This document shows, one piece after another, positions 1 through 64,000 of a DNA stretch of 64,000 nt. The first letter of the stretch is position 1, and each line of letters begins with the position of its first letter. Both the position numbers and the translations under genes were made by a program. Location: positions 1,094 through 65,093 of the forward strand of contig JBBABB010000001.1 in the NCBI GenBank assembly GCA_041657885.1, written 5' to 3'. The notes under the pieces are model-generated. The model made no database searches. It was not told the origin of the DNA and was given only the letters and a program-made list of their open reading frames with translations. The stretch comes from Minisyncoccota bacterium. GTDB taxonomy: Bacteria > Patescibacteriota > Minisyncoccia > Phycocordibacterales > UBA9973.

Positions 1-1067
1 TCTTCTTCTATATCTAACATTTCAAAAAACTTTGTTGCCAATTCTTTCGGCATAATATATTCGCTTAATGTTGACGAAAGTTGTCGTTCCAGTTCTTCGC
101 CTCGTATGCACGGTTCAAAACATTTTTGCGTTTTAGATTTCTTTGAGCAGTGATAATAAGTATAAAAATGTTTATTCCCGTTCTTTTGTCGTTTTATTTT
201 TATCTCTCCAGTAATTCCCATACCACACGAACCACAAGAGAGAAGTCCACAAAATGGTCTTGGGTTAGCTTCCTTTTTTGGTTTGCGACCCTTGCCTCGT
301 AAAATAGCATTTGCTTTATCAAAAAGTTCTTTGGAAATAATCGGCTCATGCTTGCCCTCGTATATTTCGCCTGCGTGGCGAAAATGTCCGTAATAAATAG
401 GGTTGCTAATAATGTGCGATATTCGTGAAATATGTACACGATTATTATTTTTTGATTTTACATTTCCATTTTCTAAAACTTTTGCGAGGTCTTCAAGTCT
501 GACATTTCCCGTTGCATAAAGTTCAAATATTTTTTTCACGAGTTTTGCGTTTTTCTGATGAATAGCAATTTTCTTAATATTGGAATTATTTATATATCCA
601 AATGGAGCAAGTCCGGGATAGTCGCCATTTCGTGCTTTCTGTCGTAGTCCGCGGGCGGTATTCTCGCTTAATTGGCGGACATATTCATTTGCCATTCCTA
701 ACTCAATAGACATCATTAACACATTATCATTTGGATAATGACTTTGTCCGTGTGTTTGAATATGTTGGATAATTCCTTGTTGCAAAAGCCATTGTATTTT
801 TCCACTATCTACTGGATTGCGTGATAAGCGGTCAATTTTCCAGCAAACAATTCCTTGTGCTTCACCATTTTGTATACGCGAAAGCATATTGTTAAAAACT
901 GGACGGCCGGGGATTTTTGCTGACCGCTTTTCTATAAATTCATCAGAAATATAAATATTTTCTCGTTTGGCTAGTTCACGAAGTTCGGCGAGTTGTGATT
1001 CAATAGAGAGGATTTGTTTATCCTCAACGTCAGTGCTTTTGCGAGCATATAAAAAGTATTTAAGCAT
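1..1067 (-). CDS. Large serine recombinase (resolvase/invertase N-domain, recombinase domain and zinc beta-ribbon); 5' part only, continues past the window edge
   Basis: Minus-strand translation from ATG at 1067-1065 reads MLKYFLYARKSTDVEDKQILSIESQ...GIVCWKIDRLSRN...CGLLSCGSCG..YYHCSKK. This gives the catalytic Ser motif (YARKST), the DRLSR motif and a C-terminal Cys4 ribbon. It is absent from the ORF track because it has no in-window stop. Confidence 0.8.
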   Translation of the reverse strand, partial: MLKYFLYARKSTDVEDKQILSIESQLAELRELAKRENIYISDEFIEKRSAKIPGRPVFNNMLSRIQNGEAQGIVCWKIDRLSRNPVDSGKIQWLLQQGIIQHIQTHGQSHYPNDNVLMMSIELGMANEYVRQLSENTARGLRQKARNGDYPGLAPFGYINNSNIKKIAIHQKNAKLVKKIFELYATGNVRLEDLAKVLENGNVKSKNNNRVHISRISHIISNPIYYGHFRHAGEIYEGKHEPIISKELFDKANAILRGKGRKPKKEANPRPFCGLLSCGSCGMGITGEIKIKRQKNGNKHFYTYYHCSKKSKTQKCFEPCIRGEELERQLSSTLSEYIMPKELATKFFEMLDIEE

Positions 1068-1127
1068 AGTTGTATTATACCACAACTGATGACATAAAGC
1101 ACAACTATAGAGTATAATCTGTGTATA

Positions 1128-1331
1128 ATGAATGAATCAGAAAAACTGGGCGAAAATCTAAAACGTATTAGAACTGCAAAAGGTATCTCGCAAGGCGAGA
1201 TTGGCCGAATACTTGAAGTAGATAAAAGTTTTATAAGTAATATTGAAAATGGTAAAACAAATCCCACTCTTTCAACGATTGCAAAAATAGCAAAAGCGGT
1301 CGGGGTGTCGGTCGGGGAGTTAATGAAATAG
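1128..1331 (+). CDS. XRE/Cro-C1 family helix-turn-helix transcriptional regulator
   Basis: 67 aa. LKRIRTAKGISQGEIGRILEVDKSFISNIENGKTNPTLSTIAKIAKAVGVSVGEL is a canonical HTH_3 motif. The stop lies 2 nt before the next ORF, implying an operon. Confidence 0.8.
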   Translation: MNESEKLGENLKRIRTAKGISQGEIGRILEVDKSFISNIENGKTNPTLSTIAKIAKAVGVSVGELMK

Positions 1332-1333
1332 TT

Positions 1334-2923
1334 ATGAAAATAAAAGAAATTAAAATTATCAACAATACAGAAACTTGTGCTGATATAAACCTAATTCTAG
1401 GTGCTAACAACACGGGTAAAAGTACTTTTATAAGAGAGCTTGAAGAAGCAAGTAAAACCTGTCAAATTGGGTTAAAGAACAAATGGATAACAGGCGTAAA
1501 ATTTGAGGCGTCTGGAATCAAGACTAGATTTGATAGTTTATTTCCCGGAGTATCTGCCTTTGCTGTTTACGAGGGAACAGAACAAGAAATAAATAGTATT
1601 GGAGGAGCAAATATTTTTAGTTCAAACTGGAATAATGAAGTTTTTCAAGCAATGAAGGCAAAGCTGGATACTTCTGAAACATATGAAGCTATAACTCATC
1701 CATCAAAAGATAGGGATTGGCATTATTTTAGTTTTGTTAATAATATGTCTGTTTCTATGGAAAACTGTGATTCAAGATTATCAGGACCATTTTTTACTCA
1801 AATAAACAGGGTGGATGAAAATTATAAAGATATAGTTCATTACTTTTATTCACAAAACTCTCTTTTTCAAAAAATATCAGATCATATTAAAGATGTTTTT
1901 GGTATAGAAATTATTTTTGACGACTTAGAGCAAGGACAAAAAGATATCCGCTTAGCACCTGATGTTGCTAAACCTGCTTCTTTTCCAAACCGTAGAAATG
2001 AAGGTCAGTTTTGGGCAGAACATTCTCCGATATTAGCTTCTCAAGGTGATGGCTTGAAAGCTTACTTGAAAATATTATACGCTCTCTTTAATCCCGCAAA
2101 GGATGTGATCATAATTGATGAACCTGAAGCATTTTTACATTCACCTCAAAGAAGAAGTTTAGGTAAATTCATTGCCGATAACGCATCTAGTGGTAAGCAA
2201 ATATTTATTTCTACTCATGATAGTGAATTTTTAAGAGGAGTTCTCACAAATACTACCTGTGATACACAAGTAGTTCATTTAAAAGAGAAACTAGGTAAAA
2301 GAAGCTATACAGTTAATAGAACACCTTCAAATACCAGAACGAGAAATAATAATGAACTCATGCTTAATTCTTATTTTAATAAATTAACCGTATTATGCGA
2401 AGCCGAAGACGATAGAGTAATTTATCAATATGCAAGTCAATCTTTTTTCCCTACACCGACGGTTGATATTCATTTTCTTGGACTCAATGCTAAAAGTGAT
2501 TTGTTTCTAATATTCAAACATTTACAGAGTTTAGAAATTGAAACCGTAGGAATAGTGGATATCGATGTTCTTTATTCAGGAGAATGTTTAGGGCTTTCTC
2601 TTAACCAAACAGAAAAAAATTTAATAGAGGAGGTGAAAAACCTCTTAAATGCTTTATCACAAGCAGACAGAGATATATTTAAGGAAAATGGGGTTGTCTC
2701 TCTGTCGTCCAATGCTTCACTTAGTCAGAAGGTTCAAGATGCAATACAAATAGCGAAGAAATACAAAATTTTTATTGTACCCATAGGAGAACTTGAGAGT
2801 TGGCTAGATACACCAACCGCATCAAAAAGAAAAGTGCAGGCTATGAAAAATGAGATCGACACAAGTCCAACGACTACAAAAAAATCAACCTTAAAAAAAT
2901 TCATAGGAGAAGTTATTTCTTAA
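1334..2923 (+). CDS. OLD-family / PARIS-like ABC-type ATPase fused to a Toprim nuclease (putative anti-phage or abortive-infection effector)
   Basis: Walker A ILGANNTGKST, Walker B VIIIDEPEAFLHSPQ and H-loop ISTHDSEF. The C-terminal half carries Toprim-like acidic motifs (VLCEAEDD, GIVDIDVLYSGE). It is coupled to the upstream HTH gene. Confidence 0.6.
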   Translation: MKIKEIKIINNTETCADINLILGANNTGKSTFIRELEEASKTCQIGLKNKWITGVKFEASGIKTRFDSLFPGVSAFAVYEGTEQEINSIGGANIFSSNWNNEVFQAMKAKLDTSETYEAITHPSKDRDWHYFSFVNNMSVSMENCDSRLSGPFFTQINRVDENYKDIVHYFYSQNSLFQKISDHIKDVFGIEIIFDDLEQGQKDIRLAPDVAKPASFPNRRNEGQFWAEHSPILASQGDGLKAYLKILYALFNPAKDVIIIDEPEAFLHSPQRRSLGKFIADNASSGKQIFISTHDSEFLRGVLTNTTCDTQVVHLKEKLGKRSYTVNRTPSNTRTRNNNELMLNSYFNKLTVLCEAEDDRVIYQYASQSFFPTPTVDIHFLGLNAKSDLFLIFKHLQSLEIETVGIVDIDVLYSGECLGLSLNQTEKNLIEEVKNLLNALSQADRDIFKENGVVSLSSNASLSQKVQDAIQIAKKYKIFIVPIGELESWLDTPTASKRKVQAMKNEIDTSPTTTKKSTLKKFIGEVIS

Positions 2924-2942
2924 AATAAAACTACAAAGGGAG

Positions 2943-2966
2943 TTTGCCGATTCGCAAATCGGCAAA
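2943..2966 (+). terminator. Stem-loop (9-bp stem, CGCA loop) immediately after the OLD-like gene stop
   Basis: tttgccgatt cgca aatcggcaaa forms a perfect hairpin. There is no strong U-tract, so the terminator assignment is tentative. Confidence 0.35.
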
Positions 2967-3263
2967 GGTTAACACGCGCATGGGCGTGGGTGGGTGAGAA
3001 GCGAATACTTGGAGCTTCGCAAGGCCGGAGGCTGGCGAGCCGAGGCGGGGTCGCAGGATTTTTCCGCAGAAAAATACCTGTGACAATGACTAATACGTAC
3101 GACCTCCCCTCCAAAAAACTCTCCCTCCAAAAAATCTTGGGCTTTTGAATTTTTGAACCTCACCCTAAAAAAACGCGAAGCGTCCGGAAACCCTTTGCCA
3201 CACTACGCAGAGCTTCGCTCTGCTCGCGAAAATTTTTCTGAAAAACCCTTGAGTTTGATTGCG

Positions 3264-3496
3264 GAGTATCTTTTAAAATCAGCTAGAACCTATTTTAGTA
3301 AAAATTGTTCCTAAAAACCTATCAAACGAACTAATGCGCACGCTCCGCGTGCCTCTTAACTTTAAACTAATTACCACGCTCTACTAATGTGCTAATTCCA
3401 AATGGACTCAGAAAATGGAAACAAATATTTTGGGGATTAGGATTTCCATTTTCCTCGACTGTATCTTTTGGCGAGATTTCAAATTCTGCCCGCAGG
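3264..3496. repeat. Left copy of a ~233-bp inverted repeat bracketing the R-M module
   Basis: The reverse complement of 8829-9060 matches this segment with about 5 differences (1 indel, ~4 substitutions). It contains internal hairpins (gcacgc..gcgtgc; aaaatggaaa..tttccatttt). Confidence 0.85.
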
Positions 3497-3572
3497 AGGG
3501 GTTTGGGGAGGAATGCGGGCGAAATTTATTGGTAGGCTATGGAAAGAATGCAAAAAATGTTAGAATTACTCT

Positions 3573-4412
3573 GTGGAATATATAAACAAAGTTTATTTTA
3601 AAGATGCTAGAAAAATGACAGAATTACCAGACAATTCTGTACAGTTAATTGTAACTAGTCCTCCTTATTTCAATATAAAAGATTATTCTCTTGACGGATA
3701 TCAAAAAAATAAAAAAGCTCAAAAAGCAACTGGTCAAATTGGTGATATCGCAGATTATGAAAAATACATTGATGAAATGGTTTTGGTTTGGAAAGAATGT
3801 GAGCGTGTATTAAAACCGAATGGAAAGTTAATAATTAATACACCACTTATGCCGATGTTAAAAAAAAATCTGATCACTCATTACAACAGGCACATTTTTA
3901 ATATTAACAACGACATAGAACACTCAATATTAAAAAAAACTAATTTGTTTTTAATGGATGTTTATTTTTGGAATAGAACGAATCCGAGCAAAAAACTAAT
4001 GTTCGGTAGCTATCCATATCCGCGAAATTTTTATGCTCAAAATACAACAGAGTTTATAACTGTGTTTGTGAAAGACGGAATTCCAGAAAATAATCTCCCA
4101 GCAAAAATTAAAGATAGAAGTAAATTGAGCCAAAAAGAATGGGTAGAATTTACTAAGCAAATTTGGAATATTCCAATCCCCGGCAAAGGCGATTTGGCTT
4201 TTGGAGAACATTCAGCACTAATGCCAGAAGAAATTGTTAGGCGTTGTGTTAGATTATTTACCTTTGTTGAAGATGTTGTCTTAGACCCATTTGCAGGATC
4301 AGGGACTACTTTAAAAGTAGCAAAGGAATTAGAAAGAAATTTTGTCGGGTATGAGATTTCTAAAAGTTATGAGGATATTATAAAATTAAAGTTGCGACCT
4401 AAATTATTTTAA
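3573..4412 (+). CDS. DNA methyltransferase, beta-class amino-MTase (N6-adenine or N4-cytosine); M subunit 1 of a Type II R-M system
   Basis: Motif IV TSPPY lies N-terminal to motif I DPFAGSGTT, which is the beta permutation. The likely true start is ATG at 3615 (MTELPDNS), since the track start at 3573 is a GTG. Confidence 0.85.
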   Translation: MEYINKVYFKDARKMTELPDNSVQLIVTSPPYFNIKDYSLDGYQKNKKAQKATGQIGDIADYEKYIDEMVLVWKECERVLKPNGKLIINTPLMPMLKKNLITHYNRHIFNINNDIEHSILKKTNLFLMDVYFWNRTNPSKKLMFGSYPYPRNFYAQNTTEFITVFVKDGIPENNLPAKIKDRSKLSQKEWVEFTKQIWNIPIPGKGDLAFGEHSALMPEEIVRRCVRLFTFVEDVVLDPFAGSGTTLKVAKELERNFVGYEISKSYEDIIKLKLRPKLF

Positions 4413-4415
4413 TTT

Positions 4416-5198
4416 ATGCTTAAAATTAACAAAATCTATAATTTAGACTGCTTCGACTTTTTAAGTAAAGTTGATGATTCGTCAATCAATCTTGCTGTTA
4501 TTGATCCCCCTTATAATATGAGCAAGGCAGATTGGGATACATTCAAATCACATAAAGACTTTTTGGATTTTACTTACAAATGGATAGACGCATTATTACC
4601 GAAATTAACACAAAATGGAAGTTTGTATATTTTTAACACACCATTTAACTCAGCATATATTTTACAATATCTTACTTCAAAAAATATGGTTTTCCAAAAT
4701 TGGATTACTTGGGACAAAAGAGATGGGCTTGGAACATCAAAAAGAAAATATAGCAATGGACAAGAATCAATACTATTTTTCACAAAATCTGATAAACATA
4801 TTTTTAATTACAACGATATAAGAGTTCCTTATGAATCCACAGACAGAATAGAACACGCCGTTAAAAAAGGAATCTTAAAAAATGGTGAGAGATGGTTTCC
4901 TAACCCGAACGGAAGATTTTGTGGAGAAGTTTGGCACATCACTAGTGAACGACACAAAAGAAAAATAAATGGGAAAGTTCAAAAAATGGAACACTTAACA
5001 CCTAAGCCGTTGGATTTAATTGAAAGAATTGTAAAAGCAAGTTCTAAAAAAGGAGATTTAGTTTTGGATTGCTTCGTCGGTAGCGGAACGACAGCAGTTG
5101 CTTCAAAAATACTAGGTAGAAATTTTTTGTGTTCCGATATAGACAAAAAATATGTTAAATTAGCAGAAAAAAATTTATATTTATATGCCGATAAATAA
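4416..5198 (+). CDS. Second beta-class amino DNA methyltransferase (M subunit 2)
   Basis: IDPPYN (motif IV) is followed C-terminally by DCFVGSGTTAVAS (motif I). It starts 3 nt after the M1 stop. Confidence 0.85.
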   Translation: MLKINKIYNLDCFDFLSKVDDSSINLAVIDPPYNMSKADWDTFKSHKDFLDFTYKWIDALLPKLTQNGSLYIFNTPFNSAYILQYLTSKNMVFQNWITWDKRDGLGTSKRKYSNGQESILFFTKSDKHIFNYNDIRVPYESTDRIEHAVKKGILKNGERWFPNPNGRFCGEVWHITSERHKRKINGKVQKMEHLTPKPLDLIERIVKASSKKGDLVLDCFVGSGTTAVASKILGRNFLCSDIDKKYVKLAEKNLYLYADK

Positions 5199-6441
5199 TA
5201 TCAATCAAGGAAATAAGGCACTAGAATTTATAGATTTTAGAATTAAAGACGACAAATATCGTGGTTCTCGTTCTTCGCAACATAACAGATATATCATGCA
5301 ACAAGTTGTAGATATATTAAAACTTTTTAATCAATATGCTCCAAATAAAATGCTTATGCCTATTCGTACGGCTGATATTTCAAAAAGACCACAAAATACA
5401 GCAGAGGAAGCTACATACGCTCAATTTTGTAATGACGCAAAAGAAAAAACAAAAGGCATAACAAGTAAAGAAGGAATAGGAACGCAAGATGCTATGAGAA
5501 AAAATTTATTTCCCGATTTGCACAGAATGGGACTTATTGTTAGGTATGATAAAGATAAAAAACCAACAGACCCATTTTCAAAACAAGGTGTTAAATATGT
5601 ATCGCTGAGTAATCAAGGACTAAAGTTGATAAAAGGGAAAACTATTCTTGAGCAATACTTTATATTTTCAAAAGGAATAGATAATTTACTTGGTGGTTAT
5701 ATTGACATTATTTTGGATATATTAAGAGATAAAGAGTATGGAATAGATAACCTAAACATTTTTGAATATATGTTTTTTGTTTCAGCAGTAGGAACGGAAA
5801 CAAGTTTTAACAAAAGCACAGATGAAGCAGTCGATTTAATAAAAGAATATAGAAATTTAACATCCACACAAAGAAAATCTGTAATTGAAACTTTAAAAGT
5901 TGAGCTAAATCCTAAAAAGTTTGCAGGAAATAAGACAAAGAAAAGAGATTTTCATAATTGGCATAATAAAGCCGTACAAGTATTTTATCTTCTAAATCAA
6001 ACAGTTTATTTTGAAGTCAGGGGCGATCAATTAGTTCTTAAGGGAGGAATAAATGGTTTTGCTGAAACAGCAATAATAAGCACAAGACTAGATAGATCAT
6101 TAAATGAGAAATACCAGTATTTTGTAAAAAATGAAATTGAAAAAGTAACGGGATTTGAACTTCATCATGTTGTTCCTTTGGCGTGGTCAGAAAGTATCCA
6201 CCATTTCAAATTGTTAGATAAATGGGAAAATATGGTTTATATAGATGCGTTTAGTCATGCAAAAATTACACAAAACAGAAACCGTAATGTAATTATAGAT
6301 TTTGTGAGTGATGACATGACACTAACCGATCATTCAAAAAATCAGATATATTTAAAAGTTCAAGATAATATTGCATATAAACCAACAAACAAGACAGTGA
6401 TGAAAAAGTATAATAATGAATTGCTGAATACGGTGAAATAA
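5185..6441 (+). CDS. Putative restriction endonuclease with a C-terminal HNH-like motif
   Basis: It overlaps the M2 stop by 14 nt. The C-terminus ELHHVVPLAWSE...NMVYIDAFSHAKIT has an HNH-like His-His...Asn...His spacing. The N-terminus shows no recognisable similarity. Confidence 0.5.
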   Translation: MPINNINQGNKALEFIDFRIKDDKYRGSRSSQHNRYIMQQVVDILKLFNQYAPNKMLMPIRTADISKRPQNTAEEATYAQFCNDAKEKTKGITSKEGIGTQDAMRKNLFPDLHRMGLIVRYDKDKKPTDPFSKQGVKYVSLSNQGLKLIKGKTILEQYFIFSKGIDNLLGGYIDIILDILRDKEYGIDNLNIFEYMFFVSAVGTETSFNKSTDEAVDLIKEYRNLTSTQRKSVIETLKVELNPKKFAGNKTKKRDFHNWHNKAVQVFYLLNQTVYFEVRGDQLVLKGGINGFAETAIISTRLDRSLNEKYQYFVKNEIEKVTGFELHHVVPLAWSESIHHFKLLDKWENMVYIDAFSHAKITQNRNRNVIIDFVSDDMTLTDHSKNQIYLKVQDNIAYKPTNKTVMKKYNNELLNTVK

Positions 6442-6452
6442 AAAATCCCCTA

Positions 6453-6798
6453 AAATACTAGTGGGAAAGGTAAATGGCTAACTACTACTTGTGCTTTGTC
6501 TTATCGACAAGCACAAAGGTTTTCGCGTCGCCTCCGTAAGGAGGAACGCGCTCACCTTTAGTTAGAGTAATCTCGCGTTTCGTTCCCGAGACTTGATATT
6601 GCCCTGACTTAGGAGCAGTGCCACCTGTTTTGATTTTAGTCATAACAGTTATTTGCTTAATTCTAATAATCTAGGGGCTTATCGAACCTCTCACCCCCTC
6701 GTTTAAGCTTCGTAGAAGCACAAACGAGGGGGAGGAGGATAAGTTGATCCCATAGAGAATAAAATTCGGCACCTAAGTTTTTCCCACTAGTATTTTAA
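6453..6798. repeat. MITE-like or structured-RNA element bounded by perfect 16-bp terminal inverted repeats (TAAAATACTAGTGGGA)
   Basis: 6453-6468 is the exact reverse complement of 6783-6798. The interior has nested hairpins including GNRA-type loops (cctcc-gtaa-ggagg; ccccctcgttt...aaacgaggggg) and no ORF of 60 aa or more. Confidence 0.5.
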
Positions 6799-6892
6799 AG
6801 GACTTTAATTTTTGAATTATATACTTATTTTAAAATTTTACAATTTCAAGAAAGTGCTTTCTCGTGCGCGAACGTGAGAATGGGTTAAGTGT

Positions 6893-6901
6893 GCTATAAT
6901 A
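6893..6901 (+). promoter_or_regulatory. Extended -10 promoter (TGcTATAAT) upstream of the zinc-ribbon ORF
   Basis: tgctataat matches TGnTATAAT. It overlaps the 3' end of a recurrent 30-nt motif. Confidence 0.35.
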
Positions 6902-6929
6902 TACTTACAACTGAATAGTTCGATCAAGA

Positions 6930-7367
6930 GTGGTGGTAGAGAATTGGCTCGATGACCCCACAGCAACCTGCTTCGGTAAGGTGCTAAATCCAACCAGACA
7001 CGAAAGTGTCAGGAAAGATGTGTTTGTGCCTAGTCCGCACAAAAACTCTTTCCTCTTTATTAGAGGAATTTTTTATTTTATGAAGAAAATACCAGAAGGT
7101 TTAGTTAGGTGTGAAGTATGTGGAGAGTATAAAGGTGAGGTAAAAGAGAAAGACTTAAATTGGGGCGACTCTTGTTTTTACAAAGCAGAAGTAGAAAAGA
7201 GTGAAGAATACCTCTCTGTGTCTTGTCTTTGCGACGGCATCTTATGTCATAAGTGTAAGAAAAATAAAATTCATAGGCCTATATCAAATTCTTATGATGA
7301 GATTGATAATGACATTGGTCATTGGCCGTGGTTCACCGGAATGATGCCATGTAAAGAGTGTAAATAA
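6930..7367 (+). CDS. Small cysteine-rich zinc-ribbon protein; likely real start at ATG ~7080 (MKKIPEGL...)
   Basis: CEVCG...SCLCDGILCHKCKK...PCKECK gives three CxxC pairs. The upstream 150 nt of the track ORF looks like a structured 5' UTR rather than coding sequence. Confidence 0.4.
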   Translation: MVVENWLDDPTATCFGKVLNPTRHESVRKDVFVPSPHKNSFLFIRGIFYFMKKIPEGLVRCEVCGEYKGEVKEKDLNWGDSCFYKAEVEKSEEYLSVSCLCDGILCHKCKKNKIHRPISNSYDEIDNDIGHWPWFTGMMPCKECK

Positions 7368-7379
7368 TAAAAAATCATT

Positions 7380-7610
7380 ATGAAAAATATAGAAGAATAC
7401 AAAACAACCAGTGAGTGGTATAAAGATGCTCGAAGTGAAGGATATAATTTCCCCGTCTCAATGTGCCACGGATTAGATGTTGGACAAAGAAAATTAAAAT
7501 TAAGTTTTGCAGACGTTTTTCAATTGTTTGTAAAAAATAATATAATTATTCAAGTCAATGATAGGTTTATTTATAATTTGGAGGGATATCTCGCTATCAA
7601 AAACAACTAG
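7380..7610 (+). CDS. Hypothetical small protein (76 aa)
   Basis: An ORF only 13 nt after the previous stop, with no recognisable motif. Confidence 0.3.
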   Translation: MKNIEEYKTTSEWYKDARSEGYNFPVSMCHGLDVGQRKLKLSFADVFQLFVKNNIIIQVNDRFIYNLEGYLAIKNN

Positions 7611-7644
7611 GATTAAATTATAAAAGAATGATAAAATAAAATAT

Positions 7645-8337
7645 ATGCCCGACGACCAAAACGCATCTCAAAATCCAATTTCCGAAGAAAACCCTTCACC
7701 TACAAGCCCCCAAGAGTCCATAGAGCAAGGCACTGAAAACACAGCACATTCTGAACCTTCCGTTGCACCTCTTGATGCCCTAGAAAGCTCACCGAACGAC
7801 TTTTCAGTGAAAAGTAATGATATACCACCCTCAAATTCTACCCCTACGGAAGCAGTAAATGAGCCAGAAACTCTAGAAAAACAAGTCCCAAATGAACCTA
7901 ACCCCGAGCCAGTTTCTGAACCCATAGAATCTCCTGAACCCGAAACGGCTCAAATACCGGTATCTGAGCCGTTGAACTCTACGAGCGAGCCGTTAGGCGA
8001 GCAAGTAGAATTCCCAGAAACTAAAACAGAGACAAAACCAACCCCCGAAGTAAAACCTGAACCAGTAGAAACTAACCCCATTCTTGTTTCAACTAAACCC
8101 TCCCAAAAAAATTTATGGCAAAGATTTCTAAGTAAAATACAAATTGGAAAAAGAAAAAAGCTGGATCGTGTTATGACTTTATTTCTTAAACAATCTAAAA
8201 TCACAAACGACGAAGTCGAGAAATTTCTTCATGTCTCGGATGCAACTGCAACTAGATACCTTTCACAATTGGAGAAAGAAGGAAAAATAAAACAAGTTGG
8301 TAAAATTGGAAAAGCAGTTTCGTATTCCAGAATTTAA
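7645..8337 (+). CDS. Protein with a Pro/Glu/Ser-rich disordered N-terminal half and a C-terminal winged-HTH domain
   Basis: About 150 aa of low-complexity PEPV/SEP repeats precede LDRVMTLFLKQSKITNDEVEKFLHVSDATATRYLSQLEKEGKIKQVGKIGKAVSYSRI, a DeoR/MarR-like wHTH. Confidence 0.5.
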   Translation: MPDDQNASQNPISEENPSPTSPQESIEQGTENTAHSEPSVAPLDALESSPNDFSVKSNDIPPSNSTPTEAVNEPETLEKQVPNEPNPEPVSEPIESPEPETAQIPVSEPLNSTSEPLGEQVEFPETKTETKPTPEVKPEPVETNPILVSTKPSQKNLWQRFLSKIQIGKRKKLDRVMTLFLKQSKITNDEVEKFLHVSDATATRYLSQLEKEGKIKQVGKIGKAVSYSRI

Positions 8338-8418
8338 TTTTCGGGGAGTCGCCGTCCTTCTTTTCCTCACGGCGGTTTAGTGCGCGAACGGGAGGGTGGG
8401 TCAAGCACGAGTATTTCC

Positions 8419-8730
8419 GCCTCGGGCATTTCCGCTAGGGTGTCCATGACTAAAGGACGAGTGCCGCCCAGCTGGTGCAATACTAAAATCTAAAGGCGAA
8501 AGCTATACACACTAAACACGGATATGAATAAAGTAGAGTGGGGATGGCGAGGGCAGACTGCTGGTAATCCAGCAGAGCCCGACCCGGGGAGAGGAAACTT
8601 CCTCTCCCCAAGAAGTTGCGGGCAATCTAGTGAACGGCTCATTTACTGGTATTTGAGCCGTTCGGATATTTTGCTTGCCCGCTCATAGGCATCTAGGCAC
8701 TCGTAGCCCTAGCGGAAATGCCCGAGGCGG
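8419..8730. repeat. Second MITE-like or structured element, closed by a perfect 24-bp inverted repeat
   Basis: ccgcctcgggcatttccgctaggg (8420-8443) is the exact reverse complement of 8706-8729. The interior holds hairpins such as gggagagga-aactt-tcctctccc. Confidence 0.5.
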
Positions 8731-8781
8731 ATGCCGAGGGTGCACCTCAAAACTTTAAATAACCACCAAAGTAGAAAAATG

Positions 8782-8791
8782 GTATAATGCC
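8782..8791 (+). promoter_or_regulatory. Extended -10 promoter (TGgTATAAT) reading into the right inverted repeat
   Basis: tggtataatg is a perfect extended -10. A transcript would cover 8829-9060, which is complementary to the plus-strand RNA of the left repeat. Confidence 0.35.
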
Positions 8792-8828
8792 CGAGACAAT
8801 GATTTTTGTATTTTGATTTTGAGTTTTT

Positions 8829-9060
8829 CCTGCGGGCAGAATTTGAAATCTCGCCAAAAGATATAGCCGAGGAAAATGGAAATCCTAATCCCCAAAATTT
8901 TGTTTCCATTTTCCGAGTCCATTTGGAATTAGCACATTAGTAGAGCGTGGTAATTAGTTTAAAGTTAAGAGGCACGCGGAGCGTGCGCATTAGTTCGTTT
9001 GATAGGTTTTTAGGAACAATTTTTACTAAAATAGGTTCTAGCTGATTTTAAAAGATACTC
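8829..9060. repeat. Right copy of the ~233-bp inverted repeat
   Basis: See the left copy at 3264-3496. Its outer end lies 6 bp from the cysK-like stop codon. Confidence 0.85.
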
Positions 9061-9066
9061 ATTAAA

Positions 9067-10068
9067 TTAAATATAAAAATTTGCTAATTCTTGAGTTATT
9101 TTTTCATCTAAAAGTTCCTTTTCAGCCATCCAGTCATCATTAAAGGCGTGGGTAAGATAACTTTCACCACTGTCGCCAATAATTAAGACCATATTTTTTA
9201 TTTTTTCTGAAATCGGTTCTCCATTAATAAATTTCATCGCATAATAAAGAACCATTCCACTTGAATCTCCAACTAGCAATCCTTTCTGTTCAGCAAAAAA
9301 GCGCATAGTATTAAATGCTTCCTTATCCGCAACATAATCATGTTTATCAAAAATAGAAGTATTAATATTTTTAGGTGGAATAGCTCCGGCTGGATATCCT
9401 GGGCCGGAAATAAAATAACCATGTCCGCGTGGGGAGAAATGACTGGAACCTTTTGGCTCTAGGGCGATTACCTTAGTATGTCCATGTTCTTTTATATATC
9501 GGCCAGATCCAGATAGGGAACTACCAGTACCGATTGTTCCAACTAAATAATCAGCATCAGGTACTTGTTCAAAAATTTCTTTACCCAAAGTGTTGTAGTA
9601 GCCCTTGGGGTTTTCAGGGTTGTCGTACTGGTCAAGATTGATTCCGCCTTTTTCTTCAGCCAGTCGCTTAGCAGTTTTGCGACGGACATCAACCAAATGC
9701 CCACCCTTTGGGTCTTCTTCGTCACTACAGAAATGTAATTTGCCGCCATAGGCCTTGATTGACCTAAGCTTATCGGCTGGAGCATGTTTGTCAACGATAG
9801 CGGTGAATTTATATCCCCGAGCGGCTGACAGCATTGCTAGGGCCTTGGCTGTATTTCCAGAAGAAGATTCAAAAATTTCCATTCCTTTTTTTAATTGGCC
9901 AGATTGTTCGGCTGCATTCATTAAGACTTGAGCAGTCCTATCTTTAAAACTTCCAGCTGGGTTAAAATATTCCAGCTTTAAATAAATCTTCCAATCCGAC
10001 CTAGTGGTCGATATTTCAAGCATTGGGGTTTCCCCGATGAGTTCATCAATACTTTTATTAATAGTCAT
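9067..10068 (-). CDS. cysK: PLP-dependent cysteine synthase / cystathionine beta-synthase family enzyme (fold type II)
   Basis: SFKDR lysine motif, GNTAKALA, and a Gly-rich loop GTIGTGSSLSG. Confidence 0.75.
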   Translation of the reverse strand: MTINKSIDELIGETPMLEISTTRSDWKIYLKLEYFNPAGSFKDRTAQVLMNAAEQSGQLKKGMEIFESSSGNTAKALAMLSAARGYKFTAIVDKHAPADKLRSIKAYGGKLHFCSDEEDPKGGHLVDVRRKTAKRLAEEKGGINLDQYDNPENPKGYYNTLGKEIFEQVPDADYLVGTIGTGSSLSGSGRYIKEHGHTKVIALEPKGSSHFSPRGHGYFISGPGYPAGAIPPKNINTSIFDKHDYVADKEAFNTMRFFAEQKGLLVGDSSGMVLYYAMKFINGEPISEKIKNMVLIIGDSGESYLTHAFNDDWMAEKELLDEKITQELANFYI

Positions 10069-10119
10069 CTTCCTATTATATAGGGGTTTTTTATTTTTGT
10101 GAACTGTGGTATTTTATAA

Positions 10120-11034
10120 GTGATGGACAAAGAAAAAATTCAGAAAGAAATAGAAGAACTTGAGGCACAAACGGCGCAAGGGAATTTTTGGGATGATAAA
10201 ATTTCTGCACAAGCGACAATCAAACGGATTGCATTTTTGAAAGATGAAATTCTAGGAAATCAAAAATATGACAAAGGGAATTGCATACTTTCAATTCTTT
10301 CAGGCGCTGGGGGTGATGATGCCGAAGATTTTTCGGCGATGTTGCTTCGAATGTATACAAAATATTTTGAGAGAAAAGGTTGGTCTTGGGAGGTAATCCA
10401 TGAAAATAAAAATGACAACGATGGATATCGCAATGTTTCTGTTGAAGTTTCTTCTCCCCCTGCGAAGGGGGAGTGGCCGAAGGTCGAGGGGGTCTATGGC
10501 ACTTTAAAAAATGAATCAGGTGTACATCGATTAGTTCGAATATCTCCATTTAATGCGAATGCCAAAAGGCACACTTCTTTTTCTCTCGTTGAAGTGATTC
10601 CAGAATTTGCGAAAGATGATAGCGCCATAGAAATCCCCCCAAATGACCTTCGGATTGAGCTTTCAAAGTCAGGTGGCCCCGGTGGGCAAAATGTAAACAA
10701 ACGCGAGACCGCTGTCAGGGTAGTCCATTTGCCAACCAATCTGTCTGTTCATGTAACATCAGAGCGTTCTCAAGAACAAAACAAAGAAAAAGCCATTGAA
10801 ATGCTAAAAGGTAAACTTTTCAAGAAAAGAGAAGATGATAAAAAGAGAGAAAAAGACGGAATGTCCATCTCAAAGACGACAGATATAGAATGGGGAAGTC
10901 AAATTCGCTCTTATGTCCTTCATCCATATAAAATGGTCAAAGACCACCGCACGGGAGTTGAAATTAATAATGTTGACTCTGTTCTTTTGGATGGTCAGAT
11001 AGATGAATTTATTGAAACAGAACGCAATTTGTGA
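10120..11034 (+). CDS. prfB: Peptide chain release factor 2, with a short N-domain and no programmed frameshift
   Basis: SPF tripeptide, GGQ motif (GGPGGQNVNK) and GVHRLVRISPF. The N-terminal region is contiguous in a single frame. Confidence 0.85.
   Translation: MMDKEKIQKEIEELEAQTAQGNFWDDKISAQATIKRIAFLKDEILGNQKYDKGNCILSILSGAGGDDAEDFSAMLLRMYTKYFERKGWSWEVIHENKNDNDGYRNVSVEVSSPPAKGEWPKVEGVYGTLKNESGVHRLVRISPFNANAKRHTSFSLVEVIPEFAKDDSAIEIPPNDLRIELSKSGGPGGQNVNKRETAVRVVHLPTNLSVHVTSERSQEQNKEKAIEMLKGKLFKKREDDKKREKDGMSISKTTDIEWGSQIRSYVLHPYKMVKDHRTGVEINNVDSVLLDGQIDEFIETERNL
10450..10490 (+). repeat. GC-rich palindromic element (CTCCCCC-TGCGAA-GGGGGAG) inserted in-frame within prfB
   Basis: It encodes SSPPAKGEWPKVE between the conserved VEV and GVYGTLK..GVHRLVR segments. 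The hairpin core is 10454-10473. Confidence 0.6.
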
Positions 11035-11728
11035 TATTCTTAATAACGGGATGATTTATTTCAATAATGTTACAAAAAAATATTCAGGCAGTGTATCTCT
11101 AGAAGATATTAATATTACAATCACACAAGGGGAATTTGTGGCAATAGTAGGGCACTCAGGCGCTGGCAAAACTACACTAACTAAATTAATTTTAGCCGAA
11201 GAATCACCAACAGGCGGGACTGTCTTCTTTGAATCTAAAGATATTCACAAGCTTTCAAGTAAAGATTTGACAAAGTTTCGTCGTAAAGTAGGGATAGTTT
11301 TTCAAGATTTTCGTCTTTTGCCCAATAAGACGGCCTATGAAAATATTGCATTTGCCTTGGAAGCAATAGAGAAAAATGAACATGAAATTGCTCAAGATGT
11401 CCCTCATGTGCTTGAGTTAGTAGACCTGACCGCAAAAGCATCTCTTTTCCCTCACCAGCTTTCTGGTGGAGAAAAACAACGTCTTGCTATCGCTCGCGCA
11501 ATAATAACTCAACCTGATTTAATAATTGCCGATGAACCCACAGGAAACCTTGACCCTATAAATACCAGTGAGGTTATCAACCTTCTAAAAAAGATAAATG
11601 ATTTAGGAACTACAGTTATTCTAACTACTCACAATAGAAATGTAGTAGACCAGGTCAAAAAAAGAGTTATCACCCTAGAAAATGGCCGTGTGATTAGGGA
11701 TGATAAAGATGGTAAATATATGTTATAA
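11003..11728 (+). CDS. ftsE: Cell-division ABC transporter ATP-binding protein FtsE
   Basis: Walker A GHSGAGKTTL, signature LSGGEKQRLAIARA and Walker B IIADEPTGNLD. The likely start is ~11051 (MIYFNNVTKKY). Confidence 0.85.
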   Translation: MNLLKQNAICDILNNGMIYFNNVTKKYSGSVSLEDINITITQGEFVAIVGHSGAGKTTLTKLILAEESPTGGTVFFESKDIHKLSSKDLTKFRRKVGIVFQDFRLLPNKTAYENIAFALEAIEKNEHEIAQDVPHVLELVDLTAKASLFPHQLSGGEKQRLAIARAIITQPDLIIADEPTGNLDPINTSEVINLLKKINDLGTTVILTTHNRNVVDQVKKRVITLENGRVIRDDKDGKYML

Positions 11729-12659
11729 TACGCCTATGTTTTTTATTAAATTAAAAAGAATAATAGTTTCAGGTTATCGTAATTTTAAACGCAGTGGTTT
11801 TACTTCTGTCGCCAGTATTCTTGTCATGACCATAACTCTTTTTGTTGTCACATCTCTTATATTTATACAGGCCGCACTAAATTCTTCTCTCAATGATATA
11901 AAAGAAAAAGTTGATGTAACTGTTTATTTTGTTTCAGATACTCCAGAGTCCTCTATTAAAAATATTGAAGGAGCGTTAAAAAATCTGCCGGAAGTTAGAG
12001 ATGTAACTTATACTTCCCAAGATGATGCCTTAATAAAATTTAAAGAGAAACACTCAAATGATTATCTAACACTTCAAGCTCTTGATGAATTAGACTCAAA
12101 TCCACTAGGTGCGTCTCTTAATGTTAAAGCAAAAGACCCTTCTCAATATGAGAATATTGCCAAATATTTTGAGAGCGAAGATGCTCTTTCAAAAGGGGCT
12201 TTAACCATTATTGACAAAATTGATTATCACCAGAATAAGATTGTTATAGATAGACTTACTTCTATTATTAATGGAGCCAAAAAACTTGGTTTTGCTGTCT
12301 CTCTTATTCTTATTTTAATTTCTCTTCTTATTACATTTAATACCATCCGACTTATTATTTATATGTCTCGTGAAGAAATAAGTGTTATGAAGCTTGTGGG
12401 TGCTGAAGGCAGATATATTCGTGGACCGTTTATTGTTTCAGGTGTCCTTGTCGGTATTGTCGCTTCTCTTCTTACTGTTTTAATCTTTTTCCCTGTATCT
12501 ATTTGGTTGGGCAATCAAATGACGGATTTCGTTGGGATTAATTTATACACATACTTCAAATCAAATTTCTTCCAGTTGTTTATTATTATGCTTGGGTCTG
12601 GCGTGATTATTGGAAGTATTTCCAGTATCTTTGCTATTCACCGATACTTACGAAAGTAA
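11700..12659 (+). CDS. ftsX: Cell-division permease FtsX
   Basis: It follows ftsE. It has 4 predicted TM segments and an FtsX-like extracellular domain. The likely start is ~11735. Confidence 0.7.
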   Translation: MIKMVNICYNTPMFFIKLKRIIVSGYRNFKRSGFTSVASILVMTITLFVVTSLIFIQAALNSSLNDIKEKVDVTVYFVSDTPESSIKNIEGALKNLPEVRDVTYTSQDDALIKFKEKHSNDYLTLQALDELDSNPLGASLNVKAKDPSQYENIAKYFESEDALSKGALTIIDKIDYHQNKIVIDRLTSIINGAKKLGFAVSLILILISLLITFNTIRLIIYMSREEISVMKLVGAEGRYIRGPFIVSGVLVGIVASLLTVLIFFPVSIWLGNQMTDFVGINLYTYFKSNFFQLFIIMLGSGVIIGSISSIFAIHRYLRK

Positions 12660-12662
12660 TTT

Positions 12663-14342
12663 ATGATGAAAAATAAACGAGGAAAGACAGTAGAAAAAAA
12701 ACTATCTGAGTGCAAATATATATTTGTTGTTGGTGGAGTTATCTCTGGCGTTGGTAAAGGAGTAGCTGCTTCTTCTATTGGTAAAATAATGCAGGCACGT
12801 GGGCATGTTGTAACATCTATTAAAATTGATCCATATATAAATATTGACGCTGGGACCATGAATCCTACAGAACATGGAGAAGTTTTTGTTTTGGATGATG
12901 GTTATGAATGTGACCAAGATATGGGTAATTATGAGCGTTTCTTAGGTATAGACTTGTCTCGTATGAATTATATGACTACTGGTAGTGTGTATCAGGAAGT
13001 TATTCGTAAAGAGCGTAATTTAGAATACAAAGGTAAGAATGTCGAAGTTGTTCCTGATTTTCCTTTTGAAGTCATAAGAAGAATAGAAGAAGCTACAAAG
13101 AAAGCCAAAGCAAATATTACTATTATTGAGATTGGTGGTACTGTGGGTGAATATCAGAACATTTTGTTTCTAGAAGCAGCACGTATGCTTAAGACCAAAC
13201 ATCATAATGATGTAGCTTTCGTTCTAGTATCATATCTTCCTATTCCTTCAAGGTTAGGTGAGATGAAGACTAAACCAACTCAATATGCTTCACGAACCCT
13301 TAATTCGGCTGGAGTTCAAGCTGATGTTATTATTGCTCGTGGTGAAGTTCCTCTGGATAAGAAAAGAAAAGAAAAGATTGCCTTATTCTGTAATATTTCA
13401 GAAGAGAATGTTATATCTGCTCCAGATGTAGATAGTATATACGATGTAGCTTTAAATTTTGAGAAAGATAAATTAGGAGAAATATTAGAAAAAGTGCTTG
13501 GTCTTACTAAGAGTCGAGCTAATCTCTCAAAGTGGAGAAATTTTGTAGCTAAAACAAAGAATGGTAAAGATAAAATAAAAATAGCAGTTGTTGGTAAGTA
13601 TTTTGATTCAGGAGATTTTGTACTTTCAGATGTATATATATCAGTTCTTGAAGCTCTAAAGTTTTCAGCTTATAAATCTGGTGTTAAAGTAGAAATTGCT
13701 TGTGTTAATTCTAAACATTTTGAATCAAAAAAAATCCCATTATCTATCCTTAAGAAATATGATGGAATTCTTGTTCCAGGTGGTTTTGGAGAAAGTGGAA
13801 TTGAAGGTATAATCTCTACTATTGGTTATGTAAGACGTGAAAAGATTCCATACTTTGGATTATGTTATGGGATGCAACTTATGATTATTGAATATGCTCG
13901 AAATATACTGGGATTAAAAGATGCAAATACTCGTGAAATAAATCCAAACTCTAAAAATCTAGTTATTGATGTAATGGAAGACCAGAAAGAAAAAATTAAA
14001 AATAAAAATCTAGGTGGAAGTATGCGACTCGGGGCATACCCAGCACGTTTAAAAAAGGGGACTATTGCACAAAAAGCATACTTGAAATCGGAAATCTCAG
14101 AACGTCATCGTCATCGTTATGAGGTGAATAATGATTATAAGGAAGCTTTAGAAAAAGCTGGGCTAATATTCTCTGGAATGTCACCAGATGGTAAACTTTG
14201 TGAAATTGCCGAATTGCCATCAAATAAGCATCCATTTTTCTTGGGGACACAATTTCATCCAGAGTTTAAAGCAAGACCATTATCCCCTCATCCACTATTT
14301 ACTGCTTTTATTAAATCTTGTATTAAGAACAAAAAGAAATAA
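12663..14342 (+). CDS. pyrG: CTP synthase
   Basis: N-terminal synthetase (GGVISGVGKG) and C-terminal glutamine amidotransferase (GLCYGMQ, HPEF). Confidence 0.9.
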   Translation: MMKNKRGKTVEKKLSECKYIFVVGGVISGVGKGVAASSIGKIMQARGHVVTSIKIDPYINIDAGTMNPTEHGEVFVLDDGYECDQDMGNYERFLGIDLSRMNYMTTGSVYQEVIRKERNLEYKGKNVEVVPDFPFEVIRRIEEATKKAKANITIIEIGGTVGEYQNILFLEAARMLKTKHHNDVAFVLVSYLPIPSRLGEMKTKPTQYASRTLNSAGVQADVIIARGEVPLDKKRKEKIALFCNISEENVISAPDVDSIYDVALNFEKDKLGEILEKVLGLTKSRANLSKWRNFVAKTKNGKDKIKIAVVGKYFDSGDFVLSDVYISVLEALKFSAYKSGVKVEIACVNSKHFESKKIPLSILKKYDGILVPGGFGESGIEGIISTIGYVRREKIPYFGLCYGMQLMIIEYARNILGLKDANTREINPNSKNLVIDVMEDQKEKIKNKNLGGSMRLGAYPARLKKGTIAQKAYLKSEISERHRHRYEVNNDYKEALEKAGLIFSGMSPDGKLCEIAELPSNKHPFFLGTQFHPEFKARPLSPHPLFTAFIKSCIKNKKK

Positions 14343-14371
14343 CCCACCACAACTTCGCAGATGTCGGCGGG

Positions 14372-15040
14372 TTATTTTAATGAGTCGTCCCCGTTACGAA
14401 TTTTACTATTTTTGATTATTTCTAGGATTTCATCTTCATCATCTTTTACGATATACATATTTATATCTTCTTTGTTTATAGTTTGAAATTTTTCTAATAA
14501 ATTTTCTTTTATCATTTTTACTATTGGATTCCAATAATCAGACCCGAGAAGAATTACAGGAATTTTTCCTATTTTACCCGTTTGTTGCAATGTAAGAATT
14601 TCAAAAAGTTCATTAAGTGTTCCAAATCCACCAGGGCAGAAAATACAGACCTCTGTAGAATACGACATTGCCGATTGTCTTGTAAAAAAGAAATGGAATT
14701 GTATCTCATCTGTTATATAAGGATTAGCTATTTGTTCAGTTGGCAATTTTATGGTAAGTCCTACGGATTTACCTCCTGCTTCAAATGCTCCTCTATTTGC
14801 AGCTTCCATTATTCCCGGGCCTCCACCAGATAAAATAGCATAACCTAATTCCTTGGCAATTCTAAAGGTTAAATTTCTAACCTTTTCATAGTATGGATGA
14901 CCTTCATTTACTCGTGTTGACCCATAGAAAGAGACCGATGGATTAAATTTATTTACAGTATCTATCCCATTATGGAACTCCTCCTGAACCATTTTTAATT
15001 TTATTTCCTCCTCTATATTTCTTTCATTATTATTATTCAT
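14372..15040 (-). CDS. LOG-family (TIGR00730) cytokinin riboside 5'-monophosphate phosphoribohydrolase-like protein
   Basis: PGGxGTxxE motif (CPGGFGTLNELFE) and GYGILSGGGPGIMEA. Confidence 0.75.
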   Translation of the reverse strand: MNNNNERNIEEEIKLKMVQEEFHNGIDTVNKFNPSVSFYGSTRVNEGHPYYEKVRNLTFRIAKELGYAILSGGGPGIMEAANRGAFEAGGKSVGLTIKLPTEQIANPYITDEIQFHFFFTRQSAMSYSTEVCIFCPGGFGTLNELFEILTLQQTGKIGKIPVILLGSDYWNPIVKMIKENLLEKFQTINKEDINMYIVKDDEDEILEIIKNSKIRNGDDSLK

Positions 15041-15126
15041 AAAGGCTATTGTAACCTAATTTTAAACGTTTTTCAACCGTTGTTTTTTTATCATTTTGTG
15101 GTACTATGTTGGGGTCGTAGATATTT

Positions 15127-15200
15127 TGGGAGATCGTCTAATGGTCGGACAACGGTTTCTGGAACCGTTTATCTAGGTTCGAGCCCTAGTCTCCCAGCCA
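15127..15200 (+). tRNA. tRNA-Gln (anticodon CUG)
   Basis: Cloverleaf with U1:A72, anticodon loop TTCTGGA, T-arm CTAGG-TTCGAGC-CCTAG, discriminator G and an encoded CCA. Confidence 0.8.
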
Positions 15201-15248
15201 AAAAATAGACAATAGGGATTTTAACTATTAATTTAATATAATAAAAAT

Positions 15249-15827
15249 ATGAAAAAAATTATTCTCGCTTCCACTTCTTCACATAGAAAAGAATTACTTG
15301 AAAACGCCGGTTTGATTTTTGAAGTTGCATCAAGTGATTATGAGGAAGATATGACCTTGGATTTAATGCCCGATGAATTAGCGAAGTTTTTATCGAGAGG
15401 AAAAGCTGAAAGTGTTGCCAAAAATTTTGAAGATGCAATTATCATATCCGCAGATACATTTGTATCATTTCAGAATAAAGTTATAGGTAAACCGCATACA
15501 GAAGAAAAGGCGAAAATCACATTAAGGACACTAAGTGGAAATACTCATTCTGTTTTTACTGGTTTTACTATCATTGACACGAAGAAAGAGAAATCTATTT
15601 CAAAAGTAGTTGAAACAAAAGTTACTTTTAAAGAATTGTCAGACGAAATGATTGACGATTATATTAAAAATGGTAACCCACTCAAATATGCTGGTTCTTA
15701 TACCCTAAACGATATCGCAGATAAATTCATCGAAAGAATAGAAGGGGATTCGTCAAATATCATTGGTCTCCCCGTTGATACAGTAATGGAAACCCTAAAA
15801 GAATTTGGTATTATTGTAGATAAATAG
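15249..15827 (+). CDS. maf: Maf-like nucleoside triphosphate pyrophosphatase
   Basis: ILASTSSHRKELL N-terminus and the Maf fold length (192 aa). Confidence 0.8.
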   Translation: MKKIILASTSSHRKELLENAGLIFEVASSDYEEDMTLDLMPDELAKFLSRGKAESVAKNFEDAIIISADTFVSFQNKVIGKPHTEEKAKITLRTLSGNTHSVFTGFTIIDTKKEKSISKVVETKVTFKELSDEMIDDYIKNGNPLKYAGSYTLNDIADKFIERIEGDSSNIIGLPVDTVMETLKEFGIIVDK

Positions 15828-15965
15828 GTATAATAAAAATAGGATATGACACAACAAGTAGCTTTGTTGGGGGTGTTATGCTAGGGCGTATTTTAAGTTT
15901 GCGTTTTTATATTAATAAAGTTCTCACAGAACAAGGAAAGACTAAATTAGATTAGATTTAAAAAA

Positions 15966-15988
15966 GGGTGTTCGTTTAGCGAACACCC
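15966..15988 (-). terminator. Rho-independent terminator of the sigma-factor gene
   Basis: A 9-bp stem (gggtgttcg / cgaacaccc) is followed on the minus strand by a U-run. Confidence 0.5.
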
Positions 15989-15995
15989 CAATTCC

Positions 15996-16856
15996 CTATA
16001 ACTCATTTAGAATATTTAATTGTTTTTTTATACGGCGAATTGCGTTATTCATTAATTGCCTAACTCTTTCTTTTGTTAGGCCTAATTTAGAGGCAACCTC
16101 ACTTTTTGACATTTCTTGTTCATATTCACCGAGTCCGAAAAGCATCTCAATAACTTCTCTCTCACGTCCGTGGCCATGAAGTGTTTTTAATAATCTTTCA
16201 ACTTCCTTACGTGATGAGATCTTCATTAGATCACCATCAGCAGATGGGGAATTCTCGTCAGTCAAAATATCAAGTAATCTATTATTTTCATTTTCGCCCC
16301 AAGATGAGTCAAGTGAAAAATGACAACCTTGATTATTGAGTGCATCATTTATTTTATATTTAGGTAAATTAAATGATGTAGCAAGTTCATCAGATGATGG
16401 TTCTCGCTCGTATTCTTGCAAAAATCTTGAAGATAGTTTATTGATTTTACTCAATAAACTTGTCTGATTGATTGGAATGCGGACCATTCTAGCTTGTTCG
16501 GAAATTGCCTGTAAAATAGATTGTCTAATATACCAAACAGCATAAGAAATAAATTTAAAGCCCATGGTTTCATCAAACCTTTCAGCGGCTTTAATTAATC
16601 CTATATTCCCCTCATTAATAAGGTCAGGTAAAAGTAACCCTTGGTTCTGATACTGTTTTGAGACCGAAACTACGAAGCGCAGATTGGCCAGTACCAGTTT
16701 TTCCAGTGCTTTTTTATCGCCCTCTCTTATTCTTTGTGCCAATTCTAATTCTTCTTCAGGAGATATCATTTCTTCTCTAGCAATTTCCTGTAGATATTTA
16801 TCTAGAGAAGGGAGATCATGATTAGTGACCCGTTGAGTGATTTTTAATTGTCTCAT
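15996..16856 (-). CDS. rpoD: RNA polymerase sigma-70 family factor (compact RpoD-like, regions 2-4)
   Basis: Region 2 motifs (LINEGNIGLIKAAERFD, FISYAVWYIRQ) and region 4 HTH (EVASKLGLTKERVRQLMNNAIRRIK). Confidence 0.85.
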   Translation of the reverse strand: MRQLKITQRVTNHDLPSLDKYLQEIAREEMISPEEELELAQRIREGDKKALEKLVLANLRFVVSVSKQYQNQGLLLPDLINEGNIGLIKAAERFDETMGFKFISYAVWYIRQSILQAISEQARMVRIPINQTSLLSKINKLSSRFLQEYEREPSSDELATSFNLPKYKINDALNNQGCHFSLDSSWGENENNRLLDILTDENSPSADGDLMKISSRKEVERLLKTLHGHGREREVIEMLFGLGEYEQEMSKSEVASKLGLTKERVRQLMNNAIRRIKKQLNILNEL

Positions 16857-17085
16857 TGTAGATAGTGTTTTTTGGTTGTTTTTTAAAGGAAGTTTATTTT
16901 CTCAATTTATACCATAATTTTATAAAAATGCAAAGACAACATCGGCCTAGACAATCAACTTGAAAATTTAATATCATAAAAAAGAATTTTGCTTTCTTCT
17001 TGCATTTTGGGGTTAAAAAGCATAGAATCTAAATATAATCATAATAACTTGTCTAGTATAGGCAGGTAAAAACATATATAATTTT

Positions 17086-17601
17086 ATGGGAAATTTTCAA
17101 GGAGGAGGTAATAGAGGAGGAGGTAGTTTTAGGAGTGGTAATGGGGGAGGTAATCGTGGTGGAGGGTATCATAGTGGCAGTGGTAGTGATCGAGGAGAAA
17201 AAACTATGTATAAAGCAGTTTGTGATGAATGTCACAAAAGTTGTGAAGTTCCCTTCCGTCCATCAAGCGATAAGCCAGTATATTGCAACGATTGTTTTGC
17301 AAGTAAGAGAAAAGATGATGATAGAGCACCACGAAGAGATTTTGGGGACAGAGGGCCAAAAAGAGATTACAATGCAAGTCCTGCACAATCTTCCTTTGCA
17401 AAGCCTGCTGTTGTCCAAGGTGACATGTCTAAACAATTAGCAGATATAAGTGCAAAGCTTGATCGTCTAATAAGTGCAATAGAAAAGCTTACTCAACCTA
17501 AAGTGGAAACAAAACCCATGGCAAAAATTGTTCCAGTTATTAAAAAGACAATTGCAGTTAAAACAGTAACCAAAAAAGTAGTAGCTAAAAAGACTAAATA
17601 A
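17086..17601 (+). CDS. Hypothetical protein with an RGG/Gly-rich N-terminus, a CxxC-x17-CxxC zinc ribbon and a Lys-rich tail
   Basis: CDECHKSCEVPFRPSSDKPVYCNDCF, followed by a KK-rich histone-H1-like tail. Confidence 0.4.
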   Translation: MGNFQGGGNRGGGSFRSGNGGGNRGGGYHSGSGSDRGEKTMYKAVCDECHKSCEVPFRPSSDKPVYCNDCFASKRKDDDRAPRRDFGDRGPKRDYNASPAQSSFAKPAVVQGDMSKQLADISAKLDRLISAIEKLTQPKVETKPMAKIVPVIKKTIAVKTVTKKVVAKKTK

Positions 17602-17682
17602 AAGAATACTTTTATCGTCCGAACTTTTGTACTCAAAAGTTTTAGGAAATAATTAAACATAACAACAGTCCTCAAAAATAAA

Positions 17683-18078
17683 ATGAAAAAAGGATACAAA
17701 GATAATATAGAGAGTTTAACTACAGAAAATAATAATTTTCGCAAGGTTTTGTATACAGGTGAACATTGTCAGTTTGTTCTTATGAGTTTATTACCAAATG
17801 AAGAAATTGGTATGGAGGTACACGTTGATAATGATCAGTTTTTCCGTTTTGAAAAGGGTAGTGGTAAAGTTGTAATTAATGGAACAGAATATGAAGTAAA
17901 AGATGGAGATGCAGTTATTGTTCCATCCGGAGCAAATCATAATGTTATCGCGAATAGTGATGGACTTAAAATGTACACAATTTATTCTCCGGCTCATCAC
18001 AAAGATGGCATCGTTCGCGCGACTAAAAATGAAGCAGAAAGTAATAGGGCCGATTTTGATGGAGTTACTACTGAATAA
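17683..18078 (+). CDS. Cupin-domain protein
   Basis: Beta-barrel cupin motifs (G..HVD...F..G.G; AVIVPSGANHNV). Confidence 0.55.
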   Translation: MKKGYKDNIESLTTENNNFRKVLYTGEHCQFVLMSLLPNEEIGMEVHVDNDQFFRFEKGSGKVVINGTEYEVKDGDAVIVPSGANHNVIANSDGLKMYTIYSPAHHKDGIVRATKNEAESNRADFDGVTTE

Positions 18079-18131
18079 TAAATGATTGGAAAATTTTATA
18101 GAAAAATTCTTAAGTCAATAAACTGTAATTT

Positions 18132-19343
18132 ATGTTTAATATAGAGAAAATAAGGACAGATTTTAATATTTTAAATAGAAAGAATGGGTCTGTGCCTATA
18201 TATTTTGATAGTGCTTGTATGAGCTTAAAACCAAACCAAGTCATTGATGCTATAAATGACTACTATTTGAATTATCCCGCTTGTGCGGGTAGAAGTTCTC
18301 ATAAACTAGGGGACACTGTTACTAAAAAAGTAAAAGAAACAAGACAGCTTATTGCAAAATTTATAAATGCGAATGATGAGAACGAGATAATTTTTACACA
18401 TAATACTACTGAAGGAACAAATTTATTTGCGAATTCTATCGGTCTTAAAAAAGGAGATATTGTTTTAATTTCTGATAAGGAGCACAATTCAAATCTAGTT
18501 CCGTGGTTATTACTTCGAGACAAGATAGGTATTGTTGTGAAAATAATTCCTTCAAATGAAGATGATAGTTTCAACTTAAATAATTTATCTCAAATGATTG
18601 TTGGAGCTAAAATAGTTTCAATAGTTCATACTTCAAACTTAGATGGTGCTACAAATCCCATAAAAGAAATAGTAGAAATTGCTCACAAAAATAATGCTCT
18701 AGTTTTTTTAGATGCTGCTCAAAGTATCGCTCATAAGAAAATTGATGTTCAAGATTTAGATGTTGATTTTTTAGCCTTTTCTGGGCACAAAATGCTAGGG
18801 CCTACTGGCACTGGAGTTCTTTATGGTAAATACAAATTATTAGAGAAATTAGAACCTTTTATTGTTGGCGGAGATACAGTATTATATTCAACTTATACTA
18901 GTTATGAATTTTTGCCTGTCCCTGAGAAATTTGAAGCAGGGCTTCAAGATTATGCTGGAATAATAGGATTAGGGGAGGCCGTTAAATATTTGAGCCAGTT
19001 TGATTTTAATGATATAAAAGAGTATGAACTTAAATTAAACACTTATATCACAGAAGAATTACAAAAAATTCCACAAATAAAGATTATTGGGCCTAAAGAC
19101 CCAAAGGATAGGTCTGGAATTATTAATTTTTATATTGATGGCACAGATATGCATAAATTCGCAATCATGCTTGATGAAATGGCGAATATAGAAATACGCT
19201 CAGGGCAACACTGCGTGCATTCATGGTTTGATGGTAAAAAAATTTTCAATTCTGCACGTGTTTCTTTATATTTATATAATACAATGGAAGAAGCAGAAAT
19301 ATTTATTACAAATTTAAATAAGATTATAAAAATATTATCCTAG
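18132..19343 (+). CDS. Class V aminotransferase / cysteine desulfurase (SufS/NifS-like)
   Basis: PLP lysine motif FSGHKMLGPTGTGVLYGK and active-site Cys region RSGQHCVHS. Confidence 0.8.
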   Translation: MFNIEKIRTDFNILNRKNGSVPIYFDSACMSLKPNQVIDAINDYYLNYPACAGRSSHKLGDTVTKKVKETRQLIAKFINANDENEIIFTHNTTEGTNLFANSIGLKKGDIVLISDKEHNSNLVPWLLLRDKIGIVVKIIPSNEDDSFNLNNLSQMIVGAKIVSIVHTSNLDGATNPIKEIVEIAHKNNALVFLDAAQSIAHKKIDVQDLDVDFLAFSGHKMLGPTGTGVLYGKYKLLEKLEPFIVGGDTVLYSTYTSYEFLPVPEKFEAGLQDYAGIIGLGEAVKYLSQFDFNDIKEYELKLNTYITEELQKIPQIKIIGPKDPKDRSGIINFYIDGTDMHKFAIMLDEMANIEIRSGQHCVHSWFDGKKIFNSARVSLYLYNTMEEAEIFITNLNKIIKILS

Positions 19344-19379
19344 TACTAGAGCAAAGCTCAGTACCGGACACGTAAATAT

Positions 19380-20318
19380 ATGCCTTGCATACTAGCTTTA
19401 ATTATTTTTTCAATTTTAGGAATATTTAGCGCGACTCAAAGAGCATTAGCCAAGGAAGCCTTTGATTGTGTTTTTCGACGAATTACTTTCAGACCTTGTA
19501 ATACAGGTTTTCAAGAAAAAATAAAAGGAAAAATTTTATCAAAATTGATTGCTCGTTCTACCTTTCTCGCAAAGATGGTCAATAAACATTATGAAATATT
19601 ATCTTGGATATTTTTTATTTTAATGGTTGGAAGCGCTATATGGGTATTTAGAGGAGGATATAATTTTTATGTTTATGGAAGTTGTAATGGTTTAAATCAA
19701 AGTGGATTTTGTGCTTTCGACCCAAGTGGAGAGAATAATAAAGTCACGGCCCTAGGGGATGATACGACTTGCGGTATTACTCAACAAACAGAAGCAAATC
19801 TAACACTTAAAAATGTAGACCTTTCTAGCTTCCCAACTCAAAATATTGGAGAGAAAGACCAAGTTGTATTTATCGGTTGTTATGCTTGTGACTATAGTAG
19901 AAAGGCGTATCCTGATATTTTGAAATTAATAGAAAATAAAAATGCCAATTATGCTTTTGCTCATTATCCAGCAAAAGGAGATACTACTTTTCTTGGAGAT
20001 GCTGGATATTGTATAGATAAAATGTATGAAGATAAATATTGGGATTTTAATAGTTATTTATTTAGTACAGATAAAAATTATATTTTAGATAAATTAAATT
20101 TGGATAAAATACTAGAGAATTTTAGTTTTGATGTCAAAAAGGTCAATGAATGTATGGATAGTGTTGAAACGAAAACTATCATAGAAAATCAAGTGAAAGA
20201 ACTTAATAAAACTAATATATATGGTACTCCGACAATATTTATAAACGGTAAAGCGTTTGTAGGACCAAAACCATATAGAGTTTATAGAAGTGCCATAAAT
20301 AAATATATTTTTTTCTAA
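19380..20318 (+). CDS. Membrane-anchored thioredoxin-fold (DsbA-like) protein
   Basis: Two N-terminal TM helices, then a CxxC redox motif (GCYAC). Confidence 0.5.
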   Translation: MPCILALIIFSILGIFSATQRALAKEAFDCVFRRITFRPCNTGFQEKIKGKILSKLIARSTFLAKMVNKHYEILSWIFFILMVGSAIWVFRGGYNFYVYGSCNGLNQSGFCAFDPSGENNKVTALGDDTTCGITQQTEANLTLKNVDLSSFPTQNIGEKDQVVFIGCYACDYSRKAYPDILKLIENKNANYAFAHYPAKGDTTFLGDAGYCIDKMYEDKYWDFNSYLFSTDKNYILDKLNLDKILENFSFDVKKVNECMDSVETKTIIENQVKELNKTNIYGTPTIFINGKAFVGPKPYRVYRSAINKYIFF

Positions 20319-20407
20319 AATCAATAAAGAGCTCGCTCTATTACTCAAAAAAGATGGATTCAAAAATATAAAGGAAGTGGTAGGGAGTTATAAATAAAAA
20401 TAATAAG

Positions 20408-20444
20408 AAATTACCCACAAGTGCATGGTTAGCATTTGTGGGTA
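20408..20444. terminator. Bidirectional terminator hairpin between convergent genes
   Basis: aattacccacaa...ttgtgggtaatt forms an 11-bp stem. Confidence 0.5.
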
Positions 20445-20476
20445 ATTATTTGGATGAAACTAGTTACTTGTTTAAA

Positions 20477-20788
20477 TCAAGCGGGAACAACATGTTCCGC
20501 TTCGCGGTGCTCCCAGTTTAATTTTACCGGGTGAGGGACTTTCCTCGCTATGAGGTTTTTAAGAATAGTAATCTTGCCTTCGTTTATATTCGTTTTGAAG
20601 ACAATTTCTGTTGGTTTTACAGCAGTAACCATATCCAGTAATTCGTCTGGCGTGGCAAACTTTGCTGAAACTCCATTAGGGAGGGCATTTAAAATTTCTG
20701 CCCGGAGTTTTTTTTCATAGTCGATTCTCTTTCTTTTTTCACTCGGAAGAAAAGGAGGAATTTCAAAAATCCAACAATTTTTACACAT
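20477..20788 (-). CDS. Hypothetical protein (103 aa)
   Basis: ORF only; no motif recognised. Confidence 0.3.
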   Translation of the reverse strand: MCKNCWIFEIPPFLPSEKRKRIDYEKKLRAEILNALPNGVSAKFATPDELLDMVTAVKPTEIVFKTNINEGKITILKNLIARKVPHPVKLNWEHREAEHVVPA

Positions 20789-20907
20789 AGCTTTAAAATT
20801 TTAAAAGATCTAAAAATTATTTAAGTTCTTTATTACTATATCGCTTTTGAGATAATAGTCAACCTTTATCTTTCTGTTTCAAATAAAATCATGTTATAAT
20901 TTGAAAT

Positions 20908-21519
20908 ATGGAGAAAGCTCAAAAACACCTCAAAAAGGCCAAAAATACCTTATATACAGGCTTTGGAGATAAAGGTACAACCACTCTTTTTGGTTGCAAG
21001 CAAGGCCGTATTTCCAAAAGTTCTATCCTCATAGAAGCGCTTGGCTCAGTGGATGAGTTGAACGCATACTTGGGAATAATAAAAGTATATTCTCTCATTG
21101 ACAAAATAATGTTAAAAATTGGTAACAAGAAAATTTTATATAACGAGATTATAGAAGACATTCAACAAAATCTTTTTGTTATTCAAGCAGAACTTGGTGG
21201 GTCTAAAATGTCTATTGGGAAAAAAGAATTAACAAAAATTGAAAATATAATAAATAAGATTGGAGAAGTACTTCCTCCGATTACATCTTTTACGATTTCT
21301 GGTGGAAGTATTATTAGTTCAGGACTTGATTTTGCTCGAACCCTTGCTCGTAAATCTGAAAGAAGAATTATCTCTGTTTCTGACGAGGGGAGTAGAATTA
21401 TTAATCCCAATACTATTTCTTATATGAATAGATTATCAAGCATACTCTTTGCAATGTCTCGATATGCAAACTATCTTTTTTCTATTCCCGAAAGTCATCC
21501 AAAATATAATAAAAAATAG
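20908..21519 (+). CDS. PduO-type ATP:cob(I)alamin adenosyltransferase
   Basis: TGFGDKGTTTLFG and EALGSVDELNAYLG signature motifs. Confidence 0.8.
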   Translation: MEKAQKHLKKAKNTLYTGFGDKGTTTLFGCKQGRISKSSILIEALGSVDELNAYLGIIKVYSLIDKIMLKIGNKKILYNEIIEDIQQNLFVIQAELGGSKMSIGKKELTKIENIINKIGEVLPPITSFTISGGSIISSGLDFARTLARKSERRIISVSDEGSRIINPNTISYMNRLSSILFAMSRYANYLFSIPESHPKYNKK

Positions 21520-21531
21520 TATAATGTTTCT

Positions 21532-22146
21532 ATGGATTTAATTAAACACGAAAAAGAACTTGTTTGGCTACAAATCTTGTATTTGTTTCTTATTCCAACA
21601 CTTCTTTTATATTTCAAAATTATTCCAGGTAATTTTCGAGTATTAATTCTACTTTCGATTTCGATTTTAATTTATGGTATTGCTAGACATGAACAATGGA
21701 AAAATGAAGATTTTGGCATTAAAAAGAATTGGACAAAAGAATCTATCCCATATATTATTTTTACAATTATAGGTATTTTTTTTCTTGTGTTTCTTGCAAA
21801 GACAACTATTCATCAACCATTTTTAAACTGGTGGAAAAATGCTAGATTTTTGCTTTTATTTATTCCTCTCAGTGTCTTACAAGAATTTGTCTTTCGTGGG
21901 ATTTTAATGCACATGCTCCGTAGAGCATTTACCAGTCCTTTATTTATCATTTTACTTAATGCGGCATTATTTACTATTATTCATATCATTTACTTAAATT
22001 CATTTATTGTTTTACCCGCAATGTTCATTGCTGGAGTTGGTTTTGCTTGGATGTATTATAAATACAAAAATTTGGTTTTAATCTCAGTTTCTCATACAAT
22101 TCTTAATTTTGTTGCAATGATTTTAGGTTTTTTTATTATTAGATAA
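21532..22146 (+). CDS. CPBP-family (CAAX/Abi) intramembrane metalloprotease
   Basis: EExxxR-like QEFVFRGIL, FxxxH (FTIIH) and HxxxN (HTILNF) motifs in a polytopic membrane protein. Confidence 0.7.
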   Translation: MDLIKHEKELVWLQILYLFLIPTLLLYFKIIPGNFRVLILLSISILIYGIARHEQWKNEDFGIKKNWTKESIPYIIFTIIGIFFLVFLAKTTIHQPFLNWWKNARFLLLFIPLSVLQEFVFRGILMHMLRRAFTSPLFIILLNAALFTIIHIIYLNSFIVLPAMFIAGVGFAWMYYKYKNLVLISVSHTILNFVAMILGFFIIR

Positions 22147-22158
22147 TAATTTTAATTT

Positions 22159-23475
22159 ATGGGAGTTTTTAATATATATAAAAAAAATTTAATAAAATTC
22201 TTTCATCTTACCTCTGTAAGAATAGTAGTTACAAGTATTATAACTTTTGTAGTTTTGTTAGTAATCGGCATTGGATTTTTATGGTTTTATCGTGATGACA
22301 TTTCTAATTATATTGTTAAAAATTATTTAGAAAAACCAGAAGTTTCAAATGATTTAACTAAAATTAGTAATTTTAAAAAAGAAAATTCAATTGAACCAAC
22401 CAAAATTGTTAAAAGTGAAGAAGATACAGTTGTAAATGCAGTCAAGAAAGCTAGACCTGCTGTTGTTTCTATTGTGATAAGTAAACAAGTTCCAAAATAT
22501 ACGGTCACATATAAAGACGAAAATGTTCTGGATCAAAACGGTAATGCCATCCCTGGATTATCTATTACTACACCAGTATATACACCAAATGGCACTGAGA
22601 AAAAACAACTTGGCAGTGGTTCCGGTTTTCTTATATCTGCCGATGGTATGATTGTTACTAACCGTCATGTAGTAGAAAAAACAGATGTAGATTACACAGT
22701 TCTTCTTAATAATGGGAAAGAATATCCTGCTGTGGTTCTTGCTCGAGATAGTATTTTAGATGTTGCTTTGATTAAAATTTCGGCAAATAATCTTCCTTAT
22801 TTGCAATTTGCAGATTCAGATAAACTTGAGGTTGGACAAAGTGTTATCGCTATTGGTAACGCACTTGGTGAGTTTAAGAATACTGTTTCTGTTGGTGTGA
22901 TTTCTGATTTATCTAGATCTATTACTGCCGGGAATAATTCTGGTCAACAAGAATACTTAGATAAGGTTATTCAAACAGATGCTGCCATTAATCCAGGAAA
23001 TTCTGGAGGGCCACTTCTTAATCTTAAAGGAGAAGTTGTCGGAATTAATGTGGCTGTAGTGCAGGGGTCTTCAAGTATTGGTTTTTCTCTACCAATCAAC
23101 AGTGTTAAAAATGCTATTGATTCAGTCAAAAAAACGGGGAAAATTATTAGCCCTTATGTCGGAATAAGATATATAGTTATAAATGATGAATTAAAAGTTA
23201 AAAATAATTTACCAGTTAATTATGGAATATTAGTTCAAAGAGGAAAGACCGCGAGTGAGTTGGCGATTATTCCAGGTTCTTCTGCGGATAAAGCTGGTAT
23301 TTTGGAAAATGATATTATTCTTGAGATCGATGGAATAAAAATTGATAAAAATCAAAGCTTTCTTTTCATAATCCGTGGTAAAAATGTTGGAGACACAATA
23401 AGTATGAAAGTTTTATCAAAGGGAGTTTACAAAACTGTCTATTTAGTTCTTGATGCTGCTTCAGATAGCCAATAA
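22159..23475 (+). CDS. htrA: HtrA/DegP family serine protease with a PDZ domain
   Basis: N-terminal TM, trypsin-like catalytic triad region (NRHV, D, GNSGGPL) and a C-terminal PDZ. Confidence 0.85.
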   Translation: MGVFNIYKKNLIKFFHLTSVRIVVTSIITFVVLLVIGIGFLWFYRDDISNYIVKNYLEKPEVSNDLTKISNFKKENSIEPTKIVKSEEDTVVNAVKKARPAVVSIVISKQVPKYTVTYKDENVLDQNGNAIPGLSITTPVYTPNGTEKKQLGSGSGFLISADGMIVTNRHVVEKTDVDYTVLLNNGKEYPAVVLARDSILDVALIKISANNLPYLQFADSDKLEVGQSVIAIGNALGEFKNTVSVGVISDLSRSITAGNNSGQQEYLDKVIQTDAAINPGNSGGPLLNLKGEVVGINVAVVQGSSSIGFSLPINSVKNAIDSVKKTGKIISPYVGIRYIVINDELKVKNNLPVNYGILVQRGKTASELAIIPGSSADKAGILENDIILEIDGIKIDKNQSFLFIIRGKNVGDTISMKVLSKGVYKTVYLVLDAASDSQ

Positions 23476-23501
23476 ATTTTTTAGGAGTTATAATATGGAT
23501 T

Positions 23502-23984
23502 ATGAAAAACACAAAAAATAAAAAAGTGACAGAAGCTCGTAACCGTATTTCATGGGATGAGTGTTTTATAAGAATGGCTCATGTTATAGCAGATAGATCT
23601 CAAGACCCCTCTACTCAAGCGGGAGCAATAGTTGTTAATGAGAAGAATGTAGTTGTCGGGGCAGGATATAATGGTTGGCCGAGGGGAATAAAAAATGAAG
23701 ATCTTCCTTGGGACAGAGAGGGTAATTTTGAAAATACAAAATATGCCTATGTTTGTCATGCCGAAGAGAATGCTGTTTATAATGCTAATAATTCAACAGA
23801 GGGATGTAAAATATACTGTACTCTTTTCCCTTGTAATGAATGTGCAAAAACAATGATTCAAAATGGAATAAAAGAAGTTATTTATGAAAGTGATAAATAT
23901 GCAAATACTCCAGTAATAAGAGCTTCAAAAAGAATGTTTAAATTAGCTAAAGTAACTCTTAGACAATATATTAGTAAGAAATAA
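23502..23984 (+). CDS. dCMP deaminase (cytidine/deoxycytidylate deaminase family)
   Basis: CHAEENA and PCNECAK zinc-binding motifs. Confidence 0.8.
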   Translation: MKNTKNKKVTEARNRISWDECFIRMAHVIADRSQDPSTQAGAIVVNEKNVVVGAGYNGWPRGIKNEDLPWDREGNFENTKYAYVCHAEENAVYNANNSTEGCKIYCTLFPCNECAKTMIQNGIKEVIYESDKYANTPVIRASKRMFKLAKVTLRQYISKK

Positions 23985-23994
23985 AAAAACAAAA

Positions 23995-24546
23995 ATGCCA
24001 AAAATAATTTTAGCAGTCGTAGGATTGCCCGGAGCTGGTAAAACGGAAACAGTCAATTATTTAATAAAGAAAAAAAATTGGCCGAAAGTTTATTTCGGTG
24101 ATGTTACTTTAGATGAAGTAAAGAAAAGGGGGCTTGAAGTAAATGAAGTCAATGAGCGAAAAACCCGAGAAGAAATTAGGAAAAATTTAGGAATGGGTGC
24201 TTATGCTATTTTAAATTTACCAAAGATTAAAAAACTTTTTGAAAACGGAAGTGTGGTAGTTGAAAGTTTGTATAGCTGGGAAGAATATATAGAAGTTAAA
24301 AAAGAGTTTGGAGATGATTTCAAAGTTTTAGCTATATATTCTTCTCCAGAAACAAGAATAGCAAGGTTGACTAATCGTCCTATCCGACCTCTAAATAGAG
24401 AAGATGTGATTTTACGTGATTATGCACAGATACAAAATCTTAATATGACTGGACCTATTGCTCGCGCCGACTGGACTATTGTGAACGAAGGGACAAAGGA
24501 AAATTTATATAAACAAATAGATAAAATTCTAGAAAAAATTATTTAA
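23995..24546 (+). CDS. P-loop nucleotide/nucleoside kinase (CoaE/dNMP-kinase-like), function uncertain
   Basis: Walker A GLPGAGKTE. It sits within the dTMP-synthesis cluster. Confidence 0.45.
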   Translation: MPKIILAVVGLPGAGKTETVNYLIKKKNWPKVYFGDVTLDEVKKRGLEVNEVNERKTREEIRKNLGMGAYAILNLPKIKKLFENGSVVVESLYSWEEYIEVKKEFGDDFKVLAIYSSPETRIARLTNRPIRPLNREDVILRDYAQIQNLNMTGPIARADWTIVNEGTKENLYKQIDKILEKII

Positions 24547-24562
24547 AATTAAAAAATAAAAA

Positions 24563-24598
24563 CCTATACAAACTCTGCCATGGCAGAGTTTGTATAGG
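24563..24598. repeat. REP-like 36-bp palindrome, copy 1; acts as a bidirectional terminator between convergent genes
   Basis: cctatacaaactctgccatggcagagtttgtatagg is a perfect palindrome. Near-identical copies lie at 28823 and 29367. Confidence 0.6.
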
Positions 24599-24601
24599 TT
24601 T

Positions 24602-25102
24602 TTATTTTCTCTTATATTCCGCAAATGACAATCTATATTTATTTTTCTCATCAGCTTCGTGTTTTTCTTCGGAGATTTTTTGCCATTTAGTCATATCAAT
24701 TTGAGGGAAGAAAGTATCGGCATCGGGGAATTCTACTTCCACATGAGTAATATAAAGCTTATCCACTTTGTCCATGAATAGTTTGTATATTTGTCCTCCG
24801 CCGATTATAAAACATTCACTATCTTCCGGTTCTGTTTTTTCAAGTAATTCCATGAGTTCATCTACCCCGTATACTATTTCAATTCCTTCACTTTTAAAAT
24901 CAGCATCTTTTGTAAGAATTATATTTCGGCGATTTGGAAGTGGTCGCCCAATAGATTCAAAAGTTTTTTGCCCCATTATTACTGTGTGTCCACTTGTGGT
25001 CTCTCTGAAATGCTTCATGTCAGCAGGTAAATCCCAAAGAAGGGCATTTCCTTTTCCAATTTCATTATTTTTTCCTATGGCTGATATTATTGATAGAATC
25101 AT
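24602..25102 (-). CDS. folA: Dihydrofolate reductase
   Basis: IAAIGKNNEIG..LPW (substituted LLW here) and GRKTFESIGRPLPNRRNIILT. Confidence 0.85.
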   Translation of the reverse strand: MILSIISAIGKNNEIGKGNALLWDLPADMKHFRETTSGHTVIMGQKTFESIGRPLPNRRNIILTKDADFKSEGIEIVYGVDELMELLEKTEPEDSECFIIGGGQIYKLFMDKVDKLYITHVEVEFPDADTFFPQIDMTKWQKISEEKHEADEKNKYRLSFAEYKRK

Positions 25103-25215
25103 CCCAGTACTAAAATTTTAAATTTATAATTTTTCATATCTTTTTTAATCATTTTGTATTCATATTATACACGTTGAGCTATCTAATCGAAAATTTAGTA
25201 CGGGACAAGTAATTT

Positions 25216-26088
25216 TTATACTGCTATTTCAAATACTATTCTGTCGTAACTCTGATAGTTTAGTATTTTTGAATCTTCTATATGCCAATCAAAAATTGAT
25301 TTCCAATTTTCTGTTTCAATTTTTGACAATGGAAATTTTTCTGGATCACGCGACAATTGTTCTTTTGCTCCCTCTAAATGATTTTCGTATATATGAACAT
25401 CAGCCAGGAATCCAACAAGTTTACCTTCTTCAAATCCAGATTCTTTTGCTAGTAGGTGTAACAACAACGCGTAACTTGCGATATTGAAGGGGAGACCAAG
25501 CATTGTATCTACTGATCGCTGATTCCACAAAAGATTCAATTTATTATCTATCACTGTTATTTGAAATGCATAATGACATGGTGGCAAAGCCATCTCATTA
25601 AACTGTTGTGGATTCCAAGCACTGACAATCATCCGACGATCACGAGGATTTGTTTTTAGTGTTTCTATTATTTTTTTAATCTGGTCGATACCTTGTCCTG
25701 TGTAATCTGTATCATAATTTATGTAAGGAGCATTGAAATGTCTCCACTGAAAACCATAAATTGGTCCAAGGTCGCGTTCTTCTAACATTTTCTTTTTTGA
25801 AACTTCATCGTGTCCATAGGGGGCAAGCTGCGGTTTTGCCCACTCATCCCAAATATGATTGTTTTTATCCTGCAACCATTTTTTATCAGTGATGCCATTT
25901 ATGAAAAATTCTAATTCACTAGCTACTAGACGAAATGGAACTTTTTTGGTTGTCAGTAGTGGAAAACCTTTAGACATATCGTGTTCAAACATCGCCCCAG
26001 CTATTGTATAAGCTTTTACTCCAGTTCTTGTGTCAACTAATTTTCCATCATTTAATATTTTTTTAACGATATCTAAATAGCTTCTCAT
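25216..26088 (-). CDS. thyA: Thymidylate synthase (ThyA type)
   Basis: Active-site PPCHYAFQ and DRRMIVSAWNP. Confidence 0.9.
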   Translation of the reverse strand: MRSYLDIVKKILNDGKLVDTRTGVKAYTIAGAMFEHDMSKGFPLLTTKKVPFRLVASELEFFINGITDKKWLQDKNNHIWDEWAKPQLAPYGHDEVSKKKMLEERDLGPIYGFQWRHFNAPYINYDTDYTGQGIDQIKKIIETLKTNPRDRRMIVSAWNPQQFNEMALPPCHYAFQITVIDNKLNLLWNQRSVDTMLGLPFNIASYALLLHLLAKESGFEEGKLVGFLADVHIYENHLEGAKEQLSRDPEKFPLSKIETENWKSIFDWHIEDSKILNYQSYDRIVFEIAV

Positions 26089-26167
26089 ACACTTATTATA
26101 CCCTTTTCTTATTTTTTGCCAAACGTGTTAAAATCAGATTATTAACAAATTAATTACTAATAAAAAA

Positions 26168-27349
26168 ATGCACGATAAACAAGTAGAAAAGCTCATAAAA
26201 GCCGAAGAGAAAAGACAAAAAAGCGTTATAAATTTAATTGCTTCTGAAAACTATGTTTCTAATGACGTTTTAAGGGCTCTTGGCTCAAAATTGACCAATA
26301 AATACGCTGAAGGTTACCCAGGGCGCCGATATTACGGTGGAAATAAAATTATTGATAAAGTTGAAAATCTTTGCATTGAGAGGGCTTTAAAGCTGTTTAA
26401 ACTGAAAAAGGAAGATTGGCATGTAAATGTTCAACTTCTTTCTGGGAGCCCGGCCAATTTTGCTCTTTATTCGGCTTTAATGCCAACTGATCGACAAGGA
26501 AAGATTATGGGAATGAAATTATCATCTGGAGGGCATTTAACTCATGGCCATCCAGCTTCAATGACGGGTAAACTTTGGAAACCAATTCAATTTGAACTTG
26601 ATCCAAAAACAGAAATGATAGATTATGAAGCTTTAAAAAAGTTAGCCATCGCTGAAAAACCAGATATCATTGTTTGCGGATTTACGGCTTATCCAAGGAT
26701 TGTTGATTTCAAAAAGTTTCGTGAAATTGCTGATGCTTGCAGTGCAATTCTTCACGTTGATATGTCGCATTTCGCTGGACTTGTAGCCGGAGGAGCATAT
26801 CCATCACCTTTTTCGTATGCTGATAGTGTAATGACGACAACTCACAAGTCTCTTCGTGGGCCGAGGCATGCAATTCTTTTTGTGAAAAAAGATGACCGTG
26901 GTTTTGATAAAAAAATAGACAAAATGGTGATTCCCGGGCTCTTCGGTGGTCCTCATGAAAATAATATTGCAGCGGTCGCCGTAGCTTTAGCGGAGGCGAC
27001 CAGACCAGATTTTAAAAAATATGCAAAGCAAGTTGTAAAAAATGCAAAAGTTTTAGCAAAAGAATTGCAAAAACTCGGCTGGCATATTATTTCAGGCGGG
27101 ACAGATTCTCACTTAATACTGATGGATACATGGATGGAAGGGAAAGGAATTTCTGGAAAGGAGGCCAGTATTAAATTAGAAAAAGCTGGAATTATTGTAA
27201 ATATGAATACAATTCCAGGTGACCCTCGCTCTGTCATGGACCCATCAGGAATTCGTCTTGGCACTTGCGCCGAAACAACGCGAGGACGAAAAGAAAAAGA
27301 TATGATAAATATCGCCAAGAAAATGGATAAAATTTTACGAGGTAAATAA
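26168..27349 (+). CDS. glyA: Serine hydroxymethyltransferase
   Basis: PLP lysine motif TTTHKSLRGPR and YYGG motif. Confidence 0.9.
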   Translation: MHDKQVEKLIKAEEKRQKSVINLIASENYVSNDVLRALGSKLTNKYAEGYPGRRYYGGNKIIDKVENLCIERALKLFKLKKEDWHVNVQLLSGSPANFALYSALMPTDRQGKIMGMKLSSGGHLTHGHPASMTGKLWKPIQFELDPKTEMIDYEALKKLAIAEKPDIIVCGFTAYPRIVDFKKFREIADACSAILHVDMSHFAGLVAGGAYPSPFSYADSVMTTTHKSLRGPRHAILFVKKDDRGFDKKIDKMVIPGLFGGPHENNIAAVAVALAEATRPDFKKYAKQVVKNAKVLAKELQKLGWHIISGGTDSHLILMDTWMEGKGISGKEASIKLEKAGIIVNMNTIPGDPRSVMDPSGIRLGTCAETTRGRKEKDMINIAKKMDKILRGK

Positions 27350-27350
27350 A

Positions 27351-27920
27351 ATGAATGAAATAGAAGTAAAAGCAAAACTAAGAGATAAAGAGAAAGTGCT
27401 AGAATTTATTAAAAATTCTGGGGCAGAATTTTTAGGCAAAAAACACCAAAGAGATATTGTTTTTTGGCCAAACCATATTAGAAAAATAGAAGATGGTACA
27501 AATTTACTCGGTATCAACTATTTGAGAATTAGAAAACAGGAATCAGAAAATGGTAAAAAAGTAATTTTTACTCTCAAACAACCCACAACAAATCAATCAG
27601 ATTGCAAGGAGCACGAAATTGAAATAAAGGAAGAAGATGTAGCCAAATTAGAATCAATTATTCTTGCTTTGGGATTTTATGAATTTTGCGTAACCGAAAA
27701 AGATAGAGAAACTTATAAATTAGGAGAAATTGAAATTTGCATTGATAATGTTGTGGAACTGGGTCAGTATATAGAATTAGAAAAATTTGGAAATGTAGAT
27801 GAGACAGAAAAAATTCAAAAAGAATTAAGCGATGTATTAGAATCATGGGGTGTGGATAAAGAAGATCATACCGAAAATGGTTATGATATATTAGCGTATA
27901 AATTGAAAAATAATTTATGA
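27351..27920 (+). CDS. CYTH-domain triphosphate-tunnel metalloenzyme
   Basis: N-terminal EIEVK(A)KL signature and length (189 aa). Confidence 0.65.
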   Translation: MNEIEVKAKLRDKEKVLEFIKNSGAEFLGKKHQRDIVFWPNHIRKIEDGTNLLGINYLRIRKQESENGKKVIFTLKQPTTNQSDCKEHEIEIKEEDVAKLESIILALGFYEFCVTEKDRETYKLGEIEICIDNVVELGQYIELEKFGNVDETEKIQKELSDVLESWGVDKEDHTENGYDILAYKLKNNL

Positions 27921-28369
27921 AAAGAAAGAATAAAAAAACAATTGTTATATGTTCAAGCGCTTCTTTTTATGAAAAAGTCGCTGAAGTGGAAACTAAACTG
28001 AAAGGTATAGGTTTTAAAGTTAAATCTCCTCTAAATGTATCGAAAATGAAAAAAAGCGGTAATTATAAAGTTGAATCATATAAGACCTGGTATAAAAATC
28101 CAGATGATTACAAAAGAAAAGCCTTTTTAACTCGAAAACATTTTAATGAAGTTATTAAAGGTGATGCAGTGCTTGTACTAAATTATGAAAAGAATGGTAA
28201 GCTTGGATATATAGGAGGTGCGGTTTTAATGGAAATGGGAATCGCTTTTCATTTTAAGAAACCAATTTATATTTTAAATAAAATTGATGAAAGTTCAAAT
28301 TTAAAAGAAGAAATTTATGGTTTTCTACCAACTATTCTAAATGGTGATTTTAATTTAATTAAAAAATAA
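27917..28369 (+). CDS. Nucleoside 2-deoxyribosyltransferase-like protein
   Basis: N-terminal strand IVICSSASF and C-terminal E(M)G(I)A..KPIYIL motif of the NDT family. Confidence 0.45.
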   Translation: MKRKNKKTIVICSSASFYEKVAEVETKLKGIGFKVKSPLNVSKMKKSGNYKVESYKTWYKNPDDYKRKAFLTRKHFNEVIKGDAVLVLNYEKNGKLGYIGGAVLMEMGIAFHFKKPIYILNKIDESSNLKEEIYGFLPTILNGDFNLIKK

Positions 28370-28372
28370 TTT

Positions 28373-28813
28373 ATGAGTAATCACAAAGATGGGATAGCAT
28401 CAAATGGAGAGTTACTTCACTATTCTGTGGGGGCTGTTATTGAAAAAGATGGAAAATATTTGCTAATTGATCGAGTTAATCCACCCTTTGGCTTCGCAGG
28501 GCTTGCTGGTCATGTGGATGAAGGTGAATCGGAAGATGATGCAATCACACGAGAAGTGACAGAAGAATCTGGGTTGAAAGTATTGTCTTATAAACTTCTT
28601 TTTGAAGAAGAAATTCTTTGGAATTATTGTCGTGGTGTTAGCCGTGGGGCTACAGCACATAAATGGCGTTTATATGAATGTGAGGTTGAAGGAGAAGTTA
28701 TTCATAACAAAGAGGAAACTAAATCAATCGGATGGTATAGTATTGATGAAATCAAAAAGATGAATCTTGAGCCAGTTTGGGAGTATTGGTTCGAAAAATT
28801 AAAAATAATTTAA
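28373..28813 (+). CDS. NUDIX hydrolase
   Basis: Nudix box GHVDEGESEDDAITREVTEESGL. Confidence 0.8.
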   Translation: MSNHKDGIASNGELLHYSVGAVIEKDGKYLLIDRVNPPFGFAGLAGHVDEGESEDDAITREVTEESGLKVLSYKLLFEEEILWNYCRGVSRGATAHKWRLYECEVEGEVIHNKEETKSIGWYSIDEIKKMNLEPVWEYWFEKLKII

Positions 28814-28822
28814 ATATAAAAA

Positions 28823-28858
28823 CCTATACATTTTCTGCCATGGCAGAGAATGTATAGG
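28823..28858. repeat. REP-like palindrome, copy 2
   Basis: cctatacattttctgccatggcagagaatgtatagg shares the core CTCTGCCATGGCAGAG with copies 1 and 3 and has compensatory arm changes. Confidence 0.6.
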
Positions 28859-28861
28859 TTT

Positions 28862-29338
28862 TTATTTGTATGGTTTTTCTAATTTGAAAGTTTTAATACA
28901 CTTATCTAATTTAATTTCCTTAATATAATCTTTAAATTCTTTTGGCATAGGAGATGGTCCCACCCAAACACTTTTTTGAATCATAATGTAATTAAATTTT
29001 TTCAAATGCCATCTCAACCATTCCCTATGAGCTTTCTTCTCTGTTGGTACATCAAACATCACCAATAGAGTTTTATCTTTGGAAATATTTTCTGGTCGAT
29101 CGAATTGTTTTAATGAATCAAATTTTCTTTTCACATATTCTTTCCCATATTTTGATAAAACTATTCCCGCCAATTCTTTTTCAATTAAACCTCTTTTCCT
29201 CAATCTACTTATAGTGTTATACATGACATCTTTTTTGTATTTCTTAAAACGGGGGATTCCAAAAAGATTTACCCTAACTCCTTTGTAGTTAAGTTCGGTA
29301 TTCCACAACTCTTCTAATAGTTCACTTACAATAGACAT
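28862..29338 (-). CDS. Small winged-HTH plus Cas2/VapD-like-pattern protein (paralog A)
   Basis: N-terminal YNTISRLRKRGLIEK (wHTH-like) and C-terminal LLVMFDVPTEKKAHREWLRWHLKKFNYIMIQKSVWVG. The ORF at 40491 is a paralog. The gene is bracketed by REP-like palindromes. Confidence 0.35.
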   Translation of the reverse strand: MSIVSELLEELWNTELNYKGVRVNLFGIPRFKKYKKDVMYNTISRLRKRGLIEKELAGIVLSKYGKEYVKRKFDSLKQFDRPENISKDKTLLVMFDVPTEKKAHREWLRWHLKKFNYIMIQKSVWVGPSPMPKEFKDYIKEIKLDKCIKTFKLEKPYK

Positions 29339-29366
29339 ACAATATATATTATATACTCTTGATAAA

Positions 29367-29404
29367 ATCTATACAAACTCTGCCATGGCAGAGATTGTAT
29401 AGAT
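29367..29404. repeat. REP-like palindrome, copy 3, in a divergent promoter region
   Basis: atctatacaaactctgccatggcagagattgtatagat. Confidence 0.6.
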
Positions 29405-29443
29405 TTCTCGAGATTAGATTTTAGTGATATAATTTAACTTAAT

Positions 29444-30145
29444 ATGAAACAAAAATATAAGGGAAAACTAATTGTTATAGATGGGACAGATGGAAGTGGA
29501 AAGGCGACGCAAGTTGCTTATTTAACAAAACATCTTAAAAAGGATGGACATACTGTAAAAATTGTAGATTTTCCCGAATATTATAAAAACTTTTTCGGTA
29601 AGTTTATTGGGCATTGTTTGAGCGAACAATACTATAATTGGCTCAATATACACTCTAAAATCGCTTCTGTGATGTATGCAGCGGACAGGTGGGAATCAAG
29701 TGACGAGATAAGAAAATGGCTTAAAAAGGGCTATATAGTCATTGCCAATAGATATGTTTCAGCCAACCAGATTCATCAAGGTGGTAAAATCAAAAGTGCA
29801 AAAAAACGAGCTAATTTTATGAAATGGCTTAATCAAATGGAATATGAAGTTTTTGGAATTCCAAGACCAGATTTAACATTGTATTTGAGTTTGCCGATAG
29901 ATATTGTTCTCAAGCTTTTGAAGAATCGAGATAGTAGTAAGATGAAAAGAGAATATTTGAAAAAGAAAAAAGATGTTCACGAGAGTGATGTAAATCATCT
30001 AATTAATTCCCGCAAAAGTGCATTAAAGTTAGTTAAAGAAATACCCCATTTTATTAAAATAGAATGTGCCGAAGGTGGCAAAATTTTGTCTCGTGAGGAA
30101 ATTCACGAAATTATTTATCAGAAAGTTAAAAAAATATTAAGATAG
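29444..30145 (+). CDS. tmk: Thymidylate kinase
   Basis: P-loop IVIDGTDGSGKAT, DRY-like motif and LID region. Confidence 0.85.
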   Translation: MKQKYKGKLIVIDGTDGSGKATQVAYLTKHLKKDGHTVKIVDFPEYYKNFFGKFIGHCLSEQYYNWLNIHSKIASVMYAADRWESSDEIRKWLKKGYIVIANRYVSANQIHQGGKIKSAKKRANFMKWLNQMEYEVFGIPRPDLTLYLSLPIDIVLKLLKNRDSSKMKREYLKKKKDVHESDVNHLINSRKSALKLVKEIPHFIKIECAEGGKILSREEIHEIIYQKVKKILR

Positions 30146-30148
30146 TTT

Positions 30149-30763
30149 ATGAAATTTGAAGAAAATGTATTTAAAAACATAAAAGAGACTGTAGAAAAAA
30201 AGGTTGAAAAAGCTGTAGCAAATTATTTTACCGTTGGACAGAACTTGGAGCAAGATTTGACTGACGATGCTTTAAGGGGGGAGATATTCTCTAAACTTGA
30301 AAATGCAACAATAAAAGTGAATACATTAAATGAATTTCGTCTTGCCTTAGAAAAATTAAAAAATCTGCGAATTTTTAAGGATTTTGGGGAAAAACAAATT
30401 AATGAGTTGATTTCTCATGAGAATGCCCACGCTAACAAGGCAGAAGAGTTAGGGGCTGAACATAAGTCTTTCAAAATAGTTATTATAAAAAATAATGAAA
30501 ATGATTATGCTCTGTCAACGACAACGGCAGAAATTTATATTCCTGAAGAATGGGATGCAAAAAAGAAAAGAGAAGTTTTGGTACAAATTTTTAAGGCTCC
30601 AGAAATTTATGGAGGTAGTAATATGTCTTCTTACGATAAGAAAATGTTACTTGAAATTTTATACGAAGAAAGAGAGGCTTTATTGAAAGAAAGAGAAGTT
30701 TTGTTGAAAGAAATTAAAGATAGGCAAAAAGATAATGAAATAATTAAATCAAATGAAAATTAA
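30149..30763 (+). CDS. Hypothetical coiled-coil protein with an HExxH motif (possible small metallopeptidase)
   Basis: LISHENAHANKAEELG has HExxH spacing. There is no further homology, so confidence is low. Confidence 0.3.
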   Translation: MKFEENVFKNIKETVEKKVEKAVANYFTVGQNLEQDLTDDALRGEIFSKLENATIKVNTLNEFRLALEKLKNLRIFKDFGEKQINELISHENAHANKAEELGAEHKSFKIVIIKNNENDYALSTTTAEIYIPEEWDAKKKREVLVQIFKAPEIYGGSNMSSYDKKMLLEILYEEREALLKEREVLLKEIKDRQKDNEIIKSNEN

Positions 30764-31175
30764 AATTAAAAAATTAAAAGAAGGAGCCAAATTGCCGAAA
30801 TATCACCATCCGGGAGATGTGGGGATGGATATGTATGCTATGGAGACAGTTGTGGTTCCACCAGGTGGGCATGTTAGACTCTATCATGGGTTTGCTCTAG
30901 AATTTCCGGATGGATATGCAGCTGTTATAATGGATAAAAGTAGTATTTCTAAAGCAGGATTAACCAAAATGGGTGGAATTTTTGATGCTGGTTTTCGTGG
31001 AGAATATAATACTCATCTTGTTAATCTTTCAGATAAATCTTATACAATAGAAGAAGGAGATAAAGTATCTCAACTTATAATTTTTCCAGTAAGTATAGTA
31101 GAATTAGAAGAGACTGATATTTTGAGTGAATCGGCTAGGGGAATAGATGGTTTTGGTTCAACAGGGAGGAAATAA
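30753..31175 (+). CDS. dut: dUTP diphosphatase
   Basis: dUTPase motifs (DKSSISKAGL; GIFDAGFRGE). Confidence 0.8.
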   Translation: MKIKIKKLKEGAKLPKYHHPGDVGMDMYAMETVVVPPGGHVRLYHGFALEFPDGYAAVIMDKSSISKAGLTKMGGIFDAGFRGEYNTHLVNLSDKSYTIEEGDKVSQLIIFPVSIVELEETDILSESARGIDGFGSTGRK

Positions 31176-31184
31176 ATTCCCCTC

Positions 31185-32975
31185 TTGAGGGGTGGACTCT
31201 GTAATCAGAGGACGGGGTGGAAAATCATTATGAAAGAAAAGATACAAAAATTAATACAAGAGATATTGAAAAAACTCGATATAGATGAGTGTGATTTTTC
31301 AGTTGAACATCCAGATGATTTTAAAAATGGAGATTATTCGACAAATGTGGCGATGGTTTGTGCTAAGCAATTGAAAACTAATTCAAAGGAATTTGCAGAG
31401 AAAATAGTTATAGAATTAAGGGGTTTACCGAAGCAAGGCTTCGGTGGAATTGAAAAAATGGAAGTTGCCGGTCTTGGATTTATAAATTTCTATTTATCAC
31501 GAGAATTTTTTACAGATAGTATCAAAGAGATTTTGGAACAAAAAGAAGATTGGGGAAAGAATAATTTATTAAAAGGGAAGAAAATTATGGTTGAATATAC
31601 AGACCCGAATCCTTTTAAACCCTTTCATATAGGGCATTTAATGGCGAATACAATAGGTGAATCAATATCTCGAATTGTGGAATTCTCTGGCGCAAAAACC
31701 ATAAGAGCGAATTATCAGGGTGATGTAGGTCCCCATGTGGCAAAAGCAATATACGGGCTTATGAAATTTGGAATGCCTGATTTATCGAAGTCTATATCAG
31801 AACAAGCTCAATATATTGGTGAATGTTATTCAAAGGGAAGTAATCTATATGATACAGATGAAAATGCAAAAAAAGAAATAGATGAAATAAATAAAAAAAT
31901 TTACGACAAGACAAATCCCGATATAAATAAAATTTATGATTGGGGGAAAAAGGCAACTCTTGATGCTTTTGAAGAAATTTATAAAATTCTGGGAACAAAA
32001 TTTGATTACTATTTCTTTGAAAGTGAAATGACAATAATAGGTGAAAAAATTGTTAGGGAAAATATTGGAAAAGTTTTTGATGAATCAGATGGCGCAATAA
32101 TATTTCACGGTGAAAACTATGATAAAAAACTTCACACTCGTGTTTTTATAAATTCTCAAGGATTGCCGACTTATGAGACAAAGGAAATTGGTCTCACCGT
32201 TACAAAGTTTGAAAAAGAAAACCCTGATATTTCAATAATAACAACAGCGATAGAGCAAGCTGAATATATGAAAGTTGTCCAGAAAGCAATTTCTATAATG
32301 CATCCAAATCTTGAATCAAGAATGAAACATATTACGCACGGCATGATGCGCCTTTCAACTGGGAAGATGTCTTCAAGAAAAGGTAATGTCATTACCGGTG
32401 AGTCACTTTTACGTGATTCGATGGATGTTGTATATGAAAAAGTCAAAAATCGTGAACTAACAGATGAAGAAAAAAAGAAAATTTCTGAGATTGTTGGAGT
32501 TGCGGCGCTCAAATATTCAATACTTCGTTCATCACTTGGTAGTGATATTGTTTATGATTTTGAAAAATCAATTTCTTTTGATGGAGATTCAGGTCCATAT
32601 TTACAATATACTGCTGTTCGCGCAAATTCTATTTTGTTGAAAGCAGATAGTTTTAAAAAAGTAGGAGTTGGAATTCCAGAAGAAATAACTGAATTAGAAA
32701 AAATATTATATCAATTTCCTGAAGTTGTAGAACAATCATATAATCTTCTTGAACCTCACCACATCGCCACTTATCTCACCCAACTTGCAAGTGCATTTAA
32801 TACTTTCTATGGAAACACAAAAATATTGCCTGCCCGCCCTCACGATGGTTCGGGAGCAAGTGGGGAGAGTGGCAATAAATACATGAGCTATCATCTTGAA
32901 CTCGTAAAAGCGTTTTATCAAACCATGAAGAATGGTCTCTGGCTACTAGGTATTGAAACACCAGAAAAAATGTAA
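31185..32975 (+). CDS. argS: Arginyl-tRNA synthetase
   Basis: HIGH motif (PFHIGHLM) and anticodon-binding DALK-like C-terminus. The likely start is ~31230 (MKEKIQKL). Confidence 0.9.
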   Translation: MRGGLCNQRTGWKIIMKEKIQKLIQEILKKLDIDECDFSVEHPDDFKNGDYSTNVAMVCAKQLKTNSKEFAEKIVIELRGLPKQGFGGIEKMEVAGLGFINFYLSREFFTDSIKEILEQKEDWGKNNLLKGKKIMVEYTDPNPFKPFHIGHLMANTIGESISRIVEFSGAKTIRANYQGDVGPHVAKAIYGLMKFGMPDLSKSISEQAQYIGECYSKGSNLYDTDENAKKEIDEINKKIYDKTNPDINKIYDWGKKATLDAFEEIYKILGTKFDYYFFESEMTIIGEKIVRENIGKVFDESDGAIIFHGENYDKKLHTRVFINSQGLPTYETKEIGLTVTKFEKENPDISIITTAIEQAEYMKVVQKAISIMHPNLESRMKHITHGMMRLSTGKMSSRKGNVITGESLLRDSMDVVYEKVKNRELTDEEKKKISEIVGVAALKYSILRSSLGSDIVYDFEKSISFDGDSGPYLQYTAVRANSILLKADSFKKVGVGIPEEITELEKILYQFPEVVEQSYNLLEPHHIATYLTQLASAFNTFYGNTKILPARPHDGSGASGESGNKYMSYHLELVKAFYQTMKNGLWLLGIETPEKM

Positions 32976-32983
32976 GCTAAAAA

Positions 32984-33011
32984 GTAGTAAGTAGTAAGTA
33001 GTAAGTAGTAT
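32984..33011. repeat. GTAGTAA heptamer tandem array (about 4 copies) abutting the start codon of the next gene
   Basis: gtagtaa gtagtaa gtagtaa gtagtATG. Confidence 0.7.
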
Positions 33012-34746
33012 GGAATATAAATCAGAAAATCGAATATGCCAAAACTGCAAAAATGACTTCACTATTGAGCCAGATGATTTTTTGTTTTATGAAAAAATTA
33101 AAGTTCCCCCGCCTACATTTTGTCCAAATTGTAGACGAATCAGAAGATGGGTGTGGAGGAATGAAAGAACTTACTATAAAAGAAAGTGTAATGTGCCTAA
33201 CCATTCTGAGGAAATTGTCAGTCTTTATAGTCCAGAGCAACCATTTTTTGTGTATGACCAAAAATATTGGTGGTCTGACCAATGGGACCCCTTAGATTAC
33301 GGTGTGGATTATGATTTTTCGGAATCATTTTTTAAACAATTTTCGAAACTACTTAAGAATATTCCATTGATAACTTTATCAAACACCGAGGCTATAAATA
33401 GTGAATATTGCAGTTCTACTGCTTGGAATAAGGATTGTTACTTAATAAGTGCAAGTGGCTGGAACGAAAAAGTTTTATACTCTAATAGACTAGCAAAAAA
33501 TAAAGATTCGATGGATTTATATATAGCTGATAATAACGAATTGTGTTATGAGGATTTATATTGCAATAAATGTTACCAAACTTGTTACTCTAATCAGTGT
33601 GAAGGATGTAGTGATTCAATGTTTTTACACAATTGTCGTAATTGCTCCAATTGTTTTGGATGTACTAATTTAATGGGGCAAGATCATTGTTTTTTCAATA
33701 AGAAATTACCTAAAGAAGAATATAAAAGAAAAATTGCACAGCTTAATCTAGGAAGTTCAAAAGAAATTCAAAAGATAAAAAGAAAATTTTACGAAGAAAT
33801 ATATCTTAATACAATAAATAAATACTCCGACCAAATAAATTGTATCAATTCAACTGGTGACCACTTGCGTAACACAAAAAATTGCCACGAGTGTTATGAT
33901 TTTCCCGGTGATAATAATGAAGATTGTAAATTTGTAGATTGGGGGGGTTTTAAATCAAAAGATATATATGATACTGGGCCAGGTGTCGGCTGGAATACTG
34001 AACTTGTCTATGAGGGGGTAGATAATAACGACGACTCAAATATGATAGGTTGTATCGTCTGTTATAATTCAAATAATTTGTTTTATTGTATGAATTGTCA
34101 TGGTTCTTCAAATTTATTTGCTTGCATAGGGCTTCGTAATAAAAAGTACTGTATTCTTAATAAACAATATACAAAAGAAGAGTACGATGAAATAATTTTA
34201 AAAATAAAAAAACAAATGGAAGAAATTCCTTATATTGATAGAAGAGGAATGATTTATAAATATGGAGAATTTTTTCCATCAGAATTATCGCCATTTGCTT
34301 ACAATGAAACAGTAGCCCAAGAATATAACCCATTAACCAAGGAGCAAGCTCTAGAACAAGGTTACAAATGGAAAGACAAAGAAGAAAGAAACTATCAAAT
34401 AGACATTAAGAACGAAGACATTCCTGATAATATTAAAGATATAACTGATGATATCATCGGTAAAGTCATTGAATGTGGTCATAAAGGAGAATGTAACCAA
34501 CAATGTACCGAAGCCTTCAAGATAATTCCCGAAGAACTTCAATTCTACCAACGGATGAACCTTCCTCTACCTCGTCTCTGTCCTAATTGTCGTCATTATG
34601 AACGACTCTCCCAACGTAATCCTCTTAAACTCTGGCACCGTTCCTGTATGAAAGAGGGATGTAATAATGAATTTGAAACTAGCTACTCACCAGATCGACC
34701 TGAGATAGTATATTGTGAACGTTGTTATCAGAATGAAGTGTATTAA
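33010..34746 (+). CDS. Large cysteine-rich protein with duplicated N- and C-terminal zinc ribbons and internal Cys-rich repeats (unknown function)
   Basis: N-terminal FLFYEKIKVPPPTFCPNCRRIRR resembles C-terminal LQFYQRMNLPLPRLCPNCRHYER. The interior has many Cys clusters. Confidence 0.5.
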   Translation: MEYKSENRICQNCKNDFTIEPDDFLFYEKIKVPPPTFCPNCRRIRRWVWRNERTYYKRKCNVPNHSEEIVSLYSPEQPFFVYDQKYWWSDQWDPLDYGVDYDFSESFFKQFSKLLKNIPLITLSNTEAINSEYCSSTAWNKDCYLISASGWNEKVLYSNRLAKNKDSMDLYIADNNELCYEDLYCNKCYQTCYSNQCEGCSDSMFLHNCRNCSNCFGCTNLMGQDHCFFNKKLPKEEYKRKIAQLNLGSSKEIQKIKRKFYEEIYLNTINKYSDQINCINSTGDHLRNTKNCHECYDFPGDNNEDCKFVDWGGFKSKDIYDTGPGVGWNTELVYEGVDNNDDSNMIGCIVCYNSNNLFYCMNCHGSSNLFACIGLRNKKYCILNKQYTKEEYDEIILKIKKQMEEIPYIDRRGMIYKYGEFFPSELSPFAYNETVAQEYNPLTKEQALEQGYKWKDKEERNYQIDIKNEDIPDNIKDITDDIIGKVIECGHKGECNQQCTEAFKIIPEELQFYQRMNLPLPRLCPNCRHYERLSQRNPLKLWHRSCMKEGCNNEFETSYSPDRPEIVYCERCYQNEVY

Positions 34747-35141
34747 GAATAAGTAGTATGTAGAATGTAGAAAGTAATATTAAAGCAATTAAGAATTAAA
34801 ATGAAAGAAGAAAAAAGGGCTCAGCACATCAATGTTGAGCCCATAACCTTCGAGGGGTAGAGTAAGTGGTGTTTGTTTTTAAACCCCAGAAAGGTTTATT
34901 CCTCGACATCAGTAGACCGTTTTTTACGGCCGTCGGGGTTTGCCTTGGGCAGTGTCTGCAAGGAACAGATTTAATGTTATATATTCCCCAAGGAGATATA
35001 TAGAACAAAAAGATTGCCCTAATAAGGCTGAACTATTATGTTCTGCTCGCATACCGTTAGGCGCATCTCAAAAGGGCAATCTATTTAATATATTACATAA
35101 ACCTATGAAAAAAGCAATATTTCTGTTAAAATCATCCATAT

Positions 35142-38100
35142 ATGGATAAGAACAACGAAAAGAGCCCACCCGCCTCCGCACAAGGCTATGGCGAGGCAAA
35201 GTCAGCGTTACCCGCCTCTGCAGAACGCTCCGGCGTGGCAAAGCGAGAAGAGGCAATTTTACAATTCTGGAAAGAAAATAAAATTTTTGAAAAAAGTTTA
35301 GAAAAAGAAGCACCAAAAGGAAAGTATGTTTTTTATGATGGTCCTCCTTTTGCTTCTGGTCTTCCTCATTATGGACATATACTTGGCAGTACGGCTAAAG
35401 ATGTAATTGGCAGATATAAAACTATGTGCGGATTTAATGTTCCACGACGTTGGGGTTGGGATTGTCATGGTTTACCAATTGAAAATATTGTTGAAAAAGA
35501 TTTGGGAATTTCTGGAAAGAAAGCCATTGAAGCACTGGGAATTGATAAATTCACCGAACATGCGCGCAGTAAAGTTTTAACTTATGTAAGCGAATGGAAA
35601 AAGACGATAGATCGTATGGGGCGCTGGGTAGATTTTAATAATTCTTACAAAACTATGGACAACACTTTCATTGAAAGTGTTTGGTGGGCTCTTGGTGAGA
35701 TGAATAAAAAAGAATTACTTTATGAAGGAGTCCGAGTGCTTGCTTATTGTCCTCGTTGTGAGACACCGATTGCAAATTCTGAAATTGCCATGGATAATAG
35801 TTATAAAGATATTACAGATATTTCTGTATATGTGAAATTCCAACTTACAGAGGCTTCACATTCTCAAATTTCTTCGTGCTTTACCCTAAAGGGCTCCGAC
35901 GCGACGAAGAAATTAGAAAATGTTTTGACTATTTATCTATTGGCTTGGACGACGACTCCGTGGACGCTTCCCGGGAACACTGCTATTGCTATCAATAAAA
36001 AATTAAATTATGTATTAGTAAAAAATAAAATAGAGACAGGAGAAGAAATATTAATAGTGGCAAAAGAACTATTTGAAGGATTAAAAAATAAATTTAACAA
36101 TCCTGAGATAGTAAAAGAAGTGAAAGGCAGTGAACTTATAGGTCTTTCTTATGAACCATTATTCTCATATTATAAAAATAAAGACGTGGCAAAAAATCCA
36201 AATATTTGGAAAATTTGGCATGCCGATTTCGTAACGCTTGATAAGGGAACGGGTGTTGCTCATCAGGCTCCAGCTTTTGGAGAGGATGATATGGACCTTG
36301 CCAAGAAAAATAATGTTCCATTTATTCGTCATGTTGAACCGAATGGTGATTTCTCAAAAGAGATTACCGATTTCCCAAATGTAAAAGTCAAACCCAAAGA
36401 AGACCATCAATCTACAGATATCCTTATTATCAAACACCTTGCCCATGCTGGGCTTCTGTTTGCCAAAGAAAAAATTATTCACTCATATCCGTATTGTTAT
36501 CGTTGCGAGACACCGCTTCTTTACTATGCGTTGCCATCTTGGTTTGTGAATATTCAAAAAGTTAAAAATGATTTAGTAAAAAAAGGTGAAGAGATGAATT
36601 GGATTCCAGCGCATTTGAAAGAAGGACGTTTCAAAAATACAATGGAAAGTGCGCCTGATTGGACCATATCTAGGAATCGTTATTGGGCAAGCCCACTTCC
36701 TATTTGGAAAAATAAAGAGGGTAGGGTGATGGTAGTAAATTCACTTGAAGATTTAAAAATAAAAACAAAAAAATCAGGGAATAAATATTTTGTGATGAGG
36801 CATGGAGAATCAGAAGGAAATCTCAATGGACTTGTCAGTTCTTCTTATGAAGAAGATGATAATTTAACGGAAAATGGAAAAAGACAAGCTGAAGAAGCAT
36901 CTATAGGGTTAAAAAATAAAAAAATTGATTTAATTTTTTCTTCTCCCATTAAAAGAACCAAAGAAACAGCTGAAATTATGTGTTCCGCATTAGGTTTAGA
37001 TAAAAAAAATATTATTATAGATGATAGAATTCGTGAAATTTCTATTCCTGATTATGAAGGAAAAACATGGACAGAGTTTCGTAAAGATTTTCCTAATACA
37101 ATAGAAAACTTTTATCATATTAAAGAAAACAATGAATCATACAATGATGTTAAAAAAAGAGTTATGAATTTTCTTTATGAAATAGAAGAAAAATATAAAG
37201 ATAAAAATATTCTGATTGTTACTCATGCAGGTCCAATATGGCTTGCAATTTCAGGGGCTATGGGTTTTGATGCTAAAGAATCACTGAATATAAAGAATAT
37301 AGATACTTCTGGTAAAAATGCGGAATATCGAGAATTAGATTTTACTTTTATTCCTCACAATGAAAATTATGAGCTTGATTTACATAGGCCATATATTGAT
37401 TCTGTAACACTTGTTGATGAAAAAGGGGAAGAATATAAAAGAATTCCAGAGGTTGTGGATTGTTGGTTTGAGTCTGGCTCAATGCCATTCGCGCAAGACC
37501 ATTATCCATTTGAAAATAAAAATTGGCAAAAAGAAAATTTCCCAGCAGGATTTGTGGCTGAATATATAGCTCAAACAAGGACATGGTTTTACTATACTCA
37601 CACTATTTCAACAATACTTTTTGGGCATGCTCCATTTGAAAATGTGGTAACGACAGGAACTATTTTGGCAGAGGATGGGAGTAAAATGTCAAAATCAAAA
37701 AATAATTATCCAGACCCTTGGCTTTTGTTTGATAAATATGGAGTGGATGCTCTTCGTTTTTATCTGATGTCTAGTACTTTAATGAAAGGGGAAGATGTAA
37801 ATTTTTCTGAAAAATTAGTTCAAGAAGTTGCCAGTAAAATAGTTAACCGTTTTGACAATGTCATGGCTTTTTATGAATTGTATAGGAGTAAAGAAGTAGA
37901 AAGTAGTAAGGAAAAAATAGTAAGTAAAAATATTTTAGACCAGTGGATAATCGCGCGAACTTCACAATTTATTAATGAAGTGAAAGACAGTATGGAAATT
38001 TATGATATGGCACAAGCTGCAAAACCTTTTGATTTATTTGTTGAAGATCTCTCAACTTGGTATTTGCGTCGTTCGCGTGAAAGAATAAAAAATGGAGATG

Positions 38101-38789
38101 AAAATGCAAAACAGACACTATATTTTGTTTTAAAAACCGCCATTCAACCCTTCGCACCATTTATGCCTTTTATTGCAGAAGATATTTGGCAGAAATTAAA
38201 ATTTAATTCTGATCCAGAGAGTGTCCACTTAACAAACTTTTTCTTAGATGTTGAAACTAAAAAAATTGATAATAAAATTATCGAAGAAATGCAAAAAGCG
38301 CGTGAGGTTGTGACGCTTGGATTACAAGCTCGGCAGAAAGCGGGGATTCCGGTGAGACAACCGTTAAAAGAATTACGAATTACGAATTACGAATTACGAA
38401 AAGAATACGAGGAGATAATAAAAGATGAATTAAATGTAAAAGAAATTAAAATAATTAAAGGCGAAGAAGAGAAAGTTGAATTGGATACAAATATTACAGA
38501 AGAATTAAAGAAAGAAGGGCAATATCGCGAGCTTGTTCGAGCCATACAAGATATTCGTAAGAAAAATGGATTAAATCCAAATGATATTGTAACTCTCCAG
38601 ATTTCTGCTTCAACAGAAGGACAAGAATTGATAAATAAATTTAAAAAAGAATTAATGAAGGCAGTTAGTGCAAAAGAAATACAAATTAAAGAAAATAATG
38701 GGGTACCTGCCCGCAATACTTCTGGTACAGCTGATGCAGGCGGGGAAATAAAAATTGATGAATTAATATTTATAATTAGTCTTATATAA
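35142..38789 (+). CDS. ileS: Isoleucyl-tRNA synthetase carrying an embedded histidine-phosphatase-superfamily domain
   Basis: Class I motifs HYGH and KMSKS, plus WTISRNRYW and DCWFESGS. A ~190-aa insert between these two blocks (~36760-37340) carries RHGESEGN and THAG motifs. Confidence 0.9.
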   Translation: MDKNNEKSPPASAQGYGEAKSALPASAERSGVAKREEAILQFWKENKIFEKSLEKEAPKGKYVFYDGPPFASGLPHYGHILGSTAKDVIGRYKTMCGFNVPRRWGWDCHGLPIENIVEKDLGISGKKAIEALGIDKFTEHARSKVLTYVSEWKKTIDRMGRWVDFNNSYKTMDNTFIESVWWALGEMNKKELLYEGVRVLAYCPRCETPIANSEIAMDNSYKDITDISVYVKFQLTEASHSQISSCFTLKGSDATKKLENVLTIYLLAWTTTPWTLPGNTAIAINKKLNYVLVKNKIETGEEILIVAKELFEGLKNKFNNPEIVKEVKGSELIGLSYEPLFSYYKNKDVAKNPNIWKIWHADFVTLDKGTGVAHQAPAFGEDDMDLAKKNNVPFIRHVEPNGDFSKEITDFPNVKVKPKEDHQSTDILIIKHLAHAGLLFAKEKIIHSYPYCYRCETPLLYYALPSWFVNIQKVKNDLVKKGEEMNWIPAHLKEGRFKNTMESAPDWTISRNRYWASPLPIWKNKEGRVMVVNSLEDLKIKTKKSGNKYFVMRHGESEGNLNGLVSSSYEEDDNLTENGKRQAEEASIGLKNKKIDLIFSSPIKRTKETAEIMCSALGLDKKNIIIDDRIREISIPDYEGKTWTEFRKDFPNTIENFYHIKENNESYNDVKKRVMNFLYEIEEKYKDKNILIVTHAGPIWLAISGAMGFDAKESLNIKNIDTSGKNAEYRELDFTFIPHNENYELDLHRPYIDSVTLVDEKGEEYKRIPEVVDCWFESGSMPFAQDHYPFENKNWQKENFPAGFVAEYIAQTRTWFYYTHTISTILFGHAPFENVVTTGTILAEDGSKMSKSKNNYPDPWLLFDKYGVDALRFYLMSSTLMKGEDVNFSEKLVQEVASKIVNRFDNVMAFYELYRSKEVESSKEKIVSKNILDQWIIARTSQFINEVKDSMEIYDMAQAAKPFDLFVEDLSTWYLRRSRERIKNGDENAKQTLYFVLKTAIQPFAPFMPFIAEDIWQKLKFNSDPESVHLTNFFLDVETKKIDNKIIEEMQKAREVVTLGLQARQKAGIPVRQPLKELRITNYELRKEYEEIIKDELNVKEIKIIKGEEEKVELDTNITEELKKEGQYRELVRAIQDIRKKNGLNPNDIVTLQISASTEGQELINKFKKELMKAVSAKEIQIKENNGVPARNTSGTADAGGEIKIDELIFIISLI
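38371..38398 (+). repeat. GAATTAC heptamer x4 in-frame inside ileS
   Basis: gaattacgaattacgaattacgaattac encodes ELRITNYEL. Confidence 0.6.
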
Positions 38790-38790
38790 T

Positions 38791-39234
38791 ATGTTACCAA
38801 TTAAGCAATGTTATGGAATTGTTGTTGTTCTTAAAGAAGAACAATATAAATTTCTAATTCTAAAACAAGAAGATACTAAAGATAATAATAACTGGAGTTT
38901 TGCAAAAGGTCACGCAGAAGAAGGTGAGACACCAAAAGAAACAGCGATTAGAGAGTTGGAAGAAGAAACGGGAATAACAAAAATTGATATTCTTGATTTT
39001 CCACTTATTCATGAAGAATATGAGCTTATTTATCATGATGGGAAACATTTAAAAGTGAATGGATATTTTATAGGCTTTGTTAAAGAAAAAAAAGTTAAAA
39101 TTGATGAAAAAGAACTTAATTCTTATAAATGGGCAACATATGAAGAAGCTTTAAATACTTTTAGTCATGAAAGTCGCAAACAAGTGTTAAAAGAAGCTCA
39201 AAAATATATAAATAAAAATGGACTCACAAAATAA
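38791..39234 (+). CDS. NUDIX hydrolase
   Basis: Nudix box GHAEEGETPKETAIRELEEETGI. Confidence 0.75.
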   Translation: MLPIKQCYGIVVVLKEEQYKFLILKQEDTKDNNNWSFAKGHAEEGETPKETAIRELEEETGITKIDILDFPLIHEEYELIYHDGKHLKVNGYFIGFVKEKKVKIDEKELNSYKWATYEEALNTFSHESRKQVLKEAQKYINKNGLTK

Positions 39235-39850
39235 AAAATTAGTTATATTTGATTTTGATGGAGTATTGGTGGATACTTTGATTATGCACTATAAGATAAG
39301 TAGTAAAGTTAATAAAGGCATATCTCTCAACACGTTTAAATCATTTTTTGAGGGAAATATTCACAAAGCAATTAGGTTTGACGGAACACCAAAAATTCGA
39401 CACCATAATTTCAATGAGCTTTATAAACAACATACTCGTGAGTTGGTAATCCCTGAAATATTAAAAAATATTTTAAAAAATCTATCTGAAATGTATAACT
39501 TAGTAATAATTTCTTCGGCAGATACTTTTTTAATAAATGATATTTTGAATAAAGAATGTGTTGGAGTTTATTTCCAAGATATTTTGGGGGCAGATATGGC
39601 TCGTGATAAAACTGAAAAGATAAAAACTATTCTAAATAAATATAATATTGGATCTGAGAATTCAGTATTTGTTACTGATACATCTGGGGATGTCAGAGAA
39701 GGTTTTAAATGTGGAGTAAAATCTATCGCAGTAACGTGGGGATTCCATGACAGAAAAACGCTAGAAAACGCTAATCCTATCGCTATTATTGATGACCCAA
39801 GAGATTTATTGGGTGCGATAAAAAATGCCTGCCCCGTAGGAGATTTTTAA
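39218..39850 (+). CDS. HAD-superfamily hydrolase
   Basis: Motif I LVIFDFDGVLVD. Confidence 0.75.
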   Translation: MDSQNKKLVIFDFDGVLVDTLIMHYKISSKVNKGISLNTFKSFFEGNIHKAIRFDGTPKIRHHNFNELYKQHTRELVIPEILKNILKNLSEMYNLVIISSADTFLINDILNKECVGVYFQDILGADMARDKTEKIKTILNKYNIGSENSVFVTDTSGDVREGFKCGVKSIAVTWGFHDRKTLENANPIAIIDDPRDLLGAIKNACPVGDF

Positions 39851-39879
39851 AATCTCGTTCGGGGTGTTAAAATAGGGAT

Positions 39880-40446
39880 ATGAAAAAAGTATTTATGGTA
39901 CATGGATTTAAGGGAGAGCCAAATGGAGGTTGGCGACCTTGGCTTATGGGGGAACTTGCAAAGAAAGATATATACGCTTGTGCTTTACCAATGCCAAATC
40001 CTAATGCACCAGATAAAGAAGAATGGGTAAAAACAATAAAAGATGCAGTTGGAGAACCCACAGAAGAAATATTTTTGATTGGGCATTCTCTTGGTGTTCC
40101 TGCTATTTTAAGATATTTAGAAACTTTACCAAGTGAATCAAAAATTGGTGGAGCTGTCCTTGTGTCTGGTTTAATATATGAGATTAAAGAAAATGGTTAT
40201 GATTCTCTGAATAGTTTCTTAAACACACCATTTGATTTTAAGAAAATAAAAAGTGTTTGTGAAAATTTTGTAGTAATTCATGGTGATAATGATAAATCTG
40301 TTTCATTTGAAGAAGGGCAAGCTCTTTCTAAAATACTTTATTGTAATTTAATTTCTATACCTAATGGTAGCCACTTAAATGGATCTGCTAGGTTTTATAA
40401 ATTACCTGAAGCACTGGATTCTTTACTAAAAATGATAAAAAACTAA
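39880..40446 (+). CDS. Alpha/beta serine hydrolase (YdeN/RBBP9-like)
   Basis: GHSLG nucleophile elbow. Confidence 0.55.
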   Translation: MKKVFMVHGFKGEPNGGWRPWLMGELAKKDIYACALPMPNPNAPDKEEWVKTIKDAVGEPTEEIFLIGHSLGVPAILRYLETLPSESKIGGAVLVSGLIYEIKENGYDSLNSFLNTPFDFKKIKSVCENFVVIHGDNDKSVSFEEGQALSKILYCNLISIPNGSHLNGSARFYKLPEALDSLLKMIKN

Positions 40447-40490
40447 CATAACGACTTTTCGCGGTCGTCAAAAAGTGTTATACTTATTAT

Positions 40491-40982
40491 ATGAACAATA
40501 AATATAGAAATACTTTTTCTGAAGAGCTAATTGCTTTTTTGTTTTCGTGTAAATCTCATAAAATGCGAAGAGCGATTCTATATGAATTTGCTAAAAAAAG
40601 ATTTGAGATGGAAAAGTCTGTTTATAATCAGAATATATATCGTCTAAAAAAGAATGGTTTTTTAATTCAGGACGAAGATGTTTTTTTTCTTTCTTTAAAG
40701 GGGGTTTCTTATTACACTAATCCGTATAGACATATTAAAGAAAAAATAGATAAGAAAAATAAAATAATTATTATTTTTGATATACCGGAAAATAAAAGAA
40801 AAGTTAGAGAATGGATAAGAAGCCAAATAAAATTTTGGGATTTTGAAATGATCCAGAAGAGTGTATGGGTGGGGTATGGGCCATTACCATCTGAATTTAT
40901 GAGTCGTTTAAGGATGTTGGGAGTATATGATGGAGTGAGGATTTTTAACGTACAAAGTAAAAATAGTACCGTAACGAAATAA
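40491..40982 (+). CDS. Small winged-HTH plus Cas2/VapD-like-pattern protein (paralog B)
   Basis: IIIIFDIPENKRKVREWIRSQIKFWDFEMIQKSVWVG matches paralog A (28862-29338). It is flanked by ~21-bp direct repeats (40460-40481 / 40985-41004). Confidence 0.35.
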   Translation: MNNKYRNTFSEELIAFLFSCKSHKMRRAILYEFAKKRFEMEKSVYNQNIYRLKKNGFLIQDEDVFFLSLKGVSYYTNPYRHIKEKIDKKNKIIIIFDIPENKRKVREWIRSQIKFWDFEMIQKSVWVGYGPLPSEFMSRLRMLGVYDGVRIFNVQSKNSTVTK

Positions 40983-41040
40983 TGCGGTCGCGAAATAGTG
41001 TTATGGTTTAGTTTTAGGAAATTTGTGCTAAAATAAAGGT

Positions 41041-41433
41041 ATGAAAACTATTTTAGTTGATGCTGTACATTGTTTTATAATAGAAAGAAAAGGAAAATTT
41101 GTCGTTTTTGCAGATATGTATAAATTACTTGAAGAGTACCTGAACAGAAAGATTGTCTTAACTGGTGCAAATGACGAGGAAATAAAAAAATTTGAATTAG
41201 ATAATATACCTTATCAATACTTTACTCTAAAACATAACCCTGAAAAAACTAATCCTGAGTATTATAAAACACTACTGGCTAACCTAAATTTAAAGGAAAA
41301 TGGAGTAATTTATTTTGAACATAATATAAATGCTGTTAAAAGTGCTCAATCTATTGGAATGAATACTTATCATTATGATAATGATAAAAAAGATTTAGAA
41401 AGTTTAAAAAATTTTCTAGACGATAATTTGTAA
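41041..41433 (+). CDS. Hypothetical, HAD-like small protein
   Basis: ILVDAVH near the N-terminus; weak evidence. Confidence 0.3.
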   Translation: MKTILVDAVHCFIIERKGKFVVFADMYKLLEEYLNRKIVLTGANDEEIKKFELDNIPYQYFTLKHNPEKTNPEYYKTLLANLNLKENGVIYFEHNINAVKSAQSIGMNTYHYDNDKKDLESLKNFLDDNL

Positions 41434-41476
41434 TAAGAATATTTTCCTAGAACCTAATCACTAGAACCTAACTCAC

Positions 41477-42061
41477 ATGCATCACATTTATCACACACAT
41501 GGATTTATATTAAGCTCTCGAAACACTGGCGAGGCGAATAAAATGTTCACGATTTACACTCGCGAGATGGGACTTGTGCGTGCAATGGCTCAAGGTATAC
41601 GGTTACACAAATCAAAACTTCGTTTTACCCTTCAAGATTTTTCTTATATTAATGTTGACTTAGTTAAAGGTAGGGAATTGTGGCGAGTTACTTCAGCCAA
41701 ACATATTTCTTCATTCCCATTTGCAAGAAGTAGTACTCCATCTCTTCTTTTGATTACAAGAATTAGTAAATTACTAGAACGACTTTGTACTGGAGAAAGC
41801 CCAAGTGAAAATATTTTTAATGATTTTATTCAAGCACTTTATTTATTAGATGATGAAAACATGACACCTCATTCTCGAGAAGCGCTTGAGTTACACCTTG
41901 TGCTTAGGATTATGAATAGTCTCGGATATATAGGAGATTCAGATATTTTGTCAAAGTATTTGTCTTCTTCGTTTGATTATAATAAAACAGAGATGTTACT
42001 TAAAGAGCGACAGTCCATAATTGCTTATATAAATAAAGCACTAAATGAGAGTCAATTATAA
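41477..42061 (+). CDS. recO: DNA repair protein RecO-like (short form)
   Basis: N-terminal OB-fold pattern (GFILSSRNTGEANKMFTIYTREMGLVRAMAQGIR). Confidence 0.55.
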   Translation: MHHIYHTHGFILSSRNTGEANKMFTIYTREMGLVRAMAQGIRLHKSKLRFTLQDFSYINVDLVKGRELWRVTSAKHISSFPFARSSTPSLLLITRISKLLERLCTGESPSENIFNDFIQALYLLDDENMTPHSREALELHLVLRIMNSLGYIGDSDILSKYLSSSFDYNKTEMLLKERQSIIAYINKALNESQL

Positions 42062-42087
42062 AGTTAAATTATGATATAATAAAACGT

Positions 42088-43974
42088 ATGCCCGAAGATA
42101 GTAAAAATAAAATTGAAGATGTAAAAAGACACCTCTATGACCCAAATGATAAATCAATGACCCACCAAAGAGAGGGTATATTACACCAGATAAGTCACAA
42201 TGTACCGCTTGAATGGAAAGAAGATAGTCAAACTAAATCGGAAGATAATATGAAGAATAAATTTAAAAAACCACCAGTATCAATATTTAAAAAGTTTTTT
42301 GTTGTCTCAATTATTTTTTTTATAGGAGCTTTGGGTTTTGCTTTCTATAAATTTTCTAATAATGATGTATCCGTATCAAGCGATAAGATAGATATAGAGG
42401 TTATTGGTAATTCTTTTACTAAAGGTGGAGATGAGTTGCCTCTTCAAATTGAAATTACTAATAATAATAATGCTAGTCTTGAACTCGCAAACCTTGTTAT
42501 AGAATATCCCAAAGGGGCAGATGATAGTGTTAATGATGTTGTTCGTCTACCTCGAGATGCTATAGGCACAGTAAAGCCCGGGGAAAGTATTATTAGAAAT
42601 ATTAAAGTTAAACTTTTTGGAGAAGAGAAATCAATTCGTAATATTAAAGTTAGCTTAGAATATCACCCCGAGGGTTCTAATGCAATTTTTACTAAAGACA
42701 AATTATATCCTGTCACAATAAGTTTGGCGCCGCTGTCTCTCATCATAGTGGCTCCTACTAGTATCTCTTCTGACCAGCCTATTTCATTTGAGATAACAGC
42801 TACATTAAATACTTCTTTACCAAACGAGAATACAATGTTGCAAGTGTCATACCCTAATAATTTCGTTTTTGATAGTGCTATACCAGCTCCTTCCTTAGGA
42901 AATTCTACTTGGGACCTTTCATCTATTACGGTCACAAACCCAGTAACCGTTGAAGTTAAAGGGCGTCTCATAGGTGAGGATGGCGATGAACAAGTATTTC
43001 ATGTTTATGCGGGGACAACCAATCAAACTAACCGGTCAGTAATAAATGTAATTTACAGTTCTATTTTGCAGAAAATTTTAATAACAAAGCCATTCCTTGA
43101 AGCGCATATTTTAGTTAATGGTCAAGACCAGACAGAGTACGCTGTTTCGGGAGGAACAACAGTTAACGGAGAGATAGCTTGGGCAAATAATTTACCAACA
43201 CGAATAACAGATGGACAAATTATTGTAAGTTTATCTGGTAATGTTTTTGATAAGAGTATGGTTAATTCAACTAATGGTTTTTATGATTCAGCGAATAATC
43301 AAATTATATGGGACAAGAATTCAGTCTCTGAATTATCAGAAATAAATCCCGGGGAAAAAGGAACAGCTTCATTTAGCTTTAAAATACCTTCTCTCGTTGG
43401 TTTATTAAATACTATTAAAGACCCACAAGTTTCTATTAAGGTCAGTATCAAAGGGAGACAACCACAACTTGGTTCTACTTATACTGATGTGAATAATTTT
43501 TCTGAAAAAGTGGTAAAGGTATTGTCTGATTTTCAGATTGCTTCATCTGCAACTTATCTTTTGGGAAGCATACCACCAAAAGCAGAAACTGAAACAAAGT
43601 ATACGGTTACTTGGACGCTTTCAAACTCTGCAAACAATATATCGGGAGCTCAAGCACGTTCTACATTACCAATATATATAAACTGGACTGGTGTTACAAC
43701 TGGAGAAAATGAAAATGTGACCTATAATGAAGTTTCTCGTGAAGTAATCTGGAATATAGGTTCGGTTCTTCCCAATACAGGGATAGATTCAAATCGCGAA
43801 GTTTCTTTTATTATTTCTCTTAAACCATCTTTATCTCAAGTAGGTAGTGTCCCTCAACTTATGAAAGAGATTTATCTTTCAGGGATGGATTCATTTGCTA
43901 ATGCTTTAATTAAAAATACTCGTGGCGTCATTACAACCTCATCAATTGGTGGTGATGGAAGGGTTACACAGTAA
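42088..43974 (+). CDS. Membrane-anchored cell-surface protein (unknown function)
   Basis: Single TM after ~75 aa, then a long beta-rich extracellular region. Confidence 0.4.
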   Translation: MPEDSKNKIEDVKRHLYDPNDKSMTHQREGILHQISHNVPLEWKEDSQTKSEDNMKNKFKKPPVSIFKKFFVVSIIFFIGALGFAFYKFSNNDVSVSSDKIDIEVIGNSFTKGGDELPLQIEITNNNNASLELANLVIEYPKGADDSVNDVVRLPRDAIGTVKPGESIIRNIKVKLFGEEKSIRNIKVSLEYHPEGSNAIFTKDKLYPVTISLAPLSLIIVAPTSISSDQPISFEITATLNTSLPNENTMLQVSYPNNFVFDSAIPAPSLGNSTWDLSSITVTNPVTVEVKGRLIGEDGDEQVFHVYAGTTNQTNRSVINVIYSSILQKILITKPFLEAHILVNGQDQTEYAVSGGTTVNGEIAWANNLPTRITDGQIIVSLSGNVFDKSMVNSTNGFYDSANNQIIWDKNSVSELSEINPGEKGTASFSFKIPSLVGLLNTIKDPQVSIKVSIKGRQPQLGSTYTDVNNFSEKVVKVLSDFQIASSATYLLGSIPPKAETETKYTVTWTLSNSANNISGAQARSTLPIYINWTGVTTGENENVTYNEVSREVIWNIGSVLPNTGIDSNREVSFIISLKPSLSQVGSVPQLMKEIYLSGMDSFANALIKNTRGVITTSSIGGDGRVTQ

Positions 43975-44032
43975 TTAAGAATTAAGAATTAAGAATTAAG
44001 AATTAAGAATTAAGAATTAAGAATTAAGAATT
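43973..44032. repeat. AATTAAG heptamer tandem array (7 full copies plus 1 partial) filling the intergenic spacer upstream of glyQS
   Basis: Exact 7-nt period; every unit contains TAA. Confidence 0.8.
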
Positions 44033-44035
44033 AAA

Positions 44036-45391
44036 ATGGAAAAAAAAGAAAACAACTTAATGGAAAAGATAATCTCACTTTGTAAAAGAAGAGGTTTTGT
44101 TTATCCCGGGTCAGAGATTTATGGTGGGTTAGCGGGGACATATGATTATGGTCCACTCGGGGTAGCTTTAAAGAATAATATAAAAAATCTTTGGTGGAAG
44201 AAGTTTGTCGATTCTCGAGAAGATATATACCCTATAGATGCTGCAATACTGATGCGTCAAGAAGTTTGGCAAAAAGTAGGGCATGTTGCTAATTTTGCGG
44301 ATCCGATGGTGGAATGCAAAAGATGTCATGAAAAATTTCGTATTGAGTTTGAAATGTCTAGTCAAAAAATACCTAAAGAAATCTATGAACATCAAGAGAC
44401 TAAACATAAATTAGGGGTGGATACTTATGAATCAATAAAACAAGATTTTTCCGAAACAAAACAATTTAATATGATGTTTAAGACCCAGATTGGAGCAGTT
44501 CTAGATTCTTCTGCCACGGTTTATCTTCGTCCAGAGACGGCGCAAGGAATGTTTGTCAATTTCAAAAATGTAGTTGATTCTTTCCACCCTAAATTACCTT
44601 TTGGTATGGCACAAATTGGGAAGGCCTTCAGGAATGAAATTACACCACGTGATTTTATTTTTCGAGTTCGTGAAATTGAACAAATGGAGATAGAGTATTT
44701 CTTGAGACCTGAGGATTGGGAAAAATATTTTGAATATTGGCGAAATGAAATGCTTGCGTGGATAGAAATGATAGGTATTGATATGAACAAAATCCACGAG
44801 CTTGAAGTGAAAGGGGCAGATCTCGCACATTATTCTAAACGCACGATAGATTTTGAATTTGATTTTCCATTTGGACGAAGTGAACTTTACGGATTAGCTT
44901 ACAGAACTGATTTTGATTTGAAGAATCACAATCTCTCATATCTTGACGAAGAGACAAATACGAAAATTGTTCCGCATGTTGTTGAACCTACTTTTGGTGT
45001 AGAAAGAACTTTTCTTGCCCTTTTGCTCTCTGCTTATACCGAAGATATAAGTGGTGAAGAAGTAAGGCTGTATTTGGCATTCAATCCAACTGTTGCACCG
45101 GTTATATGTGCAGTGTCGCCACTTCTTAAAAATAAACCAGAACTTCGTGATTATGCGCATTTAGTTTATCGTACGCTTAAAGATGAGTTCGGACGTGTGA
45201 TGTGGGATGATAACGGTAATATTGGCAAACGTTATCGTCGACAAGATGAAATCGGTACCCCTTGGTGTATTGTTATAGACTTTGACACCCTCACAGATGA
45301 TTCTGTAACTATCCGCGACCGCGATACAGGCAAGCAAGAAAGAATTAAAAAAGAAGATATTGTGGATTATATAAAAGACAAGATGAATTAA
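44036..45391 (+). CDS. glyQS: Glycyl-tRNA synthetase (class II, alpha2 type)
   Basis: Motif 2/3 regions ([35 protein letters not shown]). Confidence 0.9.
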   Translation: [451 protein letters not shown]

Positions 45392-45398
45392 AAACTAA

Positions 45399-46670
45399 AT
45401 GCAAAAAGCTAAAAAGAAAACATATAAAAATGGGTTGCGGGTTGTAACTGTACCAATGAAGGACAATCCGACCGTGACCGTACTTGTCCTTGTGGGAACG
45501 GGGAGCAATTATGAAACGAAAGATATAAATGGTATTTCTCATTTCTTGGAGCATATGTGTTTCAAGGGAACTGTAAAGCGTAAAAATTTTCAGGTTATCT
45601 CTCACGAATTAGATTCACTTGGTTGCCAGTATAATGCTTTTACGGACCACGAAATGACTGGATATTATGCAAAAGGGGATGCAAAGAATTTCAAACAAAT
45701 ATTTGATGTTGTTTCGGATATTTATCTAAATTCTACTTTTCCAGAAGCTGAAATGGAAAAAGAAAAAGGTGTAATAATAGAAGAAATAAATATGTATGAA
45801 GATATGCCACAGCGACACGTAAATGATTTATTTGAAGAAGTGCTCTATGGTAATCAACCCGCAGGATGGAGTGTCGCAGGCACCAAAGAAAATATTCGTA
45901 AAATGAAACGTCCCAATCTTGTGAATTATAAAGGAAGTCACTATGTGGCATCCAATACTCTTATTGTAGTGTCTGGAAATATTACAAATGATGAAGTTTA
46001 CAAAGAAGTAGATAAATATTTTAAAGATATAAAATCTACAAAAAAAGTCAAAAAATTAAAGACAAAAGATGAGCAAGTTAGTCCAAGAGTTTTAATTAAA
46101 TACAAAAAAACAGACCAGACACATTTTGTGCTTGGGGTACGCACTTTCTCATTATTTGATAAAAGAAATATGGCACTTTCTTTACTCTCTGGTATTCTTG
46201 GAGCAGGGATGAGTTCACGATTATTTATTAAACTTCGTGAAGAAATGGGTGTGGCATACTATGTGAGAGCTTATAATGAGCCATCACTTGACCATGGGGC
46301 TTTTCAAATATCAGCTGGAGTAAATAATACGCGAACTGCAGAAGTGATAATAGAAATTCTAAAAGAGTGTAAAGATTTGATGAATCAAAAAGTAAGTGAG
46401 AAAGAACTTAATAAAGTAAAATCATACCTCGTAGGAAATATGAAGATGTCTCTTGAAGCAACTGATGATATTGCAAATTTTTATGGTGGGCAAGAACTTA
46501 TGAAGAATGAAATAAAAACATTGGAAGAAAAAATAAAAGAAATAAAAAAAGTGACAGCGAACAACATACAAAAAATGGCAAAAACAATATTTAAGACCAA
46601 GAATCTTAACCTCGCTATTATTGGGCCCCTTAAAGACAACTCAAAATTCAAAGAAATATTGAAATTCTAA
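45399..46670 (+). CDS. M16-family zinc peptidase (pitrilysin-like)
   Basis: Inverted zincin HxxEH motif (HFLEHM). Confidence 0.8.
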   Translation: MQKAKKKTYKNGLRVVTVPMKDNPTVTVLVLVGTGSNYETKDINGISHFLEHMCFKGTVKRKNFQVISHELDSLGCQYNAFTDHEMTGYYAKGDAKNFKQIFDVVSDIYLNSTFPEAEMEKEKGVIIEEINMYEDMPQRHVNDLFEEVLYGNQPAGWSVAGTKENIRKMKRPNLVNYKGSHYVASNTLIVVSGNITNDEVYKEVDKYFKDIKSTKKVKKLKTKDEQVSPRVLIKYKKTDQTHFVLGVRTFSLFDKRNMALSLLSGILGAGMSSRLFIKLREEMGVAYYVRAYNEPSLDHGAFQISAGVNNTRTAEVIIEILKECKDLMNQKVSEKELNKVKSYLVGNMKMSLEATDDIANFYGGQELMKNEIKTLEEKIKEIKKVTANNIQKMAKTIFKTKNLNLAIIGPLKDNSKFKEILKF

Positions 46671-46705
46671 TTCTCATCATAATGTGTTATTATGAGAGTA
46701 TATGG

Positions 46706-46818
46706 ATCCCGTACGAAACGTTTATCACTCGTAACGGGGAATAAAATACGAGTTTTTATTTATGTCGAGTTTATTTAATCAATAATAACAACGGAAATGT
46801 AAACATTTCCTGCTTCGT
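46706..46818 (+). ncRNA. Candidate cis-regulatory RNA (three-way junction) upstream of the AI-2E transporter gene
   Basis: A 12-bp closing stem (atcccgtacgaa / ttcgtacgggat) encloses two hairpins (actcgta..tacgagt; ggaaatgt..acatttcc). The 3' strand overlaps the annotated start codon. Confidence 0.35.
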
Positions 46819-46823
46819 ACGGG

Positions 46824-47891
46824 ATGGACGAAAAGGTTAAAAATATGCATATAAGTATTTCTACAAATACTCTAATAAAAATACTTCTTTTGGGGGTACT
46901 GGTTTTTGTTGTTATAAAATTATTTAATGTCGTTCTTATTATTCTTGTGGCCATAGTGCTTGCTTCTTTTGTGGAATCAGCCGTTAGGAAACTTAAGCGT
47001 TTTATAAAGAATCGTTCCATTGCAGTTTTCCTTATATATGTCATAACTCTCGGCATAATAGTTGGTTTGTCATCTGTATTCATGCCTGTTTTTATTGAAG
47101 AAATGTCTGCCCTTGTCACATCACTTTCCCAATATATTCCTCACGGTAGTATTTTAAATACTTTTCAAGCTGATACTATTTCCGGGGCAAAAGATGTGGT
47201 TTCTAGCTTATCACACAATGCATCTTTGAGTGATGTTGTAAAAAGTGTGCAGAGTTTAGTCTCTGGTTTGTCTGGTGGTTTTATGGATATTTTTAATGGA
47301 GCTTTTGGTGGTATTCTTAATTTTATACTGATTGTAATTATTTCTTTTTACTTATCGGTTACAGAAAAAGGTATTGAGAATTTCTTGCGTATTATTACTC
47401 CAAGAAAAAGCGAAGAATATATAATTGACTTATGGCAAAGGACAGAACACAAAATCGGGTTATGGATTCAAGGTCAGATGCTTCTAGGACTTATTATTGG
47501 TGTTTTAGCTTATCTAGGACTTACTATCATAGGGGTTAAGTATTCACTTGTTCTTGCCATATTAACTGCATTTTGTGAGCTTGTGCCATTTGGAATATAT
47601 TTGGCTGTAATTCCAGTTGTTCTCTTTAGTTTTTTGGGCGGTGGAATGACGATGGCGATGCTTTCTTTCGGATTATATTTTATCCTTCACCAATTTGAAA
47701 ATTATTTAATATATCCTTTAATTATAAAAAAAGTTATTGGCATATCACCACTTGTGGTTATTCTTTCTATTATTATCGGAGCAGAACTCGCAGGATTTCT
47801 AGGTGTGATTTTGGCAATACCCGCGGCCGTTTGTTTATTAGAATTTTTAGATGATCTTGAAAAGAAAAAGATTCTTTCAAAGACGGAGTAG
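46824..47891 (+). CDS. AI-2E family transporter (PerM/YhhT-like permease)
   Basis: Eight predicted TM helices with the typical family topology. Confidence 0.6.
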   Translation: MDEKVKNMHISISTNTLIKILLLGVLVFVVIKLFNVVLIILVAIVLASFVESAVRKLKRFIKNRSIAVFLIYVITLGIIVGLSSVFMPVFIEEMSALVTSLSQYIPHGSILNTFQADTISGAKDVVSSLSHNASLSDVVKSVQSLVSGLSGGFMDIFNGAFGGILNFILIVIISFYLSVTEKGIENFLRIITPRKSEEYIIDLWQRTEHKIGLWIQGQMLLGLIIGVLAYLGLTIIGVKYSLVLAILTAFCELVPFGIYLAVIPVVLFSFLGGGMTMAMLSFGLYFILHQFENYLIYPLIIKKVIGISPLVVILSIIIGAELAGFLGVILAIPAAVCLLEFLDDLEKKKILSKTE

Positions 47892-49401
47892 TATGCAAAA
47901 ATCATTTTTTCTAACAACAACGCTCCCTTATATAAATGCGCCACTTCATATGGGTAATGCGCTTGAATTTGTGCGCGCTGATACGATTGCCCGCTACAAA
48001 AAGCTTCTTGGTTTTGATGTATATTTTAATACGGGAACAGATGAGCATGGAATAAAAAATTATCTAAAAGCCGAAGAAAAAAAGATATCGGTAGAAAATT
48101 TTGTGGACCTTGGTTTTGCAACTTTTAAAGAGCAACTTAAAATGTTTGGAGTAAGCGATGATATACATTTCGTTCGCACAACAGATAAACATCACGAATT
48201 CGCAGCGCAGGAATTTTGGAAGAAAGTAGCAAACAACGGTTACATTTATAAGAAAAATTATGAAGCTAAATATTGTGTTGGTTGCGAGAGTGAAAAAACT
48301 GATTCGGAGTTGAATGATGCAGGTGAATGTCCAGAGCACCCGGGTAAAAAACTTGAGACAATAAATGAAGAGAATTATTTTTTTAAATATTCAGCCTTCC
48401 AACAACAACTTTTAGATTTTTATGAGAAAAATCCAAGTTTTGTAATTCCAGATTTTCGTTTTAATGAAATGAAAAATTTTGTCAAAAATGGATTACGTGA
48501 TTTTTCAATTTCAAGGTTAAAATCAAAAATGCCTTGGGGAATAGAAGTGCCAGGAGATAAAAATCACGTAATGTATGTTTGGTTTGATGCACTTGTAAAT
48601 TATATTTCAACGCTTGGTTGGCCTAAAACACGTGCTAATGGCACGTGTTCGACCGAACATTCATCTACTGATGAATGTTTTAGGCCAGATGAAGAAGATT
48701 TATTTACTAAGTATTGGGTCAATGGTACTCCCACGCAGTATTGCGGAAAAGATAATACTCGTTTTCAAGGTGCAATGTGGCAAGCTATGCTTATGGCAGC
48801 AGGATTACCGAACTCGCACCAAATAGTTGTGAATGGATTTATCACAGCCGAAGGAGGAGTACGAATGTCAAAAACTATTGGGAACGTAGTTGACCCAAGG
48901 GATATTGTAAAAGAGTATGGGACAGACGCATTGCGATATTTTCTCTTGCGAGAAGTCGGAAGTTTTGAAGATAGTCCATTTACAATTGAACGTTTTAAAG
49001 ATGCGTACAATTCAGGTCTTGCAAACGGGCTGGGGAATTTGGTGAGTCGCGTGATGACTATGGCTGTGAGTTATGGAGTAAAACTTTCAGGTATTGATTT
49101 GGAAGTTAAATATTATACAAATCCAATTGAAGAATTAGAAAGTTTTGATATAAATAAATTTATAAATAAAATTTGGGCAGATTTAAAAAGTTTGGATGAA
49201 TATATACAAAAGAACGAACCATTTAAGAAAATAAAAATAAACAAAGAAGAAGCCAAAAAAGATGTTTATTATTTACTTTTTCATTTGTATAAATGCGCAT
49301 TGGCTATTGAACCGTTGTTGCCTGAAACATCAAAGAAAATTCAAGAATTAATAAAAGAGAATAAAAAACCAAAGCAACCATTATTTTTAAGGAAAGAATA
49401 A
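47851..49401 (+). CDS. metG: Methionyl-tRNA synthetase
   Basis: PYINAPLHMGNALE (variant of the HLGH motif), zinc knuckle CVGCESEKTD...ECPEHPG and KMSKS variant VRMSKT. The likely start is 47893. Confidence 0.85.
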   Translation: MILKRKRFFQRRSSMQKSFFLTTTLPYINAPLHMGNALEFVRADTIARYKKLLGFDVYFNTGTDEHGIKNYLKAEEKKISVENFVDLGFATFKEQLKMFGVSDDIHFVRTTDKHHEFAAQEFWKKVANNGYIYKKNYEAKYCVGCESEKTDSELNDAGECPEHPGKKLETINEENYFFKYSAFQQQLLDFYEKNPSFVIPDFRFNEMKNFVKNGLRDFSISRLKSKMPWGIEVPGDKNHVMYVWFDALVNYISTLGWPKTRANGTCSTEHSSTDECFRPDEEDLFTKYWVNGTPTQYCGKDNTRFQGAMWQAMLMAAGLPNSHQIVVNGFITAEGGVRMSKTIGNVVDPRDIVKEYGTDALRYFLLREVGSFEDSPFTIERFKDAYNSGLANGLGNLVSRVMTMAVSYGVKLSGIDLEVKYYTNPIEELESFDINKFINKIWADLKSLDEYIQKNEPFKKIKINKEEAKKDVYYLLFHLYKCALAIEPLLPETSKKIQELIKENKKPKQPLFLRKE

Positions 49402-49402
49402 T

Positions 49403-50035
49403 ATGAAAAAGAAAGTAATAATTTTTGATATGGATGGAGTGCTTTTTGATACTATTCCTTTTGCTGAAGAATTTTTTTTAAATAACCATCCAGGCATAAC
49501 CAGTGAAATGTACAAAGATATGCATACCGGCAATTTTCACGAAGGGACTCAAAAATATTCTCACCTCAAAAAATCTGAAACAGAGGAAGAAAGATCTCAG
49601 CGACTTATTTTTTACGCTGAGAAAAAAAGCAAAACTCCTTTATTTGAAGGGATAAAAGAATTTTTAGAAACTTTACATAATAGTGGATACTTCTTGGCAT
49701 TAAATACAAATGCTTATGATCGTAATTGTTTACCATTACTGGAAAGTACTGGAATCAAATCGTTATTTGATTTTTTAGCTACTGCTGAACTATCTAAGGA
49801 CAAAGTAGAAAAATTTAGATTAATTAAAGAAAAATATAAAGTAGATGAAAAAGAGATGCTATTTATAACAGATGCACTTGGAGATGTTAAGGATGCAGAT
49901 ATTGCCAGAGTTCCAACCATTGCTGTTACTTGGGGTGTTCACGATAAAACATTTTTTGAGCGAGAAAAACACGACAATCTAATTGGTATTGTTAACACAG
50001 TAAAAGAATTGAGTAATTTTATAAAAAAACAATAA
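49403..50035 (+). CDS. HAD-superfamily hydrolase
   Basis: VIIFDMDGVLFD. Confidence 0.7.
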   Translation: MKKKVIIFDMDGVLFDTIPFAEEFFLNNHPGITSEMYKDMHTGNFHEGTQKYSHLKKSETEEERSQRLIFYAEKKSKTPLFEGIKEFLETLHNSGYFLALNTNAYDRNCLPLLESTGIKSLFDFLATAELSKDKVEKFRLIKEKYKVDEKEMLFITDALGDVKDADIARVPTIAVTWGVHDKTFFEREKHDNLIGIVNTVKELSNFIKKQ

Positions 50036-50038
50036 TTT

Positions 50039-51007
50039 ATGCCTAAATACATTGATATACATTCACACGTAAATTTCAAAGCATTTGATGAGGACAGGGA
50101 TGCGGTTATTCGTCATGCCCTCGACAATGATACTTGGGTCATAAATATCGGCACACAATTTGATACTTCAAAAAAGGCAGTTGAGATGACGAACGATTAT
50201 AAGGAAGGAATTTATGCAACAATTGGGCTACATCCGATTCACACTGATGTTTCGTATCATGATGAAAATGAATTGGGTGCTGAGGCTAGCGAATTTATCT
50301 CTCGTGGAGAAATTTTTGACAAAGAAAAATATAGAGAGCTCGCAAAACTTGGTAAGGTTGTCGCAATAGGGGAATGCGGACTTGATTATTATAGAATGGA
50401 ACTAGAATCTATTGAAAAACAAAAAGTTGCTTTTATTGCTCAGATTGAATTGGCTAATGAACTTAATCTTCCACTTATGCTCCATGTTAGAAATCCTTCA
50501 CCCCTCAGTCCCTTGGACAGCTCCTTACAGGAGCAGTACACCTTTCGCATTTTGATTACAAAAATGCTCAAGGTCTTGCACTTGGGTCCCTTTCCCAAGC
50601 TCACCCCTTCGCAGGGGAGCAAGAATGCTTATGCCGATGTTGCTGATTTATTAAAAAAATATTCAAAAAGAGAAATAAAAGGTGTGTCACATTTCTTTGC
50701 AGGAAATGTGGAAGATATGAAAAGATTTATTGAGATAGGTGTATATGTTTCTTTTGCTGGTCCAATAACTTATAAACCAAAACCAGAAATTTGTGATTAT
50801 ATAAGTGTTATAAAAGAAACCCCCGTGGATATGATATTGGCTGATACAGACAGCCCCTATGTCGCTCCAGTGCCTCACAGGGGAGAGAGAAATGAACCAA
50901 GCAATGTTTGTGATATAGTAGCTAAAATAGCTGAAATTAAAGAGTTATCGAAAGAAGAAGTTGCAACAGTAATTCTCTCTAATGCAAAAAAACTCTTTGA
51001 CTTATAG
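50039..51007 (+). CDS. tatD: TatD-family metal-dependent DNase with an in-frame insertion
   Basis: IDIHSHV N-terminus and GECGLDY. A ~46-aa GC-rich insert lies at ~50487-50625. Confidence 0.8.
   Translation: MPKYIDIHSHVNFKAFDEDRDAVIRHALDNDTWVINIGTQFDTSKKAVEMTNDYKEGIYATIGLHPIHTDVSYHDENELGAEASEFISRGEIFDKEKYRELAKLGKVVAIGECGLDYYRMELESIEKQKVAFIAQIELANELNLPLMLHVRNPSPLSPLDSSLQEQYTFRILITKMLKVLHLGPFPKLTPSQGSKNAYADVADLLKKYSKREIKGVSHFFAGNVEDMKRFIEIGVYVSFAGPITYKPKPEICDYISVIKETPVDMILADTDSPYVAPVPHRGERNEPSNVCDIVAKIAEIKELSKEEVATVILSNAKKLFDL
50487..50625 (+). repeat. GC-rich palindromic element cluster inserted in-frame within tatD
   Basis: cttgggtccctttcccaag and ccccttcgcagggg hairpins encode PSPLSPLDSS...LTPSQGSKN. 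Confidence 0.6.
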
Positions 51008-51127
51008 CTAAATCTTTGTTAGTATATAGCTCATCTCGTTTGTCCCGACCCTGAAGTCGGTACACACAGGTCCATAGCGAGATAATATTAAAATTAATAA
51101 TTTATTGCGTTTTTACGCGTTTATCGG

Positions 51128-51634
51128 ATGGCAAAAACAAAAAAAGACACAGAAACAGAGGAAAATACCCCTGAAGAAGTAGAGTTTCGTGTGAGTGTCT
51201 ATGAAGTGGGTTACATTCTAGTGCCTACAATTGCAGAAGAAAACCTTGGTGGTGAGGTAACACTATTTAAGGATATGTTCACAGAAAATGGAGCGGTGTT
51301 CATTTCTGATGAATATCCTAAACTCATAGAATTGGCATATGAAATGTCACGTGCTATCAATAATAAAAAACAAAAGTTTTCTTATGGTTATTTTGGTTGG
51401 GTAAAGTTTGAGTGTACAACTATAGAAGCTAAAGTTATAAAAGATATTTTGGACAAGAATGAAAAGCTTGTCCGCTATCTTATGATTAAGACAGTTCGTG
51501 AGAACACTATGTCGATCAGGCGTTCTTATAGTAAGCAAGATGGCAGAAGTCGTCGTCCTATCCAAAAACACGAAGCAATTGAGAAAATAAATGAGGAAAC
51601 AATAGACAGAGAAATTGACGCTTTGGTGGTATAA
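51128..51634 (+). CDS. rpsF: Ribosomal protein S6 (extended termini)
   Basis: YE..YIL.P pattern. It is followed by ssb and rpsR, the canonical operon order. Confidence 0.7.
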   Translation: MAKTKKDTETEENTPEEVEFRVSVYEVGYILVPTIAEENLGGEVTLFKDMFTENGAVFISDEYPKLIELAYEMSRAINNKKQKFSYGYFGWVKFECTTIEAKVIKDILDKNEKLVRYLMIKTVRENTMSIRRSYSKQDGRSRRPIQKHEAIEKINEETIDREIDALVV

Positions 51635-51664
51635 TAAAATTATTAATAATTTAACTATTTATTT

Positions 51665-52129
51665 ATGTATTTAAACAAAGTATTTATAATAGGTAACCTT
51701 ACTCGTGACCCAGAATTGAAAGCAATTCCCTCAGGTATAAAAGTTTGTAGTTTCTCTGTCGCAACTAATCGTGTCTGGAAAGATAAAAATGGAGCCAAAC
51801 AAGAAGCAGCGGACTTTCACAATGTAGTTGTCTTTGGTCGCCAAGCAGAGACGACGGCTCAATATATGAAAAAGGGTAGTCAAGTTATGGTAGAGGGTCG
51901 CATGCAGACCAGAAGTTGGGATGATGCAGCGACAAACACTAAGAAATATCGTACCGAAGTTATCGCCGACAGAGTCCAATTTGGTTCAAATAGTGGGGGA
52001 GCTAAAAGTGGAGGAAATTTTGACCAATCAGCTTCACCTAAAAGTGCTCAACCAGAAGCAAAAGAAGAAGAACTAGATACTATTGAATATCCAGAAGAAC
52101 AAATAAACGCAGAAGATATACCGTTCTAG
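51665..52129 (+). CDS. ssb: Single-stranded DNA-binding protein
   Basis: OB-fold with an acidic C-terminal tail ending DIPF. Confidence 0.85.
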   Translation: MYLNKVFIIGNLTRDPELKAIPSGIKVCSFSVATNRVWKDKNGAKQEAADFHNVVVFGRQAETTAQYMKKGSQVMVEGRMQTRSWDDAATNTKKYRTEVIADRVQFGSNSGGAKSGGNFDQSASPKSAQPEAKEEELDTIEYPEEQINAEDIPF

Positions 52130-52147
52130 ACCCCTCCGCCTACGGCA

Positions 52148-52167
52148 CCTCCCCTTCGCAGGGGAGG
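52148..52167. repeat. GC-rich palindromic element (CCTCCCC-TTCGCA-GGGGAGG), intergenic between ssb and rpsR
   Basis: Same core as the elements in prfB, tatD and the infB-rbfA spacer. Confidence 0.6.
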
Positions 52168-52205
52168 AAGAATACAAAAAATTAAAAATTTAACAAATCA
52201 CTAAC

Positions 52206-52406
52206 ATGAAACAAGATTATTTTTCATCGAATAATATAAAACATATTGACTACAAAGACATAGAAGTATTAAAAAGATTTCTAACTCCAAGTGCCCGTAT
52301 GCTTGCACGCCGACGTACAGATGTGACAGCTAAGAATCAACGCAAGCTTTCTATGGCAATCAAGCGTGCAAGATTTATGGGGTTATTGCCCTATATAGCA
52401 AAGTAA
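52206..52406 (+). CDS. rpsR: Ribosomal protein S18
   Basis: DYKDIEVLKRFLT...RRTDVTAKNQRKLSMAIKRARFMGLLPY. Confidence 0.85.
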   Translation: MKQDYFSSNNIKHIDYKDIEVLKRFLTPSARMLARRRTDVTAKNQRKLSMAIKRARFMGLLPYIAK

Positions 52407-52424
52407 AAGAATCACCACCCCCTG

Positions 52425-52484
52425 CCCCCTCCTCAATAAGGAGGGGGTTTTGGATTTCCCAGACAGTGCTTTAGGCGCTGTCTG
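52425..52484 (+). terminator. Tandem GC hairpins after rpsR (ccccctcc-tcaataa-ggaggggg then cagacag..ctgtctg)
   Basis: The first hairpin is followed by TTTTGG. Confidence 0.5.
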
Positions 52485-52565
52485 AACTTGTGTATAACTT
52501 CCTTGCGGGGGGGGTATTTGTGATACAATATGAGTATATTAATAATCATAATTTTTTAAATATAT

Positions 52566-54233
52566 ATGAAAAAAATATTATTAGGATTGTTTGTTTTGAG
52601 TTTTTTGGTGGTTGGTTATAATGCCTATGCTGAAAGTGCTGTTGATTGCCCCGCAGATCAAAATTACAGCTCTCTAACAGGAGAGCTTTGTGGTTGTTCA
52701 CATAATGAAGTTTATAGTTCAACAACAGGACAGACATGTCCAGTTATTGTTCCTTCTATTAAGGTCACATCTCCTAACAGTGGCTTTGAAGCGATAGAAT
52801 CAGGTCAAAAAGTAGAAATAAGATGGGAATCAAACGTTTCAATAAATGCTTTGGTAGACGTTTACGTTTCAGACAGGATTCATACAGGAGAAGTAGTAAG
52901 GACCAATAATAATGGTGCTCATGGTTTAATATATACTCTCGATAACAGTTTAACTCCGGGTTCAAATTATAGAGCTTATGTTTCTCTCGTTTCCGAAAAC
53001 CCAGTTAGTGATTCGTCAGATAATCCATTTATCATTAAACCCGCAAATTCTGGTTGTTTAAATGGCGAAGTTTTTAGTTCTACCACAGGAGCAATTTGTC
53101 CTACTACTCCTTATAAAATTACTACTACGACAGATTTAACTCCTCGTATTTCATATTGGCAAGGTAAGGTGAATCAACATGTAAGTGTAAGTGAGGGCAT
53201 GTGGCAAACAGATTCGGATGGAGTTTCGGGAGCTGAAATCAACAAGCTCACATATTGTAAAAAGTTTTATCCAAATACGACGAGTGTAGTTGAATACAAG
53301 AAGGAATATATAAATGCTTGGCATGATAGGGGTAATGTAAATGATTATTTAGGTCTGAACATGTCTTATCAATGCGTGGGAATAGATGCTGGTTGTTCAA
53401 ATGGCCAAGTTTATAGTTCAACAACAGGGCAAAGATGTCTTGTAAATACAAATCCAATAATTTCAGGAATTTCTGGTCCACAAACATTAGCCATAACTCA
53501 ATCTGGAACATGGAAGGTTACAGCTTCAAGTTCAAGTGGAGGAAATCTAACATATTCTGTTGTTTGGGGAGATGAAGCTGTTCAAACAAATTATTCCACT
53601 GCAACAAGGCAAATACCTCAGCAATCAGCAACATTTACTCACAGTTATTCACAAATAGGAACATATACACCAACATTTACTGTTACAAATAGTAATGGTG
53701 GAAGTGCAAAGACAAGTATCACAGTAAAAGTAAATAATTTAACAAATACTTGCCCTGTTGTATTGACAGATTGTATAGTTGGTTATTCTGCTGTACTTTC
53801 GGGTAAAGATTCCAATGGTTGTAATTCTTGGTCCTGCAAAAAAGATTCTGAATCAGATAATGGATGTCATTTAGGTAACATATATAGTGTTACGACTGGC
53901 AAAATGTGTCCTATCAAAGATGATGGGTGTCTTCTCGGTTATAACTATAGTCCAATAACAGGAAAAGCATGTGTTGAATATTTTATTTATCCATGTACCT
54001 CTTCATCAGAATCTAATTGTTTTAATCCAACTACTTCCATAACTAGAACCCTCAAGGTTGGTACGACAGGGGAGGATGTTAAAACATTACAGTCATTCCT
54101 TGGGATAAACGCAGATGGAGTATTCGGTCGCGGAACGCAAGCCAGTGTTATAAACTGGCAAACATCAAAGGGTCTCACTGCTGATGGTGCATTTGGAAGT
54201 ATGAGTCGTGCAAAAGCAGGATTTACTCAATAA
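52566..54233 (+). CDS. Secreted protein with about 6 cysteine-containing YSSTTGQxCP repeats, an Ig/PKD-like segment and a C-terminal peptidoglycan-binding domain
   Basis: Signal peptide, repeats of C..G.VYSSTTGQ.CP, and a PG_binding_1-like C-terminus (GEDVKTLQSFLG...DGVFG). Confidence 0.6.
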   Translation: MKKILLGLFVLSFLVVGYNAYAESAVDCPADQNYSSLTGELCGCSHNEVYSSTTGQTCPVIVPSIKVTSPNSGFEAIESGQKVEIRWESNVSINALVDVYVSDRIHTGEVVRTNNNGAHGLIYTLDNSLTPGSNYRAYVSLVSENPVSDSSDNPFIIKPANSGCLNGEVFSSTTGAICPTTPYKITTTTDLTPRISYWQGKVNQHVSVSEGMWQTDSDGVSGAEINKLTYCKKFYPNTTSVVEYKKEYINAWHDRGNVNDYLGLNMSYQCVGIDAGCSNGQVYSSTTGQRCLVNTNPIISGISGPQTLAITQSGTWKVTASSSSGGNLTYSVVWGDEAVQTNYSTATRQIPQQSATFTHSYSQIGTYTPTFTVTNSNGGSAKTSITVKVNNLTNTCPVVLTDCIVGYSAVLSGKDSNGCNSWSCKKDSESDNGCHLGNIYSVTTGKMCPIKDDGCLLGYNYSPITGKACVEYFIYPCTSSSESNCFNPTTSITRTLKVGTTGEDVKTLQSFLGINADGVFGRGTQASVINWQTSKGLTADGAFGSMSRAKAGFTQ

Positions 54234-54234
54234 T

Positions 54235-54272
54235 TAAGAATTAAAAATTAATAATTAAAAATTAAATGCAAA
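54235..54272. repeat. Degenerate AATTAAN heptamer array (about 5 copies)
   Basis: aattaag aattaaa aattaat aattaaa aattaaa. Confidence 0.6.
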
Positions 54273-54274
54273 AT

Positions 54275-54299
54275 GCCCCCGAACCTACGGTTCGGGGGC
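54275..54299 (+). terminator. Rho-independent terminator
   Basis: gcccccgaacc tac ggttcgggggc followed by a T-rich run. Confidence 0.7.
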
Positions 54300-54348
54300 A
54301 TTTTAATTTGCAATAAATATACAGGGGTGTATTTTTTGCAAATTATTT

Positions 54349-55098
54349 TTATATTAGTTGTAAGGATTTAAGAAATTCTTTTAATTCTTTTTCTTTGATT
54401 TCTTGAAACTCTCCAAGGGGTATTTTATCAAGCACTATGTTCATTATACGTATTCGTTTTAAGTTGATGACATTATGGTGTAATGCCTCACACATGCGTC
54501 TTATTTGGCGTTTTTTACCCTCTGTGAGGACTATATGGAAGGTATCTTTGGACTTTGGCTTGCGGAATACTTCGCACTTCCTACTGATAAATCCGTCAAA
54601 GTGAACACCGTTTGACATTAATTCTACAAATTTATCTGAAAAGTTTGGCTCTACTTTTACAACATATTCTTTTTCATGAACATATTTGGGAGAAAGAAGT
54701 CGGTCTGTTACTCGGCCATCGTTTGTCATTATCATTAGCCCATGCGAATCTTTATCAAGTCGGCCAACAGGGAAGACAGAATTCCCCCTCCCCTTACTAA
54801 GGGGAGGGTTGGGGAGGGGTATTGGAAATTTTGTGACTGATAAAATATCTTTGGAATTGAGCTCGGGATTAGTTGCAATTCCAATCGGTTTATTGTAAGC
54901 ATAATAAACAAAATCTTTGTGGATACCTTTTGATTTTACAACTACTTGATCTCCCTCATTTACTTTATCTCCTAAAACTGCCTTTCTGCCATTTATAGAA
55001 ACAAGACCTTTTTTGATAAGGTCGTCTCCACCCACGCGAGTAGAGTAATTATTCATTGCGAGATATTTATTTATTCGGATCGGGTAAAATATTTTCAT
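54349..55098 (-). CDS. rluB: Pseudouridine synthase, RsuA/RluB family (S4 domain plus catalytic domain) with an in-frame insert
   Basis: S4 domain (RINKYLA..GRKAV) and catalytic PVGRLDKDSHGLMIMTNDG. Confidence 0.8.
   Translation of the reverse strand: MKIFYPIRINKYLAMNNYSTRVGGDDLIKKGLVSINGRKAVLGDKVNEGDQVVVKSKGIHKDFVYYAYNKPIGIATNPELNSKDILSVTKFPIPLPNPPLSKGRGNSVFPVGRLDKDSHGLMIMTNDGRVTDRLLSPKYVHEKEYVVKVEPNFSDKFVELMSNGVHFDGFISRKCEVFRKPKSKDTFHIVLTEGKKRQIRRMCEALHHNVINLKRIRIMNIVLDKIPLGEFQEIKEKELKEFLKSLQLI
54785..54821. repeat. GC-rich element (CCCCCTCCCC-TTACTAA-GGGGAGGG-TT-GGGGAGGGG) in-frame within rluB
   Basis: It encodes PLPNPPLSKGRGNS immediately before the conserved FPVGRLD. A near-identical element lies at 63284-63319. 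Confidence 0.6.
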
Positions 55099-56263
55099 TA
55101 GGATATTCGTGACTATGTTTTAAGTGTGGAATATAATATAGGCCAGACAGTAAAATGATACTTAAAATAATAAACAAAAATTTGAATGGTAAGAAAATAA
55201 ATATCAAAGTACTTATGAGTGGAGCAATAATGTATGCAACAGGCATCATATCTCGGAATACACTAAGTAAATATGCCTCTTCCTCTTTTATGTGTGTAAA
55301 GAAATAAATTTCTGAAGTTGTTTCTATTATACTTGCTCCAACTCTTGTTATAAATAATACTGCGCCCCATAGAATAACATTTTTAGTAGTTATCCCAGCT
55401 ATTAAGAGTGTAGATACACTTATAATAATAAATCCAATATATAGTAACGTTCTTTTACTTACATGATATTTGTCTATTAATATTCCAATAGGAAAACCAA
55501 AAATGACAAACGGAGTAAGCATTATCGTAAATATAATACCAATTTGACCCCACTCCAATCCTATATGTTGATATAAGTATATTGGAGTATAAACAACCAT
55601 CCAAGCATAGAAGAATTGCAAAATAAAATTAATTATTGCGATTGCAAGCATGTGGTGATTTGTTTTTAGATATCTATATGTTTCTAAAAATGGAGTTTTT
55701 TTGTAGGTTCTATCTTTGAAAGTTTTTACTGAAAACATTAACCCGATTGTCATTATAATTACTGTGGCAAAAGCTAAAATATATATTGTCTTATATCCTC
55801 CTTCTTTTGTTATTAGAAATGCGGCTAAAAGAGGAGAGGCCATCCACGCAAGATTTATTATTGTTAGGTAAAGTCCACGATTTTTCCCGACGGTCTTTTT
55901 ATCTCCAAAATGCTGAATAAATATATCAATACAGAAAAGTATTTGGGTGTTTGTAGAGACAAATAAAACAAAAGAAGCTCCAACTATATAGGGATTTGCC
56001 GATGTTATCATTCCCGCCAATGACAACATATTTACTAAAAGAAGTATCAATGTTAATCTTTTATTACCAAAATGCTTTAATATATTTGAACTTTTTGAGA
56101 GAAGCAGTAGCGTTACGAGAGAAGCTATTGTAAACAATATACCAACATATTTTTCTGAAATAATATTAGTTAAGAAAGTAGAATTTACATATGCAGAAAG
56201 TGCTATGTGTAAAGAGAAAAGAAATGATAAAACATACATTCTTTTGATTTTTGTTGTTTTCAT
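55067..56263 (-). CDS. MFS transporter
   Basis: About 12 TM helices with an MFS loop pattern. Confidence 0.7.
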   Translation of the reverse strand: MKTTKIKRMYVLSFLFSLHIALSAYVNSTFLTNIISEKYVGILFTIASLVTLLLLSKSSNILKHFGNKRLTLILLLVNMLSLAGMITSANPYIVGASFVLFVSTNTQILFCIDIFIQHFGDKKTVGKNRGLYLTIINLAWMASPLLAAFLITKEGGYKTIYILAFATVIIMTIGLMFSVKTFKDRTYKKTPFLETYRYLKTNHHMLAIAIINFILQFFYAWMVVYTPIYLYQHIGLEWGQIGIIFTIMLTPFVIFGFPIGILIDKYHVSKRTLLYIGFIIISVSTLLIAGITTKNVILWGAVLFITRVGASIIETTSEIYFFTHIKEEEAYLLSVFRDMMPVAYIIAPLISTLIFIFLPFKFLFIILSIILLSGLYYIPHLKHSHEYPNENILPDPNK

Positions 56264-56317
56264 TTTATTTTTTAGTAGTCCGACTACTAAAATTTTAATT
56301 TGTGTTATAATATTTTT

Positions 56318-58303
56318 TTATATGCTTAATAATACTGGTATAACAATTGGTCTCTTGGCTGTTTTTTGGAAAAGAAATTTTGATATATTGTCTCCCAGTG
56401 CAGTTTTTATAACGTCAAAATTGATAGGGTTCATCCCATGAGTTTCATCTTCAACAGTTTTCTTGATGATAAGCCTGACTTGATGTAACAACTCTTGATT
56501 TTCTTTTAAATAAATAAATCCACGAGATATTATATCGGGTGATTTCCTTAACTTTCCTGTGGCAGAATCAATAGTTGCAATTAAAACAAACATTCCATCT
56601 TGGGCAAGCATTACTCTATCTCTGATAACCACATCTTGTTCATCTCCAATTGAGAATCCATCTACCATCATTGGGCCTGAAGGTGCTTTTTCTTTTCGAA
56701 GAATCATTTTATTTCCATTATCAACAATTTCAATAATTGAACCATTATCAGGCACGATTATATTTTCTTCAGACATTCCGAGCAACATTGCAATTTCTTT
56801 GTGTTTAACTAGCATTGAATGCCATCCGTGGATAGGAATAAAAAATTTAGGATGTGTTTTTCTATGTAACCACTTAATATCTTCTTGATTACCATGTCCA
56901 GTCGCATGAATATATTCTTCACTTGTTCGGTAACTTATAAGACGAACACCGTGACGAGTTAAATTATCTTTTAAATGTTGGACGGCAATTTCATTTCCTG
57001 GAACAATGGAAGCCGAAAGAATTATTGTATCACCAGCTTTAATTTGGAATTTTTTATGAGTTTTATTTGCTGCTCTGGAAAGAGCAGCAAATTCTTCGCC
57101 TTGAGCTCCAGTCATCATAATAAGAATTTTATTTGGAGGATATTTATCAGCATCTTCAACAGGAATAATAGTACCTTTTTTCGGTTTAAAAATTCCAGCT
57201 TGTTCACAGACCTCCATATTTGTTTTTAGAGACCTTCCATCGAGCACTACTTTTTTATTAAGAGATTCAGCGATCTCAACGATTTTCATCAGACGAGTAA
57301 TAGACGAAGCAAAAGCTGAAATAATAACACGACCAGTTACTTGTTTTATAAGTTTATCTAAACCTTCATGGACTTTAATTTCTGGAAGAGCAAATCCTTC
57401 GTTCTCAATGTTGGTTGAGTCAGTCATAAGCAAAAGTACTTTTTCTTTATCAAAAAAGGCATACTCTTTTTCCTCTTCCTCTGTTGCTTTTCCATCTATT
57501 TGGTCAAGTTTAAAATCTCCCGGTGTAACGATTGACCCATAAGGAGTTTCAATTACTATGCCCATAGAATCAGGGAAAGTATGTGTTACTCCAAAAAAAC
57601 GAATACGAATATTTCCAGCATAGACAACAGAATCTTTTTCAACAATATGAGTATTAAGAGGAAGTAAATGTGAAAATTCCTCTTGGCGTTTTTTTATTAA
57701 TAAAATTGAAAGGTTGCGAGAATAAAGTGGGGGATTACCAATACGACTCATTACAAGAGGAACACCTCCAATATGGTCTAGATGTCCATGGGTTATAAAC
57801 ATACCTCGTATTTTATCTTTACGTTCTTCTAGGTATGTTGTGTTTGGTATAATGTAATCAATTCCAGGAGTATCTTCTGTCTTGAATTGCATTCCAGCAT
57901 CGATAACGATAATATCGTCACCAATTTCAATAGCTGTCATATTTTTCCCGATTTCTTCTGCTCCTCCAAGGGGGATTATTCTAATAACTCCTTTTTCTGG
58001 AGACGGTATTGGATTTGTTTTGTTTTTTTGTAAAGTTATTTTGTTTTGAATTCCTTCCATTTCTTTTCTCGAACGGCTGTTGCCTCTTTTAATATTGCTG
58101 TATTGATAACTTCCACGACTTATTCTCTTATTAATTACTTGTGTTTTATCACTAGTGTAATTTTGTTTAATTGTTGAACCGATTATATTATTGGTAGGTT
58201 GCTGTGTCTTATGCATAACACGGATGTTGCCTTGTTTGCGATAACTGAATCTTTGACCGCTTTTTAATTTAGGGTTTTGAATTTGTTTAGGTATTTCATT
58301 CAT
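56318..58303 (-). CDS. rnj: Ribonuclease J (with a basic N-terminal extension)
   Basis: Metallo-beta-lactamase HGHLDHIG, beta-CASP and the RNase J C-domain. Confidence 0.85.
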   Translation of the reverse strand: MNEIPKQIQNPKLKSGQRFSYRKQGNIRVMHKTQQPTNNIIGSTIKQNYTSDKTQVINKRISRGSYQYSNIKRGNSRSRKEMEGIQNKITLQKNKTNPIPSPEKGVIRIIPLGGAEEIGKNMTAIEIGDDIIVIDAGMQFKTEDTPGIDYIIPNTTYLEERKDKIRGMFITHGHLDHIGGVPLVMSRIGNPPLYSRNLSILLIKKRQEEFSHLLPLNTHIVEKDSVVYAGNIRIRFFGVTHTFPDSMGIVIETPYGSIVTPGDFKLDQIDGKATEEEEKEYAFFDKEKVLLLMTDSTNIENEGFALPEIKVHEGLDKLIKQVTGRVIISAFASSITRLMKIVEIAESLNKKVVLDGRSLKTNMEVCEQAGIFKPKKGTIIPVEDADKYPPNKILIMMTGAQGEEFAALSRAANKTHKKFQIKAGDTIILSASIVPGNEIAVQHLKDNLTRHGVRLISYRTSEEYIHATGHGNQEDIKWLHRKTHPKFFIPIHGWHSMLVKHKEIAMLLGMSEENIIVPDNGSIIEIVDNGNKMILRKEKAPSGPMMVDGFSIGDEQDVVIRDRVMLAQDGMFVLIATIDSATGKLRKSPDIISRGFIYLKENQELLHQVRLIIKKTVEDETHGMNPINFDVIKTALGDNISKFLFQKTAKRPIVIPVLLSI

Positions 58304-58343
58304 CTTTTTCTTTGGCTCGCCGAAGCAAAAGCGTAGGCGGCTG

Positions 58344-60155
58344 TTATTTAGTAAAAATTTTCCACACTTTGTCTGTATCAGCAGACCATGTATAGATTTC
58401 AGAAAAACGATCTGATGGTATCGTTATATTTTCAATTGAAAAATTATTAAGATTAGGTGAAGTTACATACAAATATTCTGGAGAATAAATTAATATTGCT
58501 GGTATATTAATAGTAAATTCTTTTGCAAGATCCTCATATTTATTTATACGATCTTCGATTTTTAGTGTTTTTTGGATTGATTCAAGAATAGTATCTGCCT
58601 TCTTATCATTATACATTGCGATGTTTAATCCGGGGTCTGTTCGTTGAGTTGAGTGCCAAAATGAATATAAGTCAGATTCATGATTTACAACTTGCCCAAA
58701 GAATAATGCTTCATACTCACGAGCTCGGATAAGTTGGTTTAATTGGCCAGTCTCATAAACCTTTTTTATATCTACTTCAACACCAATTTTTGCTAATTGT
58801 TCTTGGATTAATAATGCTGTTTGTTTGAGTTCTGGGGTATCTCCAGTGGTTAGAGAAAAAGAAAGTCTGGTGACTGGAGTTGTACTTTTCACTGCTTGTG
58901 TGACTGTTTTTCCGCCCACTTTTTTCGTTACAGTTTTGGTAGTTGTTCCTCCTTTTGTACGAATACCATCATCTCCTTTCACCCACCCCGCTTTTTCAAG
59001 TAGAAGATTAGCTTCTTCTATTGTTGCATTATTATACTTTTCTTTAGATTCACTTGGAATAATTTTTTCTGGTATTGGACTATAAACCATAGACCCATAA
59101 CCTCCTAATACTTGGTCTACGATTTCTTGTTTATTTATCGCTTTATCAAAAGCTTTAACAATTGTCTGGTCGGTAAAAATTTTATTTTTACTACTATTAA
59201 AAAAGATTCCGAAGATTCTAGGTAATGTTGCTGTGCGGATTACGTATTTACCCTTTTTTATGCTTTCTGTGTTTTCTGAACTTATTCCGCCTGCTTGGTC
59301 AATTGAATGATTGAGCAATGCTTTTACTAAATCTTTTTCATTAGCATAAGAAATAATATTGAAATATTTAATGCGTGGTTTACCAAGAGAAAAATTATTA
59401 AAACGTTCAAGCTTATATTCCAAAGATATTCCATCTTTATTTTTTAAAACAGATTTAATTTTATAAGGACCTGTTCCTATGGCTTTAGTGTTGAGAGGGG
59501 ATAAATTAAATTCATTTACATTAACACTTTTCCATAAACTAGAAGGAAGTATTCCGATAGTTGTGTTATCTAGGAAAGATATATAAGGTTGAGCGAGTGT
59601 AAAGACAATTGTATAATCATCTTTTTTACTAACACTAATCCCATCCCATCCCATTTTGCGAGGGCTCTTTATTATCGGGTCTTTTATTTTTTCTATTGTA
59701 AAAATAACATCGTCGGCTGTAACTTTTGTGCCATTATGGAATTTCGCATTTTTTTTAATTATAAAAGTATAACTTGTGCCGTCAGGGGATACTGTAAATG
59801 ATTCAGCGATGTCTGGTATAAATTTACCTTCAGGGGTTTTTCTCATTAAACCAGAATAAACAAGCGAGGTTAAGTCTTTATCTGCATCAGATAAAGAAAT
59901 AACTGGGCTAATCAGTGTTGGAACACCAATAATGCCCTCCGTGATGGTTCCTCCGTTTGTTGGGATATTAATCATGAATACAGAATTAATTTTCCCCAGT
60001 AAAACTATCATAAAAATAAAAGCAACAAATAAAATTGTTACGAAAACTAGAAATTGCTTCTTAGAAAAAGATGCAACAGCCTCCAGGAGTTCTTTTTTCT
60101 TATAAATATGGAATTCTTTAATGAATAGAATAAATTTACGCATAAAAGCACTCAA
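58344..60155 (-). CDS. ABC transporter substrate-binding protein, family 5 (OppA/DppA-like), membrane-anchored
   Basis: N-terminal TM, SBP_bac_5 architecture and an internal Thr/Lys-rich linker. Confidence 0.7.
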   Translation of the reverse strand: MSAFMRKFILFIKEFHIYKKKELLEAVASFSKKQFLVFVTILFVAFIFMIVLLGKINSVFMINIPTNGGTITEGIIGVPTLISPVISLSDADKDLTSLVYSGLMRKTPEGKFIPDIAESFTVSPDGTSYTFIIKKNAKFHNGTKVTADDVIFTIEKIKDPIIKSPRKMGWDGISVSKKDDYTIVFTLAQPYISFLDNTTIGILPSSLWKSVNVNEFNLSPLNTKAIGTGPYKIKSVLKNKDGISLEYKLERFNNFSLGKPRIKYFNIISYANEKDLVKALLNHSIDQAGGISSENTESIKKGKYVIRTATLPRIFGIFFNSSKNKIFTDQTIVKAFDKAINKQEIVDQVLGGYGSMVYSPIPEKIIPSESKEKYNNATIEEANLLLEKAGWVKGDDGIRTKGGTTTKTVTKKVGGKTVTQAVKSTTPVTRLSFSLTTGDTPELKQTALLIQEQLAKIGVEVDIKKVYETGQLNQLIRAREYEALFFGQVVNHESDLYSFWHSTQRTDPGLNIAMYNDKKADTILESIQKTLKIEDRINKYEDLAKEFTINIPAILIYSPEYLYVTSPNLNNFSIENITIPSDRFSEIYTWSADTDKVWKIFTK

Positions 60156-60188
60156 TCAAAATAGTTAGCTAGAGATAACAACCTTTAA

Positions 60189-60458
60189 TTATTTGATGAA
60201 TATAGCTATGAACGATGACACGGCGAAAATGATACCAATAACTATTGTTAAGATAAAGAGAAATTTCTCAAAACCACGGCGTGTACTATAAAGTCCACCT
60301 CCATCTCCTCCACCTAGAGCACCCCCGACCCCAGCACTTGATTGCTGAAGCAAGATTGCAGCTATTAAAATAATGGACAGTATAATCTGTAAATAAGGCA
60401 ATATATTAGCAATAATCGTCATGCTTTTGAGTATACTATATTTGGATAAGATAAGCAA
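60189..60458 (-). CDS. secG: Preprotein translocase subunit SecG
   Basis: LLQQSSAGVGGALGGG motif between two TM helices. Confidence 0.6.
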   Translation of the reverse strand: MLILSKYSILKSMTIIANILPYLQIILSIILIAAILLQQSSAGVGGALGGGDGGGLYSTRRGFEKFLFILTIVIGIIFAVSSFIAIFIK

Positions 60459-60478
60459 ACAAAAAATGATATTTTTAC

Positions 60479-60565
60479 TGGTGCTGGGGAGAGGATTTGA
60501 ACCTCCATGAGATGAATCTCGTTGCGTCCTAAGCGCAGTGCGTCTACCAGTTTCGCCACCCCAGC
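60479..60565 (-). tRNA. tRNA-Leu (anticodon UAG), class II with a long variable arm
   Basis: Acceptor GCTGGGG/CCCCAGC, anticodon loop CTTAGGA, T-arm GAGG-TTCAAAT-CCTC and an encoded CCA. Confidence 0.8.
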
Positions 60566-60614
60566 AATAAAATTATACTAACAAAAATTTGTATAAATTG
60601 CTACTTTATTTTTG

Positions 60615-60686
60615 AGGCCTGGGGCGGAATTGAACCGCCGTATAGAGATTTTGCAGATCTCTGCCTTACCACTTGGCTACCAGGCC
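60615..60686 (-). tRNA. tRNA-Cys (anticodon GCA)
   Basis: Acceptor GGCCTGG/CCAGGCC, anticodon loop CTGCAAA and discriminator U. CCA is not encoded. Confidence 0.8.
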
Positions 60687-60724
60687 TTGATTTTTACTAT
60701 AACCTAGAAACTATAACCTAGCAA

Positions 60725-61048
60725 CTAACTCTTCAGCAACTCGTCAATTTTTTGGCGATTTTTTTCGCCCTCGTCTATTACTACATCTAAAAATGGGATA
60801 GGGTTTATTTTTAGATTTTTAGAAACATACTTTCTCAATTCCCCCAGATTTCTTTTTATAAATCCATAAGCGGCATTTTCTTTTTCTCTAGGTAAGACGC
60901 TTATCATAATCGTTGCTCTTTTTCCGTCAGGAGAGAGAATAACTCTAGTGACTGTAATCATAGATGTAGGTCCCGCTTCGCGCTCTATATAAAGGGCTGC
61001 GAGTTCTTTCACATTATTTTTTATTTTTTCATTTCTAAATTCAGACAT
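60725..61048 (-). CDS. rbfA: Ribosome-binding factor A
   Basis: KH-like RbfA pattern (RVILSPDGKRATIMISVL). Confidence 0.8.
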   Translation of the reverse strand: MSEFRNEKIKNNVKELAALYIEREAGPTSMITVTRVILSPDGKRATIMISVLPREKENAAYGFIKRNLGELRKYVSKNLKINPIPFLDVVIDEGEKNRQKIDELLKS

Positions 61049-61055
61049 AATTTAT

Positions 61056-61141
61056 GCTCCCCTGCGAAGGGGAGCTGTCGCTTGCGACTGAGGGGTGATA
61101 CACCCCCTCGTCCTCCGGGCACTCCCCCTTCGCAGGGGGAG
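61056..61141. repeat. Three tandem GC-rich palindromic hairpins in the infB-rbfA spacer
   Basis: gctcccc-tgcgaa-ggggagc; gagggg-tgatacac-cccctc; ctccccc-ttcgca-gggggag. Confidence 0.7.
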
Positions 61142-61150
61142 AAAAATACG

Positions 61151-62680
61151 TTACTTAATTACTATTTCAAAAACTTCTAAAACATCACCTGCTGAAATGT
61201 CTATTTTGGTTTCTACTTGAATTCCACAATCAGAGCCCTCTAAAACTTCTCTTGATTTTAATTTGTTCACTTGTAATTCTACAATTTTTCCAGTTCCTAT
61301 TTCAAAATCACGACGAATTATACGGATTTTACTGCCGAGAGCTATTCTTCCAGTTGTAACTTTTCCCCCGACGATATGCTTATCCTTTGTTGACCCAAAT
61401 GTTTTTAGAACTTTGAGAGACCCTATTACTTCTATAGTTTCAAGACGAGGACGACGAATTTCTACGAGTTCTTTTAGCCAATCAGTAAGTTTATAAATAA
61501 TATTAAATATTTCCACATTTACCTTCAGGGTCTCATTCAAATCCCCAGCTCCACTGTCCATCTTTGTATTAAATCCAACAATTATACTTTCTTTATTCAC
61601 ATTTCCCATTTTGAGGTCTGATTCATTTATCGCTCCAACTCCCTTACTAATTATTTTGAATGAAATTTCTTCGGTATTTAATTTTGCTATTTCTTTTTCT
61701 ATGGCTTCGATTGTTCCAGAAACATCTGTTTTTATTATTATCGGAATTATTTTACCTGCCTTGCCGGTAGGCAGGCTCCCGACGTTTACAGTCGAGACCC
61801 CGACTCCTTTGGACTTCGGGGCAGTAACGCTCAATTTTACATAATTTTCAGCTTCTTTTTTTGTGTTAAATGACTCAAATACATTACCCACTTCTGGCAT
61901 TGATTCAAATCCAACAAGTTTAATAGGGGACGAGAAGGTGGCTTCTTTTATGGGTTTACCCAAGAAGTTCTCCATTATACGGGTGTTAACTATGGCTTCT
62001 CCACAGGCTACAAACATTCCAGCACGAAGTGTCCCGTCTTTTATCACACATGTTGCAGAAACTCCTCGTTTTGGTTCACGTTTTGCTTCTATTATTACGC
62101 CCGTAGCATTTAGTTCTCTGTTTCCGGTGAGTCCTTGTAGGTCAGCAACAAGAATAATCATCTCTAAAAGCTCGGATACACCTGTTCCTGCTTTAGCTGA
62201 AATAAGAACAAAAGGAATATCGCCACCCATTCCTTCTAAATATATTTCTTTTTCAGATAAATCCATTTTTGTTTTTTCAATGTTGGCATTTGGTTTATCT
62301 ATTTTATTTATAGCTACAATATATGGAATTTTACTTTCCATTATTGTTTTGTAGGCTTCAAGTGTTTGAGCCTTAACTCCATCTTCAGCTGATACGACTA
62401 GTATTGCAATGTCTGCGGCTTGTGCGCCACGAGTTCGCATTTTTGAAAATGCTTCGTGTCCGGGTGTATCTAAAAATGTGATTAGTCGATTTTCACCTTT
62501 ATCATCCTTAGCCACAACTTCATACGCACTAATATGCTGAGTTATTCCACCCGCTTCACCTTCGACGATATTTGATTTCCTAATATAGTCAAGAAGAGTT
62601 GATTTTCCATGGTCAACGTGCCCCATAACAACTACTACGGGAGGGCGAACCTTTTCAATTGTTTTTGTTTCTGTTGACAT
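61151..62680 (-). CDS. infB: Translation initiation factor IF-2 (short form)
   Basis: G-domain [25 protein letters not shown], and C-terminal beta-barrel domains. Confidence 0.9.
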
Positions 62681-62790
62681 AAATGAAATTGGAGCAGAAA
62701 ATGAAATTTTATGAGTCGCGTCGGAGCCCTTTAGGGTAAAGCGCGAATAAAATTATATTTTCTGCGGAAATAATTATTATCTTGCTATTT

Positions 62791-63237
62791 TTATTTAATG
62801 GTTTTTTCTAGAACCTCTTTTTCTTCACTAGACAATTCAAATTCTGATTTACCATTTACTATTGGCTTTGCAAAGATGCTCATACGGTCCCGTGCATAAA
62901 GGCTCGACATCACGACTCCATTTTTTTCATCATTCATAAAGGCGATTGCAAAACTTTGGTTTCCACCGGCATCTATAAATGGATTAAAACGTACCATCTC
63001 AACATTTCTAATGGATTTATCCAATCTACTATCTATGGTGACTAAATGCTTATCTATCTTTACTTGAGTCTCTTCTAATTGATTTATCTTTTTACCAACA
63101 ATAACGATCATTTCTTCTAAATTGCGGGCCTTTGTTCCAGCAAAGATTTTATTCAATCTGAGCTCAATTATTAAAATCCATAATAAGATGATAACAACAG
63201 CCCCGGAAATTATATAAAATAAGATAATAGTATTCAT
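62791..63237 (-). CDS. Hypothetical membrane-anchored coiled-coil protein
   Basis: N-terminal TM, then a coiled-coil region. Confidence 0.3.
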   Translation of the reverse strand: MNTIILFYIISGAVVIILLWILIIELRLNKIFAGTKARNLEEMIVIVGKKINQLEETQVKIDKHLVTIDSRLDKSIRNVEMVRFNPFIDAGGNQSFAIAFMNDEKNGVVMSSLYARDRMSIFAKPIVNGKSEFELSSEEKEVLEKTIK

Positions 63238-63283
63238 ATATTAAAAGAGTATATACCAATAAGGCTTTTTTTACAATAAGAAC

Positions 63284-63319
63284 TCCCTCCCTCTGCCAAG
63301 GGGAGGGTTGGGGAGGGGT
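63284..63319. repeat. GC-rich element (CTCCCTCCCTC-TGCCAA-GGGGAGGG-TT-GGGGAGGGG), intergenic copy
   Basis: Near-identical 3' half to the element at 54802-54821. Confidence 0.6.
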
Positions 63320-63342
63320 GAAAATATGGTATAGTAATAAGC

Positions 63343-64000
63343 ATGTTTAGAAATAAAAATATTTATCTTGATTATGCAAGTGCTACGCCGATAGATAAAA
63401 GTGTGGCACGGAAAATGGCTCTTTATGAGTGTAATTTTTTTACTAATTCAAGTGCGATACACCAAGAAGGGGTTAAAGTAAGAAATGTTATAGAGGAATC
63501 AAGGAATAAAATTGCGAAGCTTATAAATGCTCATAATGATGAGATTATTTTTACAGGGAGTGGAACAGAAAGCATTGCCCTCGCTTTGCTCGGGCTAATT
63601 AAGAATTATGAATTAAGAATTAAGAATGAAAATTCCGAATTCGAATATAAAAAGCCACATATAATTACTACAAAAATAGAACATCCTGCAGTACTTGAAA
63701 ATTGTAAAATGCTCGAAGAGAGCGGGGAAGCTGAAGTCACTTATATTTCTGTTGATAAATCTGGAATTGTAAATCTCGAAGAATTAAAAGATTCTTTGAA
63801 AGAAAATACGGTTTTAGTTTCGGTAATGTATGCGAACAATGAAATTGGGACGGTCCAACCGATACAGGAGATTGCAAAAATAATTCGGCATTTTAAGAAG
63901 AATTACCTTACCCCAGCCCTCTCCAAAGGAGAGGGAGCTCCTTCCCCTTTGGGGAAGGCGGGGGATGGGGTTTTCCCTGTTTTCCACACAGATGCATGTC
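63343..64000 (+). CDS. Cysteine desulfurase (IscS/NifS-like), 5' part, with two in-frame low-complexity inserts
   Basis: IYLDYASATP, FTGSGTESI and ..HTDA motifs. Inserted segments are IKNYELRIKNENSEFEYKK and LTPALSKGEGAPSPLGKAGDG. Confidence 0.75.
   Translation, partial: MFRNKNIYLDYASATPIDKSVARKMALYECNFFTNSSAIHQEGVKVRNVIEESRNKIAKLINAHNDEIIFTGSGTESIALALLGLIKNYELRIKNENSEFEYKKPHIITTKIEHPAVLENCKMLEESGEAEVTYISVDKSGIVNLEELKDSLKENTVLVSVMYANNEIGTVQPIQEIAKIIRHFKKNYLTPALSKGEGAPSPLGKAGDGVFPVFHTDAC

What the first reader, a model, noticed from the sequence alone, without database searches (positions are those of the whole stretch)
8419..8730. Second ~310-bp element closed by a perfect 24-bp inverted repeat
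ccgcctcgggcatttccgctaggg (8420-8443) and its exact reverse complement at 8706-8729 enclose ~260 nt rich in hairpins, for example gggagagga-aactt-tcctctccc. I checked for RNase P (CR-I/CR-V ACAGAA..GGCUUA), tmRNA (tag/T-arm-CCA) and group II domain V consensus and found none. The element has the same organisation as 6453-6798: perfect inverted repeats and an RNA-like interior. Two such elements inside one island is unusual for a streamlined genome.
Basis: seen in the sequence. Interest (0 to 1): 0.55.

Follow-up and report, generated by a model that had tools for sequence, protein, structure and literature searches.

The report
New large structured RNA in Paceibacteria
The inverted repeat is the closing stem of a previously undescribed, roughly 400-base folded non-coding RNA that recurs in many ultra-small (CPR) bacteria at the end of swappable gene cassettes, often carrying restriction-modification genes; its function is not known.

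Summary
A 25-bp perfect inverted repeat (8416-8440 / 8707-8731) encloses 266 nt of GC-rich, hairpin-rich sequence.

It is not junk, a MITE or an invertible promoter. It is the core of a conserved structured RNA that matches no Rfam 15 family. More than 100 distinct homologues were aligned from Paceibacteria genomes and metagenomes. The repeat is helix P1. On 105 sequences, 40 of 75 pairs show compensatory changes, 90% of cells pair, and G-U wobbles favour the + strand.

The RNA is longer than the repeat suggests. It has a conserved 5' domain (GGGAG, a hairpin, and a covarying G-rich 'motif G', 8343-8412) and a conserved 3' tail.

Its setting is just as consistent. It follows diverse genes on the same strand. 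It lies 76-115 nt inside one arm of a long inverted-repeat pair that bounds 3-11 kb of variable cargo, here 3264-3497 and 8828-9060 around an R-M operon. A large serine recombinase gene often lies just outside.

The palindromic tip of helix P7 (8633-8662) occurs almost only when a winged-helix gene lies upstream. It is probably that protein's DNA site.

The function is unknown. My best guess is an RNA scaffold or insulator at the cassette's 3' end.

The parts
8343..8348 (+). Conserved GGGGAG (family consensus AGGGAG), just after the stop codon of the upstream gene. Presumed 5' end of the RNA.
   Evidence: Present in nearly all upstream alignments. The 5' end itself is inferred, not mapped.
8350..8374 (+). 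Hairpin H0 (CGCCGU / ACGGCG) with a pyrimidine-rich loop. An optional module of the 5' domain.
   Evidence: Homologous hairpins with different stem sequences occur in 'variant b' loci.
8377..8412 (+). Motif G: a covarying 4-5 bp helix (GUGC/GCAC here) enclosing the invariant G-rich loop CGCGAACGGGAGGGUGGGUCAA.
   Evidence: 109 distinct sequences with many compensatory changes. Covariance model R1 scores this site 42 bits. 124 of 134 regex hits in 1.26 Mb lie directly 5' of P1.
8416..8440 (+). P1, 5' strand: the left arm of the reported inverted repeat.
   Evidence: helix 1: 91% paired, 7 pairs with changes on both sides.
8442..8458 (+). P2 hairpin (GUCC / GGAC, loop AUGACUAAA).
   Evidence: helix 2: 97% paired; CG to UA in 21 sequences; G-U in 46.
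8459..8465 (+). P3, 5' strand (GAGUGCC). It pairs with 8696-8702.
   Evidence: helix 3: CG to UA in 28 sequences, GC to UA in 8.
8496..8503 (+). GC-GAAA-GC hairpin with a GNRA tetraloop, inside the conserved A-rich junction 8466-8550.
   Evidence: Nearly invariant in A2 and A3. It reads as GNRA only on the + strand.
8551..8580 (+). P5, a variable hairpin (GGGC..CUGCUGG-UAAU-CCAGCAG..GCCC). Other subfamilies expand it into a multibranch domain.
   Evidence: many different stems that still pair. helices 5 and 6: all 10 pairs change on both sides.
8586..8609 (+). P6: a 10-bp polypurine/polypyrimidine helix with nearly invariant sequence.
   Evidence: helix 7: 99% paired; AU to GC in 15 sequences, GC to AU in 8.
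8618..8682 (+). P7: lower stem GCGGGCA / UGCCCGC, plus a tip hairpin.
   Evidence: helices 8 and 9: all 7 pairs change on both sides.
8633..8662 (.). Palindrome AACGGCTCA-N12-TGAGCCGTT at the tip of P7. Probably a double-stranded DNA site for the upstream winged-helix (wHTH) protein.
   Evidence: Present in 25 of 26 loci with the wHTH gene upstream, against 11 of 62 without it (p=2e-12). A second copy lies in the ORF. The spacers of the two copies match in either orientation.
8696..8702 (+). P3, 3' strand (GGCACUC).
8707..8731 (+). P1, 3' strand: the right arm of the reported inverted repeat.
8732..8750 (+). Conserved 3' tail, UGCCGAGGGUGCACCUC.
   Evidence: GGAUGCCGAGGG is nearly invariant in A2 and A3.
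7645..8337 (+). Gene for a 230-aa protein: residues 1-150 disordered, then a long helix and a winged helix-turn-helix at the C-terminus. An accessory partner of the RNA in about 30% of loci.
   Evidence: Pfam HTH_24 / MarR, below Pfam's gathering cut-offs; 1814 homologues; AlphaFold2 model; 28 of 91 RNA-first loci carry it.
7944..7973 (.). Second copy of the palindrome, inside the wHTH ORF. It encodes the conserved peptide ETAQIPVSEPL.
8780..8788 (+). TGGTATAAT, an extended -10-like box between the RNA and the repeat arm, conserved in one subgroup.
   Evidence: downstream alignment. The consensus scan did not call it a promoter.
8828..9060 (.). Right arm of the long inverted repeat that bounds the cassette.
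   Evidence: 98% identical to 3264-3497 in inverted orientation. Homologous arms follow the RNA in other loci.
3264..3497 (.). Left arm of the long inverted repeat.
8972..8986 (.). Palindrome GCACGCGGAGCGTGC inside the repeat arm. Candidate recombination core (inference).
   Evidence: Read from the sequence. Similar CGCGGAGC motifs lie at the arm boundaries in L120 and L180. Contig ends cluster 200-250 nt after the RNA.
3573..6441 (+). Cassette cargo: two N6/N4 DNA methyltransferases (3573-4412, 4416-5198) and a 418-aa ORF (5185-6441) with no significant Pfam match (best hit below the gathering cut-off), a candidate restriction endonuclease by position only.
2924..3264 (+). 'e3': GC-rich non-coding stretch outside the left arm. 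It starts with a degenerate motif G copy at about 2972-3010. In other loci it occurs as inverted pairs flanking the recombinase gene.
36..1073 (-). Large serine recombinase gene, cut by the start of the window.
   Evidence: Pfam Resolvase + Recombinase + Zn_ribbon_recom; tblastn.

Best explanation
The region 8343-8750 encodes a conserved, roughly 400-nt structured non-coding RNA. It belongs to a family that is not in Rfam and that I did not find in the literature searched. It is made from the + strand.

Shown:
- The reported inverted repeat is the RNA's closing helix, P1.
- P1 encloses a hairpin (P2), a long-range helix (P3), a conserved A-rich junction with a GNRA hairpin, and three arms (P5 variable, P6 invariant, P7 variable).
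- A 5' domain (GGGAG, hairpin H0, motif G) and a 3' tail lie outside P1.
- The RNA is a fixed component of a recurrent Paceibacteria gene-cassette architecture: [inverted-repeat arm] - 3-11 kb of variable, mostly co-oriented cargo (here an R-M operon) - (optional wHTH gene) - this RNA - [inverted-repeat arm]. A large serine recombinase gene often lies just outside an arm.

Inferred:
- The RNA acts as RNA at the 3' end of the cassette transcript. It is either transcribed with the cargo or from a promoter overlapping the last codons of the upstream gene.
- The long P1 clamps the ends. This would block exonucleases and/or offer an RNase III site, and would insulate the cassette from the repeat arm.
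- The conserved junctions suggest that a specific partner binds them.
- The palindromic tip of P7 is not part of the core RNA. It is a double-stranded DNA operator for the cassette's own wHTH protein, with a second copy inside that protein's ORF, placed at a position the RNA tolerates.
- What the RNA ultimately does is unknown.
For: Family and structure:
- nhmmer finds full-length homologues in more than 60 of 80 genome loci.
- On 105 sequences, 90.4% of cells pair against 82.2% in shuffles. 40 of 75 pairs change on both sides. The covariation score is 0.192 against 0.077 (0 of 500 shuffles reach it) and about 0.04 when partners are slid.
- P5 and P7 change length and sequence but keep pairing.

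Strand:
- G-U outnumbers A-C 216 to 23 in the consensus pairs.
- The GAAA tetraloop reads as GNRA only on the + strand.
- The upstream gene is co-oriented in 81 of 94 loci.

5' domain.

Not a known family.

Cassette architecture:
- Window repeat pair.
- An inverted copy of the RNA's downstream sequence lies 2.7-11 kb upstream in 32 of 45 loci that have more than 5 kb of upstream sequence. The right arm starts 76-115 nt after the RNA.
- In seven loci inspected the cargo is mostly co-oriented, and in four of them it includes R-M genes.
- Recombinase.

wHTH site:
- 25 of 26 against 11 of 62 loci, p=2e-12.
- The stem is invariant and the spacers match in either orientation.
Against: - No expression data are available. 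The 5' and 3' ends are inferred.
- No consensus sigma-70 promoter or intrinsic terminator is found in 8200-9100.
- The terminator, stabiliser or insulator role is a guess. It would not by itself need such a complex and sequence-conserved RNA.
- The strand call rests on wobble counts and on context. The - strand also folds well.
- The recombinase is seen in only about 10-13% of loci on either side. Many contigs are too short to tell.
- The alignment used for pair counts is MAFFT-based, and the structure was derived from the window sequence. That favours the unshifted register in the slide control.
- Several loci place the RNA in a stable chromosomal position upstream of prfB-ftsE. This also fits the rival reading, in which the RNA is a chromosomal target gene.
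Confidence: 0.55

Rival explanations
1. The RNA is a chromosomal, trans-acting 'housekeeping-like' RNA gene. It only looks cassette-linked because mobile elements use its 3' flank as an integration site. tRNA and tmRNA genes are used this way, and rlmH is the target of staphylococcal cassette chromosome elements, which large serine recombinases move.
For: - Sequence conservation across Paceibacteria lineages is very high; P1 and the 3' 40 nt are almost invariant.
- Serine recombinase genes lie 330-700 nt downstream in several loci.
- tRNA genes border the repeat arms in L016 and L180.
- The same position upstream of prfB-ftsE-ftsX is seen in the window and in L016, L049 and L012.
- Assemblies break in and just after the RNA, as they do at conserved RNA genes.
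- The SCC/ECC analogy comes from the paper PMC6222049, found.
Against: - At least three diverged paralogues lie in one 813-kb contig: L004, L016 and L027.
- The variable genes lie mainly on the 5' side of the RNA, between it and the inverted arm. Integration into a target gene's end would put them on the 3' side.
- No Rfam family matches, including RNase P, tmRNA, SRP and 6S.
Confidence: 0.25
2. The RNA is a cofactor or regulator of DNA rearrangement. It would guide, bridge or license recombination (inversion or exchange) at the sites inside the flanking repeat arms, together with the neighbouring serine recombinase.
For: - The RNA sits at a constant 76-115 nt from the inner edge of a repeat arm.
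- Arms within a locus are 98-100% identical, while arms of different loci are much more diverged. That suggests ongoing exchange between the two arms.
- The window and L013 look like inversion isomers.
- RNAs at the ends of mobile elements that direct recombination are known: TnpB/IscB omega RNA and the IS110 bridge RNA (my own knowledge).
Against: - No known serine recombinase uses an RNA (my own knowledge).
- A recombinase is seen near only a minority of copies.
- I found no convincing, covarying complementarity between loops of the RNA and the arm sequences. The one lead, between the P1 5' arm and a downstream box, failed in several loci (read).
- No single segment was seen in both orientations.
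Confidence: 0.08
3. It is a DNA-level element and not an RNA gene: a MITE with terminal inverted repeats, an invertible promoter ('inverton'), a cruciform, or a single-strand replication origin.
For: - A perfect 25-bp inverted repeat flanks about 270 bp.
- Both strands fold equally well.
- A serine recombinase gene lies in the same island.
Against: - Conservation continues outside the repeat on both sides.
- The interior has the same orientation relative to its flanks in all 106 full-length homologues (42 genome loci; 64 metagenome loci).
- No target-site duplication is present.
- There is one copy in the 64-kb window and at most a few diverged copies per genome.
- Internal helices covary with G-U wobbles on one strand, and there is a GNRA loop.
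Confidence: 0.03
4. It is a cis-regulatory leader (riboswitch-like) for the gene downstream.
For: - The RNA is large and structured.
- prfB lies downstream in a few loci.
- A -10-like box lies between the RNA and the repeat arm.
Against: - Downstream genes differ widely and lie on the opposite strand in a third of loci: 24 of 72. In the window the next gene (cysK-like, 9067-10068) converges on the RNA.
- It is the upstream gene that is consistently co-oriented.
Confidence: 0.03

Closest known systems
Large 'ornate' bacterial non-coding RNAs of unknown or recently found function (OLE, GOLLD, ROOL, raiA, HEARO)
   Same: - More than 300 nt long, with many conserved helices that covary.
- Conserved junction nucleotides and peripheral arms of variable length.
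- GC-rich islands in AT-rich genomes.
- GOLLD, ROOL and HEARO also travel with mobile DNA (my own knowledge).
   Different: - No sequence or structure match to any of them in Rfam 15.
- Restricted, as far as seen, to Paceibacteria (CPR).
- Fixed position at the 3' end of cassettes bounded by inverted repeats.
- Carries an optional protein operator in one arm.
RNAs encoded at the ends of mobile elements (TnpB/IscB omega RNA, IS110 bridge RNA)
   Same: A structured RNA that starts at or near the 3' end of an upstream ORF and ends close to an element boundary.
   Different: - No TnpB, IscB or IS110-type gene was seen among the neighbours examined. The neighbouring recombinase is a serine recombinase, and upstream genes are diverse.
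- No guide-like variable 3' segment was identified.
Cassette chromosomes moved by large serine recombinases (SCCmec / ECC at rlmH)
   Same: Variable accessory and R-M cargo next to a conserved gene, large serine recombinases, and repeats at the boundaries (PMC6222049, found).
   Different: - The conserved landmark is an RNA, not rlmH.
- The boundaries are long inverted repeats, 105-510 bp and 98-100% identical.
- The recombinase usually lies outside the bounded segment.
Invertible segments with recombination sites inside inverted repeats (Hin/Gin/Cin systems; the yeast 2-micron FLP/FRT 599-bp repeats)
   Same: A segment bounded by inverted repeats with a recombinase gene beside it. The arms stay near-identical, as in flip-flop systems (my own knowledge).
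   Different: - Inversion was not shown here.
- The repeats are much longer than hix/gix sites.
- The recombinase is of the large serine type.
- No RNA component is known in those systems.
MITEs / REP-like repeats
   Same: About 300 bp closed by terminal inverted repeats, strongly folding, and located after genes.
   Different: See the membership test: no target-site duplication, conservation beyond the repeats, low copy number, and compensatory substitutions.

Membership tests
Any Rfam 15 family (including RNase P, tmRNA, SRP, 6S, group I/II introns, HEARO, OLE, GOLLD, ROOL, raiA) | Covariance-model match at or near the family's gathering score | tested here: not met
   No hit overlaps 8338-9066, either at gathering score over the whole window or at E<=10 on 6300-9100. 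No hit on the homologous regions of eight loci at E<=1.
tmRNA / tRNA-like | tRNA-like domain with a T-arm and CCA end, plus a tag reading frame | tested here: not met
   ARAGORN finds nothing in 2800-9300.
MITE | The inverted repeats are the termini of the element: conservation stops there and a target-site duplication flanks them | tested here: not met
   A conserved 5' domain (about 75 nt) and a 3' tail lie outside the repeat. The flanks gagtatt / tgccgag share no duplication.
MITE | Many near-identical copies per genome | tested here: not met
   One copy in 64 kb. Three diverged paralogues in an 813-kb contig. The rest of the source genome was not available.
Inverton (invertible promoter) | The interior is found in both orientations relative to its flanks | tested here: not met
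   All 42 full-length genome hits and 64 full-length metagenome hits are collinear with the window, flanks included.
Inverton (invertible promoter) | A site-specific recombinase encoded nearby | tested here: inconclusive
   A large serine recombinase gene lies at 36-1073. It is associated with the 234-bp repeats and with e3, not with the 25-bp arms.
Retron non-coding RNA | a1/a2 inverted repeats flanking msr-msd, next to a reverse transcriptase gene | tested here: not met
   A flanking repeat is present. No reverse transcriptase appears among the ten neighbouring proteins scanned with Pfam or among the recurrent neighbour clusters.
omega RNA / bridge RNA | Adjacent TnpB, IscB or IS110 recombinase gene | tested here: not met
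   Upstream genes are diverse. Window neighbours are methyltransferases, the wHTH gene and a PALP enzyme.
Riboswitch / 5' leader | A conserved family of co-oriented genes downstream | tested here: not met
   The downstream neighbour is on the opposite strand in 24 of 72 loci and varies in identity.
Conserved structured non-coding RNA (generic) | Compensatory base changes that maintain helices across diverged homologues | tested here: met
   40 of 75 pairs change on both sides. Covariation score 0.192 against 0.077 in shuffles (0 of 500 reach it) and about 0.04 when partners are slid. RNAalifold agrees.
Conserved structured non-coding RNA (generic) | Transcribed as a discrete RNA | not testable with these tools
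   No transcriptome data were available.
Protein-coding | A conserved ORF with indels in multiples of three | tested here: not met
   The only ORFs are 50-54 codons. Homologue lengths range from 274 to 376 nt, with arm insertions of arbitrary length.

The most novel reading that the evidence does not exclude
The RNA is an active component of a DNA-rearrangement system. It would license, guide or time recombination by the large serine recombinase at the sites inside the long inverted-repeat arms. That would control inversion or exchange of whole defence-gene cassettes in CPR bacteria, and would be an RNA-dependent serine-recombinase system, with no precedent I know of. A variant of this reading: it is a new large ribozyme that processes the cassette transcript.
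Probability: 0.1. Interest if true: 0.9.

Novelty: new variant of a known kind. Interest (0 to 1): 0.68.

Why it matters
- Large, highly structured bacterial RNAs are rare. New classes in this size range have repeatedly led to new biochemistry, for example HEARO, which turned out to be the IscB omega RNA (my own knowledge).
It covaries strongly. It is confined, as far as seen, to Paceibacteria, ultra-small episymbiotic bacteria with very few known regulatory RNAs.
- It marks a repeatable genome architecture: variable cassettes, often carrying R-M genes, bounded by near-identical inverted repeats, with serine recombinases beside them. This may be how these streamlined genomes store, switch or exchange accessory functions.
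- The RNA's invariant 3' 33-mer is a practical probe for finding such cassettes in metagenomes.
- The repeats also explain why assemblies of these genomes break at these loci.

Tried and rejected
- Rfam at gathering score and at permissive E-values, on the window and on eight homologous loci: nothing.
- ARAGORN: nothing.
- BLAST of 8338-9066 against the phage and plasmid collections: no match.
- Exact-pattern scans of viral contigs with the P1 arm, with motif G and with the RNA's 3' consensus: none. I have no sign that it is phage-borne.
- 'The motif GTGCGCGAACG..TGGGT.AAG is a promoter or operator shared by three transcripts': rejected for the copy at 8380. Its ends covary as an RNA helix. 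The copy at 6864 is degenerate (14 bits). There it may have been co-opted, since it supplies the TGnTATAAT in front of the SAM riboswitch.
- 'Elements 1 and 2 are copies of one mobile element': rejected. They share no similarity beyond motif G, and element 1 appears to lie on the other strand.
- 'The RNA is an obligate partner of the wHTH protein': rejected. 63 of 91 RNA-first loci lack the gene.
- 'Kissing loops between the mRNA hairpin and the P7 hairpin': rejected as a general mechanism. The spacers are reverse complements in only 30 of 50 loci and same-sense in 16.
- 'Divergent RNase P RNA': the overall layout (P1, a hairpin, a long-range helix, three inner arms) is reminiscent. But the CR-I and CR-V consensus sequences are absent (read from the sequence), there is no weak Rfam hit, and one genome carries several paralogues.
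- A covariance model of the whole RNA could not be built, because of the calibration time limit. I used MAFFT alignments and my own scripts instead. mafft-qinsi was not installed.
- The AlphaFold2 model of the wHTH protein was confident only for the last 45 or so residues, so I ran no fold search.
- Complementarity between the P1 5' arm and the box after the -10-like element looked promising in two subgroups but failed in L011, L012 and L022 (read).
- My first script for spacer orientation was wrong, because fuzzy matching shifted the boundaries. I corrected it.
Full report
**1. The observation**

The sequence CCGCCTCGGGCATTTCCGCTAGGG occurs once on each strand, at 8417-8440 (+) and 8707-8730 (-). 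None is expected in 100 dinucleotide-preserving shuffles. The complementarity runs to 25 bp (8416-8440 / 8707-8731, 100%), with 266 nt between the arms.

The interior is GC-rich: 0.49-0.52 against about 0.30-0.35 around it. It folds far better than shuffled sequence on either strand, with z = -7.4 and -8.0. It lies in the 729-nt gap between a 230-aa ORF (7645-8337, +) and a convergent PALP/cysK-like gene (9067-10068, -).

**2. It matches no known RNA family**

Rfam 15 finds a SAM-I riboswitch (6918-7024) and three tRNAs in the window. It finds nothing at the element, even at E<=10, and nothing on the homologous regions of eight other loci. ARAGORN finds no tRNA or tmRNA. The region has no BLAST match in the phage or plasmid collections. 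Its signature sequences are absent from viral contigs. Five literature searches and one paper look-up turned up no description of it.

**3. It is a conserved family**

The upstream ORF belongs to a large family of 1814 hits. The source record is a 'Candidatus Paceibacterota' MAG, locus tag WC908_00055. Using an alignment of that protein (A1), I fetched 80 loci from species-representative genomes. Their labels are Paceibacterota, Nomurabacteria, Yonathbacteria, Kaiserbacteria, Zambryskibacteria and Minisyncoccia, plus a few bins with other labels. nhmmer with the window element finds it just downstream of the gene in more than 60 of the 80 loci, and at full length in 41.

A search that does not depend on the protein used the nearly invariant 3' 33-mer against metagenome contigs. 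64 of them carry a full-length copy.

**4. It is a structured RNA on the + strand**

*Pairing and covariation.* On a 105-sequence alignment (A3), I laid out the helices read from the window sequence. 90.4% of cells pair, against 82.2% in column shuffles. 40 of 75 pairs show changes on both sides. The covariation score is 0.192, against 0.077 in shuffles (0 of 500 reach it) and about 0.04 when the 3' partners are slid by 1-3 columns. RNAalifold recovers P1, P2, P3 and P6 independently.

*The helices.*

| Element | Window coordinates | Behaviour across the family |
|---|---|---|
| P1 | 8416-8440 / 8707-8731 | About 20 bp conserved; the outer 4 bp are specific to this lineage |
| P2 | 8442-8458 | Conserved hairpin |
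| P3 | 8459-8465 / 8696-8702 | Long-range helix |
| A-rich junction | 8466-8550 | Conserved; holds a GC-GAAA-GC hairpin at 8496-8503 |
| P5 | 8551-8580 | Variable: at least eight different stem sequences that all pair, often with a UAAU loop; a multibranch domain in one subfamily |
| P6 | 8586-8609 | Nearly invariant polypurine/polypyrimidine 10-mer helix |
| P7 | 8618-8682 | Variable |

*Strand.* G-U outnumbers A-C 216 to 23 in the consensus pairs. The GNRA loop and the orientation of neighbouring genes point the same way.

*Not coding.* Lengths range from 274 to 376 nt, with insertions of arbitrary size.

**5. The RNA is longer than the repeat**

Alignments of the upstream flank show three conserved features. 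An AGGGAG sits right after the upstream stop codon (8343-8348 here). An optional hairpin with a pyrimidine-rich loop follows (H0, 8350-8374). Then comes 'motif G' (8377-8412).

I first took motif G for a promoter, because similar sequences precede the SAM riboswitch (6864) and lie in the non-coding region 2924-3264. But its ends covary as a helix: GUGC/GCAC, UGCGC/GCGCA, UACGC/GCGUA, GUGUGU/ACACAC, GGGC/GCCC. The helix encloses invariant G-tracts (CGCRAYGGGWGGG ... GGGKCAA). Most sequences have a richly covarying hairpin inserted there. There are 109 distinct sequences in all.

A covariance model (R1) scores the 8377 copy at 42 bits and the 6861 copy at only 14 bits. By regex, 124 of 134 occurrences in 1.26 Mb of loci lie directly 5' of P1. 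Three others begin the 'e3' sequence on the opposite strand.

Downstream of P1, the tail GGAUGCCGAGGGUG is nearly invariant.

**6. The winged-helix protein and the palindrome**

*The protein.* It has a disordered N-terminal 150 residues, then a long helix and a winged helix-turn-helix.

*The site.* The 30-bp palindrome AACGGCTCA-N12-TGAGCCGTT occurs twice in the window. One copy lies in the ORF (7944-7973, encoding the conserved ETAQIPVSEPL). The other forms the tip of P7 (8633-8662). 79 of the 80 protein-selected loci have at least one copy, and 50 have exactly two: one in the ORF and one in or just after the RNA.

*Association with the gene.* In the RNA-first sample, only 28 of 91 loci with room upstream have the gene. 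The palindrome in or near the RNA follows the gene: 25 of 26 loci with it against 11 of 62 without, Fisher p = 2e-12.

*DNA site or RNA hairpin?* The 9-bp half-sites never covary. The central 12 nt of the two copies in a locus resemble each other more than copies from different loci do (0.75 against 0.65, p = 3e-5). The match is as a reverse complement in 30 of 50 loci and in the same sense in 16. An orientation-independent, invariant palindrome is what a dimeric DNA-binding protein recognises. It does not fit one RNA hairpin recognised in two places, or a kissing pair.

I therefore read the P7 tip as an operator for the cassette's own wHTH protein, placed at a position the RNA tolerates. This is inference; binding was not tested.

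**7. Genomic setting**

*Upstream genes.* The nearest upstream ORF is on the RNA's strand in 81 of 94 RNA-first loci. It ends about where the 5' domain begins. These genes are very diverse: helicases, OLD-like ATPases, P-type ATPases, oxidases and unknowns.

*Inverted-repeat arms.* In the window, a 234-bp sequence that starts 93 nt after the RNA (8828-9060) recurs inverted at 3264-3497, 98% identical. The pair encloses two DNA methyltransferase genes, a 418-aa ORF, element 1, the SAM riboswitch with two small ORFs, the wHTH gene and the RNA, all on the + strand.

This is the rule, not an accident. I BLASTed each locus's own RNA-downstream sequence against the rest of that locus. An inverted copy lies 2.7-11 kb upstream in 41 of 142 loci, and in 32 of 45 (71%) of those with more than 5 kb of upstream sequence. 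Arms are 105-510 nt long and mostly 98-100% identical within a locus, while arms of different loci are much more diverged. The right arm always starts 76-115 nt after the RNA.

*Cargo.* In seven loci inspected, the cargo between the arms is mostly co-oriented with the RNA. In four of them it includes R-M genes (C5 and N6/N4 methyltransferases, putative endonucleases, Vsr). Three open with an XRE-type HTH gene.

*Assembly breaks.* Many contigs begin and end inside the arms. 47 of 120 RNA-first loci end within 500 nt after the RNA, with a mode at 200-250 nt. An inverted repeat longer than the assembler's k-mer would cause exactly this. It also explains why another assembly of this organism breaks at 8915/9055. 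Two contigs (L134, L143) with kilobase-long perfect terminal repeats look like fold-back assembly artefacts.

**8. Recombinase**

The second commonest neighbour family after the wHTH protein is a large serine recombinase. The window has one at 36-1073 (-), with Resolvase, Recombinase and Zn_ribbon_recom domains. It lies outside the left arm, beyond an OLD-like ATPase gene and 'e3'.

Such a gene lies within 3 kb downstream of the RNA in 9 of 67 loci and upstream in 11 of 96. e3-like sequences occur as inverted pairs flanking the recombinase gene in several loci.

In L013 the order is wHTH - RNA - arm - e3(rc) - ... - recombinase. In the window, e3 and the recombinase sit next to the other arm. 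The two arrangements are what inversion of the bounded segment would produce. I did not see one and the same segment in both orientations, so inversion is not shown.

The arm contains the palindrome GCACGCGGAGCGTGC (8972-8986). Related CGCGGAGC motifs lie at arm boundaries elsewhere, once directly against a tRNA 3' end (L180). That makes it a candidate recombination core. This is inference only.

**9. How it most likely works**

*Shown.* It is a conserved, + strand-biased structured RNA gene with a defined architecture. It holds a fixed position at the 3' inner edge of variable cassettes bounded by inverted repeats. It carries an optional protein site.

*Inferred.* It acts as RNA in cis at the end of the cassette transcript. 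P1 clamps the ends, which would block exonucleases or offer an RNase III site and insulate the cassette from the arm. The invariant P6 helix and A-rich junction probably bind a specific partner.

I put 0.55 on this composite statement. I put more than 0.9 on 'real, conserved structured RNA of a new family', and roughly 0.3 on the specific stabiliser or insulator role.

*Rivals.*

| Rival reading | Confidence | Main point |
|---|---|---|
| Chromosomal, trans-acting RNA gene used as an integration landmark, as rlmH is for SCC elements | 0.25 | Favoured by the extreme conservation and the recurrent position upstream of prfB; weakened by three diverged paralogues in one contig and by cargo lying on the 5' side |
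| RNA cofactor of the recombination system | 0.08 | The novel case |
| DNA-level element (MITE, inverton, cruciform or origin) | 0.03 | Conservation outside the repeat, constant interior orientation in 106 full-length homologues, no target-site duplication, one-strand wobble covariation |
| Leader for the downstream gene | 0.03 | Downstream genes vary and often converge on the RNA |

**10. Comparison and novelty**

It works like the large 'ornate' bacterial RNAs (OLE, GOLLD, ROOL, HEARO) in size, complexity and association with mobile DNA. It is a member of none of them. Its genomic frame resembles serine-recombinase cassette chromosomes and invertible segments with sites inside inverted repeats (2-micron FLP, Hin/Gin). 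None of those has an RNA landmark.

I rate it a new variant of a known kind, with interest 0.68. If the RNA proves to take part in recombination, it would be categorically new.

Noticed in passing
window 6442-6806 (homologues: L005 1411-1789, L080 723-1101, and L194): The 'first' element is a separate conserved structured RNA family. Four sequences give 21 compensatory pairs. The consensus fold is better on the MINUS strand (-107.9 against -88.7 kcal/mol; G-U 51 against A-C 4). That makes it antisense to the R-M operon. In all four loci it lies 0.5-2 kb upstream of a wHTH gene.
   Followed up: partly
window 3264-3497 and 8828-9060; also 36-1073 (-): A 234-bp inverted-repeat pair, 98% identical, encloses a 5.3-kb segment carrying an R-M operon. 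A large serine recombinase gene and an OLD-like ATPase gene lie just outside. The same architecture recurs in 71% of testable loci. The segment may be invertible or mobile.
   Followed up: partly
window 6861-7367: A SAM-I riboswitch (6918-7024, 56 bits) precedes a 95-aa cysteine-rich ORF (7080-7367) and a 76-aa ORF, inside the R-M cassette. A degenerate copy of motif G (6861-6896) just upstream supplies a TGnTATAAT box. A SAM sensor inside a cassette of SAM-dependent methyltransferases is suggestive.
   Followed up: no
window 2924-3264 (e3); L088, L159, L013 on the strand opposite the RNA: A GC-rich non-coding stretch that begins with motif G and is followed by pyrimidine tracts (CCUCCCCUCC..CUCUCCCUCC). 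It occurs as inverted pairs around the recombinase gene in other loci. It may be a second motif-G-led RNA running towards the repeat arm.
   Followed up: partly
window 7645-8100: The N-terminal 150 residues of the wHTH protein are predicted disordered, yet are well conserved across 33 homologues (for example DFSVKSNDIPPSN and ETAQIPVNEPL). The second motif is dictated by the DNA palindrome at 7944-7973.
   Followed up: partly
window 24553-24608, 28796-28885, 29364-29406: A repeated perfect palindrome, AAAAACCTATACAAACTCTGCCA|TGGCAGAGTTTGTATAGGTTTTT, occurs at three or more sites. It looks like a family of bidirectional terminators or a REP-like repeat.
   Followed up: no
L134 and L143 (metagenome contigs): These contigs have perfect terminal inverted repeats longer than 1 kb that reach both contig ends and duplicate the recombinase gene. 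They are most likely fold-back assembly artefacts caused by the inverted-repeat arms.
   Followed up: no
L003 start = window 6952: An independent assembly of the same organism breaks inside the SAM riboswitch. That suggests a strain variant or a further repeat to the left of 6952.
   Followed up: no
L180 about 2290-2306; L016 4487-4559: tRNA genes lie directly against the outer ends of the repeat arms. In L180 a tRNA 3' end (GGTTCGAGTCCTACC) abuts the arm. This is typical of integrase target sites.
   Followed up: no

What the first reader, a model, noticed from the sequence alone, without database searches (positions are those of the whole stretch)
10450..10490. GC-rich palindromic element inserted in-frame in release factor 2
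tcttctccccctgcgaagggggagtggccgaaggtcgag contains the palindrome CTCCCCC-TGCGAA-GGGGGAG. It adds about 13 residues (SSPPAKGEWPKVE) between VEV and GVYGTLK..GVHRLVRISPF, where other RF2 proteins are contiguous. The same palindrome core recurs intergenically at 52148, 61056 and 61122, and in tatD. This mirrors Rickettsia palindromic elements (RPE), which also insert in-frame into essential genes.
Basis: partly seen in the sequence, partly recalled or inferred. Interest (0 to 1): 0.65.

Follow-up and report, generated by a model that had tools for sequence, protein, structure and literature searches.

The report
Triplex-type GC-rich repeat inside RF2
A 49-base GC-rich repeat built like the known bacterial 'intrastrand triplex' (BoxC/PIT) motifs sits in frame in the release factor 2 gene of a tiny CPR bacterium, adding ten residues to a surface loop where related bacteria repeatedly carry other hairpin DNA.

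Summary
CTCCCCC-TGCGAA-GGGGGAG lies at 10454-10473 inside prfB (10120-11034) of a 33% GC Candidatus Paceibacterota genome. It adds a net 10 residues (not 13) that most orthologues lack, including the closest one.

The insert is more than a hairpin. It is a 49-nt element (10448-10496) with three further full copies in the window and degenerate copies in tatD.

Its layout is pyrimidine arm, loop, purine arm, mini-hairpin, then a mirror image of the purine arm. That is the design of a class II purine-motif intrastrand triplex, described as BoxC/PIT/TMECO in E. coli and cyanobacteria (PMC4666352). The window holds 7-8 such motifs where 0.03 are expected.

What differs from the described family:
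- the host is a CPR bacterium;
- the second loop is a hairpin;
- copies lie in frame in genes (prfB, an RluF-like gene, tatD), whereas E. coli copies are all intergenic.

The same RF2 beta-turn carries unrelated GC-rich inserts in 30 of 194 homologues. An RF2 gene only 75% identical carries the same 42 nt exactly, and two others carry decayed copies.

Most likely this is selfish or neutral structure-forming DNA tolerated in a surface loop. It behaves like a Rickettsia palindromic element but is not one. How it spreads is unknown.

The parts
10120..11034 (+). prfB (release factor 2), 304 aa, the host gene. It is shorter than model RF2s and has no frameshift site.
   Evidence: ORF. PCRF and RF-1 domains. 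100% identical to P0001, named as Candidatus Paceibacterota. Alignment to solved RF2s.
10448..10496 (+). The full 49-nt repeat element in prfB, translated as residues about 111-126 (..SSPPAKGEWPKVEGV..). Net gain is 10 residues.
   Evidence: Covariance model R1 scores 66 bits, E 3e-17. Aligns with the other copies. Orthologue alignments.
10454..10461 (+). Pyrimidine arm Y, CTCCCCCT
   Evidence: Read from the sequence. Triplex-motif scan.
10462..10465 (+). Loop 1, GCGA (a GNRA-type tetraloop)
10466..10473 (+). Purine arm R, AGGGGGAG, Watson-Crick partner of Y
10474..10485 (+). Loop 2, a mini-hairpin P2 (TGGCCGAAGGTC: GGCC-GAA-GGTC)
   Evidence: Fold. P2 pairing is kept by compensatory changes across copies.
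10486..10493 (+). Mirror tail GAGGGGGT, the candidate reverse-Hoogsteen third strand. All 8 triads with R are allowed (G*G-C, A*A-T, T*A-T).
52125..52173 (-). Full copy in the ssb-rpsR spacer (4-C variant: arm GGGGAGG, tail GGAGGGG)
   Evidence: R1 56.7 bits. Alignment. Perfect triplex motif 52130-52167.
61050..61098 (+). Diverged full copy, the left half of a tail-to-tail doublet between infB and rbfA
   Evidence: R1 51.7 bits. Triplex motif 61057-61096.
61099..61147 (-). Full copy, the right half of the doublet. The 98-nt doublet folds into one long hairpin.
   Evidence: R1 65.8 bits. Doublet fold -53.7 kcal/mol, z -5.7.
50495..50623 (+). 43-residue in-frame insertion in tatD (aa 153-195). 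It holds two degenerate copies of the element in reverse orientation (50497-50540 and 50586-50626).
   Evidence: The Pfam TatD_DNase match is split in two. Alignment to 1j6o breaks at exactly this point. R1 hits E 5e-4 and 7e-4.
54781..54821 (+). Short-loop variant (CCCTCCCC-TTACTAA-GGGGAGGG-TT-GGGGAGGGG). It lies in frame in an RluF-like pseudouridine synthase gene on the - strand, adding about 10 residues (IPLPNPPLSKGRG) just before the GRLD motif.
52412..52452 (-). Variant copy directly after the rpsR stop codon. On the + strand it reads as a hairpin followed by TTTT, so it may also act as a terminator.
63280..63321 (+). Imperfect short-loop variant, intergenic
63906..63970 (.). Inverted pair of short-loop variants (63906-63935 on -, 63940-63970 on +)

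Best explanation
The prfB insert is one copy of a dispersed, non-coding, GC-rich repeat. Its single strand is laid out as pyrimidine arm, GNRA loop, purine arm, mini-hairpin, then the mirror image of the purine arm. That is the layout of a class II purine-motif intrastrand triplex, the BoxC/PIT/TMECO kind of bacterial repeat.

A DNA-level event placed it in the codons of a surface beta-turn of RF2, replacing five codons with fifteen. The inserted DNA has no stop codon, keeps the reading frame and lies in a loop that tolerates extra length. It is therefore translated as about ten extra, probably disordered, residues and persists as selfish or neutral DNA. It later decays at the nucleotide level while the reading frame is kept.

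Shown:
- repeat-family membership and copy number;
- the mirror-repeat architecture and conservation of P2 pairing;
- absence from close orthologues;
- many different inserts at the same RF2 turn;
- one identical copy and two decayed copies in other RF2 genes.

Inferred:
- that the DNA actually folds into a hairpin or triplex when single-stranded (replication, repair or transcription);
- that such folding promotes copying into new sites, by template switching or patch repair from another copy, or by an unidentified hairpin-specific enzyme;
- that the peptide has no function of its own.
For: Family:
- Four full copies in the window align over 49 nt.
- There are 21 perfect GC-rich hairpins against 0.6 expected.
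- There are 7 perfect class II triplex motifs (8 with one mismatch) against 0.03 expected.

Architecture:
- Among 135 distinct elements from many phyla, an exact mirror of the purine arm lies downstream in 56, and within one mismatch in 98.
- An exact direct repeat occurs in only 5 and a reverse complement in 3.
- Arm and tail covary: GGGGGAG with GAGGGGG, GGGGAGG with GGAGGGG.
- P2 pairing is kept with changes on both sides at 4 of 4 pairs.
- The same design is published as BoxC/PIT/TMECO. It forms a triplex in vitro as single-stranded DNA, occurs as inverted pairs and is linked to local instability (PMC4666352).

Insertion:
- Most of 120 homologues lack it, including the nearest.
- Filled and empty sister pairs exist, and solved RF2s lack it.
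- The AF2 model gives coil with pLDDT below 50 for residues 116-122.

Mobility and decay:
- L200 RF2 has the same 42 nt exactly, although the genes are 75% identical (52% at third positions). The identity spike is confined to the insert.
- L201 and L202 keep frame and length but have lost P1 pairing.

Lineage restriction:
- No copy occurs in 434 kb of other CPR prfB neighbourhoods except inside RF2 of L200-L202.

Tolerance:
- 30 of 194 RF2 homologues carry an insert of 4 or more residues at this turn, from several unrelated families: LPAGRQG from CCTGCCTGCCGGCAGGCAGG, PPTGG from TCCGCCAACTGGCGGA, the PASSAGKEG type, and PPLSKGRVGE from a short-loop triplex motif.
- Other genes in the window carry in-frame copies.
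Against: - No mobilising enzyme was found. No transposase, HUH or TnpB gene is in the window, and no gene recurs next to 119 copies elsewhere.
- No target-site duplication is discernible.
- The event is a replacement (15 nt by 45 nt; 21 nt by 42 nt in P0042 versus P0062), not a clean insertion. That fits patch repair better than classical transposition.
- Window and L200 share a P2 variant (GGCC/GGTC) that no other copy has, although empty alleles are phylogenetically closer. This calls for prfB-to-prfB transfer, site-specific insertion or selection on the DNA, and none of these is demonstrated.
- P2 stays paired in all four type-A RF2 inserts through three different sequences, which could mean some constraint.
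- Triplex formation is not computed or measured here, and the published in vivo footprinting did not detect it (PMC4666352).
- Dinucleotide shuffles of single copies fold almost as well (z -0.4 to -1.4), so fold energy alone is not evidence.
Confidence: 0.7

Rival explanations
1. The element is a REP/REPIN-type repeat mobilised in trans by a single-copy RAYT (IS200/IS605-like tyrosine HUH transposase) acting on hairpins in single-stranded DNA. The prfB copy is a singlet left by such transposition.
For: - It is small, GC-rich and palindromic.
- Tail-to-tail or head-to-head inverted doublets are frequent: window 61050/61099, and L114, L117, L085, L050.
- The doublet folds into one long hairpin, z -5.7.
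- Intragenic REPs are documented in other bacteria (PMC3733652).
- Copy numbers are lineage-specific.
Against: - There is no GTAG or CGTC tag at either end.
- No RAYT or any HUH gene is in the 64-kb window or recurs next to copies elsewhere.
- BoxC/TMECO elements were reported as not associated with mobile elements (PMC4666352).
- The mirror tail has no role in the REP/RAYT model.
- The prfB event is a replacement, not a clean insertion.
Confidence: 0.12
2. The hairpin is a selected cis-acting element of prfB. Its mRNA structure might pause ribosomes, protect the transcript or regulate RF2 synthesis, possibly replacing the +1 frameshift autoregulation that this prfB lacks.
For: - The insert is 100% conserved at synonymous sites between window and L200 while the genes are 52% identical at third positions.
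- P2 pairing is retained through compensatory changes in L201 and L202.
- This prfB has no frameshift site.
- The 8-bp GC stem with a GNRA loop is very stable.
Against: - It is absent from about 85% of close orthologues, including the nearest.
- P1 has decayed in L201 and L202.
- The same element lies in unrelated intergenic spacers and other genes, in both orientations.
- At least eight unrelated sequences occupy the same turn in other lineages.
- Published PIT/TMECO elements showed no promoter or terminator activity (PMC4666352).
Confidence: 0.08
3. The extra residues are an adaptive protein-level extension of an RF2 surface loop, for example a contact specific to the reduced CPR ribosome. 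The palindromy of the DNA is incidental.
For: - The site is hit recurrently, in 30 of 194 homologues.
- KGEW.K.EG is partly conserved at the amino-acid level among type-A inserts while the DNA palindrome decays.
Against: - Insert peptides are unrelated in sequence and range from 4 to 22 residues.
- Each traces to GC-rich palindromic DNA in AT-rich genomes.
- The majority of homologues have none.
- The AF2 model gives a low-confidence coil.
- The same DNA also occurs in non-coding spacers.
Confidence: 0.06
4. It is an assembly or binning artefact: a chimeric contig or a mis-assembled repeat placed inside prfB.
For: MAG contigs can be chimeric at repeats, and the element is repeated.
Against: - The reading frame is intact and flanked by colinear RF2 sequence.
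- The same insertion at the same codon is present in independent assemblies from other samples and pipelines: ENA L200, Logan L201 and L202, JGI P0025.
Confidence: 0.01

Closest known systems
Intrastrand triplex motifs: BoxC / PIT elements / TMECO (Hoyne and Maher 2000; Holder et al. 2015, PMC4666352)
   Same: - One strand carries a pyrimidine block, loop, complementary purine block, loop, then a mirrored purine block (class II purine motif), with all triads allowed.
- It is GC-rich.
- There are many near-identical copies per genome, far above expectation.
- Both orientations occur, and inverted pairs are frequent.
- No mobile-element gene is linked.
- Presence and absence vary between relatives.
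- The same core hairpin plus tail is found in Rahnella, cyanobacteria and many other phyla.
   Different: - Stems are 7-8 triads, against 9 in TMECO.
- The sequence does not fit the TMECO consensus CCCTCNCCC..GGGNGAGGG..GGGNGAGGG.
- The second loop is a 10-18 nt covarying mini-hairpin, outside the 1-6 nt loops searched by ITxF.
- The host is a CPR/Patescibacteria genome.
- Copies lie in frame inside protein-coding genes, whereas the 23 E. coli K-12 copies are all intergenic.
Rickettsia palindromic elements (RPE; Ogata et al. 2000; summarised in PMC10969869)
   Same: - Multi-copy palindromic repeats in a small AT-rich genome.
- Found in frame in unrelated, often essential genes and compatible with protein function.
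- Also present in intergenic DNA, and they decay after insertion.
   Different: - RPEs are about 100-150 bp and encode conserved 30-50-residue peptides.
- They are restricted to Rickettsia and are not GC-rich homopurine/homopyrimidine mirror repeats.
- This element is 49 nt and contributes about 10 residues net.
REP / REPIN elements with RAYT transposases (PMC3116915, PMC3733652)
   Same: - 20-40-nt GC-rich imperfect palindromes at high copy number.
- Inverted doublets that fold into long hairpins.
- Occasional intragenic copies are reported.
   Different: - There is no GTAG or CGTC tag.
- No RAYT was seen.
- The mirror-repeat tail and second hairpin are not REP features.
Optional G+C-rich clusters of yeast mitochondrial DNA, including in-frame clusters in var1 (from my own knowledge, not checked here)
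   Same: - Short GC-rich palindromic clusters in a very AT-rich genome.
- Optional between strains, in frame in a protein gene, and spread by a conversion-like process without an encoded enzyme.
   Different: - Organellar.
- A different sequence family.
- No mirror-repeat tail is known to me.
Cyanobacterial small dispersed repeats (SDR, 21-27 nt; Elhai et al. 2008, cited in PMC3116915 and PMC5861425; the paper itself was not available)
   Same: Very small (under 50 nt) dispersed, apparently mobile repeats with hairpin potential and no known enzyme.
   Different: Reported only in Nostocaceae. I could not compare sequences or architecture.

Membership tests
Intrastrand triplex motif, class II purine motif (PIT/BoxC/TM; PMC4666352) | Three consecutive blocks on one strand: a 5' pyrimidine block, the complementary purine block, then a 3' block mirroring the purine block, so that all triads are G*G-C, A*A-T or T*A-T. 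Stem 6-15 nt. | tested here: met
   10454-10493: Y CTCCCCCT, R AGGGGGAG, third strand GAGGGGGT, 8 of 8 allowed triads. Mirror against direct repeat is 56 to 5 across 135 elements.
Intrastrand triplex motif, class II purine motif (PIT/BoxC/TM; PMC4666352) | Short loops (1-6 nt in ITxF; 0-10 nt in Hoyne et al.) | tested here: not met
   Loop 1 is 4 nt. Loop 2 is 12 nt in prfB and 10-15 nt in the other long-form copies, and folds as a mini-hairpin. The short-loop variants in the window (54786, 52414, 63906, 63940) do meet it.
Intrastrand triplex motif, class II purine motif (PIT/BoxC/TM; PMC4666352) | Over-represented, multi-copy and highly similar copies within a genome, often as inverted pairs | tested here: met
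   7-8 motifs in 64 kb against 0.03 expected. Doublets at 61050/61099 and 63906/63940.
Intrastrand triplex motif, class II purine motif (PIT/BoxC/TM; PMC4666352) | Forms a triple helix as single-stranded DNA (CD/NMR) | not testable with these tools
   ViennaRNA models Watson-Crick pairs only. Needs CD, NMR or UV melting of the 40-mer.
TMECO / BoxC sensu stricto | Consensus CCCTCNCCC N3-6 GGGNGAGGG N3 GGGNGAGGG, in proteobacteria, intergenic | tested here: not met
   The prfB element reads CTCCCCCT-GCGA-AGGGGGAG-N12-GAGGGGGT, is in a CPR genome and lies inside an ORF. Consensus taken.
Rickettsia palindromic elements (RPE) | About 100-150 bp palindromic repeat of Rickettsia encoding a conserved peptide | tested here: not met
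   The element is 49 nt with a net gain of 10 residues. The host is Candidatus Paceibacterota. RPE size.
Rickettsia palindromic elements (RPE) | In-frame insertion in unrelated, functional protein genes, plus intergenic copies | tested here: met
   prfB, an RluF-like gene and tatD carry in-frame copies. Spacers carry others.
REP/REPIN-RAYT | Conserved GTAG (or CGTC) tetranucleotide at one end of the palindrome | tested here: not met
   The ends are T-rich/CTCCCC on the 5' side and GGGGT(C/G)TA on the 3' side. No GTAG or CGTC is present.
REP/REPIN-RAYT | Inverted doublets forming a long hairpin | tested here: met
   61050-61147 folds at -53.7 kcal/mol, z -5.7. Further doublets in L050, L085, L114 and L117.
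REP/REPIN-RAYT | A cognate single-copy RAYT gene in the genome, usually flanked by REPs | tested here: inconclusive
   None among the ORFs of this 64-kb window, and none recurs beside 119 loci. The rest of the genome was not available.
MITE | Terminal inverted repeats plus a target-site duplication | tested here: inconclusive
   No consistent duplication appears at the ends of the copies. Filled and empty comparisons show replacement of 15-21 nt rather than duplication.

The most novel reading that the evidence does not exclude
Triplex-type repeats (the BoxC/PIT kind, whose mode of spread has never been explained) are actively mobile in CPR bacteria, and the RF2 beta-turn is a true homing-like target. 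The same 42-49-nt unit, with a private P2 variant, has entered or been converted into prfB alleles that are only 75% identical, replacing the same five codons each time. No element-encoded enzyme is involved, so the spread would rest on structure-driven template switching or short-patch conversion. If so, these repeats would be a general source of loop insertions in the proteins of ultra-small bacteria, and a tractable system for learning how enzyme-less hairpin or triplex DNA propagates.
Probability: 0.2. Interest if true: 0.8.

Novelty: new variant of a known kind. Interest (0 to 1): 0.6.

Why it matters
Three reasons.

1. **An open question becomes approachable.** BoxC/PIT/TMECO repeats have been known since the 1990s, but their function and mode of spread are not. 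In E. coli they are strictly intergenic. Here the same architecture sits in frame in essential genes, with filled, empty and decayed alleles of one site available in public data. That is the material needed to study how such repeats move.

2. **It explains odd peptides in CPR proteins.** Short proline/glycine/charged-rich segments such as SPPAKGE, TPPSQGE, LPAGRQG and PPLSKGRVGE are translated repeat DNA, not lineage-specific functional motifs. This matters for annotation, alignment and structure prediction.

3. **It adds a case beyond Rickettsia.** It suggests that selfish palindromic DNA can remodel surface loops of core translation proteins in reduced genomes.

Tried and rejected
- **Rfam.** No family matches the element at gathering thresholds for the whole window or at E up to 10 for 60900-61300.
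- **Linked enzyme.** All-against-all comparison of ORFs within 1.2 kb of 119 copies gave no recurrent neighbour. Pfam scans of the window ORFs found no transposase.
- **Fold energy.** Single copies do not beat dinucleotide shuffles (z -0.4 to -1.4). C-runs and G-runs pair however they are shuffled, so I relied on copy number, covariation and mirror symmetry instead.
- **G-quadruplex reading of the tail.** Short-loop variants have four G-tracts, but the prfB-type copies have only two long tracts. The arm-tail mirror covariation is explained by a triplex, not by a quadruplex.
- **tRNA T-arm or rRNA fragment origin.** Rejected: the arm polarity is wrong and there are no tRNA or Rfam hits.
- **Long gene-conversion tract between window and L200.** Rejected: identity falls to background within a few nucleotides of the insert.
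- **infB hairpin (61755-61775) as another insertion.** Not supported: there is no length difference from E. coli IF2 in that linker.
- **Literature.** Searches for CPR or Patescibacteria in-frame palindromes found nothing. The Elhai 2008 SDR paper could not be read.
- **DNA for P0002 and P0025.** Not retrievable.
Full report
**1. What is there**

The window is a 33% GC stretch of a Candidatus Paceibacterota (CPR/Patescibacteria) genome. The RF2 protein is 100% identical to a protein so named by NCBI, on a 361,958-bp contig.

prfB is the ORF 10120-11034 (+), 304 aa, with PCRF and RF-1 domains. It lies upstream of ftsE, ftsX and pyrG. The palindrome CTCCCCC-TGCGAA-GGGGGAG is at 10454-10473. About 0.02 matches to the pattern are expected by chance and 3 are found.

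**2. It is an insertion**

In an alignment of 120 homologues at 72-100% identity, most are 295 aa and read EVxG-KN-xYGTLKNESGVHRLVR. The query has SSPPAKGEWPKVEGV where they have xGKNx. The closest homologue (P0002, 87%) and the next ones (P0004, P0005) lack the insert.

At the DNA level, 15 nt (ATTGGCAAAAATGCA in L203) correspond to 45 nt in the window. The net gain is 30 nt, or 10 residues. Solved RF2 structures show the same 10-residue gap. An AlphaFold2 model (mean pLDDT 66) puts the insert in a coil between a strand and a short helix, with pLDDT below 50 for residues 116-122. The SPF motif lies about 20 residues downstream.

**3. The repeat unit is 49 nt, not 20**

Three other places in the window align with 10448-10496 over the whole length:
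- 61099-61147 (-);
- 52125-52173 (-);
- 61050-61098 (+), more diverged.

A covariance model built from 20 copies finds these four at E below 1e-12. It finds weaker copies at 50497-50540 and 50586-50626 (tatD), 54781-54821, 63280-63321, 63935-63968 and 52412-52452. The two copies between infB and rbfA lie tail to tail and fold into one 98-nt hairpin (-53.7 kcal/mol, z -5.7). The window has 21 perfect GC-rich hairpins against 0.6 in Markov simulations.

**4. Architecture**

A scan of one genome per species for the 18-20-nt core returned more than 119 loci. Nineteen are from Patescibacteria, and there the whole 49-nt layout is conserved. Many of these copies lie inside long ORFs in either orientation, giving SPPAKGE, TPPSQGE, LPLRRG or PFAGEE peptides.

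Loci from Rahnella, cyanobacteria, Bacteroidota, Verrucomicrobiota, Planctomycetota, Acidobacteriota and others also carry a G-rich tail after the hairpin, although the search pattern did not ask for one. GGGG lies within 45 nt downstream in 100 of 140 cases, against 46 in a mirror control. Spacing peaks at 4, 7 and 14 nt. Longer spacers fold into a small hairpin (P2) whose sequence differs between copies while pairing is kept.

The tail is the mirror image, not the complement, of the purine arm:
- exact mirror in 56 of 135 elements, and within one mismatch in 98;
- exact direct repeat in 5;
- reverse complement in 3.

Arm and tail change together: GGGGGAG with GAGGGGG, and GGGGAGG with GGAGGGG.

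Pyrimidine arm, loop, purine arm, loop, mirrored purine strand is the design of an intramolecular purine-motif triple helix. In prfB the parts are:
- Y: 10454-10461;
- loop GCGA;
- R: 10466-10473;
- P2: 10474-10485;
- third strand: 10486-10493, with 8 of 8 allowed triads.

My scan finds 7 perfect such motifs in the window (8 with one mismatch) against 0.03 expected.

**5. This kind of repeat is known**

Holder et al. 2015 (PMC4666352) describe intrastrand triplex motifs in 5246 prokaryotic genomes. They treat in particular the element first called BoxC, then PIT (Hoyne and Maher 2000), then TMECO: CCCTCNCCC N3-6 GGGNGAGGG N3 GGGNGAGGG. According to that paper:
- it is a class II purine-motif triplex that forms in vitro as single-stranded DNA;
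- purine-motif triplexes cannot form in RNA;
- all 23 copies in E. coli K-12 are intergenic;
- it often occurs as inverted pairs;
- it is not associated with known mobile elements, and showed no promoter or terminator activity in earlier work;
- it marks loci with raised rearrangement between strains;
- it is abundant in some Enterobacteria and cyanobacteria.

The element here has the same architecture but differs in several ways. It does not fit the TMECO consensus and has 7-8 triads. In its long form the second loop is a covarying mini-hairpin, longer than the loops that paper searched. It is in a CPR genome, and it lies in frame in genes. Rfam has no family for it.

**6. Other in-frame copies in the window**

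- tatD has a 43-residue insertion (aa 153-195, nt 50495-50623) exactly where the alignment to T. maritima TatD (1j6o) breaks. It contains two degenerate copies.
- An RluF-like pseudouridine synthase (54349-55098, -) has about 10 extra residues (IPLPNPPLSKGRG) encoded by a short-loop triplex motif, just before its GRLD motif.
- The IleRS N-terminus carries a 29-residue GC-rich segment, which I did not test against homologues.
- The infB hairpin is not a length insertion relative to E. coli IF2.

**7. The RF2 turn is a recurrent site**

In 194 RF2 homologues, 30 carry 4 or more extra residues at this turn. Only a few inserts lie elsewhere. Where DNA is available the inserts are GC-rich palindromes of several unrelated families:
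- CCTGCCTGCCGGCAGGCAGG (LPAGRQG), present twice in the RF2 of L172;
- TCCGCCAACTGGCGGA (PPTGG);
- CCCGCCTCTTCGGCGGG (PASSAG);
- CCTCCCC-TTAGTAA-GGGGAGG-GTT-GGGGAGAGG (PPLSKGRVGE).

On a neighbour-joining tree with the insert masked, carriers are scattered. Each has insert-less sisters. The conserved GKN codons are absent from filled alleles, so empty alleles cannot be simple deletions of filled ones. Gains must therefore be multiple.

In 347 kb of AT-rich CPR DNA around prfB there are 107 perfect GC-rich hairpins against 12 expected. About half lie in long stop-free frames.

**8. Signs of movement and decay**

The RF2 gene of L200 (P0008) is 75% identical to the window gene (52% at third positions), yet carries the identical 42 nt at the same codons. 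The identity spike is confined to the insert. L201 and L202 keep the frame and length but have lost the P1 palindrome. P2 remains paired through different sequences in all of them.

In the nearly identical pair P0042/P0062 (96.6% nt identity), 21 nt are replaced by 42 nt, including changed flanking codons. This looks like a patch copied from another insert-bearing allele. The 49-nt family is absent from 434 kb of other CPR prfB neighbourhoods except inside RF2 of L200-L202, so it is lineage-restricted.

**9. Interpretation**

The insert is best read as selfish or neutral structure-forming repeat DNA. It was copied into a codon stretch for a tolerant surface turn. It is kept because it is stop-free and in frame.

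The copying mechanism is not established. Classical transposition is disfavoured, because I saw no target duplication, the event is a replacement, and no enzyme was found. Template switching or short-patch repair from another copy, promoted by hairpin or triplex folding in single-stranded DNA, fits the replacements and the published link to polymerase arrest and instability. This is inference.

A REPIN/RAYT mechanism, a selected mRNA hairpin and an adaptive loop extension remain possible at low probability. An assembly artefact is excluded by independent assemblies.

**10. Verdict**

The RPE analogy is right about behaviour and wrong about family. The element is a new variant, in a new host group and a new genomic position (in frame), of the known BoxC/PIT/TMECO intrastrand-triplex repeats. 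I found no paper describing such in-frame elements in CPR bacteria, within the limits of the held library.

Noticed in passing
window 3264-3497 and 8828-9060: A 235-nt inverted repeat (171 nt at 98% plus 85 nt at 91% complementarity) brackets a 5.3-kb segment. The segment holds two N6_N4 DNA methyltransferase genes (3573-4412, 4416-5198), three ORFs without Pfam hits and a SAM riboswitch (6918-7024). It could be a mobile or invertible restriction-modification cassette.
   Followed up: partly
window 2920-3580 and 8330-9070: These are ORF-free, GC-rich (50-60%) regions in a 33% GC genome. 8340-9066 folds with z -8.5 and includes a perfect 25-nt long-range pairing (8416-8440 with 8707-8731). No Rfam family matches at E up to 0.1. 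A large undescribed structured RNA is possible.
   Followed up: partly
window 35142-38789: The isoleucyl-tRNA synthetase-like gene (1215 aa) has a complete histidine-phosphatase (His_Phos_1) domain at aa 550-723 that splits the class I synthetase domain. It also has a 29-residue GC-rich segment at the N-terminus, aa 7-35.
   Followed up: no
window 10120-11034: This RF2 is about 60 residues shorter than model RF2s. It lacks the N-terminal ~23 residues and about 40 residues of domain 1, and it has no programmed +1 frameshift site. The ORF starts 51 nt after the divergent upstream gene.
   Followed up: partly
window about 54230-54350: Gene orientation switches from + to - here and the cumulative GC skew peaks nearby, which suggests a replication terminus. 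A 16-bp-stem hairpin flanked by A and T runs (54270-54304) sits between the convergent genes.
   Followed up: no
window 61755-61775 (infB); L170 and L172 RF2: A second palindrome family, CCTGCCT(G/T)CCGG(C/T)AGGCAGG, encodes LPAGRQG or LPTGKAG. It recurs in CPR genes and occurs twice within one RF2 gene in L172.
   Followed up: partly
L200 180-440; the P0025 contig: Small free-standing GIY-YIG nuclease-domain genes (86 and 104 aa) lie near prfB in two genomes that carry the type-A insert. This may be coincidence, and I did not test them as candidate nicking enzymes.
   Followed up: no
window 28862-29338 (-) and 40491-40982 (+): Two paralogous small proteins have a PaaX_M / Cas2-like domain, with no CRISPR array in the window.
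   Followed up: no
window 47851-49401, aa 259-267: The MetRS-like gene contains a 9-bp-stem palindrome AACACGTGC-TAATG-GCACGTGTT, encoding KTRANGTCS, in a region that may be another small insertion. I did not compare it with homologues.
   Followed up: no

What the first reader, a model, noticed from the sequence alone, without database searches (positions are those of the whole stretch)
28862..40982. Two paralogous wHTH plus Cas2/VapD-like-pattern proteins, each on a repeat-flanked mini-cassette
28862-29338 (minus) and 40491-40982 (plus) share hhhFD(V/I)PE(K/N)K..REW(L/I)R....F.F.MIQKSVWVG. This spacing (hydrophobic strand-Asp, basic helix, Q.SV(F/W)) is reminiscent of the Cas2/VapD beta-alpha-beta fold. 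It is preceded by a ~70-aa wHTH-like region. Paralog A is flanked on both sides by the REP-like palindrome. Paralog B is flanked by ~21-bp direct repeats (cgcggtcgtcaaaaagtgttat / gcggtcgcgaaatagtgttat). No cas1 or CRISPR array is nearby. Both are wedged into housekeeping clusters (the dTMP cluster, and the hydrolase/HAD run).
Basis: inference. Interest (0 to 1): 0.55.

Follow-up and report, generated by a model that had tools for sequence, protein, structure and literature searches.

The report
Mini PaaX-like repressors bracketed by operators
Two small genes in an ultra-small (CPR/Paceibacterota) bacterium encode DNA-binding proteins with a Cas2-like second domain, and the "repeats" around each gene are most likely that protein's own binding sites, an arrangement found across hundreds of relatives and not described in the papers I searched.

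Summary
ORFs 28862-29338(-) and 40491-40982(+) are real paralogues. Both match Pfam PF20803, "PaaX central Cas2-like domain". Both AlphaFold models show an N-terminal winged helix followed by a beta-alpha-beta-beta-alpha-beta domain. Their best PDB matches are PaaX, then many Cas2 chains. There is no cas1 gene or CRISPR array, and the PaaX effector domain is missing.

The "mobile mini-cassette" reading is not supported. A-orthologues sit beside tmk/dut/glyA/thyA/folA in at least 14 species. B-orthologues sit between ileS and recO in every locus I examined.

The flanking repeats are a hallmark of the family:
- 67 of 77 relatives carry a ~34-bp palindrome at a fixed distance upstream of the ATG, abutting the -10 box.
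- 60 of 78 carry a second copy just after the stop codon.
- Almost no copies occur elsewhere.

Each palindrome has a conserved GC core (TCTGC-N4-GCAGA), an asymmetric 3-nt spacer and variable but symmetric outer arms. The outer arms covary with the recognition helix. The central base pairs covary with residue 122 of the Cas2-like domain.

Best reading: these are minimal, self-repressing PaaX-type regulators, each bracketed by two cognate operators. The role of the downstream operator is unresolved. This is a new variant of a known kind, of moderate interest.

The parts
28862..29338 (-). Paralogue A gene (158 aa). Residues ~24-75 form the winged helix (about 29114-29338). Residues ~88-158 form the Cas2-like domain (28865-29077).
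   Evidence: ORF. Pfam PF20803 E 3.9e-13 and PF09827 at 26.5 bits. AlphaFold model pLDDT 81.9 with H-H-H-wing followed by b-a-b-b-a-b. Foldseek best matches are PaaX 8a39 and Rv0674, then Cas2. 961 homologues, the top 120 at 73-97% identity.
29365..29406 (.). Upstream palindrome of A (putative operator, dyad at 29385/29386), in the divergent A/tmk intergenic region. Core CTCTGC-CATG-GCAGAG, outer arms CTATACA/TGTATAG.
   Evidence: An equivalent palindrome lies 39-52 nt before the ATG in 67 of 77 relatives.
29348..29353 (-). TATAAT -10 box of the A promoter, 9 nt before the ATG (leaderless-type). The right arm of the palindrome lies where a -35 would be.
   Evidence: Read from the sequence. A -10-like hexamer at +32 or +23/24 from the dyad is present in 63% of upstream sites, against 16-19% in controls. 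The consensus promoter scan did not call this promoter.
29425..29433 (+). Extended -10 (TGATATAAT) of tmk, 10 nt before its ATG at 29444 and 42 nt from the palindrome dyad.
   Evidence: Sequence. The same element is seen in L005 and L006. A small peak at +42 on the far side of upstream sites.
28819..28862 (.). Downstream palindrome of A, abutting its stop codon and 6 nt after the NUDIX stop (convergent junction). It has the same core and outer arms as the upstream copy and is flanked by A and T runs.
   Evidence: terminator-like, 20-pair stem. A downstream copy is present in 60 of 78 relatives, centred 8-50 nt past the stop in most.
24559..24602 (.). Third, perfect copy of the A-type palindrome, between the convergent ends of a P-loop kinase-like gene (23995-24546) and folA (24602-25102). 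It is terminator-like on both strands.
   Evidence: It is not conserved at this position in related loci.
40491..40982 (+). Paralogue B gene (163 aa). Winged helix at residues ~9-76 (40515-40718). Cas2-like domain at residues ~90-153 (40758-40949).
   Evidence: ORF. PF20803 E 2e-11. AlphaFold model pLDDT 86.7. Foldseek: PaaX 8a39 at E 7e-4, probability 1.00, then MarR family and Cas2. 88 homologues.
40448..40484 (+). Upstream site of B: imperfect inverted repeat ATAAC(G)ACTTTT-CGCGGTCGTC-AAAAAGTGTTAT. Its right arm overlaps an extended -10 (TGTTATACT, 40476-40484) that lies 6 nt before the ATG.
   Evidence: The site is conserved in B-orthologues L165-L169, with cores GCGGTCGC, GCGATCGC, ACGATCGT and GCTATCGC and the right arm (A/G)TGTT(A/G).
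40971..41004 (+). Downstream site of B (GTAACGAAATAAT-GCGGTCGCG-AAATAGTGTTAT), overlapping the B stop codon.
   Evidence: A second site directly after the stop is present in all five B-orthologue loci that have DNA.
41026..41034 (+). Extended -10 (TGCTAAAAT) of the next gene (HAD-like, ATG at 41041), 21 nt after the downstream B site.
   Evidence: TGnTAnAAT is conserved in front of whichever gene follows B in L165-L169.

Best explanation
A and B are minimal PaaX-type transcriptional repressors. Each has a winged-helix DNA-binding domain and a Cas2-like domain that serves as the dimerisation module, and possibly as a DNA-contacting module. Neither has the C-terminal effector-binding domain of PaaX.

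Each protein binds as a dimer to its own ~34-bp palindrome. The recognition helices read the paralogue-specific outer half-sites, 10-16 bp either side of the dyad. The Cas2-like dimer sits over the GC-rich core (TCTGC-N4-GCAGA in A-type, CGCG/GCGATCGC in B-type).

The upstream palindrome overlaps the gene's own promoter, which is probably leaderless, and this gives negative autoregulation. For A the same site abuts the divergent tmk promoter. The second palindrome, just after the stop codon, is bound by the same protein. For B, and for A-orthologues with tmk downstream, it lies in front of the next gene's promoter and couples that gene to the regulator. At convergent junctions it doubles as a bidirectional terminator or roadblock, and/or as a looping partner for the upstream site.

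Shown: domain family and fold; conserved synteny; position, anatomy and conservation of the sites; protein-site covariation.
Inferred: binding, dimerisation, repression, and the role of the downstream site.
For: Domains:
- PF20803 is well above its cutoff in both proteins.
- The models show a winged helix plus b-a-b-b-a-b.
- The best full-length PDB match is E. coli PaaX 8a39.
- PaaX is an autorepressor with a wHTH, a dimerisation motif and a C-terminal PA-CoA domain, and it binds widely spaced inverted half-sites, TGATTC-N27-GAATCA (PMC9493321).

Sites:
- 67 of 77 upstream and 60 of 78 downstream positions carry a site. Only 22 other hits were found in 850 kb, most of them not family-like.
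- The upstream site is at a fixed distance from the ATG, with a -10 box at +32 or +23/24 in 63% of cases against 16-19% in controls.
- The core is conserved. Positions 7-9 from the dyad are not symmetric (49-63% paired). The outer arm is variable but 84-99% symmetric. There is no G:T wobble bias. This argues for protein-bound DNA and against an RNA hairpin.
- The upstream and downstream arms of one gene match at 5.0 of 6 positions, against 2.6 for shuffled partners (maximum 3.2).

Covariation:
- Outer-arm classes track recognition-helix sequences.
- At equal identity in the rest of the protein (0.76 vs 0.72), helix identity is 0.71 for pairs with the same arm and 0.40 for pairs with different arms.
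- Residue 122 in beta-2 of the Cas2-like domain is the column most informative about the central dinucleotide. K/R goes with AT in 107 of 109 sites, and Q/H goes with a G/C-containing centre in 20 of 20.

Synteny.

B: the site overlaps B's own extended -10, and a second site precedes the promoter of the next gene in all five orthologous loci with DNA.

More distant relatives (26-45% identity) also share flank repeats: 21 of 55 share a repeat of at least 10 nt, against 4% in controls.
Against: - There is no experimental binding data.
- The consensus promoter scan does not call the A or B promoters, because the -35 is weak.
- Downstream sites show no promoter signal overall. They occur equally at convergent (33) and co-directional (25) junctions, so a simple "operator of the next gene" role cannot be general.
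- A regulator whose sites lie almost only around its own gene is odd for a conventional transcription factor.
- There is no effector domain, so what signal it would sense is unknown.
- The Cas2 catalytic-position Asp is invariant, which a pure dimerisation role would not obviously require.
- The residue-122 correlation rests on only about two independent lineages (the A2 clade and L056).
- The Pfam PaaX N-terminal model (PF07848) is not matched.
Confidence: 0.6

Rival explanations
1. Boundary or insulator protein. The main job is not regulated repression. Instead the protein marks and blocks transcription at operon junctions in a compact genome, acting as a roadblock or protein-assisted terminator at both ends of its own gene and at a few other junctions such as 24559-24602. 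Autoregulation would be a by-product.
For: - Sites hug both gene ends.
- Downstream sites lie at convergent junctions in 33 of 58 scorable cases.
- T-runs are enriched after downstream sites: 56% and 53%, against 30-38% at upstream sites.
- Window copies 1 and 2 score as 20-pair terminators.
- Family genes sit inside housekeeping arrays: tmk, ileS-recO and grpE-dnaK.
Against: - About half of the downstream sites lack T-runs.
- The spacer at positions 7-9 is not symmetric, which weakens a hairpin.
- There are very few sites away from family genes, so few junctions would be served.
- The upstream sites are clearly promoter-associated.
Confidence: 0.15
2. Selfish or formerly mobile mini-cassette. 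The palindrome-gene-palindrome unit is the element and the wHTH-Cas2-like protein is its site-specific nuclease or recombination factor, functionally analogous to REP-associated RAYT genes bracketed by REP hairpins. The A and B copies would be domesticated or fixed insertions.
For: - The gene is tightly bracketed by two copies of a paralogue-specific palindrome across the family.
- Several paralogues occur per genome: at least 2-3 in 10 genomes among the 80 loci. Contexts are diverse.
- The Asp at the Cas2 catalytic position is invariant.
- Gene content around B-orthologues is variable.
- A solo palindrome lies at 24559-24602.
Against: - A and B positions show deep synteny.
- No transposase or recombinase is nearby.
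- No relatives were found in viral contigs.
- The palindromes are not dispersed: about 20 non-flanking hits in 850 kb, most unrelated.
- The two ends show no orientation bias (17 inverted, 17 direct, 17 ties).
- No target-site duplications were noticed.
- The upstream copy is integrated with the promoter at a fixed register.
Confidence: 0.15
3. Genuine orphan Cas2 (as NCBI annotates many members) or a VapD-like toxin: a nuclease unrelated to the repeats. The palindromes would then be ordinary terminators or REP-like structural repeats.
For: - TIGR01573 scores 26.8 bits against a cutoff of 24.5, and PF09827 scores 26.5 against 23.8, for A.
- PADLOC Cas2 models reach E 4e-8.
- Foldseek matches Cas2 and VapD.
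- Two window palindromes look like terminators.
Against: - There is no cas1, no CRISPR array and no antitoxin partner.
- B is below both Cas2 cutoffs.
- PF20803 scores about twice as high as Cas2.
- An N-terminal wHTH is fused.
- The palindromes covary with the protein's recognition helix, and the upstream copy sits at the promoter. Neither is expected for unrelated terminators.
Confidence: 0.04

Closest known systems
PaaX (phenylacetyl-CoA-responsive repressor; COG3327/TIGR02277; Pfam PF07848 + PF20803 + PF08223; PDB 8A39, 3L09, 3KFW)
   Same: - N-terminal winged helix followed by the Cas2-like central domain (PF20803 hit).
- Best full-length structural match.
- PaaX represses its own promoter and binds inverted half-sites separated by a long spacer, TGATTC-N27-GAATCA (PMC9493321). 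This parallels the outer half-sites here, which lie about 26 bp apart centre to centre.
   Different: - About 160 aa instead of about 305-315 aa. The C-terminal five-helix effector (PA-CoA) domain is absent, and TIGR02277 scores 20.9 bits against a cutoff of 264.55.
- There are no paa genes nearby. Full-length paaX is rarely found outside the paa context (PMC13186573).
- There is an extra conserved GC core at the dyad and a second operator after the stop codon.
- Each genome carries many paralogues with diversified specificity.
Cas2 (CRISPR adaptation protein; TIGR01573/PF09827), especially type II-A Cas2
   Same: - Ferredoxin-like b-a-b-b-a-b fold.
- The h-h-h-(F/Y)-D-x-P start of strand 1, with the Asp conserved.
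- 20-34% identity in Foldseek alignments to Cas2 chains.
- HMM hits at or near the cutoffs.
- Cas2 is a dimer that lies along duplex DNA in Cas1-Cas2 complexes (established knowledge).
   Different: - Fused to a wHTH.
- No cas1 or CRISPR array.
- Conserved housekeeping synteny.
- Best explained as the dimerisation and DNA-contact module of a repressor. Nuclease activity is untested.
Lrp/AsnC (feast/famine) regulators and MecI/BlaI-type winged-helix repressors
   Same: - About 150-160 aa with an N-terminal (w)HTH and a C-terminal b-a-b-b-a-b oligomerisation domain (Lrp/AsnC). Weak full-length Foldseek matches.
- The wHTH profile is weakly similar to MecI/BlaI (E 0.002).
- These families are autoregulated through palindromes at their own promoters (established knowledge).
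   Different: - No AsnC/RAM domain or MecI/BlaI family hit in Pfam.
- Low TM-scores (0.25-0.30) over the full length.
- The resemblance is an analogy of architecture, not membership.
RAYT/REP systems (REP-associated tyrosine transposases flanked by REP hairpins)
   Same: A small gene bracketed by copies of a palindrome that is specific to that gene's lineage (recalled from memory as a lead; not tested against RAYT sequences).
   Different: - No HUH or Tyr motif among the invariant residues.
- The palindromes are not dispersed through the genome.
- The upstream copy is in fixed register with the promoter.

Membership tests
PaaX family (TIGR02277 / COG3327) | Central Cas2-like domain (Pfam PF20803 PaaX_M) above the gathering score | tested here: met
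   A scores 49.8 bits and B scores 44.2 bits against a cutoff of 24.
PaaX family (TIGR02277 / COG3327) | N-terminal winged-helix DNA-binding domain of the PaaX type (PF07848) | tested here: inconclusive
   No PF07848 hit at E<=1. The AlphaFold models do show a wHTH, and Foldseek aligns about 165 columns to PaaX 8a39 with probability 0.97-1.00 but TM only 0.37-0.39.
PaaX family (TIGR02277 / COG3327) | C-terminal effector (PA-CoA) domain (PF08223) and the full-length equivalog score | tested here: not met
   The proteins end at 158 and 163 aa. TIGR02277 scores 20.9 bits against a cutoff of 264.55, covering profile positions 35-147 of 279. There is no PaaX_C hit.
PaaX family (TIGR02277 / COG3327) | Linkage to paa (phenylacetate catabolism) genes | tested here: not met
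   The neighbours are thyA, folA, glyA, tmk, dut and argS for A, and ileS, hydrolases and recO for B, in the window and in more than 20 related loci.
PaaX family (TIGR02277 / COG3327) | Binds a palindromic operator at its own promoter (autorepression) | not testable with these tools
   Sequence evidence is consistent with it: a conserved palindrome abuts the -10 box in 67 of 77 relatives and covaries with the recognition helix. Binding itself needs an experiment.
Cas2 (TIGR01573 / PF09827) | Family HMM at or above the curated cutoff | tested here: inconclusive
   A is just above the cutoffs: 26.8 against 24.5, and 26.5 against 23.8. B is just below: 22.2 against 24.5, and 22.4 against 23.8. 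In both proteins PF20803 scores about twice as high.
Cas2 (TIGR01573 / PF09827) | Ferredoxin-like b-a-b-b-a-b fold with a conserved Asp at the end of strand 1 | tested here: met
   DSSP on the models gives E91-95, H99-114, E118-121, E124-127, H133-141 and E148-152 for A, with the equivalent elements in B. D96 (A) and D97 (B) are invariant. Foldseek matches Cas2 with probability 0.9-1.0 and target-normalised TM 0.44-0.57.
Cas2 (TIGR01573 / PF09827) | Encoded with cas1 next to a CRISPR array | tested here: not met
   No array in 64 kb. No Cas1 among the called neighbours in the window or in related contigs.
Cas2 (TIGR01573 / PF09827) | Metal-dependent nuclease activity, or a structural role in the Cas1-Cas2 integrase | not testable with these tools
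   Requires biochemistry.
VapD (toxin of VapXD-type modules) | Stand-alone Cas2-fold endoribonuclease paired with a small antitoxin gene | tested here: not met
   There is only a weak structural match to HP0315 (probability 0.5-0.8). No adjacent small partner ORF is conserved. A wHTH is fused.
REP/RAYT-type element | HUH/Tyr transposase, with its flanking palindrome dispersed in many copies in the genome | tested here: not met
   There is no His-x-His or invariant Tyr among the conserved columns. The window holds only 3 A-type and 2 B-type sites in 64 kb. The related loci have about 22 non-flanking hits in 850 kb, most of them unrelated.

The most novel reading that the evidence does not exclude
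The palindrome-gene-palindrome unit is a self-contained, orthogonal module. In it a Cas2-homologous dimer reads the conserved GC core of a ~34-36-bp palindromic repeat directly, and perhaps nicks it, while a fused wHTH supplies lineage-specific addressing. On this reading the family would be a free-living relative of Cas2 that recognises repeats. It would either be a selfish or mobile micro-element, or a clue to how Cas2-like proteins first became associated with palindromic repeats.
Probability: 0.12. Interest if true: 0.85.

Novelty: new variant of a known kind. Interest (0 to 1): 0.55.

Why it matters
CPR/Patescibacteria have tiny genomes and very few recognisable transcription factors, and none of their regulatory circuits has been dissected. 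This family is large: 4737 clusters at 50% identity match at E<=1e-3. It is often present in several copies per genome and is routinely mis-named "Cas2" or "PaaX".

The analysis gives these proteins a concrete, testable model. It supplies a predicted operator for almost every member. It also supplies a natural recognition code linking helix residues 36-44 to the outer half-site. It hints that a Cas2-fold domain can take part in sequence-specific DNA recognition at the dyad.

It also suggests local control of thymidylate synthesis genes (tmk and neighbours) and of the variable hydrolase/recO locus in Paceibacterota. Practically, it flags a systematic annotation error: "CRISPR-associated endonuclease Cas2" in genomes that have no CRISPR.

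Tried and rejected
- RNA hairpin or riboregulator reading of the palindromes. Rejected because positions 7-9 are not paired, mismatches show no G:U bias, the upstream copy lies upstream of the -10 box, and there is no Rfam match.
- Terminal-inverted-repeat orientation of the two flanking copies. No bias: 17 inverted, 17 direct, 17 ties; central 4-mer 14 inverted against 8 direct.
- Downstream site as a general promoter operator. No -10 enrichment. This role holds only for B-orthologues and for the A-orthologues L021 and L025.
- Phage or defence origin. No relatives in viral contigs. PHROGs gave nothing significant. The PADLOC hits are only the generic Cas2 and WH models.
- A broad regulon in the window. 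Only the 3 A-type and 2 B-type sites exist in 64 kb.
- Conservation of the third A-type palindrome (after folA). It is absent from related loci.
- A profile search of PDB sequences did not reach PaaX. It gave only weak MecI/BlaI and Cas2 matches.
- Literature. No paper in the library combines PaaX with Cas2 or with CPR taxa.
- The mixed A+B alignment was too diverse to seed the genome scan. A-only and B-only alignments were used instead.
- Correlation of core changes with helix alpha-1 of the Cas2-like domain did not hold. L169 and L071 break it.

Full report
OBSERVATION. Both ORFs are present exactly as described: A at 28862-29338 on the minus strand (158 aa) and B at 40491-40982 on the plus strand (163 aa). 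They are paralogues. BLASTP gives 37% identity over the C-terminal 57 residues (E 6e-13). tblastn gives 32% over 129 residues (E 6e-17), and there is no third copy in the window. The window is about 30-37% G+C. Exact copies of both proteins occur in a Candidatus Paceibacterota MAG.

The palindrome around A is real. It occurs three times: 24559-24602, 28819-28862 and 29365-29406. The 14-nt core gives 6 strand matches against 0.16 expected. The 21-nt direct repeat around B occurs only at 40461 and 40984, against 0.03 expected. No CRISPR array and no cas1 gene is nearby.

WHAT THE PROTEINS ARE. Both match Pfam PF20803, "PaaX protein central Cas2-like domain", at 49.8 and 44.2 bits against a cutoff of 24. 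Both match Cas2 models more weakly. For A, PF09827 scores 26.5 and TIGR01573 scores 26.8, just above the cutoffs. B is just below them. PADLOC Cas2 models reach E 4e-8.

AlphaFold models built with family alignments are confident: pLDDT 81.9 for A and 86.7 for B. Each shows a three-helix winged helix followed by a beta-alpha-beta-beta-alpha-beta domain. In Foldseek against the PDB the best full-length match for both is E. coli PaaX (8a39), with Rv0674 (3kfw) also near the top. Many Cas2 chains follow (probability 0.9-1.0, target-normalised TM 0.44-0.57, up to 34% identity), along with VapD HP0315.

F, D, P, R, W, R, S, W and G of the shared motif are invariant in 55 and in 49 aligned members. 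These include the Asp that follows strand 1.

According to a review, PaaX has a wHTH, a dimerisation motif and a C-terminal domain that binds phenylacetyl-CoA. It represses its own promoter and binds TGATTC-N27-GAATCA (PMC9493321). A and B lack the C-terminal domain: TIGR02277 scores 20.9 bits against a cutoff of 264.55. They also have no paa genes nearby.

THE FAMILY. A has 961 word-indexed homologues. The top 120 are 73-97% identical, 155-180 aa long (most 156-160), and come from Paceibacterota, Nomurabacteria or Patescibacteria where a source names the organism. Sources name them either "PaaX" or "CRISPR-associated endonuclease Cas2". B has 88 homologues. A profile search of 1.84 billion cluster representatives finds 4737 clusters at E<=1e-3. 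The best 150 are nearly all 150-190 aa, which is the short two-domain form. No relatives occur in viral contigs.

NOT A MOBILE INSERTION. Eighty related loci were taken from GTDB species representatives. A-orthologues (65-81% identical) lie next to tmk, dut and argS on one side and glyA, thyA and folA on the other in at least 14 species. All six B-orthologues examined (54-82% identity) lie between ileS and recO followed by a 630-aa gene, although small hydrolase genes come and go around them. In other genomes the same ileS-recO slot holds an A-like paralogue of 54-59% identity. Other members sit between grpE and dnaK-dnaJ. These positions are old and stable.

THE REPEATS ARE A FAMILY-WIDE FEATURE.
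- In 67 of 77 testable relatives, a palindrome with a GC-N4-GC core lies 39-52 nt in most cases (up to about 110 nt) before the ATG.
- In 60 of 78, a second copy lies just after the stop codon. The dyad is 8-50 nt past the stop in most cases, and the distance between the upstream and downstream dyads is 538-585 bp in most cases.
- Only 22 other hits occur in 850 kb. Most are unrelated sequences, and a few flank further family genes.
- Thirteen of fourteen A-orthologue loci have both copies.
- B-orthologues likewise have one site at the promoter and one directly after the stop.
- Among more distant relatives from metagenomes (26-45% identity), 21 of 55 share a repeat of at least 10 nt between their two flanks, against 4% for mismatched controls. 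The cores there include ACGATCGT, CGCGGTCGCG and ACGGCCGT.

ANATOMY OF THE SITE (130 sites).
- Positions 2-6 from the dyad are conserved in sequence (TCTGC | GCAGA).
- Positions 7-9 are A/T/C-rich and not symmetric (49-63% complementary).
- Positions 10-16 vary widely between genes yet are 84-99% symmetric.
- The upstream and downstream copies of one gene share this outer arm at 5.0 of 6 positions, against 2.6 for shuffled partners (maximum 3.2).
- Mismatches show no G:T excess.

An unpaired internal segment, the absence of a wobble bias and the absence of any Rfam match argue against an RNA hairpin. They favour a bipartite protein-binding site.

PROMOTER REGISTER. A TATAAT-like hexamer starts at +32 or +23/24 from the dyad on the gene side of 63% of upstream sites. 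The figure is 16-19% for the far side of upstream sites and for either side of downstream sites.

In the window the A -10 box (29348-29353, minus strand) is 9 nt from the ATG, and the right arm of the palindrome lies where the -35 would be. The divergent tmk gene has an extended -10 (29425-29433) 10 nt from its ATG and 42 nt from the dyad.

For B, the right arm GTGTTAT is itself part of an extended -10 (TGTTATACT) that lies 6 nt from the ATG. The downstream site is followed after 21 nt by TGCTAAAAT, which lies 6 nt before the ATG of the HAD-like gene. Both features are conserved in orthologues, whichever gene follows B.

No Shine-Dalgarno sequence is visible, so these genes are probably leaderless. 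That is an inference, and the simple consensus scan does not call these promoters.

PROTEIN-SITE COVARIATION. Outer-arm classes track the recognition helix:
- SLRGTMS goes with ..TAACA.
- NSLSGTLSY goes with ..AAGTA.
- GSLKSGIS goes with TGCTACC.
- B-type VYNQNIYRL goes with GTGTTAT.
- Within A-orthologues, KESIYNT goes with TGTA(T/G)AG, QKSFRDT with TGTAGTA, KKSxQIT with TGTTGCC, SKSVRxT with TGTAGCA and QRSIRTT with TGTGTCA.

For pairs of proteins matched for identity in the rest of the sequence (0.76 against 0.72), helix identity is 0.71 when the arms are the same and 0.40 when they differ.

Residue 122 lies in strand 2 of the Cas2-like domain. Of all alignment columns it is the most informative about the central dinucleotide. 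K/R goes with AT in 107 of 109 sites, and Q/H goes with a G/C-containing centre in 20 of 20 sites. This rests on about two independent lineages and is only a hint that the Cas2-like dimer sits on the dyad.

MECHANISM PROPOSED. A and B are minimal PaaX-type autorepressors. A dimer forms through the Cas2-like domain and places its two winged helices on the outer half-sites, about 26 bp apart. This parallels the widely spaced half-sites of PaaX. The conserved core lies beneath the dimer.

Binding at the upstream site occludes the gene's own promoter. For A it also lies immediately upstream of the tmk promoter, so A may tune tmk and the downstream dut-argS genes.

The downstream site is bound by the same protein, because its core and arms are kept identical to the upstream site. 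For B, and for A-orthologues with tmk downstream (L021, L025), it precedes the next gene's promoter. At convergent junctions, as in the window (NUDIX facing A), it is flanked by A and T runs and scores as a terminator. T-runs are moderately enriched after downstream sites generally: 56% and 53%, against 30-38% at upstream sites.

Whether the downstream site acts as a looping partner, a roadblock or terminator, or a regulator of the neighbouring gene is not resolved. The third A-type copy (24559-24602, between a P-loop kinase-like gene and folA) fits a terminator or boundary role and is not conserved in relatives.

RIVALS.
(i) Boundary or insulator protein: plausible, and it overlaps with the main model.
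(ii) Selfish or formerly mobile cassette with a Cas2-like nuclease, analogous to RAYT/REP. In favour: the tight bracketing, multiple orthogonal paralogues per genome (at least 2-3 in 10 genomes), the invariant Asp and the variable neighbours of B. Against: deep synteny, no dispersal of the palindromes, no orientation bias of the two ends, no recombinase and no viral relatives.
(iii) True orphan Cas2 or VapD toxin with unrelated terminators. This is contradicted by the covariation and by the promoter register.

KNOWN OR NEW. The domain architecture is catalogued in Pfam (PF20803), and the proteins are auto-annotated as PaaX or as Cas2. I found no paper linking PaaX with Cas2 or with CPR taxa. 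A 2026 survey reports that full-length paaX is rarely found outside the paa context (PMC13186573).

The following appear undescribed: the short CPR form, its multi-paralogue expansion, the operator-gene-operator arrangement with rapidly co-diversifying specificity, and the hint that the Cas2-fold domain reads the dyad. I therefore rate it a new variant of a known kind and of moderate interest. I could not test binding, repression, oligomeric state or nuclease activity.

Noticed in passing
window 35142-38789: The isoleucyl-tRNA synthetase is 1215 aa and carries an inserted histidine-phosphatase domain. The RHG motif 'YFVMRHGESEGN' is visible in the translation. Orthologues show PF00300 His_Phos_1 nested inside tRNA-synt_1.
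   Followed up: partly
window 43973-44034; 32982-33010; 38370-38400; 54232-54266; 63597-63627: Perfect or near-perfect heptamer tandem arrays: (AATTAAG)x8.9, (AAGTAGT)x4 and (GAATTAC)x4.4. At least two sit immediately upstream of start codons (ATG at 44036 and at 33010).
   Followed up: no
window 6918-7024 (+): SAM riboswitch (RF00162, 56.1 bits) upstream of the ORF at 6930-7367.
   Followed up: no
window 29348-29353(-), 29425-29433, 40476-40484, 41026-41034: The -10 or extended -10 boxes lie only 6-10 nt from the ATG of four genes (A, tmk, B and the HAD-like gene), with no visible Shine-Dalgarno sequence. This suggests leaderless transcripts are common in this organism.
   Followed up: partly
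L013 5965-7111; L026 6001-7079; L020 6001-6477: Family members are also wedged between grpE and dnaK-dnaJ. In L013 and L026 they occur as a convergent pair from two different subfamilies, and the second gene has its own B-like palindrome (ACAAGTATTT-AGCGACCGC-AAATACTTGT).
   Followed up: partly
L165-L169 and window 38791-41433: Small hydrolase genes (NUDIX, HAD, Ser_hydrolase, Lactamase_B and an unknown 265-aa gene) are gained, lost or moved on both sides of B-orthologues, while ileS and recO stay fixed. For example, Ser_hydrolase is upstream of B in the window but downstream of it in L165.
   Followed up: partly
window 52425, 54786, 63285, 63936; and 50597, 52144, 61118: Two further families of GC-rich hairpin repeats, CCCTCCCC...GGGGAGGG and GGCACCTCCCCTTCGCAGGGGAGG, are scattered in the right third of the window. 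They are probably terminators.
   Followed up: no
window 33010-34746: A 578-aa Cys-rich protein with many CxxC pairs lies downstream of argS. Homologues (32-52% identity) recur next to A-family genes in L006, L008, L009 and L010. In L010 it is itself bracketed by the A-type palindrome.
   Followed up: no
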